A stretch of 37,325 nucleotides of DNA. Source: a virus (Duplodnaviria; Caudoviricetes). The notes under the pieces are model-generated. The model saw only the letters and a list, made by a program, of their open reading frames with translations, searched no databases and had not been told where the DNA came from. The stretch covers positions 1 through 37,325 of the IMG/VR virus record IMGVR_UViG_3300032283_000266, one strand, 5' to 3'. Shown here piece after piece: positions 1-37,325 of this stretch. The translations under genes and the position numbers were made by a program. Every line of letters starts with the position of its first letter. Positions within the stretch are counted from its first letter, which is position 1.

Positions 1-123
1 CCTTAGCCTCATCCAAATGCCGTGCAAATAGTTTGCGGTCGCACTTGGGATTATCCAGGTGAATATCAGAAGCTAGAAAGAATTCAAACGTTTCCCCGCA
101 TTTATATGGGATGCGGAACTCTA
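1..123. repeat. Terminal overlap of circular assembly (identical to 37203-37325)
   Basis: 123 bp exact match read directly. It lies inside a coding gene, so it is an assembly overlap rather than a biological terminal repeat. Confidence 0.95.
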
Positions 124-157
124 GAACTTCAGGGCTAAGGCGTTTGGTTTCAATCAT
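1..157 (-). CDS. Calcineurin-like metallophosphoesterase, 5' part (continues across the junction to 36499; 286 aa total)
   Basis: ATG at 157-155 overlaps the end of the upstream gene. Translation MIETKRLSPEVLEFRIPYKCGETFEFFLASDIHLDNPKCDRKLFARHLDEAK supplies the DxH motif missing from the ORF-track call. Confidence 0.85.
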   Translation of the reverse strand, partial: MIETKRLSPEVLEFRIPYKCGETFEFFLASDIHLDNPKCDRKLFARHLDEAK

Positions 158-842
158 CGTGGGGAGGGAACGGTTTGCATAAAATCGCCCAACCGCTATT
201 TGGCCCATCGACAAGCCAACGGCGATTGAAATTCAAGCGGGAATAGCGTTGGCCACGACCACCTGCACTACTTATATACCCCCCAGAGATTAAATTTGCC
301 TCCCCATTTGGGTCGTTAACTGTCCAAAACTGGTTGTCAAACCCCGTTAATACCGACCAATGGCCTCCTCCAGTTGGATTAAGGCTGCTGCCGTGGTGCA
401 ACCAACCCACAGCAGTAGGCCGACCGTTTCTTAGCTCATTTTCTACTAAAGTTACGTTTGCATTGGTGACAAATTTTGCGTCTAAGTTCATGCTTTGCAG
501 TGCTTTGACCTGGGCCATAGCGTCTGTGGTGTCCCCATAGCGGCTGCGAATTACGTTGTACGCATTATCTGAGGCGACACGCTTCCAGAACATTGCAACC
601 ATGGCGCATGAGCTGCTGAAGCACTCGCGGTAACCGGTGGGGCCGTTGTCTAGTTGGTACTCATAAGGCACGTCAAGTTGTACAGATAGTGAAAGCTTTG
701 CCGGTGGGTCGCTTCTAAACATCACCAAAAACTCTGCTTTTTGCTCGTCGTCAAGCTGATCCCAAGCAAAATTCCAGGCAGCCTGCTGGTGGGCGAGGGG
801 TGGTTGTACTGTGTTTTTAGCGGCTGCAAGAAAATTGCTCAT
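150..842 (-). CDS. Peptidase C39-like (papain-fold) protein, probable endolysin
   Basis: Q..RECFSSSCAM (Cys), GGGHWSVLTG (His), VNDP (Asp) catalytic pattern; lies downstream of holin-like genes. Confidence 0.75.
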   Translation of the reverse strand: MSNFLAAAKNTVQPPLAHQQAAWNFAWDQLDDEQKAEFLVMFRSDPPAKLSLSVQLDVPYEYQLDNGPTGYRECFSSSCAMVAMFWKRVASDNAYNVIRSRYGDTTDAMAQVKALQSMNLDAKFVTNANVTLVENELRNGRPTAVGWLHHGSSLNPTGGGHWSVLTGFDNQFWTVNDPNGEANLISGGYISSAGGRGQRYSRLNFNRRWLVDGPNSGWAILCKPFPPHDD

Positions 843-890
843 AACTTACTGGGATTGCTTGTATGATAAGCCTGCATTCCAACTAAACCC

Positions 891-944
891 ATGAAAAAAG
901 GCGGTAAAGGCTCTAAGGGCACTGGCGGCAAAAAAGGTTACTAA
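891..944 (+). CDS. 17-aa Lys/Gly micropeptide MKKGGKGSKGTGGKKGY
   Basis: Manual translation; TAATG coupling to the next gene; AACTAAACCC leader; TATGAT -10-like hexamer at 862-867. Confidence 0.55.
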   Translation: MKKGGKGSKGTGGKKGY

Positions 945-1114
945 TGGCTGACGCTAAAGCTGGCCTCTATATCAACATTGCACGTAAAAGAGCCCGCATT
1001 AAAGCAGGCTCTGGAGAAAAAATGCGTGAACCTGGGGCGGCTGGTGCACCTACAGCTAAAGACTTTAAAGAATCAGCTAAGACAGCTAAGCCACCCAAGG
1101 CCAAAAAGAAATAA
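944..1114 (+). CDS. 56-aa basic phage protein (GLYxNI..KR.RIKAGSGEKMR.PG..GAPT type)
   Basis: Manual translation MADAKAGLYINIARKRARIKAGSGEKMREPGAAGAPTAKDFKESAKTAKPPKAKKK; resembles a small protein I recall from aquatic phages; below the ORF-track cutoff. Confidence 0.8.
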   Translation: MADAKAGLYINIARKRARIKAGSGEKMREPGAAGAPTAKDFKESAKTAKPPKAKKK

Positions 1115-1115
1115 C

Positions 1116-1301
1116 TTAGGCCATACCCTTGGGTGGGTTTTTCAAACGCACTTGACCAGGGCGTCCCGCTCCCATGTTGGGAGCAAACACTCCCATCTTT
1201 TCGTCATATTTCACGGGAGTGCTAGGCCCTTGATTTGCAATTAGCAAATTGGGCTTTCCGCCCATTTGGCCCATCATCTGTTGCATACCGGGAATGCACA
1301 T
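1116..1301 (-). CDS. Hypothetical 61-aa protein starting MCIPG
   Basis: ATG at 1301 lies 1 nt after the upstream stop at 1303-1305; sub-part of track ORF 1116..1343. Confidence 0.6.
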   Translation of the reverse strand: MCIPGMQQMMGQMGGKPNLLIANQGPSTPVKYDEKMGVFAPNMGAGRPGQVRLKNPPKGMA

Positions 1302-1302
1302 G

Positions 1303-1551
1303 TCAGTTTCGGTCGTAAGGAGCATGAATTGAAATCTCACCACCTAACAAGCGACTAGCGCCTGTTTGCAATTCATCGTTGATAGGGTGTTCTATCACAA
1401 TGGGTAGCGGCGGTAACGGTTGAGTTTTATGCCATTCAGCTTCAGCAGCATCCAATTTAGCTGGCAAAGTCTTTTCAAACCACCATTGACGGATGGCCTG
1501 TTCTAACCGCCGTTCCCAAGCTGGTTTGCCAAAGCTGATTAGCCCTTTTTT
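1303..1551 (-). CDS. Start-less ORF, probable -1 frameshift extension of 1539..1679
   Basis: Open frame KKGLISFGKPAWERRLEQAIRQWWFEKTLP...RLLGGEISIHAPYDRN*. An in-frame TAA sits just upstream (1555-1557), there is no ATG, and the frame fills the gap between its neighbours. Confidence 0.65.
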   Translation of the reverse strand, partial: KKGLISFGKPAWERRLEQAIRQWWFEKTLPAKLDAAEAEWHKTQPLPPLPIVIEHPINDELQTGASRLLGGEISIHAPYDRN

Positions 1552-1679
1552 GCTTTAAGAAGATTAAGGATTTGAAACACCAGTTGAATGATGCTATTTG
1601 ATTTAAGGCTGGACATGCCAATTAGCTCGGAAGCTGCTGCTACAACAATCCAAAAGGCTGGATGGGATAAAAATTCCAC
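1539..1679 (-). CDS. 46-aa membrane microprotein, holin-like
   Basis: GTG start; MEFLSHPAFWIVVAAASELIGMSSLKSNSIIQLVFQILNLLKAKKG; hydrophobic segments and a basic C-terminus; ends in A_AAA_AAG. Confidence 0.7.
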   Translation of the reverse strand: MEFLSHPAFWIVVAAASELIGMSSLKSNSIIQLVFQILNLLKAKKG

Positions 1680-1684
1680 AATAA

Positions 1685-1933
1685 TTAGAGGGTGGTGGTC
1701 GCCTCAACTTTACTCACTCGTTGCTCAACAAGCGACAACCGGCCAAACAATTCACGGTTGGTCTCGCGCATATCAACATGGATAACCTCAAGCGTCCCAG
1801 AAATATGATCCAAACTTGTAGTCAACTTCGTGATTGCTATGCGAGATTCTTCATTGCGGCTACCTGCCGTCATGCTCACCACGCAGCAAGCGGAAATTAA
1901 AGCGCCTGCTGCTGCAGCAAGAATTTCGATCAC
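1685..1933 (-). CDS. Membrane-anchored coiled-coil protein (holin/lysis-associated candidate)
   Basis: N-terminal hydrophobic helix followed by a heptad region ending LSLVEQRVSKVE. Confidence 0.65.
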   Translation of the reverse strand: MIEILAAAAGALISACCVVSMTAGSRNEESRIAITKLTTSLDHISGTLEVIHVDMRETNRELFGRLSLVEQRVSKVEATTTL

Positions 1934-1966
1934 GGTTCAAGCTGCTGTTGCCGTCATTCTACCGGC

Positions 1967-2341
1967 TCAGGGGCCTACTGAAGTGACCCACCCGCCTAAT
2001 GCCTCATCCCAAGTGTATAGCTTGTTACCGTCAGGCATTGGAACTGGTGCTTCCCATAGGCAGGTGGCCTCATCTAACAACCAGCTTGGGTATGGCTTTG
2101 GTGGAATAAACGCATCACGGCTTGCGTCGTATGTGTAGCCAATCCCTGCGTAATTTTTGCGATACGGTGTGCCGCCACCGCTATGCACTCCGCCAGATGT
2201 GTTATAGCTGGTGCGTTTGCACGTTTGGCCGCGAAAGTTGCCGTAATGCACCTCCCAATCGGTGCCTTCTTCACCTTCATTTTTGCCAACAATCACCTCG
2301 GTGACGATGTTGCTTTCATTCAGAAATGCGTAGTGTGCCAT
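1967..2341 (-). CDS. Tail-fibre-associated hypothetical protein (MAHYA..KRTSYN..RKNYAGIGYTYD..RDAFIPPKP type)
   Basis: 124-aa ORF directly after the Gly-rich fibre gene; the motif pattern is familiar from aquatic phage tail modules. Confidence 0.8.
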   Translation of the reverse strand: MAHYAFLNESNIVTEVIVGKNEGEEGTDWEVHYGNFRGQTCKRTSYNTSGGVHSGGGTPYRKNYAGIGYTYDASRDAFIPPKPYPSWLLDEATCLWEAPVPMPDGNKLYTWDEALGGWVTSVGP

Positions 2342-2343
2342 GT

Positions 2344-3303
2344 TTAGCTCCAGGATACGTTGCCAGTACCGGCAGTAACGGTGGTTACTTTAAAACTGCC
2401 ATCAGTTGCTGTAGATAAAGTTAAGCCACCGCCAGGGTTTGAAATAGTGTAGTTGTTGGGATAGCGCAAAATGACAACACCGGAACCGCCTGACCCGGCA
2501 GTGGTAGCGCCGTTAACGCCGCCTCCGCCACCACCTAAATTTGTTGTTCCATCGTTTACAGTCCCGCTGTTGACACCAGCCCCGCCACCACCTGCGCCAC
2601 CAAGTCCTTGGGTTTTGCCAGCACCACCAGCACCACCACCACCACCCGCGTATGTTACCGACGATCCTGTTATTAAAACGGTTACCCCTGCACCGCCGGG
2701 GGTACAATCCCCAGACGGAATGCTAACGTCACCACCAACAGCACTAGCGCCACCGCCGCTTCCGCCAGACGTAAAAGTCGCTAGGTCTGAGTATGCTTGC
2801 CCACCAGCAAACCCTTGCCCTGACGTGCCAGAACCTACTGTCCCCGATGGTCCGGGCCTGCCAAACCCAGTTCCACCGCCGCTTCCGCCATTGCCACCAT
2901 TCTGAGCACCGCTAGTTTGAGCCCCGCCCCCGCCCCCGCCATTAGACGTGATTGTGCTAAATACTGAATTTGTGCCAGTCGTACCCACTGCAGCGTTGCC
3001 AACGACACCTGCTCCACCACCGCCAACCGTGACTGTGTAATTAGTGCTAACAACAAGCGTTAGCGCAGTTTCTAATGTACCACCGCCACCTGTCGCAGTA
3101 ACGGTAGAGCGTAATCCACCGGCACCACCACCGCCATTGCTGCCGCCACCACCGCCAGCAACTACGAGATAGTTTACCAATAGAGGTTCCTTGGGCCAAA
3201 TATCTTGGCTTCGCGCTAGCAATACTTCATTTAATGTCCATACGCCAGAAGCAACTGATGTAGTAGGCGTATTAATTACGCCAATAATTCCACCGTTACT
3301 CAT
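2344..3303 (-). CDS. Glycine-rich tail fibre/adhesin-like protein
   Basis: YLVVAGGGGG, YAGGGGG and GSGGSGVVILRY glycine-rich domain motifs; 319 aa. Confidence 0.8.
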   Translation of the reverse strand: MSNGGIIGVINTPTTSVASGVWTLNEVLLARSQDIWPKEPLLVNYLVVAGGGGGSNGGGGAGGLRSTVTATGGGGTLETALTLVVSTNYTVTVGGGGAGVVGNAAVGTTGTNSVFSTITSNGGGGGGAQTSGAQNGGNGGSGGGTGFGRPGPSGTVGSGTSGQGFAGGQAYSDLATFTSGGSGGGASAVGGDVSIPSGDCTPGGAGVTVLITGSSVTYAGGGGGAGGAGKTQGLGGAGGGGAGVNSGTVNDGTTNLGGGGGGVNGATTAGSGGSGVVILRYPNNYTISNPGGGLTLSTATDGSFKVTTVTAGTGNVSWS

Positions 3304-3641
3304 ACTGTAATCTCCAACGCGCTAAGGGTTACTTCTAAATCGCTTGCGGCTGATGCTGTTGCTCTGATTTTTTGCGATTGCTTAAGTATGAGTTTATTTG
3401 TAACTACCTCTAAAGACGCATCTGCTGGCACTGCAATAGTGCTAGCCAATGTGCTTAATACTGTGTTGCTGCCGTCGGTCACTGTAATTGTAATATTGGC
3501 TGCACTGGTGCCATCTACGTTGGCAACTAAACAGCTCAGCACAATGGCGCGATCTGCTGCATTAGCAGTAGGTGCCTGGTAAATATCTGTTGCACTGGTG
3601 GTGGTCAGCTTTACGCTGGCGTTGTTAAAAGTTTCAGCCAT
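3300..3641 (-). CDS. Small beta-rich tail fibre adaptor-like protein
   Basis: 113 aa, ANVDG..VPADASLEV..KLIL pattern; between the tail fibre and the Gly-rich gene; ATGA overlap. Confidence 0.7.
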   Translation of the reverse strand: MAETFNNASVKLTTTSATDIYQAPTANAADRAIVLSCLVANVDGTSAANITITVTDGSNTVLSTLASTIAVPADASLEVVTNKLILKQSQKIRATASAASDLEVTLSALEITV

Positions 3642-3645
3642 GGGG

Positions 3646-6150
3646 TCAGGATAGAGCGATTACAAGGCCAAGGCTTACGCCTGCGCTTGGTGTACTCCAA
3701 GTTAGTGTACCAGAACCATTAGTTCGAAGCACCTGCCCGTTAGTCCCATCGCTTGCCGGTAGCGTCCAGGTTACATTTGCAGCCACTGTCGCTGGCGCTT
3801 GGAACGCAACATAGTTGCTGCTATCAGAATCAGCAAAACGCAAATCGCCTTGCGCATTAAGCGTTATGTCGCCGGTAACAGTCACAAGCCCTGCACTGCT
3901 AATCCTCATCCGCTCCGTCGGACTGTTTGCCCCGTCGGTGGTAGTGGAAAACACTAAGCGGCCAGGCATGTCGTCAGCGCCGGGAGTGCCGTCTACTTCG
4001 CAGGTAACAGCCGCCCCGGTCTGATTAAGATCAAAGCCATCAGCACCAGCGAATCTAATCTGTCCAAGTGTGTCGCCAGATTGAACAACTGTGATTCCGC
4101 CAACTGAGTTTGAGCGGCTTTTGCCTAGGATTAAGTAAGAGCCATTTGTGTTCGCCTCATTGTTAACAATTGCAAAAGTTGAGCTTGCAGCGCCAGCCCC
4201 ATCCAGCAGGAATTGAGGGGAATAAAAGCCAACGTCACGCACACTGGACGTACCAAGTAAGAGCCTGCCAAAGCTGTCAATGGTTGCTCGCTGAGTGCCA
4301 CCAGTTGAGATAGCAAATTGGTCTGCGCCAGGGCTGTAAATGCCGGTATTTAAATCTCCATTAAAAGACAAACCAGGCAACAACACCGTCCCCAACGTAA
4401 TGCCAACAGGGCCAGCGAAAATAACGTTTTGGCTGCCGCCGCTGCTGCTAACACTAATTGCTGCAACGCCGCCAGTCGTAACGCTTAAATTATCTGCTCC
4501 TGTACTAAATAATCCAGTATTGGGATCTCCGCTAAAAAATAACCCAGGCAACAACGCCGTCCCTAGCGTGATACCAACGGGGCCGGTAAAGGTATCGCCG
4601 CTTTTTGAAATTAGATTGCCGGTAGCTGTTACACCGCCTTGCCATGCACTGCCGTTATAGACACGCAGTTCGTTGTTTGTTGTATTGAATACTAAATCGC
4701 CTGTGTCCAGGCTTGTCGTAGGGTCACTAGCCGCAACCCTGTATTGATTAGCAAAGCTATTTACAGAAGCAAGGTTTGTTGCAACGGTGTCTACGTTGGC
4801 AATACTTCCGCCGACAGCGTTGACGTTGGCAATGTTTACAGCAACAGTGTTGATCTCGCTGACTGGCTCGTTTAGATCATCAGCGACAGTGGTTACGTTT
4901 GCGCTGTTAGTAGCGACAGTGGTTATGTTCGCTGAAATGGCTGCAACGGTTGTGACTTCTGTTGCTTTTGGTACAAGCCGGTGGAAGCTATAGGTATTAA
5001 ATGTTGCAGTCGTCTCAACCAGCACGCCAAACCCAGCTGCTAGTACGGTCGTACCGCAACCAGTAATTATGACTGTGTTGCTGCCTTGGCCGTTGGAGAT
5101 ACTTACCGTGCCAGTCGTTGGCGTGCGGCTTGTAACCATCTCCTTAATGCTTACAATCGTTCCTGCGCCGTCATTAATGTCAGGGTTAGCAGCGGGGAAG
5201 CTGGTCTCGTTCGTAATGGGGAAGAACCCGCCTACGTCGTCAACTAAGTCAATAACCCGAGCGTCAATAGCTGCAGTCGTAGCAATAAAAGAATCGCTAG
5301 AACTCCATGGGTCACCGCTAGATATAGTCTCGGAAGTGTCTTGACGGAAGAATCTTGCGTCTGTTGCCGACGTGGTAAAAAAGCTTGTGTCGTTTGCAGT
5401 TGCAGCTGACTGTTCTGCCGCCGTAACAACAGCAGCCCCATTCATTTTTGCAACTGTTATTGAACCATTGAGGATATTTTCTACCTGCACAGCATCGTCA
5501 GCCAACTTGGCGTTGGTAACCGCATCAGCAGCTAACTTAGCTGTCGTAACATTTAGGTCTGTGATGTTAGCTGTTAACGCTGCAAACGTATCAACATAGT
5601 TTTTAGTTGCAGCGTCAGTGCTAATAGTTGGCGTGCCAAGCCCAGTAATTTTATTTGTGCCCATTGCCAGGGCCCCAGTCATGCTGTCACCAGCCTTGCT
5701 AACCTTTAACGCATCGGCAGTATCAACGTAAGATTTAGTCGCAGCGTCTTGGGCACTAGTTGGGTTTGCAACGTTGGTTATACGCACGCTGCCAGCTGTC
5801 AACAAACCGGTCGTGGGGTCAACGTTAACTGTTTGTTTTAATGCGTCGTCTAGTTCTTGTTCAATATATAAATTTTGCAGCGCCGTCGTATCCAGATCAG
5901 CTGCAACTAAAGTTGAGCCATCGGTATAATCCACCAGTACGTTGGCTAACGGTGTAATCCGTCGCACCTCTACCCGTAAAGAAGCCGCAGGGGCAGTTGC
6001 CACCTGAACGGTTGTGTTATTAACGTAGGTGTAAGCAGTATCAACAAAGTTAACAAAGACCTTAATGTGCTCCTTCCTGATGTAGGGATAGGTAATGGCA
6101 AACTGAGTGGTGGACCCGTTGCCCGTGTAAACCGCAGAAGAATAAGGCAT
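3646..6150 (-). CDS. Tail fibre protein (T7 gp17-like N-terminal attachment domain)
   Basis: YTGNGSTTQFAITYPY..VRRITP..DYTDGSTLVAADL N-terminus; two DAATKxYVD motifs; 10-aa coiled repeats; duplicated ~57-aa module; position after gp16. Confidence 0.9.
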   Translation of the reverse strand: MPYSSAVYTGNGSTTQFAITYPYIRKEHIKVFVNFVDTAYTYVNNTTVQVATAPAASLRVEVRRITPLANVLVDYTDGSTLVAADLDTTALQNLYIEQELDDALKQTVNVDPTTGLLTAGSVRITNVANPTSAQDAATKSYVDTADALKVSKAGDSMTGALAMGTNKITGLGTPTISTDAATKNYVDTFAALTANITDLNVTTAKLAADAVTNAKLADDAVQVENILNGSITVAKMNGAAVVTAAEQSAATANDTSFFTTSATDARFFRQDTSETISSGDPWSSSDSFIATTAAIDARVIDLVDDVGGFFPITNETSFPAANPDINDGAGTIVSIKEMVTSRTPTTGTVSISNGQGSNTVIITGCGTTVLAAGFGVLVETTATFNTYSFHRLVPKATEVTTVAAISANITTVATNSANVTTVADDLNEPVSEINTVAVNIANVNAVGGSIANVDTVATNLASVNSFANQYRVAASDPTTSLDTGDLVFNTTNNELRVYNGSAWQGGVTATGNLISKSGDTFTGPVGITLGTALLPGLFFSGDPNTGLFSTGADNLSVTTGGVAAISVSSSGGSQNVIFAGPVGITLGTVLLPGLSFNGDLNTGIYSPGADQFAISTGGTQRATIDSFGRLLLGTSSVRDVGFYSPQFLLDGAGAASSTFAIVNNEANTNGSYLILGKSRSNSVGGITVVQSGDTLGQIRFAGADGFDLNQTGAAVTCEVDGTPGADDMPGRLVFSTTTDGANSPTERMRISSAGLVTVTGDITLNAQGDLRFADSDSSNYVAFQAPATVAANVTWTLPASDGTNGQVLRTNGSGTLTWSTPSAGVSLGLVIALS

Positions 6151-9100
6151 CAGCGTAAAGCCTCCACAAAGTTGGAAAGGTTAGGTTGCCCGTATGTTGC
6201 CCTATATTGCACGTCTTTGTTGAGCCCGTCTATATAGTTTAGCTGGCGGGTGAGCGCTGGGTTCTGGTTCTCGTACAGCTGCTTGCCTCTTTGCTTAAAG
6301 CTGCTAATCACTCCATCAATTATTGTGGCTCTTGCACTAGCGTTTTGAGAACTGATCTCTTCCTGTGGCTGGGATCTGTAATGGTCAGACTCCATTGTCT
6401 CTTGTAACGCTTGGTACAAGTTCCGGCCAAATTCATCCCTAACGTAAGCCGTTAGCTCAATGTATTTGTTGTATTCACGGGGGCTAAGCCGGTTTTGCTT
6501 ACCCCAATCCTCAGCTGTAGGGCCTTTAAACTGAGCGCCTTTGCCGTGTAACAACGCCATTTCCTGCAGCACAGGGTCAATTTTAGGCCCTCTAGACATT
6601 GGTGACCATGGCATAAACTGCATTACAGCGCCCATCCATGGGTACTCAGGCGGTAAAAATTGATCGCCCATAATCCCTGACAACACAATTGGTTGGCCTG
6701 TAATCCAATTTAACCGTGGCGGTAAATTTGTTGACCAACCAGGAATCAGGTTTGCAAGTTCGCCCCTGGTCTCCTCAAACATGCGCATTGGCATACCGCC
6801 TAACCCGCCTTCCACGTCGCTTGGTTCTACTATTCGGGTATATGGATCAGCAATACGCCGAGTTGATCTTAAAGCAGAGCTGAAAGGGGTTAGGGATACA
6901 ACAAGGCGAGAGATATACCGTTCAAGTGGGTTGCGCTTATTTGGGCCTTGCTCCATTTGATCCATGCCAGTTAACGTTTCATACAATTCAGTAAATCCTT
7001 GGTAATAAGTTTTGCTTAATTGGCCTGCTGCTACAGCAGCAAGTAGATCCATTGTCAAGCCAGAACCCATTTGCTCTCTTGCTTCTTTTGGTAATTTATT
7101 TGCCACTTCAATGTAATCAGCGACTCCACCAAACAAACTAGCAAAAGGTTCAAAAGCCCTCATTGAATAATATTCGCTATAAATTGGCAGATCGTTTTCG
7201 TCTGTACCAATACGCACCCGGAAGGAATAAGGCGTCTTACCTTCATCCCTCCACTTTTGTTTTGCAGCAGGGTCTTGCGGGCCGCCGCCAGTGAATTGAG
7301 CTACACCTTGCGACATTGCGATAACAGTTAACGCTATCGCTCCAGTCCCCACCGCTACATCGCCTATTGCTCTGTCGCGTGTCATTGGATCAGTTGAATT
7401 TATATCACGCCAAAAGGTGTCAACAAATAGATTTACGCCAGGTGTCATCCGTGCTGCACTTTTTACAATGTCGCCAGGTGTGCGGTTAAAGGGCTGGATT
7501 ATAGAAAACACTGGGGCAAGGTTAATTAAATTTTGCCACACTAAAGGCATTGCGCTAAATGTTCTTGCAAAGAAAGGCATCTCATCACCTGCCATTGCGC
7601 CACCAGGTTCAAATTCAGCCATGATATCGTCAGTAAAAGTTGCATAGCGCATGGCTGTTTGCGCATGAGGCGAAGTCATTACAGCGTCAAGGATTGTGCG
7701 ACCATCAACAACAACGTTTTTGGTTGCTCCATTAACAGCTGCTTGAGAATATTCTTTAGCAAAATCCCATGCTTCTTGGCTGCCTTTTGGCATTCCCATT
7801 TCCTGTGCACGGTTTAAACCAGGCTGTAAATTGCGAACATATTCAAATGACGACCCAGCTAAAGTTTTAAAATAAGTGTCTAAAGCTACTTGAGTGCGGG
7901 TCGATAAATTTAAAGCTTGCCACATTCTTTTCTGTGCCATTGCCCACATTGATTTATCTTGTATATCAAGCCAAGGGGTAGTGTTAAGGGTCCATTCGCC
8001 ACTGCCTTGATATTGCCGCTCAACTCCTTGCTCAAGCATTGTTGCTTGCTCAGCTTGGGCGACAGCGTCTTGCCGCACTGCCTTGTCCAGGAAATCGACG
8101 GTGGTGTCATCAAGGTCATACAACCCACGCCCGGCTTTAAATGACTCCGTACCCAGCCTGTAAGCCTCTGACAAATTTTTGACATATTGGCCATATATCA
8201 TCATAGATTGGCCGGCTCTATTGAAATCAAGCTGCAAGCCTGCGCCAAGAGCTTGCGACACTGGCAGTTGAACCAACCGAATAACGTTGTTTATGGCGTT
8301 ACCCCACATTGTTGCTCCAGAAGACAACAGCTGGGCGGCACGATATACAACCAAGCCTCTTGAACCAATGCCAATATTTTTATTAATTTCAGTCCAAAAA
8401 CCCTTAGCAAACCCAGGGGTGACTGCTGCTTGGGCCATTGATCTTGCTAGCTGGTCGATCTCTTGCATTACCTTGGGCGACCCATAATCTCCAGTCCTAA
8501 TTGCTTGCTCAGCTTCTGGGCTTAATGCTTTGCCAATAGATTCGTCTATTGGGATGCCTTCATTAGCTGTCAGCCATTTCTCAATGTCAGCGCCAACATC
8601 TGCGTTGGTGAATGACAACGTGCCTGGTTCTGGTCGCTGGCCTTGCAGGCTGTAAAGCAATTGGCCAATAGGTCTAGTAATTCCTTCTAAAGCTGAAACT
8701 ACTGATTTCTGTTCCGCAGCTGCTGTTAACAGCTCAGCAATTAATTGGTTCATGTCAGAGCCGCTGTCGGCACCAGCATTTAAGAATCTATTAGCTGCAA
8801 CACCAGCTTCGTAGTTACGGGCATCGGTAAGAAGTTGCAAAGAACGTAATGCAACTAGGTTGCGCTCATAGTTCTTTAGTTCCCCGCTAAGGGGCTTTAA
8901 CGTATTAAGAATTGCTTTTGAATTGTAGCCATGTGAGTTAAGCCACTTATCAGCCCTTATAGCTATTGTTGCGTTATTTGTTACTTGGTTGCCAGTCAGT
9001 TCGACTCTGCTCATTACGTCGCTAAATGCACGGTAAGCAGCTACTGCTTCTTCTGGAATTGTTGGAACGTAAACCGTTGCGCCGCTACGGCTTTCAAACC

Positions 9101-10970
9101 GTTGCACATTATTTTCTAAGAGATCTTCAATCTCAATTTCACCAGAGTCAATAGCTTCTTTATTAGCTATGTATTGATCCATAAACCGGTTTGTCCATGC
9201 TTCGTCAAAAGCTGGAGGCTTAACGTTCTCTGGTGGCTCTGGTGGCACGGGCGGTAAATCACCGCCATCAGGTGGCACCGGCGGCAAGTCTCCACCGTCG
9301 GGAGGTAAAGGTGGCAAGTCTCCACCGTCACTAGGCACCGGCGGCATGTCCGCCTCCTCAAGAGAAGTTGGAGGCAGATCGAGGGGAGCTGTTTGCGGAT
9401 CGAGGGGAGCTGGTGTTGGGGCCAGGGTTGTCGTTGGGTTTGGGTTGTACGCTTCTAAATACGCATTGCGCACTTTTTCTACTTCTGGTGTGAACCGACC
9501 AGTAGATAAATCATTTAGTGCTTGCGTTATTGGCAATTCAGCAATATCTTCGGCAATAAACCGTTGGCCTTTGTCTTGTACAGCTTTTATTGCTTGGAGT
9601 ATATCTATTTGGTTCTCAGGCGTTTGGCCTGCGTTAAACCATTTTTTAAAAAGTTCAGCGGAACTATTCTCTTTTGCTTTGGTTAATTTGCGAAACGAGG
9701 TGTCAGGCAAGACAATATTGTCAATTGTTACGATTTGCCTGGGTGCGGGAGCAGCAGCAGCAGCAGGAGCAATTGCTGAAGGCGCCCCAATGGCTTGTGG
9801 GCTTGGTGTCTGCAGTGCTGGATCTAGCGCCCGCCCAGGAACCGGCGGCTCTATTGCAGCAGCAGCCACATTCCCCATCGGTTGCACTGCTGTGCGGGGA
9901 AGGACCGGCGGTAATGGTGCAATGGGAGGTAATGGTGCAATTGGCGGCAGTATCGTCTGCTGTCTAACAACAGCCTCCTCCAAATTATTGTTGGCAGTTA
10001 CGGCTACAGGTAGCAGTTGCGCTCTCCTTGCTTCTGTTGGTGCTCCTTGTACGGCTTTTGTTGTTTGTACTGCTTTGAAGAAACGGAAAGCAACTTCAGC
10101 TCCAGTACCAAAAAGAGCTCCTTCAATAACGTTTTTAAACCTGCCGTCTAAGCCCACGTCTCTAGGGTCAGACTTTAAATAATCAACAGCTATATGTTTT
10201 AACGGCCCCATCTGCTCAAGCAGATCTGTTAGCCGTCCTTCGTATTGATCAAATGCAGCAAAATCAATTGCGGCACCAGTCGCGGCGGCTTTAGTAAGTG
10301 TGTTCTCTGCTATTGATTTACCAACAATTGCGGCACCAGGGACTTTGCTAATTTGCTGTACTGCCTTAGTCGCTTTTACAGCTTGCGTTGCCGCTTGCGT
10401 TGCACCTGTGACCTTGCTGGCACCAGGCAACATAGATAAGCCTTTACCAACAAGACCTACTCCTTTTGCTACTGGAACCCAAGACAGTGCAAACTGACCA
10501 ATACCAACAGCTAGGTCTTCAGCCGGGCCACTGCTTTTGGCTTTAGGCAGCGGAGGCATGATGCCTAGGAATGGCGCATCTGGCCTTTTAGCAGACGTAG
10601 GAGACGGCCTCCCTTGGATCTTGGCAATTGCTTCAGTACCAACATCGCTTAGTTCTTGAGCCGTATTACGCACGGTGCTGTAACCCATGCGTGTCAAACC
10701 ACGGGCAGCTCCAATAAGTGCACTACTTTCTTGGCCGCGATCATTTAGATCTTTAGCAAAACTTTGCAAGCCGGTTTGTACAGCTTGGCCCAAATTGGCT
10801 AAAGGATTATTAGACGGTGCAGGGGCAGCAACAGAAACAGGCTTTGGTGCAGGGGCCGCAATAGGTTTAGGTGCGGGCTTAGGTGCAGCCGGAGTTGCAT
10901 TAGCCGTAGGAAGCACATACTCTCTAGTGACTAAACCGGTTGTTGGATCTTTGGTTTCAACGTATGGCAT
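6150..10970 (-). CDS. Internal virion protein D (gp16-like ejection protein), 1606 aa
   Basis: Largest ORF, T7 synteny between gp15 and the fibre; PFxRTPxxI motif in the C-terminal half. Confidence 0.8.
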   Translation of the reverse strand: MPYVETKDPTTGLVTREYVLPTANATPAAPKPAPKPIAAPAPKPVSVAAPAPSNNPLANLGQAVQTGLQSFAKDLNDRGQESSALIGAARGLTRMGYSTVRNTAQELSDVGTEAIAKIQGRPSPTSAKRPDAPFLGIMPPLPKAKSSGPAEDLAVGIGQFALSWVPVAKGVGLVGKGLSMLPGASKVTGATQAATQAVKATKAVQQISKVPGAAIVGKSIAENTLTKAAATGAAIDFAAFDQYEGRLTDLLEQMGPLKHIAVDYLKSDPRDVGLDGRFKNVIEGALFGTGAEVAFRFFKAVQTTKAVQGAPTEARRAQLLPVAVTANNNLEEAVVRQQTILPPIAPLPPIAPLPPVLPRTAVQPMGNVAAAAIEPPVPGRALDPALQTPSPQAIGAPSAIAPAAAAAPAPRQIVTIDNIVLPDTSFRKLTKAKENSSAELFKKWFNAGQTPENQIDILQAIKAVQDKGQRFIAEDIAELPITQALNDLSTGRFTPEVEKVRNAYLEAYNPNPTTTLAPTPAPLDPQTAPLDLPPTSLEEADMPPVPSDGGDLPPLPPDGGDLPPVPPDGGDLPPVPPEPPENVKPPAFDEAWTNRFMDQYIANKEAIDSGEIEIEDLLENNVQRFESRSGATVYVPTIPEEAVAAYRAFSDVMSRVELTGNQVTNNATIAIRADKWLNSHGYNSKAILNTLKPLSGELKNYERNLVALRSLQLLTDARNYEAGVAANRFLNAGADSGSDMNQLIAELLTAAAEQKSVVSALEGITRPIGQLLYSLQGQRPEPGTLSFTNADVGADIEKWLTANEGIPIDESIGKALSPEAEQAIRTGDYGSPKVMQEIDQLARSMAQAAVTPGFAKGFWTEINKNIGIGSRGLVVYRAAQLLSSGATMWGNAINNVIRLVQLPVSQALGAGLQLDFNRAGQSMMIYGQYVKNLSEAYRLGTESFKAGRGLYDLDDTTVDFLDKAVRQDAVAQAEQATMLEQGVERQYQGSGEWTLNTTPWLDIQDKSMWAMAQKRMWQALNLSTRTQVALDTYFKTLAGSSFEYVRNLQPGLNRAQEMGMPKGSQEAWDFAKEYSQAAVNGATKNVVVDGRTILDAVMTSPHAQTAMRYATFTDDIMAEFEPGGAMAGDEMPFFARTFSAMPLVWQNLINLAPVFSIIQPFNRTPGDIVKSAARMTPGVNLFVDTFWRDINSTDPMTRDRAIGDVAVGTGAIALTVIAMSQGVAQFTGGGPQDPAAKQKWRDEGKTPYSFRVRIGTDENDLPIYSEYYSMRAFEPFASLFGGVADYIEVANKLPKEAREQMGSGLTMDLLAAVAAGQLSKTYYQGFTELYETLTGMDQMEQGPNKRNPLERYISRLVVSLTPFSSALRSTRRIADPYTRIVEPSDVEGGLGGMPMRMFEETRGELANLIPGWSTNLPPRLNWITGQPIVLSGIMGDQFLPPEYPWMGAVMQFMPWSPMSRGPKIDPVLQEMALLHGKGAQFKGPTAEDWGKQNRLSPREYNKYIELTAYVRDEFGRNLYQALQETMESDHYRSQPQEEISSQNASARATIIDGVISSFKQRGKQLYENQNPALTRQLNYIDGLNKDVQYRATYGQPNLSNFVEALR
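9241..9350 (-). repeat. 30-bp coding tandem repeat, ~3.5 copies (PPVPPDGGDL)
   Basis: MPPVPSDGGDLPPLPPDGGDLPPVPPDGGDLPPVPP in the gp16-like protein; 30-nt period visible in the DNA. Confidence 0.9.
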
Positions 10971-10972
10971 GG

Positions 10973-13807
10973 CTAAATACCTCTCATAAATCGTTGTGCT
11001 GCTTTGAAGTCTATCCCTCTCTCAAGGCCAGGTAATGACTTGCGTACTGTCGTTCCGTTGCTGTCAGCCCAATCAAGACCGCCTCTAGCAATGTTGCTTA
11101 CGTTGCCGGTAAGGATTGCTGCGTAAATTTCTTTAGCCCCATGGCCAGGCTTAACTCCGCGATCTTTTAAATACCTAACTACAGGACCAAGCATTTGTTG
11201 CTCAAACGTTTGGTTGGCGTTGTAGCCATAAGTCCTTCTTTCTGTAGGGCCAAACTGGATTAAACCTTGATAATTGCCACCTTCGCCGCCTTTAACAGTT
11301 GCTTTAAAGCCACTTTCTTTGTGTATTACAGCCGCAAGAACAATTGGGTCTATCCCTAACTGTTGGGCAGCCTCTCTGATAGCTGCAGCTTTACCTGTAA
11401 CATTGCCTGTTGGCGCAGGCAGAATTGGGTTTGCTGGTGGGTTAAGGGACGGGCTTGACGTGTTCTGCATTGCACTCCACATACGTTGTGCTCGTGCCAT
11501 ATCAGGTGTAATCATTCCCAACCCCATAGAGCCTCCTCCACTTACTGGAAGGGTCAAGGAAACCTTATCAAGTTCTTTTAGTTTCTCTTGCACTGGGGCA
11601 GGAAGTGGTTTGCCTGGGGCGTGCTTGTCATTTTGTTGCGTGAAATACTCCAATGGTGTAACCCCTAGACGCCTAATAATTTCTTTAGTGGTGCCGTCTA
11701 ATGGTTTGTTTCCCATGATATCGTCTAATTGTTTCCCAAAGATTGGTTCTGGGTATAGCGGCCCTGAACGATAGTTGCGCTTTACTTCCGCTGACGTCCG
11801 GTCTAATTTAGTCTTTACAGTTTCAGGCGTAGCGTAAGCTGGCTGCAGCTCTCTTCGCTGTGCTCTTTGCTGCTGTGGGGCAGTAGCTTTTAAGTACAAA
11901 TCATTTAAGTCATTACTTATATCAGCGCCCTTGGCTTTTTGTATAAGCTCAGTAGTTTGTCTGCGGTACTCACCGATTCGGTTGCTAATCTCAACGTTTT
12001 CCGCGGGGCTAATGCCAGGTTTTTTATCCCCATATCCAGAGGTTTCATATTCTTTTGTAAGCCTTGCCCTTAAATCTTTTTCGTTTTGATTTGCAAGTTT
12101 AAAGTTTGCGTTGTTAGCAGTGTCCATTCTTGCCTTTGCTGTATTTGTTAAGCGGGTATAGTCTTCTTGGCTAAGCTCGCCGCGTTCTTGTGCCCTTGCG
12201 TATTCGACCAACTCTTTCGCTGGCGTTGTTGTCGTCGGATCTCGCTGGTCAAATTCCCGTGCTTTAGCTTCTTGCACAGGCTTAACAACTGTTAAAGCCT
12301 TATTAGAGTACAAGTCCCCTAACGTTGCTAAATATGAGCTTAATCGCTCTGGATTATTTGCATAAGTTATTTCAGCTTGCCTCCTTAAATACGCAATTGA
12401 ATCCATTACTTGGCCCGGAGTTCCCATTGGGGCTGCTTTTACGTCATTAACAGCTGCGTCTTTCCCAATCGTGGCTTCGTTTCTATCAGAATCCGCTCTA
12501 TCGGCATTAAGACCTTTATTCATACCCCGAGCTATGTAAAGCGCTACTGCTTCAGGTGTCATGCCAAGTTGATTTATAAGCGGTTCTCCGTTAGGCCCGG
12601 CTGGGGTTTGATGCAGAGATTTAATTATATTGGGGATAAGGTTTTCTATTATTGCGGTACGGTTTGGTCTATTGCCTACGGCGGCAAGAGCACTTTCAAT
12701 AAGCCTGTCAGGCAATGTTGATTTTACGGTTTGGTATTGCCCAGGAGTTCCGCCTCCCTGTTGGAACCCATCCAGGCTCGCACCTAGTTTTCCGGCAAAG
12801 CCTTCAGAACTAATTGTGCCTGACGCTAATTCCGTCATGCTGCCACCTAACCCAACGTTAAATCCATTGAATAGTTTCTCGTCAGAATGTTTGGCATAAC
12901 GTGCGATTTGATCGCTATTAACCGAACCCATAAGGGCTTGAAACTGGGATTGATTCTCAAAGAAAGCCTTAGGCGTTGTATTGGCAGGTACAGCTAAACT
13001 CCGTTGCCATTCAATAAGTGCTGGGTCATTAGGAGGTACAGTCTCTAAAAGCCGACCGTCAGGCAATTTCTTTGTGTATGCAATTGTATTTTTAACTTCT
13101 GCCATCCTTTGCTTAAAATTTGAGTCGCCTAATTGCTCATTAAAATATCGTTGGCGTCTTGGGTCTAATGTTTTTAATAAATTCAAATCCGCTGCTCTTG
13201 TTGGGTCTACTGCTGCAGCCTTTTCTGCTGCAGCCAGCGCTTCCTTATAGCTGGTGTAACCCAACCCAGAGAATTGCGCTGCGACTTGCGCTCCTTCTGA
13301 AGCTGCTTTCTTCTCTTCTTGTTGACCTACTTCTTGGAATGTACGGCCAACTTGTTGTAAGTTTTGGTTGAATGACGATAACGCTTGAGCAAGATTAGCT
13401 AGGTCTTGATTTGGTTTAGGTTGTTCTGGCAGCCTAGGTAGCGCTGGCATTCCAGGTAAACTTATAAGCCCCGGTAATTCAGGAAGGCGCGGTAAATTTG
13501 GCAGGCTTGGCAAACTAGGATTACTTGGGATGCCTTGCATCTCAGTTGGCCTTGGCAATGCCGGTGCCCGAGGCAAGTTAGGCAATGCCGCCATTGAAGG
13601 TATCTTTGTTGGACCCCCAAGAGTTGGTGCGCCAACCGTTTGGTTTGTATCTACAGGTTTTGCTTGAGCCCTAAGAGCCGGCGTTGCTATTGATTGCTGC
13701 GCTAAGGCCCCGGCACTAGCTACCTCAGCAAGGCCGCCAAGTAATCGTTGCGCGGTTTCAGCGCCCGGGATCTTGCCAGTAGTTTGACCAGTACTAAGTT
13801 TTGCCAT
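10973..13807 (-). CDS. Internal virion protein C (gp15-like) with C-terminal lytic transglycosylase (SLT) domain
   Basis: Synteny; C-terminal AAQQLGIDPIVLAAVIHKESGF..GLIQF matches SLT motifs I/II. Confidence 0.8.
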   Translation of the reverse strand: MAKLSTGQTTGKIPGAETAQRLLGGLAEVASAGALAQQSIATPALRAQAKPVDTNQTVGAPTLGGPTKIPSMAALPNLPRAPALPRPTEMQGIPSNPSLPSLPNLPRLPELPGLISLPGMPALPRLPEQPKPNQDLANLAQALSSFNQNLQQVGRTFQEVGQQEEKKAASEGAQVAAQFSGLGYTSYKEALAAAEKAAAVDPTRAADLNLLKTLDPRRQRYFNEQLGDSNFKQRMAEVKNTIAYTKKLPDGRLLETVPPNDPALIEWQRSLAVPANTTPKAFFENQSQFQALMGSVNSDQIARYAKHSDEKLFNGFNVGLGGSMTELASGTISSEGFAGKLGASLDGFQQGGGTPGQYQTVKSTLPDRLIESALAAVGNRPNRTAIIENLIPNIIKSLHQTPAGPNGEPLINQLGMTPEAVALYIARGMNKGLNADRADSDRNEATIGKDAAVNDVKAAPMGTPGQVMDSIAYLRRQAEITYANNPERLSSYLATLGDLYSNKALTVVKPVQEAKAREFDQRDPTTTTPAKELVEYARAQERGELSQEDYTRLTNTAKARMDTANNANFKLANQNEKDLRARLTKEYETSGYGDKKPGISPAENVEISNRIGEYRRQTTELIQKAKGADISNDLNDLYLKATAPQQQRAQRRELQPAYATPETVKTKLDRTSAEVKRNYRSGPLYPEPIFGKQLDDIMGNKPLDGTTKEIIRRLGVTPLEYFTQQNDKHAPGKPLPAPVQEKLKELDKVSLTLPVSGGGSMGLGMITPDMARAQRMWSAMQNTSSPSLNPPANPILPAPTGNVTGKAAAIREAAQQLGIDPIVLAAVIHKESGFKATVKGGEGGNYQGLIQFGPTERRTYGYNANQTFEQQMLGPVVRYLKDRGVKPGHGAKEIYAAILTGNVSNIARGGLDWADSNGTTVRKSLPGLERGIDFKAAQRFMRGI
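13412..13600 (-). repeat. Polyproline-II-type array, 7x9 aa (residues 70-132 of gp15-like)
   Basis: Pro at 76, 85, 94, 103, 112, 121, 130, with hydrophobic-Pro-x triplets. Confidence 0.8.
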
Positions 13808-14952
13808 TATCGAGACTGCTTATAAACAGACGCAGCAGTCCCAACCAATGTGCCAGCACCTTCCAATATGTACGGTGTAGCGCTTGGGTCGGCTTGCTTC
13901 TGTCCTTTTATTGGGGCGGCCATTGGGATTGGAGCCATGGGAGTCATTGCTCGCAAAGGTTTAATAGGAGCCATGCCCTGAATTGGCTTCAGTGGATCTA
14001 ACGCTAGTATCGGCGGTAACGGAGCAATTGCTAGTATTGGCTTCATTGGGTTTAATGCCGCAATCGGTTTCATTGGATCAAGGATAGGCTGCCTGATATA
14101 AGCTTGCTGGCTAGCAATCCTGGAACCTCTAGTAGCAGCAGCCCCAAGTTTTTCTGCTTGCACTTGAGCTGTCGCAAACGCCAAATTACGGTCGGTTGCA
14201 AAATCAAATTGCGCTTGTTGACGTTCATAATTAGCGATCAAGCTTTCAATAGAATTCCCAACTCGGCCTGCCGCCCTTACGGAACCGCTAGCTTCCATCG
14301 CTTGGATGTTTGCTTGTTGCTTTTGTTGTGCTGCAACTTCTTGCTCTTGCATCAATCTAAGATTCAATGACCCCACTTCGTTTGCGTAAGCGCTGTCAGC
14401 TATTAGCCTTGTCTGTTGTATTAACGCTTGCTGTTGATCAAACCGTAAGTCTTCGTAGCTTTGTGCAGTTGCAGTCTGCATTTGCTGGTATTGGTAACCT
14501 TGCTGAGCGGCAAAATTAGCGTAGTCTGTCTCTTCTTTCTCTTGGAAGTATTGCTGCTCAACTTGAGCGTTAGCAAACTTTGTATTCTGTTGATTTTGAA
14601 AATATTGTTGCTTGATCTGGCTATTAACATACGATGTATTCTGTTGCGCCTGGAAGTAATCCTGGTCTGCCCTGGCATTAGCGTAAGCAGTGTCTTGCTG
14701 CGCTTGAAAGTACTGCCGATCTGCCTGCGCGTTAGCGTAAGCTTCTTCTTGTTTCGCTTGGAAATACTGCCGTTGCGCTTGGCGGTTAGCAGCGTCAACG
14801 TCTAGTTGCGTTTGGAAATAATCCATGTCAGCTTGAGCATTAGCAAAAGCAACATTGCTTTTTGCTTGCTGGTACGAGGACATTTGGCTACCAATGCCCA
14901 ATCCCCCCTGAACAACGGTGCTTGTAATACCAACGCTGACTGGATCACACAT
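13807..14952 (-). CDS. Internal virion protein B (gp14-like), repeat-expanded, 381 aa
   Basis: MCDP start with Gly-rich hydrophobic N-terminus, central A.G..GNS motif, hydrophobic C-terminus; synteny. Confidence 0.8.
   Translation of the reverse strand: MCDPVSVGITSTVVQGGLGIGSQMSSYQQAKSNVAFANAQADMDYFQTQLDVDAANRQAQRQYFQAKQEEAYANAQADRQYFQAQQDTAYANARADQDYFQAQQNTSYVNSQIKQQYFQNQQNTKFANAQVEQQYFQEKEETDYANFAAQQGYQYQQMQTATAQSYEDLRFDQQQALIQQTRLIADSAYANEVGSLNLRLMQEQEVAAQQKQQANIQAMEASGSVRAAGRVGNSIESLIANYERQQAQFDFATDRNLAFATAQVQAEKLGAAATRGSRIASQQAYIRQPILDPMKPIAALNPMKPILAIAPLPPILALDPLKPIQGMAPIKPLRAMTPMAPIPMAAPIKGQKQADPSATPYILEGAGTLVGTAASVYKQSR
13885..14082 (-). repeat. 9-aa Pro-rich array in gp14-like protein (residues 291-356)
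   Basis: PMKPI/PMKPI/PLPPI/PLKPI/PIKPL/PMAPI/PIKG; Pro every 9 residues from 293 to 356. Confidence 0.9.
14473..14874 (-). repeat. 18-aa (54-bp) helical array in gp14-like protein (residues 27-160)
   Basis: Tyr at 27, 45, 63, 81, 99, 117, 135, 153; Asn at 38, 56, 74, 92, 110, 128, 146; YFQ occurs six times. Confidence 0.95.
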
Positions 14953-15424
14953 GATTTACCTTGCAGAACTCCAGGAATAAACGACCTTCTACTCCCCAGT
15001 CTGGCCGTTTTGCAATAAAGGTAAACCCCATCCATTCAACCCAGCGGCGGTGCACAGCATTACGAGCATCCATGTAATTCCACAGCACGTCGTATTCACG
15101 GTGCATAGCATTTACCCAAGACCTACAACCTCTTAAGAACCGCATACGGTTAGTCGTATTCTCCACCAACGCATCAGTACCCAGCAACCATATTTGGCCT
15201 ACCCGGCTATTGAGTTCGTCTGGCACGACACCGCCCATTGCTAATGGTTCCCCTTGACTTGACACCATTGTGATGCATGGTTTGCCTTTCATGTAGCTAT
15301 GCAGCAACCCCACCCGTGGCTCCAGCCCGCTATTGGCTTTTACCTCAGCAACATCAGCAGCCCTCATCCGGTCTGCTATCCAAGCGATATCAGCTACAAC
15401 TGTTGACCTGAGTGGCGGGATCAT
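14945..15424 (-). CDS. Internal virion protein A (gp13-like, GNAT acetyltransferase-like fold)
   Basis: MRAADVAE..IWLLGT..LWNYMDARN..RWVEWMGF; start at 15424 chosen from the ATGA overlap with tail tubular B. Confidence 0.8.
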   Translation of the reverse strand: MIPPLRSTVVADIAWIADRMRAADVAEVKANSGLEPRVGLLHSYMKGKPCITMVSSQGEPLAMGGVVPDELNSRVGQIWLLGTDALVENTTNRMRFLRGCRSWVNAMHREYDVLWNYMDARNAVHRRWVEWMGFTFIAKRPDWGVEGRLFLEFCKVNHV

Positions 15425-17835
15425 AATCGTTGAGATCTGGTGTGGTAAAACCCTTCCCATTCGGCCGATTGAAAACGGCAAGGCAATGGGCTGCTGCTTG
15501 CCAATTGAATGACAGCGCTTATGTTTTCGGTCATTACGGGTACTCTAAACCTACCGGTAGCAACGCCAGGGGAACCAAGCAACGAGTTATCGCCAGGCAC
15601 TATTGCGTTGTAGGGGTAAGTGTTGGTGTCCCGTCCCTTTGGCGTAATCTTTATCTCAAAAGCCGAGGTGATATCAAATATCATGGTCCATGTACGCAGC
15701 TGCAACTTCGGCCCTGCTGCAATTGCAATGCCTCCGCCAGGTGGTTGCTCCTTTATGTATTGAGTGCTGAACTCGTACAGAAGATCGTACAACTCGCCTA
15801 CAAAAAACTTAGCTGCAGTCAAGTCGCCTCTTACGACCAAGGTGCCATTGCCGCCTGTGCCCCCTGCCAACGTCTGGCTGATAGGAATCAACACTTGGCC
15901 ATGTTGGACCGTATTGCCTGCAAAGAAGCGCCCTACAACCGCCATTGAGCTGGTGTTGTTGATTGGATACGGCAACGTAATAGTTGATTGAACGTCAAGA
16001 CCAGCCGGGTTTGTTAACGCTACGGTGCAATTAGCTTCTGTTGTCTTACGATCTAACAAGATCTCAATGTTAGTGCCAGCATCAACTGTTTCTGGACGCA
16101 GCGAGACACGTTCTAAGTAAACGCCGTCGGCATATTGGACGGTTAAGAACAGATCACTGTCAAGTACGTCAGCACCAATTATTTCTTTAACGCCTTCCAT
16201 CTCCCAGTACGACCATGCTGACTGCAACTTAGAGTCGTCTTGAAAGAAGAACTTGTATAAATACACTCGCCTTGGTTGGGTCTTACTAAGCAGCACCAAG
16301 CCTTCTTCTGATACAGTTGCGGTCATAGAACATATATTGTTCGGGATATAACGGGGGATAGCAGACGTAACTTCTTCCGACACAGGAGCAGGGCCGCTGC
16401 TATCTGGCAGGAAGAACTCCCTCACGCCAGTGTTATCACCTTTAGGTACAGCAAAGAAAATAGTACGGCCTAAAGCTATAGGGTCAACTGAATCAAGCAT
16501 CTCAAAAGTAGTAAGAGATGAAATGCTGGCTGTTTTAGGTGTCAAAGCTGCAGCAACGTTGCCAGTATCTAGCCGGAATTGGCTGTGACGGCTAAATAAC
16601 AACAACGAGTTAGCAAAAGCCAGGCTGCTAACGAGAAAGTTAATTTCTTGGCCGCCTGTTGCAATATCAATAGGATCGCTGTCAATAACAGTTTGCACTG
16701 TTTCCGGCCAGAAGCGGTCGTAAGAATCAGTAGCAGACAGAATTACGTTTTCGTCAGCTAGAAACGCCAAGCGATTCCTAAATAACTGTATGTTCTGAAT
16801 CTTGCTGCCAACAAAGCTTGGGTCAGGGGCCGTATCTACGTCGCCAGCCACTCGGCCTGACCAAGGGAAAACTTCAAAGGTAAACGTATCGTTAGCATTG
16901 CGTATAAGCACATGCGGCATTGTTGTTGCATCAAACAAATACGGGATGTTTGGGGCTACTGTCTCACGCCAAATGCCATGGCCAAACCCGCTGCCTGTAT
17001 TGGTTTCAAACTTTACGTAGTAATTATCTAGGCCGGTGGACTGGCTGCCTAAGACCTCTACAGTAAATCCATGTTCAGCAATAGTAGGTAAGTCCGACAA
17101 TGTATCGACTGTTCCTTTAATTGATATTGTCATTGCCCCGCTACGGGTATCTTTAGAGCTAAGCGTGTACGCTCCACCGTCTGCTTTAGTAATGCGGACA
17201 ATGTAGTCAGTACTTGTTACTGTGAAACTTCCGCCTAAAGCTGCTTGCAATGAAGCCGCAAGGTTGGTCGCAATTGTTACATTGCTTGGTGCGTTGCCAC
17301 CTGAATTCTGGGTTGTTTCTGTAACCGTAGTGGAATTAACAGTAATAGAATACGTCGTTGCATAATCAGCTGTCTTGATAAACACCATACTCTTGGTGCC
17401 CCAGTTAGTTGACAGCGTTCCTGCCATAACCGCGGTCTTTTCACGATTGACAATAAACGTGTAGTCAGCAATTGACGCTACCCTAAAAGCTGAACTTGGC
17501 TCTCCAGTAACAGTAAGGTAATTAAAGTTAGTAGTAGCGGTAACAGTTTTAACAGAACCATCTAACCCAAATACTTTCAACGCACCGTTTTGAATGAATA
17601 CTAAGTACTTAATTGTGCCGTCACGATCAACAATATGGGTAAAGGGCCTAGTTGCACCGGCACTACCGCTAATGATTTTGGCAAGGTTGTAGCAAGGTGG
17701 TCGTTTCTTTAGCCCTTCAACTGGGCTTGGCATACAGTTAATAACTTTTTCTGCTTGAGAAGCAAGGCGCAAAGCCGCTGGTTGCTGGCTTACCCCATTA
17801 ATCAAATTAGGAATTGAGCTACTGACCAGTGGCAT
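15421..17835 (-). CDS. Tail tubular protein B (gp12-like nozzle)
   Basis: MPLVSSSIPNLINGVSQQP, GLKKRPP, TMPHVL, FRNRLAFL, DSDPID, QSAWS motifs; 804 aa. Confidence 0.95.
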   Translation of the reverse strand: MPLVSSSIPNLINGVSQQPAALRLASQAEKVINCMPSPVEGLKKRPPCYNLAKIISGSAGATRPFTHIVDRDGTIKYLVFIQNGALKVFGLDGSVKTVTATTNFNYLTVTGEPSSAFRVASIADYTFIVNREKTAVMAGTLSTNWGTKSMVFIKTADYATTYSITVNSTTVTETTQNSGGNAPSNVTIATNLAASLQAALGGSFTVTSTDYIVRITKADGGAYTLSSKDTRSGAMTISIKGTVDTLSDLPTIAEHGFTVEVLGSQSTGLDNYYVKFETNTGSGFGHGIWRETVAPNIPYLFDATTMPHVLIRNANDTFTFEVFPWSGRVAGDVDTAPDPSFVGSKIQNIQLFRNRLAFLADENVILSATDSYDRFWPETVQTVIDSDPIDIATGGQEINFLVSSLAFANSLLLFSRHSQFRLDTGNVAAALTPKTASISSLTTFEMLDSVDPIALGRTIFFAVPKGDNTGVREFFLPDSSGPAPVSEEVTSAIPRYIPNNICSMTATVSEEGLVLLSKTQPRRVYLYKFFFQDDSKLQSAWSYWEMEGVKEIIGADVLDSDLFLTVQYADGVYLERVSLRPETVDAGTNIEILLDRKTTEANCTVALTNPAGLDVQSTITLPYPINNTSSMAVVGRFFAGNTVQHGQVLIPISQTLAGGTGGNGTLVVRGDLTAAKFFVGELYDLLYEFSTQYIKEQPPGGGIAIAAGPKLQLRTWTMIFDITSAFEIKITPKGRDTNTYPYNAIVPGDNSLLGSPGVATGRFRVPVMTENISAVIQLASSSPLPCRFQSAEWEGFYHTRSQRL

Positions 17836-17837
17836 GA

Positions 17838-18449
17838 TTACTGACGGCGAAGGGCAGCTGCAGGCATATACGTCATTATGACTCCACTGTGGTTGGGATT
17901 ACCACTAAGCATACTGTGGTCATTTACAACAGTTTCTTCGTCCATAAACAAAGCCTTTGCTTCTGCTTCGGCAGTTAGGTTTATCCTGGTCAGATCAGCG
18001 CTGCCAAGGATCGCTTCCTGCAGCTGGCGGCCAGACTTAGCAGTGATGTATTGCCTTGCGTACTCCGGCAGTTCTTCCCATTCCAGCATGAATGTAATGT
18101 CAGCGTATAGATCTTCAGTGAACACATAAGTATTGTTGTGCCTGTCGTACAGGCTTGCTCCACGTTGAGCAACGTCAACGTTTGGGTAACGCAACCTATC
18201 AATTACAACTCGGCTGACGTTAGGCCCCAAAGCGATTTGATTTGTTGTTGTATTGCGTTGCAGTAATTTCTCCCTGTCGGTATTAAACGACCACCCTTCT
18301 GATTGCAACCTGCGGCTTACATCGTTCAACGTGTCTTGAGCTTGCAGGGCCAACCCGTATTGGCCGTTAAGGCTATTGACTGGGGCTTCCCCCATCATTT
18401 GCAACACCCGGTTGACGGCTTCTAAAAAGCTAGACCTAGCTAATGCCAT
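17838..18449 (-). CDS. Tail tubular protein A (gp11-like)
   Basis: LEAVNRVL..GEAPV, QSEGWSFNT, ELPEYARQYI motifs. Confidence 0.95.
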   Translation of the reverse strand: MALARSSFLEAVNRVLQMMGEAPVNSLNGQYGLALQAQDTLNDVSRRLQSEGWSFNTDREKLLQRNTTTNQIALGPNVSRVVIDRLRYPNVDVAQRGASLYDRHNNTYVFTEDLYADITFMLEWEELPEYARQYITAKSGRQLQEAILGSADLTRINLTAEAEAKALFMDEETVVNDHSMLSGNPNHSGVIMTYMPAAALRRQ

Positions 18450-18460
18450 GGAGTACCTCT

Positions 18461-18490
18461 AAAAAAAATGGGAGCTGTAATGCCCCCATT
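18461..18490 (-). terminator. Intrinsic terminator after the capsid gene (T-phi position)
   Basis: Minus strand AATGGGGGC-attaca-GCTCCCATT followed by a T run. Confidence 0.75.
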
Positions 18491-18516
18491 GTGCCGTAAG
18501 TTTGATTGATTAGGTG

Positions 18517-19500
18517 TCAGCTTACATCTGTGTGGATTTCAATAGCGCAATCAGGACGCAAGATCCCGGTGCCTAATGCCATGGAAGCAACCATGAACGT
18601 ACCTTGCCATAAGGCATGAACGTCACCACCAGTCGTTTCCATCTTGAGATCCATCAACTTAACGGTGCCTGCGCACATAGGGTTCCATACCAACGCTACT
18701 GACTTGGTGTAGTCAGCATCGTATGCGTTGTTCTCACCACTTGCTGCACTGCGGTTAGTGGTAGGCAAATGGTTGGACTTGATAATGTCAATGCCAGCCA
18801 CCTTAAGAACGGTGCCGTCGGCATAAGCGCCTTGGCCGCCCCAATCGCGGTTAATGACAGTGGTCTCTTGTACTAACTTGTAGTACTCAGCTGGAGCTAG
18901 ACAGCAGTAGCGGTCGCCTTCAGGCAAGTTGTTCTCATCCATCTTCTGTGCTGCTGCAAATAATGCAGTAGCCAGTTGAGCACCAGTGATTGCAGCTTTA
19001 GAAGTAGCAACAATCTTGATCCGGGTGCCGCCGGGGAGATCAGTGTTGAAGTTGGTGGCGGTACGTGCAGCCTTAGCAATTACAGCAGCTACGTTTTTGT
19101 CGTAGGTGTAAGCAAGTGCATTACCCATCTCAGCTGAGAACTGAGAACGCACGTCATAGTGGTTCTTAGCTTCATCAATGTCAGGCAGGAACACAGAGCT
19201 GATCAGCTTGTCGTCAATGTTGACGGTAGCTTCAGCAACTTTCTGTTGGTTGCCAATGATTTGGTTGCCAGGTGTGTGGTAACTGGCAGAGTTCAAACCA
19301 ATGATGGGGAACTGTGCAGTTTTGCCAGAGCTAATAGTGCGAACCTTGTGAAGGGCTTCAAACACTGTGGCTTTACGGAAGGCAGTCAGGACTTCACCAG
19401 CCCAGACTTTCAGGAACATAGCGTTGTCGCCGGCAAAGCTGCCGCCGCCAGCGTTATTAACTAGACCTAAGCGCGTTGCGTCAAAATTTGGTGCAGCCAT
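18517..19500 (-). CDS. Major capsid protein (gp10-like)
   Basis: FLKVWAGEVLTAF, RTISSGKTAQFP, HYDVRSQFS, LRPDCA motifs. Confidence 0.97.
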   Translation of the reverse strand: MAAPNFDATRLGLVNNAGGGSFAGDNAMFLKVWAGEVLTAFRKATVFEALHKVRTISSGKTAQFPIIGLNSASYHTPGNQIIGNQQKVAEATVNIDDKLISSVFLPDIDEAKNHYDVRSQFSAEMGNALAYTYDKNVAAVIAKAARTATNFNTDLPGGTRIKIVATSKAAITGAQLATALFAAAQKMDENNLPEGDRYCCLAPAEYYKLVQETTVINRDWGGQGAYADGTVLKVAGIDIIKSNHLPTTNRSAASGENNAYDADYTKSVALVWNPMCAGTVKLMDLKMETTGGDVHALWQGTFMVASMALGTGILRPDCAIEIHTDVS

Positions 19501-19536
19501 TGTTTTTTTCCAAGAGTTGTTGGGTTAGGTTTCCCC

Positions 19537-19601
19537 GACCTTGAACTCCTCATCCACTGGGGGTGTCCGTCGCAACGGGCCGTCGTATCAGTGAGTGGGT
19601 C
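19537..19601 (-). promoter_or_regulatory. Structured 5' leader of capsid mRNA
   Basis: Nested pairings GACC/GGTC, ACTC/GAGT, CACTG/CAGTG and CCGT-TGCG-ACGG on the minus strand. Confidence 0.55.
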
Positions 19602-19622
19602 TAGGTGCGCAAACTATAGTAC

Positions 19623-19652
19623 AAAAGGATGGCCCCGGTAACCCAGGGCCAT
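19623..19652 (-). terminator. Intrinsic terminator after the scaffold gene
   Basis: ATGGCCCTGG-gtta-CCGGGGCCAT then CCTTTTGT on the minus strand. Confidence 0.7.
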
Positions 19653-19655
19653 AAA

Positions 19656-20483
19656 TTAAAAGACGTTAGATCTGCTTAGTTTGGCTTGTACTTTCTTCCT
19701 AAATGCAGGGTCTGACTTGTATTTAGGATCGCCCATTGCCTCAACAACTTGTGCTGTTGACTCGTATACATCCCCATCAGTACTAGGTTTGCGGCCACCG
19801 TACAGTCTGGGTTCACGACCGGCCGAGCCAGTATATCTGGCGTAGATGCCAGCAACAGCAAGCTTAATTGCTGGCAGCGGTTGGGTATTAACAATGTTGT
19901 CGTAAGCGTCAATCTCGTCTTTGCTTAGGTTGGTGGCAGCCCATTCAACCATTGCGTTGTACTCTTTCTCTCCACCAACAACAGCCTTTACATCGTTCAC
20001 TTGCTGCATATTCATTTGAGAATCAGCAGCAGCCTTGTAATTTAAGCCAGCCAGGTAAGCATCAACCATTTCGGTTGAGAAGCCAGCTTCATTTAGCTGC
20101 GCATAATCTTCCTTGGCTAGCTCCCCTGACTCCTGCCAGCGGCTATTCATGTCAGAGAAATCAATCTCTGCTTCTTCCAGCCTGCTGCCAATTAGATCGC
20201 CATAGATCTCTTTAGCTCCACGAACATCAGGTTGCGCTTCGCCTTCTGGCTCCGCTTCTTCTGTGTAATCTGGCTCCTCTACGTTTTGTTCGTTGCGGTC
20301 TTTGCTGAATTGAGACTGCAGCTCCTTGTACGCTTTCTCTAATTCGTCAACAGATTTGTACTTGCCAGCTAAAAGGTTCCCCTCCTCGCTGGTATCTTCT
20401 TGCTGGTCTGCTTCAAGGAAAGCTATGTTGTCAGCTGATAAAGCTGGAGACTCTTCCGTTTTAATTGTTACGGGTTCAGGCAT
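19656..20483 (-). CDS. Capsid assembly scaffold protein (gp9-like)
   Basis: LLAGKYKSVDELEKAYKEL, VGGEKEY..WA, AMGDPKY..DPAFR..V..KL motifs; acidic. Confidence 0.93.
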   Translation of the reverse strand: MPEPVTIKTEESPALSADNIAFLEADQQEDTSEEGNLLAGKYKSVDELEKAYKELQSQFSKDRNEQNVEEPDYTEEAEPEGEAQPDVRGAKEIYGDLIGSRLEEAEIDFSDMNSRWQESGELAKEDYAQLNEAGFSTEMVDAYLAGLNYKAAADSQMNMQQVNDVKAVVGGEKEYNAMVEWAATNLSKDEIDAYDNIVNTQPLPAIKLAVAGIYARYTGSAGREPRLYGGRKPSTDGDVYESTAQVVEAMGDPKYKSDPAFRKKVQAKLSRSNVF

Positions 20484-20500
20484 GGTGGTGGTAGCGATGG

Positions 20501-20749
20501 TTAGTTAATGGTGATTTGTTGGGGGTTGTCGTAAGTGACAACAGGAGCAGGTAAAGGCGCGACCCAAGGGGCCCTTACAAAAGCAGGGTTAGCTTCAGTA
20601 ATTACGATCTCATCCGAGGGGGGGTGGGGTTCCACCGGGAAGTTCTTGGCCAGGAGGGACACCTCCTGGTAATTGTTGCTGGCTTGCGATGTCGGGGAGT
20701 CTGTTAGGGACTCCTTGTTCACTGAACTGCGGGCCATAAGGTGCTCCAT
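20501..20749 (-). CDS. Small hypothetical protein overlapping the portal 3' end (start uncertain: 20749, 20737 or GTG 20635)
   Basis: The frame fills the 110-bp portal-scaffold gap; all available starts lie inside the portal gene. Confidence 0.4.
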   Translation of the reverse strand: MEHLMARSSVNKESLTDSPTSQASNNYQEVSLLAKNFPVEPHPPSDEIVITEANPAFVRAPWVAPLPAPVVTYDNPQQITIN

Positions 20750-22382
20750 CTTGTGTGTAGTTTTTAACCAATTGGCCTAAAGCGGGTGACTTCAAGCCTT
20801 GGCTTAAAGTGTTCATCTGTTGTTGCTGTTGCATCTGCTCGTTAGCCGCTGAGGCTTCGCCGTCAAGTTGCTCTTTCGTCTTAACCAAATTGGTAGTGTC
20901 GATAGATTCACTGTTGGCTAAACGCCGCAACGCCTCGTCTACATTAATGTATTTCTGCAATACTTCTGGCCCTAACGCTTGGCCGATAGTAGTTAAGAAG
21001 TCTACCAATTTGTTTCTATCGTCACCACGCCCAATGGCTTCAAGGCCAGTAACAGGTTTAGGATTAACTAAAGCTTTACCTCCTTCGCCTTTGGGGAAAG
21101 CCGGTAACTTGCGTTGCTTACGCATGACGTACATTAAGCGACGCACTAACGGCAGCTGTAACTCCTGCGTAAGGATTGAGTACAAGCCACCGATACCAGC
21201 TTCTAATTCCTGGCTCATGTACTTGATCTCTTGCGCTGTTACCCGTTCACCTGGCCGTTGGATAGCAGTATTAAGTAGGAACGCAAATTGAAGGCGGCCT
21301 TCAATACGTTCGATAATGCTGGTTGCAATAGATAGGTCTTGCGCTTTCTCGCTTTGGATAACAGTTACGTCAGCTGCATTGCCTTGGATGATTGCACCGT
21401 TAGGGGCATTAGCCAAAGTGCGTGGACGTGTAGTGCCGTTAGGGTTTACAAGGAATAAGATCTTGGCCGCGGCTGCACTACCTTCAAGCACTGCTTGGTA
21501 TAGCGATTCAAGTGCCAACAAATCACCGTAATATTCTTCAACGTAACCGCGCCCATACTCTTCTCCGTCCACACGGTTAAACCGCAGTGGTATCCATGGT
21601 GATACGTCAGCGTCACACATGCCGTGAGTATTAGGGATCTCCTTGCCATAAGCTTCTTGATACCAGTGCACCTTGCCTTCTTCGTATTCAACGTGGGTGT
21701 AAAGCTTGCAAGTCTTTTGGCTCGCGTACCCTTCCTTGTCAGAATCGTCTTGGCTTTTTACTTCATCTAAGAATCCTTCAGGTAATACTTCAGGATAAAC
21801 TTCTTCTTCTACTACGATTTCGCTGACGTTCCCCATGGGATCACGGCTTAACGCATAACGGTTGAGGTGTATTACACGGAAGCCTTCCTCCGCTACATAC
21901 AACAACACGTTGCCGCCAACTAATAAATGTTTAAACGCTTCGTGCATGGACGCACGGCCATTAGCCGTCTCCATCGCTGACATAACTGCGTGCTCTACGT
22001 TGACTAGAGCGCTATCAAATTCTGCCTTAATTTGTGGTCCATTTTCTGTAGCACGTAGGACAAGATCATCAATTTCTAGCTTGAAGAACGCAGCGTTAGG
22101 CGGGAACAGGGTAATCAGTAACTTACTGGCCAAGTAGTTAACGCCTCTTGCCCCAAGCGATTGGTACGGGGTCTTAAGACTGCCGCGATCCTTTTCGCCT
22201 GAGTCAGGTATCAAGGTAGGGATGGTCACCTTGCTGCAATCTCTTGCCCGTTGCAGGTACACATCACGCATAGAGACCAACCGCTGGTATCTAGCAGCTG
22301 CGGTTATCCCGCTTTCATAGTCTTTCATCTCAGCAGCCGTATGCGATTGCCGGTCTACGTTGCTGGTTAGTTTTAAGTTCAT
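20610..22382 (-). CDS. Portal / head-tail connector (gp8-like)
   Basis: PYQSLGARGVNYLASKL..LFP, GEEYGRGYVEE, ERVTAQEI, GLEAIGRG motifs. Confidence 0.97.
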   Translation of the reverse strand: MNLKLTSNVDRQSHTAAEMKDYESGITAAARYQRLVSMRDVYLQRARDCSKVTIPTLIPDSGEKDRGSLKTPYQSLGARGVNYLASKLLITLFPPNAAFFKLEIDDLVLRATENGPQIKAEFDSALVNVEHAVMSAMETANGRASMHEAFKHLLVGGNVLLYVAEEGFRVIHLNRYALSRDPMGNVSEIVVEEEVYPEVLPEGFLDEVKSQDDSDKEGYASQKTCKLYTHVEYEEGKVHWYQEAYGKEIPNTHGMCDADVSPWIPLRFNRVDGEEYGRGYVEEYYGDLLALESLYQAVLEGSAAAAKILFLVNPNGTTRPRTLANAPNGAIIQGNAADVTVIQSEKAQDLSIATSIIERIEGRLQFAFLLNTAIQRPGERVTAQEIKYMSQELEAGIGGLYSILTQELQLPLVRRLMYVMRKQRKLPAFPKGEGGKALVNPKPVTGLEAIGRGDDRNKLVDFLTTIGQALGPEVLQKYINVDEALRRLANSESIDTTNLVKTKEQLDGEASAANEQMQQQQQMNTLSQGLKSPALGQLVKNYTQDGAPYGPQFSEQGVPNRLPDIASQQQLPGGVPPGQELPGGTPPPLG

Positions 22383-23050
22383 TAAACGGCAGGGATGGAT
22401 AAGCCACCGACTCCGCCGGCTCTATCAATGCGCAGCTTCTTGCGACCAAATCCTTGGCGTATTTTGGCTGCGCCTGTTCCGACGCCGGTTCGTTGGGCCG
22501 CGTCGGCTGCAGTTAAAGCTGACGCTGCTGAACCTGCAACTGGGGCAGGTGGTGGTGGTGGTGGCGCTTGTTGTATTTGTAGTTGTTCTTTGTATCGGGC
22601 CTGCTGCTCATCTCTGAATTCTTGTTGTTGCGCCCTTGAACTTTCTTGCGTTTGTCTTATCAGATCCGTCATTTGCTGCTGATAAGCGCTTTGAGAAGAT
22701 TGCCTTTCTGCACTTTGCTGGGTTTGGTACGCTTGCTGCTGTTCGTATTGCTTTTGCTGCATAGCCATGTAATCAGCTTGTTGTTGCTGTATCTGCGCCT
22801 GTTGCGCTGCCATCGCTTGGGCTTGCTGGTCTCGCTGCGCTTGCGCCTCTGCCATTATGCGGTTCTGATCTGCCCTATAAATTTCCTGTTGTTGCGCTGC
22901 TTGTGCTTCTTGGGCGGCGCGTTGTGCATTAGCTGCTTCTTCTTGCTGCCGTTGCGCAACAATTTGATTATTGCGCTGCATGTTTGCGGCTGCTTGCTGA
23001 TAAAGCATTGCCTCTTGATTTGGTTTTGGAGCTGCGCCACCGAAACACAT
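22382..23050 (-). CDS. gp6.7/7.3-like virion ejection protein with long Gln/Ala helical insertion
   Basis: MCFGG start, poly-Pro, GRKKLRID..GLSIP end; directly upstream of portal; residues 11-162 contain no Pro. Confidence 0.75.
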   Translation of the reverse strand: MCFGGAAPKPNQEAMLYQQAAANMQRNNQIVAQRQQEEAANAQRAAQEAQAAQQQEIYRADQNRIMAEAQAQRDQQAQAMAAQQAQIQQQQADYMAMQQKQYEQQQAYQTQQSAERQSSQSAYQQQMTDLIRQTQESSRAQQQEFRDEQQARYKEQLQIQQAPPPPPPAPVAGSAASALTAADAAQRTGVGTGAAKIRQGFGRKKLRIDRAGGVGGLSIPAV

Positions 23051-23053
23051 GAG

Positions 23054-23239
23054 TTAACTCGCGATGTCTTGTTGCTGTTCATCGTAGATTGCCCGCAACA
23101 TGCGCACAACCTGGCGTTGTCCAACCTTAAACCAAATTTCCCGGTCAGTGTCGTCCATGTTTGGGCTTCGTTCTGGGATCAAACGGTCAAGCATTGTAAT
23201 TAACGCTTCGTCGATTGCTGGCCAGAGTTGGTCATCCAT
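23054..23239 (-). CDS. Conserved small T7-like protein (P..P....REIWFKVGQRQVV type)
   Basis: Start MDDQLW at 23239 overlaps the exonuclease end; usual position upstream of the portal module. Confidence 0.75.
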   Translation of the reverse strand: MDDQLWPAIDEALITMLDRLIPERSPNMDDTDREIWFKVGQRQVVRMLRAIYDEQQQDIAS

Positions 23240-23990
23240 GCGATTGGATCTCCTTATCCGTGTTTGGCTCCCATAATCGCACAGCGTTGTCTGCGTAGTT
23301 GTAATCCCCATCACGCAGGATGCGAGCAAGCCTTGCGTTAAGAATCGCTTTATTAAGTTCAAGTCCTGCCTTTGCGTATGCACGCAACACTGCTGCCCAC
23401 ATCTGGCTTAAATCTTTGGTGCCTTCTAATATTTTTGCTGCAGTTTTAGGACCGCAACCCTTGATGCCTGGGTAATTGTCGGCGCTATCGCCAGTCAAAG
23501 TTTGTTTCATCCAATTAAAATTGGCTTCTGCCTCTGTTGTGCACACAAGTTCGTTGTTAACCAATAGCTTGCCTGGGATGGTGCGCATGTCTTTATCAAC
23601 TGCCACCATTACCGGATCGTTAATAGTGCCGTCTGTCATAAGCAAACCCATCACGTCGTCGCCTTCCAAGCTTGGGATCACTTTGCTTGGGTAGGCATTT
23701 ATTAACGCTTTCCTTGACGCTGCAAGTGCAAGCGGCTTACGTCTGCCAAAACGGTTCTGCTTATATTCCGGGAATAGCGAGGCACGAAAGCCTGGATAAT
23801 CTGACAGGCACATAACCAAATCACTATGGCCTGTTAATTTTTTCCATTGAGCAATCTTTCCTTGGATAAATGCTTGCACCGCAAGGGGTTCAGAGTGCAG
23901 GGTATGCACGTCTTCTGTCCATCTAATGTCTTGCTCAGATGCAGCACAAGCCACATAAAGCAACCAATCGGCATCAATCAAAAGTGTCAT
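23232..23990 (-). CDS. 5'-3' exonuclease (gp6-like)
   Basis: LLIDAD, YKQNR, LEGDDVMG, DKDMRTIPG, LTGDSADNYPGIKGCG motifs. Confidence 0.95.
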   Translation of the reverse strand: MTLLIDADWLLYVACAASEQDIRWTEDVHTLHSEPLAVQAFIQGKIAQWKKLTGHSDLVMCLSDYPGFRASLFPEYKQNRFGRRKPLALAASRKALINAYPSKVIPSLEGDDVMGLLMTDGTINDPVMVAVDKDMRTIPGKLLVNNELVCTTEAEANFNWMKQTLTGDSADNYPGIKGCGPKTAAKILEGTKDLSQMWAAVLRAYAKAGLELNKAILNARLARILRDGDYNYADNAVRLWEPNTDKEIQSHG

Positions 23991-24216
23991 AGCAATCTCC
24001 TGAATAAAGAACAGAACCTTTTAACTCGAACGTGGAACGGGTTTTACCTTCAGTAAACCCATGCGTTACGGCTTCAGCCGGTATGGGCACTTCGGCTGTG
24101 TACCAACGGTGATCACAGGCAGTGCAATGCCTACGTCTAATAACAGTGTTGTTTGAATCAGTGCGGGTGTGGCGAGCGCGGACGCCTGGCTCATCACCGC
24201 AGGAGGGGCATTTCAT
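23974..24216 (-). CDS. NrdR-like zinc-ribbon protein without ATP-cone
   Basis: MKCPSC..IRRRHCTACDHRWYTAE parallels the NrdR N-terminus MxCPxC..RRRRxCxxCxxRFTTxE; only 80 aa. Confidence 0.7.
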   Translation of the reverse strand: MKCPSCGDEPGVRARHTRTDSNNTVIRRRHCTACDHRWYTAEVPIPAEAVTHGFTEGKTRSTFELKGSVLYSGDCYDTFD

Positions 24217-24234
24217 AATGAGGTTGGTGGTGGG

Positions 24235-25839
24235 TTAAAGGCCAAAGTACTGACTCATTGGTACGGTCAGCCGGCCTGTAGTCATGTCGTACAACAGCTT
24301 GTCACACGTACCTGTCTCCCCGCTAAAGCGGTTCTTTAGTACCCGCAGCTGCAATTCATTGCGTTGTGACATGTCGCCTTGCTGGTTGCGTTCAGCTCCT
24401 ATCACCATGTCGGATAGCTGTGCAATGGCATGGCTGCCACGTAAGTGAGACAGCGATGTTTGCCCACCTTCTTCATGGTTGCGCCCTTCTGGTCGCTTGA
24501 GGTGTGACACCAGCACAAGGCCAATGCCTGTTTGTTCAACCACTTGCCGCAACTTGGTGCATGTCAAATCAATAGCCCGCCGCTCGTCTACTTCCGCCAA
24601 TCCGCTAATGACAATAGTTAGGTGGTCAAGGAAGCAAACATCAGCACCTTCAACGTCAGCTAAGTACCTGATCTTATTGATCAAATGCTCAGGGTCCATT
24701 GAACCAAAGTGGTCGTAAAGAAAACAACGGCCAGTGCCAAACACTTTGTCAAAGCCTGCCTTCATTTGCTCTTGGGTAACCAAGCTTGGATCTAGGTGTA
24801 TCGGTTTGTTAAGCTCGATCCCAATGATCCCTTGCATGGACCGCTTAAGCGATTCTTCAAGGGCGATGTACCCAACACGCATCCCATTAGCTAAGAAGTG
24901 ATGCGCCCATTCCCTGCAGATAGAAGACTTGCCAATCCCACTACCAGCACAAAGCGTAAGCATCTCTCCTTTTCTAAAGCCGCGTGTCATGCGGTTTAAT
25001 TCAGGCCACGAGTAAGCACAAACAGCACCAGCTTGCGGCTTAATTAATTCATCCCATTGCTCAGCTGCATTAACAATCCCGTCAGGTCTTGACGGTGTGG
25101 CCTTCCACAACAGGTCACGTAACGCATCGCCTTCACCGTTAACCAACATTTCGTTGGCGTCTTTACGAGGCAGATGGCAGATAGCTGCTTTGCCTAAAGG
25201 CAACACTGCCAAGGCTTCAGTCGCTGCTTTCTGGCCAGGTTCATCGCTGTCAAAGCACAAAATGATTCGATCAAATTGGCTGAGCCATTGCTGGTTAGCA
25301 GCCAAATATTTCTTGGCTGACTGCGCCCCGTTAGGTAGAGACACCACTGGGTACTTGTTGCCTTGAACCTGACTGACGCTCATCGCATCAATCTCGCCTT
25401 CTGTAACCACAACAAACAAGCCGCCGCGGCCTATGCCTTGCCGCCATAGGTGTTGCCCCCATAGCTGCATTGAGCTGGTGTCACCAACCCAAACAAACCG
25501 CTTGTCTTTATCCCGTATGTGTTGCGCTACGACCTGCCCCTGCTGATTGCGGAACTCAGATACCTGCACCTGTTGATTGCGGTATTCGCTGTATCCGTAA
25601 TTAAAAAAGGCTGCTGTCTCTTTAGTAATACCTCGGGCTGTTAACGCTTTAACCGTTATGAACGGCAATAAGGGTGTAATCACAGGTGGCAAAATCTCTG
25701 GTGGTGGTGGGGTTTTGCCGTCATTCGCACGAGTTGTAAGGCCGCAACCAAAGCAATGGCTGTGGCCATCGTCATATACGGCAAGGTTGTCCTTGCTGCC
25801 GCACTTGGGGCATGGGTCATGTCGGATGCACTTGCTCAT
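24235..25839 (-). CDS. DNA primase-helicase (gp4-like)
   Basis: CPKC..HCFGC Zn finger; TEGEID and FDSD TOPRIM; GSGIGKS Walker A; LDHL, VSHL, LRGS, LKNRFSG motifs. Confidence 0.97.
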   Translation of the reverse strand: MSKCIRHDPCPKCGSKDNLAVYDDGHSHCFGCGLTTRANDGKTPPPPEILPPVITPLLPFITVKALTARGITKETAAFFNYGYSEYRNQQVQVSEFRNQQGQVVAQHIRDKDKRFVWVGDTSSMQLWGQHLWRQGIGRGGLFVVVTEGEIDAMSVSQVQGNKYPVVSLPNGAQSAKKYLAANQQWLSQFDRIILCFDSDEPGQKAATEALAVLPLGKAAICHLPRKDANEMLVNGEGDALRDLLWKATPSRPDGIVNAAEQWDELIKPQAGAVCAYSWPELNRMTRGFRKGEMLTLCAGSGIGKSSICREWAHHFLANGMRVGYIALEESLKRSMQGIIGIELNKPIHLDPSLVTQEQMKAGFDKVFGTGRCFLYDHFGSMDPEHLINKIRYLADVEGADVCFLDHLTIVISGLAEVDERRAIDLTCTKLRQVVEQTGIGLVLVSHLKRPEGRNHEEGGQTSLSHLRGSHAIAQLSDMVIGAERNQQGDMSQRNELQLRVLKNRFSGETGTCDKLLYDMTTGRLTVPMSQYFGL

Positions 25840-26293
25840 CAGCTAACCATTCAATGGGTATTCGACCGTTACTCCAAATGAATCCGTGGCGATCAGCCCA
25901 TTGGCCGTAGCTAATTGAACCAGGCGCTTTAGATAATTTCTTGCGGGCATCCATAAAACAGATTCGTATATCCAGATCAGGATGTTGTTGTTTAACCGCA
26001 ATCATTTTGCGCCTGTCTTCTGGGCTGAACAAACCTTTGGTCTCTACGATCACCCCGTTAGCCAAAAAGAAATCAGGGGTGTACACATTCTGCAATTGAT
26101 ACGGCAACCCAGTTGTTTCGTAGGTGTACGCCATGCCTCTCTTAAGGAGAGAGGCCGCGATTACTGCTTCAAATTTGCTACGAAATTTAGAAGTCCAAAG
26201 GGTCGAACTCGACGCTAGCTTCTCCGTTATACGGGATTGTCTCAGCTTTTTTGCTCGCGCTAGGCGTCCATCCTTCTTCGGCTGAGAATCCAT
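25817..26293 (-). CDS. Endonuclease I / Holliday junction resolvase (gp3-like); start uncertain
   Basis: FRSKFE, YTPDF, ETKG, HPDLDIR motifs; the nearest in-frame ATG is 26293, inside the SSB gene. Confidence 0.9.
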   Translation of the reverse strand: MDSQPKKDGRLARAKKLRQSRITEKLASSSTLWTSKFRSKFEAVIAASLLKRGMAYTYETTGLPYQLQNVYTPDFFLANGVIVETKGLFSPEDRRKMIAVKQQHPDLDIRICFMDARKKLSKAPGSISYGQWADRHGFIWSNGRIPIEWLADEQVHPT

Positions 26294-26831
26294 GATCAGT
26301 TCCACTACCGCCTTGGGATTTTAGTTCAATGATTTGCACTGCCAACAAACGCAGTGTTACCCCTGCACCAATTGCAGCGGTATAAAACGGGCTGGCTTGG
26401 AAAGATATGCGGCCCGTAGTACCTGACCACATGCCGTCTAATGTGCTGCGGTCTTGCACGACACTACCTTGTGCATCAAACAACACAGGCTTGCGTGACC
26501 ATGCTTTGCCTTCACGATCAATGCCACTAGCTTTGCATTTTGTTTTTACAAAAAACGTTGGCCTGCCATTGGTTTCGTTGTAGCCCCAAGGCAAATCAGT
26601 CAGCTTGAATTTTGTTGTAGGTGACTGCGCTTTCAATGAAGCTTTATGCTCTTCAAGGAATTTATCCAGCTGATCAGCAAGTGTTGCCCCTTGATCAACA
26701 GGGCAGTGGCCTTGGCATTCGTACCTGCCGTCAGGGCTGAACTTTGTGTCAGGTTCCAGCAACTTTGGGTACTGGAAGGTAAGCAAAGGCGTGGTGAATT
26801 TTGCCGAGTTAATAAGGTTGAATTGGTTCAT
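26187..26831 (-). CDS. Single-stranded DNA-binding protein (gp2.5-like)
   Basis: PKLLEPDTKF, PVLFDAQG, GVTLRLLAVQIIEL; acidic tail ending DF. Confidence 0.9.
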   Translation of the reverse strand: MNQFNLINSAKFTTPLLTFQYPKLLEPDTKFSPDGRYECQGHCPVDQGATLADQLDKFLEEHKASLKAQSPTTKFKLTDLPWGYNETNGRPTFFVKTKCKASGIDREGKAWSRKPVLFDAQGSVVQDRSTLDGMWSGTTGRISFQASPFYTAAIGAGVTLRLLAVQIIELKSQGGSGTDHGFSAEEGWTPSASKKAETIPYNGEASVEFDPLDF

Positions 26832-29218
26832 GTGATGAAGTAGGTGGAGTTGCGTACAGAGTTAGTATCAAGTGTGCCCAATGACGGGCGTAGCGGAACT
26901 TTGTCCGCCACTTCCTTCGGTATTTGACTCACAAGTTGGGCCGTAATGTTTTCATAGACATTGCTGCTGTATAAGTTGCTAAATGAATTGCGTACGCTGT
27001 CGCGTAAAGTTGCCATTTCAGCTGGGGTTGTAGCAAAACAATCGTGTATCCCGCCAAGGTTGGTTACGCCATTAGCAAATGCGTCAATTGTAGTAAATGC
27101 CATGTGGCTAGCGTCTAATGAATGGATAACATTAGGGCTTAATGCTGTGCCCATACGTGATATTCTCCAGGACAATTCTCCTATGTACGCATGTACTCTA
27201 ATGCGCACGTCAGTTAAATACCTAAGCTCAATCCTTTCGCTAGCGTTGTCTGTGTACTTGTGAAAGACAGGCAGCCCTGATGGCGTTACCCATTTCAGCA
27301 ATGTTCCAGACTTGCCAGCTAACCGGCCAACAAACTTAAACCATTGCATCGCACTTTTTGCTGGGCCTATTACTTGATCGGTTTCGCGTACAACTATTGT
27401 AGTTAAATAATGAATAGCCTTTAGTGCACCCTTCTTAAAGCGCCAGCTTTTTGTATTGCCGTACAGCTCGGTAGTACGTTCATACGCCCAACTTTGCACC
27501 TGAGTTATATGGCTTGATCTGCCCGCTGAATACGGCACAGTCATGACGACAGGCTTAAGTAAAGTGCGATCAATGTTTAACTGCAGCCAGCTTTCTGCGT
27601 GTTGGTTACCTGCTTGTGCGTCTTCCCGCAAACGGTCCAACACCCTAAGCAAGATTGTTGTATAAATATCAGCAGGCTGATCAGTGTCCACTAGGTTTAC
27701 TAACTTGCCCATGCTTTCCGACCTAAGCAAGGCAGAGTAGTGTTGAATACCAGAGCATGTGCAATCAAGCACTACAGGCAATTGGCATACGTACCCAAAG
27801 CCATGCTTCAAGAACTGTTGATAAGCATGGCAGAAGGCTAAGAACTGCCACGGATCTTTTGCTTTAGACCAAAACTCAAGATGAACCCATGGGTTCTTGC
27901 CGCATGAATCTATTTGCCGTTCATTCTGTACAACCCAATCAATGCGTTGCTGCAAGTTAAGTTTGCTGTGTCCGAAAACGTTAGCTCCATGCACCCGTAG
28001 CCAGTTGAGTTCAGACTCATTGCTTATGGGTTTACCGTCAGCAAATTGCAGCAGGCTGCGGCCTATGTCGTTGCCTTGTGGGTTAAGAAACGGCGGGCGG
28101 TAATAGTATCTTCCCCTAAAATCTAATTGCATAGGGAAGTAAATCTTTTCGCATTGAACAAAACGATTGGCTACCCATATCATTTTGGCAATTACGACAC
28201 GTTTAGTTATTGTCTTTTCATTGCGTTCATGGATATGCCTAGCTTCCCATCGCCATTTCTGCACAATGGGATCAGTCTCTTCTAAATGCTTGGGGTACGG
28301 CGGTATTGACCAACCTTCTCTTGGTATTAGCTTGCCAATCTCTAGGCCCTTGTCCCAAGCAAATTGCAAGTGCTCTAATTGCCAGTTGTTTATTTGCCAT
28401 GGCACTGACTGCTGTTGGTTAGCAGCTTTAATAAACGGTTCGTCGCCTGTTATCTGCTGAGCTATTTCTGAGACGTAATCTTTTATAAGCTGCGAGTTAA
28501 TTACGTAACTGTAGTAACCGCCTTCTAAATCTTTATCCCATGGCCTTGGCGGGATGATCATAGGTAAACTAAATGGGCATAACAATTGACCAGCTGCAAT
28601 TGCATCCTTAATGTAAGACACAACTACATCAGTAGGTCGTATCATGTTTATAGTTTTGTTTTGCGTGCGTTCAGATTCAATGCGGATAATGCCAGTGCAT
28701 TCAATTACTCTTAACACAAGCCAACTGCCAGTCGTTACCCGCTCCCTGCCTGTCCATTGAGTAGTGTTTTGCATCCTAAATATATCTTCCTTCTTTCTTT
28801 TGCGCCTGCCGCGTATGGTTAGGAAGTATTGCATCTCTCTTTCTGTGGCCCTATCAAGCATGGTTTCAATCCATAACTTATCAGCCAAATCGTTAGCCAG
28901 TACATTAAAAGATACGGTGCTGCTTAATTGATCTACGCAGGTACGCATTGCTACAGCAGCAATCTTTTCAGGTGCTAGCTGTAGCAATGGTTGCAAACAG
29001 CTGTAGTTTATGCCTGCTTTGCCTGCTTTTATGTGCTCTGTTGCTGTTTTAATCTTTTCAACTAACGGTTCAATTCCAATTTCAGTTATCGCCTGGCCGT
29101 AATGACCAAGCGATTCCATTTTTTGTTCTTGCCGTTTAGCGTACATAAACTTATGGCGATCAGCACCTAGTTGGTACATCTCACGCTCAAGCTGTAGTTG
29201 TTCTTCAACGGTTGCCAT
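26828..29218 (-). CDS. Single-subunit DNA-directed RNA polymerase (gp1-like)
   Basis: PMIIPPRPW, DFRGRYY, DPWQFLA, DCTCSGIQH (motif A), RxxxKxxVMTVPY (motif B), PNVIHSLDA, IHDCF (motif C). Confidence 0.97.
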   Translation of the reverse strand: MATVEEQLQLEREMYQLGADRHKFMYAKRQEQKMESLGHYGQAITEIGIEPLVEKIKTATEHIKAGKAGINYSCLQPLLQLAPEKIAAVAMRTCVDQLSSTVSFNVLANDLADKLWIETMLDRATEREMQYFLTIRGRRKRKKEDIFRMQNTTQWTGRERVTTGSWLVLRVIECTGIIRIESERTQNKTINMIRPTDVVVSYIKDAIAAGQLLCPFSLPMIIPPRPWDKDLEGGYYSYVINSQLIKDYVSEIAQQITGDEPFIKAANQQQSVPWQINNWQLEHLQFAWDKGLEIGKLIPREGWSIPPYPKHLEETDPIVQKWRWEARHIHERNEKTITKRVVIAKMIWVANRFVQCEKIYFPMQLDFRGRYYYRPPFLNPQGNDIGRSLLQFADGKPISNESELNWLRVHGANVFGHSKLNLQQRIDWVVQNERQIDSCGKNPWVHLEFWSKAKDPWQFLAFCHAYQQFLKHGFGYVCQLPVVLDCTCSGIQHYSALLRSESMGKLVNLVDTDQPADIYTTILLRVLDRLREDAQAGNQHAESWLQLNIDRTLLKPVVMTVPYSAGRSSHITQVQSWAYERTTELYGNTKSWRFKKGALKAIHYLTTIVVRETDQVIGPAKSAMQWFKFVGRLAGKSGTLLKWVTPSGLPVFHKYTDNASERIELRYLTDVRIRVHAYIGELSWRISRMGTALSPNVIHSLDASHMAFTTIDAFANGVTNLGGIHDCFATTPAEMATLRDSVRNSFSNLYSSNVYENITAQLVSQIPKEVADKVPLRPSLGTLDTNSVRNSTYFIT

Positions 29219-29528
29219 TCGTCACTCTGTCAGACCAGCCTGCTTTGTACGCAGGCAATAAATATTCTTTGCCTAAAGGTGTAAGATCGCGGCCAGCCGC
29301 CCAAGTCTGATAACTTGCTTCGCATCTTGCTTCATTTGATAAAGTAGTTGGCGGGCGATCAGGCAACAAAGTCCAATGCGTTGTGCTTGGCATGTGCGGC
29401 CTTGAGAATTGGCCTGAGTACCATCCGTACCCTTCTGCATAAAACATTACTTCACCATTGCTATTGGCTTGGTTTTTAGTTGGCGCAAATTCAATGGGGT
29501 GCAAATCTTCAGGCAATGAGAAAGTCAT
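29205..29528 (-). CDS. Hypothetical early protein (THWxxLP motif, DUF551-like N-half)
   Basis: 107 aa; PIEFAP..THWTLLPDRP; overlaps the RNAP start. Confidence 0.65.
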   Translation of the reverse strand: MTFSLPEDLHPIEFAPTKNQANSNGEVMFYAEGYGWYSGQFSRPHMPSTTHWTLLPDRPPTTLSNEARCEASYQTWAAGRDLTPLGKEYLLPAYKAGWSDRVTNGNR

Positions 29529-29530
29529 TA

Positions 29531-29692
29531 CTAGTTTTTGGTTTGGTGAGGGTGGAGTTTGTTAAAGCTTTGCAGCTTGTCCCAAGCAACAGCTGCTTTG
29601 TGTTCAGCATCAACTGCAATTTGAATAGCATCTGTGTAATTAGAAATAAGCGATTGCCGCTTGTCTTCTATTAGCTGTTCCTGCTTTGTCAT
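29531..29692 (-). CDS. Hypothetical 53-aa helical protein
   Basis: Manual translation MTKQEQLIEDKRQSLISNYTDAIQIAVDAEHKAAVAWDKLQSFNKLHPHQTKN; ATGA overlap upstream and tight packing downstream. Confidence 0.7.
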   Translation of the reverse strand: MTKQEQLIEDKRQSLISNYTDAIQIAVDAEHKAAVAWDKLQSFNKLHPHQTKN

Positions 29693-29979
29693 GCTGCTTC
29701 TGGTGGTGTTGGTTGGTTGAACCTTGACACTTCATTGCGATCACGCCTACCTTTTTCAGTCAAGGTATAACCTGAATGGAACGGACGTATTAGGTCAGCG
29801 CTTTTCAGGATTTTTAACTGTTCAGTTACAGCATCAGAATACCAAACCTTGTCTTTAGTAAGAAAAGGCATACGGCATTTAGCTTCTAAATCTTTAACCG
29901 ACAAGGGTGACGGATAGGAAGCAGCTAACTTATTTAGCATTTCATTCCTAAGCGTTGCCATGGCTTGACTGTCATTCAC
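29689..29979 (-). CDS. Winged helix-turn-helix DNA-binding protein (MarR/PadR-like)
   Basis: PLSVKDL..QLKILKSADLI..YTLTEKGR wing signature. Confidence 0.7.
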   Translation of the reverse strand: MNDSQAMATLRNEMLNKLAASYPSPLSVKDLEAKCRMPFLTKDKVWYSDAVTEQLKILKSADLIRPFHSGYTLTEKGRRDRNEVSRFNQPTPPEAA

Positions 29980-30199
29980 TTAATACAACTCCTTTTGCAA
30001 CGGTTGGGAAAGGCAGTTCGACTTCCACCCAATGAGTTTGGACGTTATCAGAAATAAAGCTGGCGGAAGCGTTAAGTATTGAATGAGCGTCTTCAACAAT
30101 TTCATATTTGGGTTGGTTGCTAGAACCAACAGCAACCCATTCGCCCCATTCGTTTATTGCTATTGCAACAGTGCAAATAGCAACACTAGGAATTTTCAT
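29972..30199 (-). CDS. Hypothetical early protein
   Basis: ORF packed between neighbours; ATG MKIPS at 30199. Confidence 0.6.
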   Translation of the reverse strand: MKIPSVAICTVAIAINEWGEWVAVGSSNQPKYEIVEDAHSILNASASFISDNVQTHWVEVELPFPTVAKGVVLSE

Positions 30200-30392
30200 T
30201 AGGTTCCTCATCGGTTTGGTTAGTTAATAGATCAATCACATGCTCAGCAAAAGCGGCAGCAATGATTGTTGCTTGGCTATTGGGTGGGTTGCCATAGCTT
30301 GTTTGCCACCATGTCCGATAGCAATCCATCAATTCGTAATTAGTAAACGTGCGCAAACATTGCATTGGCTGCAATGCTTTTTGGTCTTGCAT
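30186..30392 (-). CDS. Hypothetical early protein (WW..SYG.PP type)
   Basis: Probable start MQDQK at 30392; first gene of the leftward operon. Confidence 0.65.
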   Translation of the reverse strand: MQDQKALQPMQCLRTFTNYELMDCYRTWWQTSYGNPPNSQATIIAAAFAEHVIDLLTNQTDEEPNENS

Positions 30393-30439
30393 TTTCGTGA
30401 ATGTTTTGGTTGTGGTAGGGCAGATTGCTCTGCTCCGGA

Positions 30440-30780
30440 AGCATGGCACGCCACCTGGCTGCATGTCTACAAAGGTGCAGGAAATCTACACATTCGAAAT
30501 CTACACATTCATATGCGTGCACGCGCGGGCGGGCGCGCGGGCGCGCGGGTTACATCTTTGGGCCCAAGCCCATATGCGGGAATGATTCCCATTTCCAAAC
30601 CTATGGGCGGGCTTGGCAAGAATGGTTCCCATTCCCAAGTATGGGCCAATTGTTAAGAAATAATCAAACCTGTGGGCGGATGGTTGCATCACCCTTCGCC
30701 GGGTGTATTGTTTGTTAGTAAGCCGGCGGGGTGACCCTTCACCGCCAGCGCTTGCAACCCACCACCACCACCCCGGACCC
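30440..30780. promoter_or_regulatory. Divergent control region with tandem, palindromic and GC-rich repeats
   Basis: GAAATCTACACATTC x2 (30481-30510); GCGCGG array; GGGAATGATTCCC palindrome (30578-30590) and a variant copy 40 bp on; lies between divergent operons. Confidence 0.65.
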
Positions 30781-31119
30781 ATGACCACTACCACCACAGC
30801 ACCACGCTTTAAGCAGGGCCAAAACCTGCCAGCACCAGCCCGCGCATATAGCAACCGTTTAGAAAATGCCACCGGCTACACCGTGGCCAGCCAATACGAC
30901 AGGCGAGAAGATGCTTTCCTTTGGTACTTGGTCGACTGCTGCGGCGATATTGAAGGCGATGGATGGCAGACCTTTGCCGACCTGGTATCCGATACCGAGG
31001 AGCAGGTGACCGATTACGAATATGAACTTGATCTATGTGAAGGCAAGCTATACGAGGGCCACTGGTTGGCTGCTTGCTCTGAGTTTGACGGGATCAGCGA
31101 TGCAGACGGTGGCCTGTGA
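30781..31119 (+). CDS. Hypothetical acidic protein, 112 aa
   Basis: ATG at 30781 in the duplicated leader ACCACCCCGGACCCATG. Confidence 0.75.
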   Translation: MTTTTTAPRFKQGQNLPAPARAYSNRLENATGYTVASQYDRREDAFLWYLVDCCGDIEGDGWQTFADLVSDTEEQVTDYEYELDLCEGKLYEGHWLAACSEFDGISDADGGL

Positions 31120-31358
31120 TGGAACTTGAATATTGGGTTTGCTTTACCGATCAGCGCGACCCGGCCCGGGTCGTTGACCCTATCGCTGAGGGACTTATTA
31201 GTCCCGGTGTTCGCCGGGTTTTTGTTGGTCCTGAAGCTGAGCTGAATGCAATTGATCTGGCCACAACCTTGAACAACTGGCCCAGTTGTGCAGCTTGGCC
31301 CAATGTTTCCATGCCTGGCCACATCAAGGCCCATGTTTCCGCCTTTATTGGCGTTTAA
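31119..31358 (+). CDS. Hypothetical protein, 79 aa
   Basis: TGATG coupling to the upstream gene. Confidence 0.65.
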   Translation: MELEYWVCFTDQRDPARVVDPIAEGLISPGVRRVFVGPEAELNAIDLATTLNNWPSCAAWPNVSMPGHIKAHVSAFIGV

Positions 31359-31379
31359 TCCCACAACCACCCCGGACCC

Positions 31380-31733
31380 ATGACCACCACCACCGCACCA
31401 CGTCCAACCATTGCAGCTAACCAAGGCCACCCCGTCACAGATACAAACCTGTTGACAGGCCCCGTAATAGTCACCCGTTACATGGGCCCTACCAATTCCC
31501 TTGGCTCTCGCGTTAAGGCCACCCATCATCGGGACTCTGCTTGCACTTGGCGTGCTGTCCTGCATTGGGACTACAGCCTCGATTCAACAACTAACCACCA
31601 ACTGGCAGCCGAGCGCTTGCTTGGAAAATGGATGTCAAGTGACGACCTAGTGATTGTTGGCCGCGGCCATGATCACAACGCCTATTACTGGCTAGTGGTT
31701 GGAGCTTGGCAGCTAATGAAGGCTCAACCATGA
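31380..31733 (+). CDS. Hypothetical early phage protein (T.Y.GPTN..GSRVKA type)
   Basis: 117 aa; same leader and MTTTT-APR start as 30781. Confidence 0.8.
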   Translation: MTTTTAPRPTIAANQGHPVTDTNLLTGPVIVTRYMGPTNSLGSRVKATHHRDSACTWRAVLHWDYSLDSTTNHQLAAERLLGKWMSSDDLVIVGRGHDHNAYYWLVVGAWQLMKAQP

Positions 31734-31915
31734 ACCGCTACATCGTCACAGCAACAGCAGCGACAGCCTGTCTCTGGCTTATTGCTCTGCAACACCTAGC
31801 CAACCTTCCAGGCCCTAGCTCGACCTACATCACCACCCCAACCAACAACAGCAACAACACCAGCTCTACCTACAAACATCCCAGCCCTTCCACCTACCAA
31901 CCCCTGCCCGACTAG
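31730..31915 (+). CDS. Small membrane/secreted protein, 61 aa
   Basis: ATGA overlap; N-terminal hydrophobic helix then S/T/N/P-rich tail; followed by a terminator. Confidence 0.6.
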   Translation: MNRYIVTATAATACLWLIALQHLANLPGPSSTYITTPTNNSNNTSSTYKHPSPSTYQPLPD

Positions 31916-31948
31916 CTTGTAGTCGAGGCATGTGAACCACACCAACCC

Positions 31949-31985
31949 AACCCCTAGCAGCTAACCCCTGCTAGGGGTTCTTTTT
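31949..31985 (+). terminator. Intrinsic terminator
   Basis: Perfect 12-bp stem AACCCCTAGCAG/CTGCTAGGGGTT, 7-nt loop, then CTTTTT. Confidence 0.9.
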
Positions 31986-31989
31986 GTGC

Positions 31990-32860
31990 CCTTACACCTT
32001 CCACCCCTAAGACCCACCACAGGCCCCGCCAACGGCGCTTACCTGTGGCCTACCACCTCCTACACCTAACCCCTACCCCAACCCCTCCCACAGCCCACTA
32101 CAGGCCCAACCAGCGGCCAACTTTGGCTTGGGCGGCCACACCCAAACAAAGGCTTAGCCTGGCCATCTGCAACCTCTCAGACCTCCGCCGTTAGGCGCTT
32201 CCCTGAGCTGTCCTGAGCCTGCATAACTGTCTAAACCACAGGTACGCAAGGCCCCAGAACCCTGTGCTGGCCTGGGTTGCCTTGGGTGTCCTGTCCAAGG
32301 GTGGCCAGGGTTGGACCGGATACCCCCACCCCCCCCCTGCGATTTACGCCTACGGCGGCAGGCCCCAGGGGGGTGAAGGCCGCCGAGCCCCTACGTATAA
32401 GCCCCAGAGATTTAGCGAACAAAAACCAAGGTTGGCTGCAGGTTGGCCTGGGTTAGCGCTAGCCGGTTGTGCCGTTTGTCCTTACTGTTCTTAATTGTTA
32501 AGAAAGGTTATCAAGGAGAGGGACGGTGGGGGGGGGTGTTCCGCCTCGCCCCTGCTCGGCGGGACGCTAGTAACAGCTGTGGTTAGCTGTTTTTAGCTGT
32601 GGGGTTTACCCATGGTTGATGTTGGGTTAGATCCAACCCCCTGGCGGGGGTTCCCCCCTTGGGGGTCGGATACCTTGGCTAAACCTGGTTGGAATAGCGA
32701 CTTAGTAGCTTGGTGCCTTTTGCTTAAGGAGCACTAAGCCTTAGATCCTACACACCCCCACCAAGCGCAGTTATGACAGGGCAGGAATTGGCACATGTCT
32801 AAAGAAGTAAGTGTTTAGGTGTTGGTGTGGTTTAGAGTGTGGACGGTTCCGTGGTGGGGC
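31990..32860. other. Non-coding region, probable physical genome terminus / packaging region
   Basis: No convincing ORF; C-rich to G-rich switch; inverted repeats; located between the early genes and terminase. Confidence 0.6.
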
Positions 32861-32942
32861 TATTGGATCGAAGAGAGGGTTGCTGTTCGGGGAACCGTTA
32901 GGCTTGGCAAGCGAAACGACGACTACAGTGACCCTCTGATCC
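32843..32942 (+). promoter_or_regulatory. Structured RNA element upstream of terS
   Basis: 13-bp stem 32874-32886/32925-32937 with two G-U pairs; GGATC/GATCC base stem; competing 8-bp pairing 32843-32850/32891-32898. Confidence 0.55.
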
Positions 32943-32951
32943 TTTGAAGCC

Positions 32952-33188
32952 ATGCCAAACCCAAAAGACATTAATGAGCAACTCTCTGATCTTCATGCAG
33001 GCTTAGTGCAACTGCTAAAGGAGCGTTTAGACGACGGCACGATTAGTGGATCTGAATTAAATGTGTTGCGTCAATTCCTTAAAGACAATCAGATCTCAGC
33101 AACACCAGTTGAAGGGACACCTTTTGGTGATTTAGTGTCAAAGCTGCCAAATCTTGATAAGGTGGTACAGTTCCGTCGTAGCGCTTAA
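32952..33188 (+). CDS. terS: Terminase small subunit (gp18-like DNA maturase A)
   Basis: LSDLH..L.ERL....SELNVLRQFLKDNQI..L...LP pattern; upstream of terL. Confidence 0.85.
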   Translation: MPNPKDINEQLSDLHAGLVQLLKERLDDGTISGSELNVLRQFLKDNQISATPVEGTPFGDLVSKLPNLDKVVQFRRSA

Positions 33189-33202
33189 ACAGCTTAATTC
33201 CC

Positions 33203-33607
33203 ATGACTGCTACTATTCCCGCTGGTTATTTCATCAGAACTCCTGAAACCATCGCTGTAGCAGCAGCTACAAGCATTGGCGTAAGTGCTGGTGCCTGTGG
33301 TGCTGTTACGCAAGGAACAAGCAAAACAACAGGCGTGACTCTTAGCACCAAGGCAGGTGTTATCACCATGAACGCTGCTGCTTTGGCCAGCGCTGCAACT
33401 GTTAAGTTCACTCAAACCAACACTGCTTGCAGCGCTACTGACGTTGTGATCTGCAACCAAGGCGGTGGTGGTACATCTAACGCATACAGCGTTCATGCTT
33501 GTGCTCAAGATGGTTCTATTGATTACCGCGTTGTGAACAACACAGCTGGCTCTTTGTCAGAAGCGTTGACCATCAACTTTATTGTTATTGACAGTCAGGC
33601 TGGTTAA
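33203..33607 (+). CDS. Probable virion structural protein (beta-rich, GAVTQ.TSKTTGVTL)
   Basis: 134 aa, A/T/G/S-rich; TAATG coupling to the next gene. Confidence 0.6.
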   Translation: MTATIPAGYFIRTPETIAVAAATSIGVSAGACGAVTQGTSKTTGVTLSTKAGVITMNAAALASAATVKFTQTNTACSATDVVICNQGGGGTSNAYSVHACAQDGSIDYRVVNNTAGSLSEALTINFIVIDSQAG

Positions 33608-33927
33608 TGGCATTACCTAACGTTACTGCTTTTACTGCTCTGACAGCAGTTGGTGCCACTGGTTTTATTGCCAATAGTTCGTCTAGCTTTTGCTTTCAAG
33701 TTGTCGTTGCTAATATTGGTACTAGCGTTGTCATACGCTTTCAAGGTTCTAATGACGGTACCAATTTCTTTAACCTGCAAGCATCTGACAACACAATTAC
33801 AGCTAACGGTGTGTACGGTTACGCAATATCTGGGTTCCCTTGCCTTTATGTAAGGGCTAATTTAATTACCATTCTTACCGGTTCACCTACAGTTACGGTT
33901 ACGTTGGCGCAAGATACCGCACCCTAA
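33607..33927 (+). CDS. Probable jelly-roll capsid decoration/vertex protein
   Basis: 106 aa, alternating beta pattern, FQGSNDGTNF..YVRA. Confidence 0.55.
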   Translation: MALPNVTAFTALTAVGATGFIANSSSSFCFQVVVANIGTSVVIRFQGSNDGTNFFNLQASDNTITANGVYGYAISGFPCLYVRANLITILTGSPTVTVTLAQDTAP

Positions 33928-33929
33928 TT

Positions 33930-35669
33930 GTGGGAGTACGTCCATCAGGCACATGGCATGATTTACCTGAACCGTTTGCAAGCGACTTCAGGTATTTTCT
34001 TTGTGTTGTATGGACGCACTTAGGGCTTCCTGAGCCAACGCCAATACAGCTAGACATTGCTGAGTTCATGCAGCACGGCCCTAAACGCCGCATTATCCAA
34101 GGTTATCGAGGTGTTGGTAAGTCATGGATGGCAGCGTCTTTTGTCTTGTGGAAGCTACGCCTTGATCCGCAGCAAAAGATCATGGTTAACTCTGCCAGTG
34201 GGCAGGAAGCAAAGAACTTCACAACCTTTTGTCTACAGCTAATACGTGATATGCCACTCCTGCGGTGTCTTGAACCGCAACGGGAAGAGCAGCGATCTGC
34301 TGTACATGCGTTTGACGTACGTCAATCAAAACCAGATAAAAGCCCTTCTGTAAAAGCTGTTGGGATATTTGGACAGGTAACTGGTTCCAGAGCTGATTTA
34401 ATAATCCCAGACGACATTGAAACCCCTACAACGTCCTGGTCAGTAGGGATGAGGGAGAAGCTGTTGGCAGCTGTTGGGGAATACAACGCCATCCTTAAAC
34501 CTGGTGGTGAAGTGATGTACCTCGGCACGCCACAAACTGAAGAGTCAATTTATAACAAACTTCTCCACAAAGGGTTTTTTACTCGTATCTGGCCGGCCCG
34601 TTACCCAGACAAACCAGATAAATACGGCGATTTACTTGCTCCTATTGTTAAAGAACAATGTGCAGCTCTAAAAAACAAACCAGTTGACCCAGGCAGGTTT
34701 AGTGAAATTGACTTGCTTGAACGGGAAGTCAGTTACGGCAGGTCTCAATTTGCTTTGCAGTTTCAGCTGGATACCTCGCTGTCTGACATGCAACGGTTCC
34801 CACTTAAGCTGTCAGATTTAATGGTCATTGAGGTGTCAGATCATGCACCTGAAAAGCTTATATGGTCTACCGGTGCTGAATATCGCATTACCGATCTCCC
34901 TGCAGTTGGGTTTTCTGGTGATTACTACCACCGCCCTGCCTTTATTCATGGTGATTGGTTGCCTTTTGCTGGATGCGCCATGTTTATTGACCCCTCCGGT
35001 AGGGGTGCAGACGAAACTGCTTACGCTGTTGTCGCGCATTTAAACGGCAACCTATTCCTTTTAGAAGCTGGGGCATTTTCTGACGGGTACACAGAAGCAG
35101 TCTTAGAAGGTTTGGCTCTTGCAGCCAAACGCAACAAGGTAAATCTGATCCTGTTAGAGGACCAATTTGGCCAAGGCATGTTGGAATCACTCCTGAAGCC
35201 TTACTTACGTCAACATCACCCCTGCACAGTCGAACCAGTACGCAGCAATATCCAGAAAGAACGCCGCATTATTAGTGCACTTGAACCAGTGCTAAACCAA
35301 CACCGACTTATTGTGAATAGGTCTGTTGTTGAAGCGGATAGCCGCGGCCGCGACGACGATGCCATAGAACGCAAGTTGGCATATCAGCTATTTCACCAGC
35401 TGACCCACATCACCTACGACAAAAACTGCCTGCAGCACGACGACCGTTTAGATGCTTTGGCAGGTGTGGTCGAATATTGGAACGAGTCCTTAGCTATTGA
35501 TGAAGACAAGGCCATGGCTGACCGTAAAGACGAACTTTGGGACTTAGAGTTAGAAGCCTTCATGGGCAATATTGACGGTGCACTTGACGCTCAAGTTATG
35601 GGAATGGATCTGGCAAAAGTGGCCAGGAAAAGCAGCGGCACCTGGATGCGATCACGGGCAACGGCTTAG
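33930..35669 (+). CDS. terL: Terminase large subunit (gp19-like)
   Basis: GYRGVGKS Walker A, TGSRAD-LIIPDDIE Walker B, YLGTPQ, DPSGRGADET, KERRII..LEP, HDDRLDA. Confidence 0.97.
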   Translation: MGVRPSGTWHDLPEPFASDFRYFLCVVWTHLGLPEPTPIQLDIAEFMQHGPKRRIIQGYRGVGKSWMAASFVLWKLRLDPQQKIMVNSASGQEAKNFTTFCLQLIRDMPLLRCLEPQREEQRSAVHAFDVRQSKPDKSPSVKAVGIFGQVTGSRADLIIPDDIETPTTSWSVGMREKLLAAVGEYNAILKPGGEVMYLGTPQTEESIYNKLLHKGFFTRIWPARYPDKPDKYGDLLAPIVKEQCAALKNKPVDPGRFSEIDLLEREVSYGRSQFALQFQLDTSLSDMQRFPLKLSDLMVIEVSDHAPEKLIWSTGAEYRITDLPAVGFSGDYYHRPAFIHGDWLPFAGCAMFIDPSGRGADETAYAVVAHLNGNLFLLEAGAFSDGYTEAVLEGLALAAKRNKVNLILLEDQFGQGMLESLLKPYLRQHHPCTVEPVRSNIQKERRIISALEPVLNQHRLIVNRSVVEADSRGRDDDAIERKLAYQLFHQLTHITYDKNCLQHDDRLDALAGVVEYWNESLAIDEDKAMADRKDELWDLELEAFMGNIDGALDAQVMGMDLAKVARKSSGTWMRSRATA

Positions 35670-35886
35670 GAAATCTAAAGTTTGGGTGGTCCGGGTGCCG
35701 GGGGTTTATCGCTACCCTTTTCGCAATATAAGCCGCGGCTCTTTCCAAACCATAGTGGTGGCCCAAAGCGAAGCAATGGCTTGGGAATTAGCCAGCCAAG
35801 ACGCAAGCTGGGATGCACTTCCGTTCCCCGTTGAGCACCCTTCAATATTTCCGCGTGATGCCATCACTTGTGAGAAACCCCAATGA
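35572..35886 (+). CDS. Hypothetical protein (start uncertain)
   Basis: Frame fills the gap after terL and ends in an ATGA overlap with the next gene. Confidence 0.5.
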   Translation: MTVHLTLKLWEWIWQKWPGKAAAPGCDHGQRLRKSKVWVVRVPGVYRYPFRNISRGSFQTIVVAQSEAMAWELASQDASWDALPFPVEHPSIFPRDAITCEKPQ

Positions 35887-36059
35887 TTCCTCCCGTTATT
35901 TTCATGGAGCCAAACGCAGATACTCCTAGCGGAGTCTTGTGTACTATTACCTACAACGGTTTAGTTAAACAGCACAGCCAAAAATGGCAAGCTATTGTGT
36001 TTTATCGTCAACTGTATGAGATGTATGAGCGCGACGTAGCCATGAAATCAGCCGAATAA
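35883..36059 (+). CDS. Hypothetical 58-aa protein (H.Q.WQA.VFY type)
   Basis: Manual translation MIPPVIFMEPNADTPSGVLCTITYNGLVKQHSQKWQAIVFYRQLYEMYERDVAMKSAE; ATGA overlap. Confidence 0.65.
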   Translation: MIPPVIFMEPNADTPSGVLCTITYNGLVKQHSQKWQAIVFYRQLYEMYERDVAMKSAE

Positions 36060-36333
36060 CACGGTTAATATCCCACATTTCTGTTTGTGACCACCATTCA
36101 AATACAGGTTGATGCCCCTTTTTGCGGTTGCACATGCTGCAGCAAGTTGCAAGGTTATACCTTGTTGTCCTACCGCCTGCTTTTTTGGGCACAATATGGT
36201 CAAGGGTAATCTTATCAAAATGCTTGCCGCATACATAACAACAACTATCCCATTCTTCTATGATTGATTTTCTAAACTTAGCCTTTGTGATTTTCTTAGA
36301 AAGGAGTTCAGTTTCATCAATCTGGTGTTCCAT
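35992..36333 (-). CDS. HNH endonuclease
   Basis: CYVCG..TLDHIVPKKAGG..NLATCCSMCNRKKG. Confidence 0.92.
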   Translation of the reverse strand: MEHQIDETELLSKKITKAKFRKSIIEEWDSCCYVCGKHFDKITLDHIVPKKAGGRTTRYNLATCCSMCNRKKGHQPVFEWWSQTEMWDINRVIRLISWLRRAHTSHTVDDKTQ

Positions 36334-36499
36334 TTAATTTAGGAAGTAGGTAGGAATCAACATCATGGGCGAGCAAATGGCCGTCGCTAGCTGCCATTTC
36401 TTTTAGCATGGAAGCAATGTTGTCTTCCACCGTTTCGGCATCATAGGGGCTGTAAACAGCAATAAGAGCCCATACCTCAACAACATGCTGGTTGATCAT
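36317..36499 (-). CDS. Hypothetical 60-aa protein
   Basis: TAATG coupling to the phosphoesterase stop; overlaps the HNH start. Confidence 0.65.
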   Translation of the reverse strand: MINQHVVEVWALIAVYSPYDAETVEDNIASMLKEMAASDGHLLAHDVDSYLLPKLNGTPD

Positions 36500-37325
36500 T
36501 AAGTGGCAAACTCACAAGATATAGCTACGCCGCCTTTATCCCTTGGCCGTAACTTTAGCCAGAGCCCGCCCAGCGACTTCGGCATAGCAATCTTCTCGAC
36601 TGCGAATCCTCCAAATTTGCCAAATTCTTCTTTGTAAGTCCCACTTTGCAAGTGTAATCTGTCGGTTATTTCTACGGTACCAACAGCATTAGGCATATAG
36701 CAAGTATGCGTTACAACTGTTCTTTCGTGGTTGTGACCATTAAGAACAATGTTTGCTGTTGGGAATATATTAAAATACCGCGACCCACCAAGGGTGCCTT
36801 TAGTCACTACTCCACCCCATACACCGTGGTGAAAAGCCAAGGTAGTCATGCGCACCTTACCTTGTGAACCGTCTGGATTTTGCTGATAGAACTTGATAAA
36901 AATAAAACCTTGATAACTCATGTGTTCTACTTTAGATCCTTTCTCGCGCATTAAACGGGTTACATTGCGCAAAGGATCTACCTCGTTATGTTTCATAATG
37001 GCAGTCTCGTGGTTGCCATCGCTCATCATGTAGATGTTATCTCCCCATCTGCTAAGAAAATTAGCACCTTCTTCAAATACAGTATCGAAATAAGCACCTT
37101 TTAAATGGCCAATACGAATGCTTCCCTTATCCGCCCTGCGATCCTTTGATCCCTGCATTAAACAAAAAACGTCACCAAAGAAAAGTGATGGTGCATTTTT
37201 AGCCTTAGCCTCATCCAAATGCCGTGCAAATAGTTTGCGGTCGCACTTGGGATTATCCAGGTGAATATCAGAAGCTAGAAAGAATTCAAACGTTTCCCCG
37301 CATTTATATGGGATGCGGAACTCTA
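36499..37325 (-). CDS. Calcineurin-like metallophosphoesterase, 3' part (begins at 157 across the junction)
   Basis: SDIH, GD, GNHE, HHG and GHNH motifs. Confidence 0.88.
   Translation of the reverse strand, partial: EFRIPYKCGETFEFFLASDIHLDNPKCDRKLFARHLDEAKAKNAPSLFFGDVFCLMQGSKDRRADKGSIRIGHLKGAYFDTVFEEGANFLSRWGDNIYMMSDGNHETAIMKHNEVDPLRNVTRLMREKGSKVEHMSYQGFIFIKFYQQNPDGSQGKVRMTTLAFHHGVWGGVVTKGTLGGSRYFNIFPTANIVLNGHNHERTVVTHTCYMPNAVGTVEITDRLHLQSGTYKEEFGKFGGFAVEKIAMPKSLGGLWLKLRPRDKGGVAISCEFAT

Follow-up and report, generated by a model that had tools for sequence, protein, structure and literature searches.

Length-matched repeat insertions in the gp14-like and gp15-like ejection proteins of a podovirus and a predicted longer DNA-ejection tube

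The ejection locus and its phage

The window, the whole stretch of DNA that was analysed, runs to 37,325 bases; the record is complete and has terminal repeats. The window carries on its minus strand the genes for a nozzle, gp13, gp14, gp15, gp16 and a fibre, an order that is expected for a gp14-like locus. The nozzle gene (gp12-like, 15421..17835, PF25675), whose product is the predicted seat of the gp14 hairpin, and the gp13-like gene (14945..15481, PF11090 and phrog_308) are followed by those encoding a gp14-like ejection protein of 381 aa (13807..14952), a gp15-like ejection protein of 944 aa (10973..13807), a gp16-like internal virion protein of 1606 aa (6150..10970, phrog_6651) and a tail fibre (3646..6150) that by similarity is nearest to cyanopodovirus fibres and in which Pfam found no enzyme domain.

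The identities proposed for the two ejection proteins in an earlier note on this DNA have been borne out. The gp14-like ORF, located between the gp13 and gp15 genes, matches PF24072 with 29.4 bits (cutoff 27, aa 148-289), and gene order and homologue lengths point the same way. Its 381 aa compare with 214-263 aa in close relatives and lie outside the typical gp14 range of ~180-240 aa (181-240 aa across the 14 phages reviewed in PMC8954989), but since the gp14 of cultured phages also reaches 250-306 aa, size is no strict criterion for membership. With regard to gp15, no profile match was found, so the assignment rests on gene order, to which its size and an N-terminus common to 107 homologues can be added. 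It follows gp14, falls within the 430-980 aa range, has an unstructured N-terminal tail before the first helix and carries the optional peptidoglycan hydrolase, a C-terminal lytic transglycosylase (SLT) domain (11195..11383, PF01464, aa 809-871).

The genome resembles that of P-SCSP1u, one of the MPP-C cyanopodoviruses, in its size (37.3 kb), in the lack of a detected DNA polymerase, in a gene order with an inverted terminase and in the nozzle, which is 65% identical; P-SCSP1u differs in its gp14 of 217 aa with short geometry. As in MPP-C, the genome is within 37-38 kb, and no DNA polymerase was matched among the 33 ORFs scanned. No auxiliary metabolic genes were found among these ORFs, all of at least 60 aa. 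The endolysin matches exclusively cyanophages (105 of 105 records), and together with the fibre it indicates a likely picocyanobacterial host. The MPP-C definition includes a marine picocyanobacterial host, whereas the kin of the window occur in freshwater-labelled sequencing runs. Four loci were found in mixed metagenome bins, one of them Synechococcus, which are uninformative on the host.

Predicted fold of gp14 and repeat arrays

Both ends of gp14 are hydrophobic and predicted to insert into membranes. By hydropathy and by analogy to gp41 of Ar-KM, the N-terminal segment (14887..14931, ~aa 8-22) is a predicted outer-membrane anchor, and the C-terminal segment (13828..13872, ~aa 361-375) is a second one predicted from hydropathy. 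The alignment-based model (pTM 0.35) consists of a helix at 20-228 with one break, a turn, a helix at 235-280, a coil and a helix at 359-380, the last of which corresponds to the C-terminal hydrophobic segment and has low pLDDT. The helix break at 229-234 coincides with a conserved GRxG hairpin turn (14257..14268, aa 229-232), recognised from conserved columns. The best Foldseek matches of this model are T7 post-ejection tail entries, with a TM-score of 0.84 on the target and an rmsd of 1.9-2.3, at E values of 0.02-0.3 that are not significant; within that range of E values, one of these entries has 119 residues, as for gp14 25-143. With a profile of gp14 as query, the sequences in the PDB gave one weak match only (E 0.043).

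The two gp14 arrays reported in the earlier note were confirmed in position, count and spacing. The 18-aa array (14494..14874, aa 27-153) has eight Tyr, at 27, 45, 63, 81, 99, 117, 135 and 153, and YFQ six times; it comprises seven units, compared with one in relatives, and adds 108 aa. The lag-18 self-identity of gp14 is 0.47 (z 13.4), a value that none of 1000 shuffles reached. A single-sequence model predicts the array as helix with pLDDT ~90, and the break in the alignment-based model is a low-confidence one at 124-135. The 9-aa array (13885..14076, aa 293-356) has eight Pro spaced by nine, at 293, 302 and so on to 356, and a P-hydrophobic-x-P-hydrophobic motif six times (lag-9 z 7.0; 0 of 1000 shuffles as high). 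Here too there are seven units against one, which adds 54 aa, and the predicted conformation is an extended chain, the Pro arm being coil with low pLDDT in both models.

In gp15, the Pro-rich tether (13409..13612, aa 66-133) lies between PTLGG and QDL and measures 68 aa instead of 14, a gain of 54 aa. The 9-residue array claimed for it holds insofar as seven Pro are spaced by nine, at 76, 85 and so on to 130 (aa 69-132 correspond to nt 13412-13603). The tract is, however, essentially a PxxPxx 3-period: lag 3 has z 5.6 and the best lag, 21, has z 6.6, against z 4.8 for lag 9, so nine is no special period there. The gp14 arrays had been called exact, which is true of the residue spacing and not of the sequence; the mean pairwise DNA identity between units is 0.56, 0.48 and 0.47 for the gp14 helical, gp14 Pro and gp15 Pro arrays, respectively. 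An assembly artefact was rejected, given that all 23 long gp14 proteins measured share these arm lengths, that 19 proteins have a gp15 spacer of the same length, and that the gp14 and gp15 insertions share single 15-16 kb contigs in three of the eight sequencing runs examined.

Length co-variation among relatives

Compared with close relatives, the window has a gp14 N arm longer by 108 residues, an unchanged middle helix, a C arm longer by 54 and a gp15 tether longer by 54, which is exactly 2:1:1. The short baseline is well defined: the gp14 C spacer is 21 in 79 of 79 short-form loci, the N spacer is 59 in 65 of them (14 not measured), and the gp15 spacer is 14 in 67 of 73 loci (two long, four not measured). 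Counted by protein, the gp15 spacer is 14 in 77 of 107, the others being 19 long ones, eight not measured and three mis-anchored. The long state is constant too, in 23 of 23 proteins, whose units have diverged. Within the window clade, nothing was found with a unit number between one and seven, and the eight runs examined of the 24 listed showed no insertion of intermediate size.

A second lineage, loci L104-L107, shows +66/0/+31/+32 for N arm, middle helix, C arm and gp15, and is built from 11-aa helical and 5-aa extended units. In a quick nozzle tree (39 of 111 distinct nozzles; one gene, no MPP-A/B rows) it is separated from the window clade, whose branch is nested among short forms. Another gp14, P0288, shows +88/+41 for the N and C arms. 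In a sister lineage, smaller gp14 insertions are either matched (+7/+3 in four sequences, +18/+9 in one) or one-sided (+7/0 in three, 0/+9 in one). The insert sizes 7, 11, 18, 66, 88 and 108 are all sums of 7 and 11. With regard to the gp15 partners of the small variants, a P0004-based locus search returned short forms only, and none of the 63 proteins that a sister-lineage gp15 search returned could be paired with them; a DNA pattern for a doubled Pro unit had no viral matches and five unrelated metagenome matches. Several candidate variants were rejected: the 363-aa P0259 as a unit loss (late start call), and four apparent gp14 N-arm variants and three gp15 spacer values of 82 (anchor errors).

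Across the family, the gp14 C arm scales with the N arm with a slope of 0.510 +/- 0.015 (r 0.97) in 68 of 150 distant representatives, the other 82 rows having been dropped under a changed anchor rule; an initial regression had given 0.32, from visible mis-anchors (76 of 155). A slope of 0.51 equals the rise ratio of helix to extended chain. Independent contrasts gave r 0.96 and the same slope (0 of 5000 permutations), and the 61 short representatives alone gave 0.50. Among nine cultured phages, whose turn and helix anchors were hand-picked and which include P-SCSP1u, near-identical to one representative in the fit, the C arm lies within three residues of the fit in eight, phiKT being nine off. 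In a third family, 33 loci stand at 140/45/61 and two at 147/47/66. Among nine distant cultured phages, the length of the gp14 arm is no guide to that of the gp15 N-terminal tail (rho 0.28, p 0.47), and the three-way match therefore depends on two large events within a single phage group and a small one in another. The co-variation among homologues on which the earlier proposal was to be judged is thus present, in the window, in the separate lineage and, for the two gp14 arms, family-wide. Lock-step growth stands as the 2:1:1 ratio repeated in a second lineage, with a slack that the one-sided insertions reveal.

A longer tube outside the outer membrane

In relatives, gp14 after ejection is a hexamer of hairpins, each of which has its turn inside the nozzle and its two ends at the outer membrane, an arrangement described for T7, Ar-KM and Peru-2, where gp15 and gp16 span the periplasm. 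In Ar-KM, the lumen of gp14 is lined by the N-terminus of gp15, whose body is on the far side of the membrane. On this topology, the three sequence-unrelated insertions are predicted to lengthen the ejected DNA tube by ~16 nm between nozzle and outer membrane, probably so that the phage can fire from atop a thick surface layer. The outgoing gp14 arm would be a helix, with a rise of 0.15 nm for every residue. The returning arm would combine a helix of constant length (53 residues) with an extended Pro-rich chain, in which the rise is ~0.31 nm per residue, and the same distance would be covered by the gp15 tether. As arms and tether would share one distance, each extra 2.7 nm would cost 18+9+9 residues, and inserts whose lengths add up from 7 and 11 would leave the helix in register. 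The hairpin topology alone would force the arm lengths to match, without the packing of Tyr/Phe on Pro once suggested. Seven units are present, as previously noted, but since relatives carry one of each, six were added, and the gain is ~16 nm rather than ~19 nm. The calculation 381-126-63=192, set against the 196 aa of T7 gp14, used a wrong baseline.

The earlier note had the added length cross, for example, a thick cyanobacterial envelope, which was read here as a thick periplasm or peptidoglycan. A likely cyanobacterial host would suit this, as would the P-SSP7 extension tube, which is ~50 nm or longer (PMC5345008). Nevertheless, it is highly improbable, given that the gp14 hairpin ends at the outer membrane in all three phages named above, with gp15 and gp16 beyond, and that, relative to the predicted membrane anchors, each of the three insertions is on the side of the virion. 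The published topology places the added length outside the outer membrane, where it would bridge a surface layer; whether this barrier is an S-layer, long O-antigen or a polysaccharide coat of a freshwater picocyanobacterium is about an even bet.

Two further explanations accept part of the geometry. The repeats could have drifted longer by slippage and compensation under the same constraint, the longer tube being tolerated and not adaptive: slippage is easy in Gln-rich and PxxP tracts, some small insertions are polymorphic, and short and long forms occur together in five of the eight runs examined. Every step, however, would require three compensating changes across two genes, and the fixation of the long state in 23 of 23 proteins whose units have diverged, and of the short state in ~80 divergent loci, argues for selection on length, which makes such drift unlikely. 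It is also conceivable, though very unlikely, that only the gp14 arms are truly coupled and that the gp15 match reflects shared ancestry, chance or packing inside the capsid. The 3-periodicity of the gp15 tract and its missing correlation across distant phages would fit; against this stand +54/+54 and +31/+32 in two separate lineages, a p of 0.0015 for one such three-way match under a crude uniform model, and the structure of Ar-KM, in which the gp14 tube is lined by the N-terminus of gp15.

Comparison with known systems

The T7 gp14/gp15/gp16 ejectosome, like Ar-KM gp41/gp42 and Peru-2 P2_38, resembles the window in gene order, Pfam family, predicted hairpin and hydrophobic termini, and Ar-KM also has a peptidoglycan hydrolase on gp15. 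The window differs in that both gp14 arms and gp15 have inserts that are built of repeats and matched in length, and its gp14 N arm has 210 residues compared with 73 in T7. The repeat number sets length in the tape-measure protein of long-tailed phages, which templates the polymerisation of tail-tube subunits during assembly; in the window, the repeats would instead form the wall and tether of an infection-time tube. The suggestion of a tape-measure-like system was therefore set aside, as no long-tail genes were found and adaptor and nozzle make up a podovirus gene set, in favour of a self-measuring tube wall. The H pilot tube of phiX174 is likewise a helical, Gln-rich DNA tube of 11- and 7-residue repeats (PMC7354561), but it is a parallel decamer of one protein that passes through the cell wall in an ssDNA phage, and it has neither a returning arm nor a second protein that would need matching. 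For phiKT/PGT2 (Ermolevavirus), O-antigen-binding T7-like coliphages, a review has asked how firing from ~20 nm works and guessed at a longer extension tube (PMC10743462). The phiKT gp14 has 275 aa and an N arm 45 residues longer than that of T7; this distant phage has no repeats and a smaller gain (~7 nm).

Implications

Among the ejection proteins, gp14 is described as the most size-conserved, and podovirus tails are, to our knowledge, thought to be without length control. No prior report of a length-matched gp14/gp15 extension was found in a literature search that covered few subscription papers. If the proposed lengthening is correct, the extracellular part of the ejectosome would follow a simple geometric rule, with a natural version longer by 16 nm and a second, independent one, and the unresolved gp14 and gp15 termini would gain a place in the post-ejection structure. 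It would also offer a direct test of a published question, namely how firing from ~20 nm is achieved by T7-like phages that lack tail enzymes. In abundant freshwater cyanophages, host range would then depend on tube reach as well as on receptor binding. More broadly, T7-like podoviruses may or may not, with the balance near equal, have a tunable, self-measuring firing distance, in which the 2:1:1 rule, with independent re-lengthening by different modules, sets the thickness of the surface layer that can be crossed. In that case, reach would be readable from any gp14 sequence, would predict the type of host surface and could be changed in 2.7-nm steps.

Enlarged arrays in the gp14-like and gp15-like proteins

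The three arrays described in the earlier note are all present in the window, at the positions given there. The gp14-like protein (13807-14952, minus strand, 381 aa) carries a helical array in its N arm and a proline array in its C arm, whose periods of 18 and 9 residues score above all 1000 shuffles. In the proline-rich N-terminal tether of the gp15-like protein (10973-13807, minus strand, 944 aa), a proline does recur every 9 residues, but the tract is basically 3-periodic. Judging from the divergence of the array units at the DNA level, the expansion is old.

Close gp14 homologues are 214-263 aa long, and the spacers between their conserved anchors have a single geometry (59 and 21 residues) in 100 of 120 sequences, the remaining rows being 9 unmeasurable, 4 mis-anchored, 2 long-form (with window-type insertions) and 5 small variants. 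All 79 IMG/VR loci have a C spacer of 21, and all 65 with a measurable N spacer have 59 there; in gp15, the stretch from PTLGG to QDL measures 14 residues in 67 of 73 loci and reaches 68 in the window clade. Against this fixed short geometry the window shows gains of +108 (gp14 N), +54 (gp14 C) and +54 (gp15) residues, bearing out the co-variation of array lengths envisaged earlier, and the gp14 middle helix, from the turn to Tyr285, is constant at 53 residues. The arrays are thus enlarged as proposed, but the gain is of six units, a predicted length of about 16 nm, since each gp14 array already exists as one unit in relatives. With a rise per residue of 0.15 nm for the 108 residues and 0.31 nm for the 54, the length gained would be 16.2 nm (108 x 0.15) and 16.7 nm (54 x 0.31), respectively. 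No intermediates of the window's own arrays were found, 23 of 23 long gp14s being equal in length.

A length rule across the gp14 family

In 68 of 150 representatives, the turn-to-C-anchor distance follows the N-anchor-to-turn distance with a slope of 0.510 +/- 0.015 (r 0.97); the other 82 were dropped (37 without a turn motif, 25 without a hydrophobic segment, 19 fragments and 1 fusion). A first pass, which contained visible mis-anchors, had given a slope of 0.32 (rho 0.81), after which the anchor rule was changed so that proline-rich stretches were no longer taken as membrane segments. Independent contrasts for the two arms give r 0.96, the 61 short gp14s alone a slope of 0.50, and the rest of gp14 correlates weakly (rho 0.30). 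For nine cultured phages with turns chosen by hand (one more, unannotated locus was left out), the residues off the fit are 3 for T7, 9 for phiKT, 1 for BC, 2 for RSB1, 3 for Scott, -1 for RS-PII-1, -2 for Bf7, and 0 for both S-SRP02 and P-SCSP1u. The N arms of phiKT (locus L211, 8724-9551), RSB1 and RS-PII-1 (loci L214, L216) are repeat-free and span 114-118 residues versus 73 in T7, making these phages cultured systems suited to testing the rule.

Further long gp14s came from a profile search among 50%-identity representatives. A second lineage has helical units of 11 residues and extended units of 5, with gains of +66/+31/+32 across its four loci, which comprise two to three distinct sequences; the homologue P0288 shows +88/+41. 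A quick tree built from 39 of the 111 distinct nozzle sequences puts this lineage on a branch of its own and nests the window clade among short forms; this placement and the unrelated repeat units both argue for separate lengthening of the two. A third family, with Synechococcus phage S-SRP02, has 140/45/61 in 33 loci and 147/47/66 in two; another 18 rows gave partial measurements, and extraction yielded nothing for 10 of the 80 loci.

Small gp14 variants are matched in some cases (+7/+3 in 4 sequences, +18/+9 in 1) and one-sided in others (+7/0 in 3, 0/+9 in 1); the latter may represent tolerated slack, recombinants or assembly chimeras. The gp15 genes partnering these variants were sought and none was found. 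Among nine distant phages, gp15 N-tail length does not track gp14 (rho 0.28), perhaps because of a differing gp15 anchoring point.

Other variation in the ejection proteins

The C-terminal peptidoglycan hydrolase of gp15 (window 10973-11400) is freely swapped among close relatives (P0142, P0171, P0181, P0187, P0188), being SLT in the window and labelled PF01551, PF03330, PF01832, PF08291 or lysozyme elsewhere, even between long-form genes with a near-identical N-terminus. The gp16 middle region is hypervariable (window 6150-10970; locus L206, 13441-20601; L210, 18960-26651). At 1606 aa, the window gp16, which has short proline-rich repeats of its own, is ~800-950 aa below those of P-SCSP1u (2563 aa) and a short-form sister, where it exceeds 2386 aa, a size variation that possibly reflects cargo domains or a capsid-space trade-off. 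Four gp14 homologues (P0291, P0293, P0299, P0381) have a C-terminal Peptidase_S74-like (self-cleaving chaperone) domain, at 20.5-22.1 bits against a cutoff of 22, and P0415 looks like a fusion of gp13 with gp14 or else a frameshifted gene call.

The phage and its probable host

The window is a complete record of 37,325 bases with terminal repeats and a T7-like gene set (RNA polymerase, primase-helicase, portal, capsid, adaptor, nozzle and fibre); none of the 33 ORFs scanned matched a DNA polymerase. Its nearest cultured phage is Prochlorococcus P-SCSP1 (nozzle 65%), placed in the polymerase-less MPP-C group in the available text of PMC9860041. As in P-SCSP1u, the terminase genes (33203-35669) are encoded on the opposite strand to the remaining structural genes. 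A small NrdR-like Zn-ribbon ORF (23974-24216) adjoins the primase, and a 222-aa ORF without Pfam or PHROG matches (22382-23050) precedes the portal. A picocyanobacterial host is likely, since the endolysin matches cyanophages exclusively (105 of 105 records) and the best fibre matches are cyanopodoviruses.

The short-form sister locus is present in 20 runs from 11 studies, with mostly river, lake or freshwater labels. Long-form contigs occur in 5 of 8 runs examined, one of which possibly supplied the reference locus, with both insertions on a single contig in 3. Both forms occur together in freshwater-labelled runs (X2, X7, X8, X11, X16; reference L084), which suggests one habitat with different hosts or host surface types.

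A proposed geometry for the ejectosome

In the available parts of the structural reports, gp14 residues 25-143 of DNA-ejected T7 form two antiparallel helices inside the nozzle, with the distal end contacting LPS (PMC11784390). In Ar-KM, a membrane helix is predicted at each of the two termini of the gp14-like hairpin, which are directed outward from the nozzle, and the tube is lined by residues 5-35 of the gp15-like protein (bioRxiv 10.64898/2026.05.18.726046); Peru-2 is consistent with this layout (PMC13320782). The window gp14 model has the same hairpin layout, with an array pLDDT of ~90 in a single-sequence model, and its best fold matches, under significance, are T7 post-ejection entries. 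Three chains would span the nozzle-to-membrane distance, a helical one and two in partly extended form, an arrangement that would by itself force the 2:1:1 ratio. Judging by the matching gp14 unit sizes (18 with 9; 11 with 5), the arms may also be packed in register, possibly through direct aromatic-proline contacts, as the earlier note proposed. Its suggestion that the added length crosses a thick cyanobacterial envelope is unlikely to hold, as every insert would lie outside the membrane anchors, making the gain extracellular.

The N arm of the window exceeds that of T7 by 137 residues (~20 nm). In the text available, gp14 ranges over 181-240 aa and is the most size-conserved ejection protein (PMC8954989), and phiX174 H has repeats of 11 and 7 residues (PMC7354561). 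The accessible part of PMC10743462 describes as unclear the way in which T7-like phages whose fibres lack enzymatic activity can fire from ~20 nm, and suggests a longer tube; phiKT, with a gp14 of 275 aa and an arm ~7 nm longer than that of T7, agrees with this suggestion. Arm matching is absent from the available text of PMC10575957, PMC11445570, PMC12002296 and PMC5345008. No paper with this combination emerged from keyword searches, although subscription papers and supplements, which lay outside the search, may contain length tables or models relevant to its novelty.

The array feature is real and well replicated. It appears to represent a novel form of T7-type ejectosome, in which the geometry probably acts as a length rule for the extracellular segment; that its purpose is to reach across a surface layer is an evenly balanced proposition.
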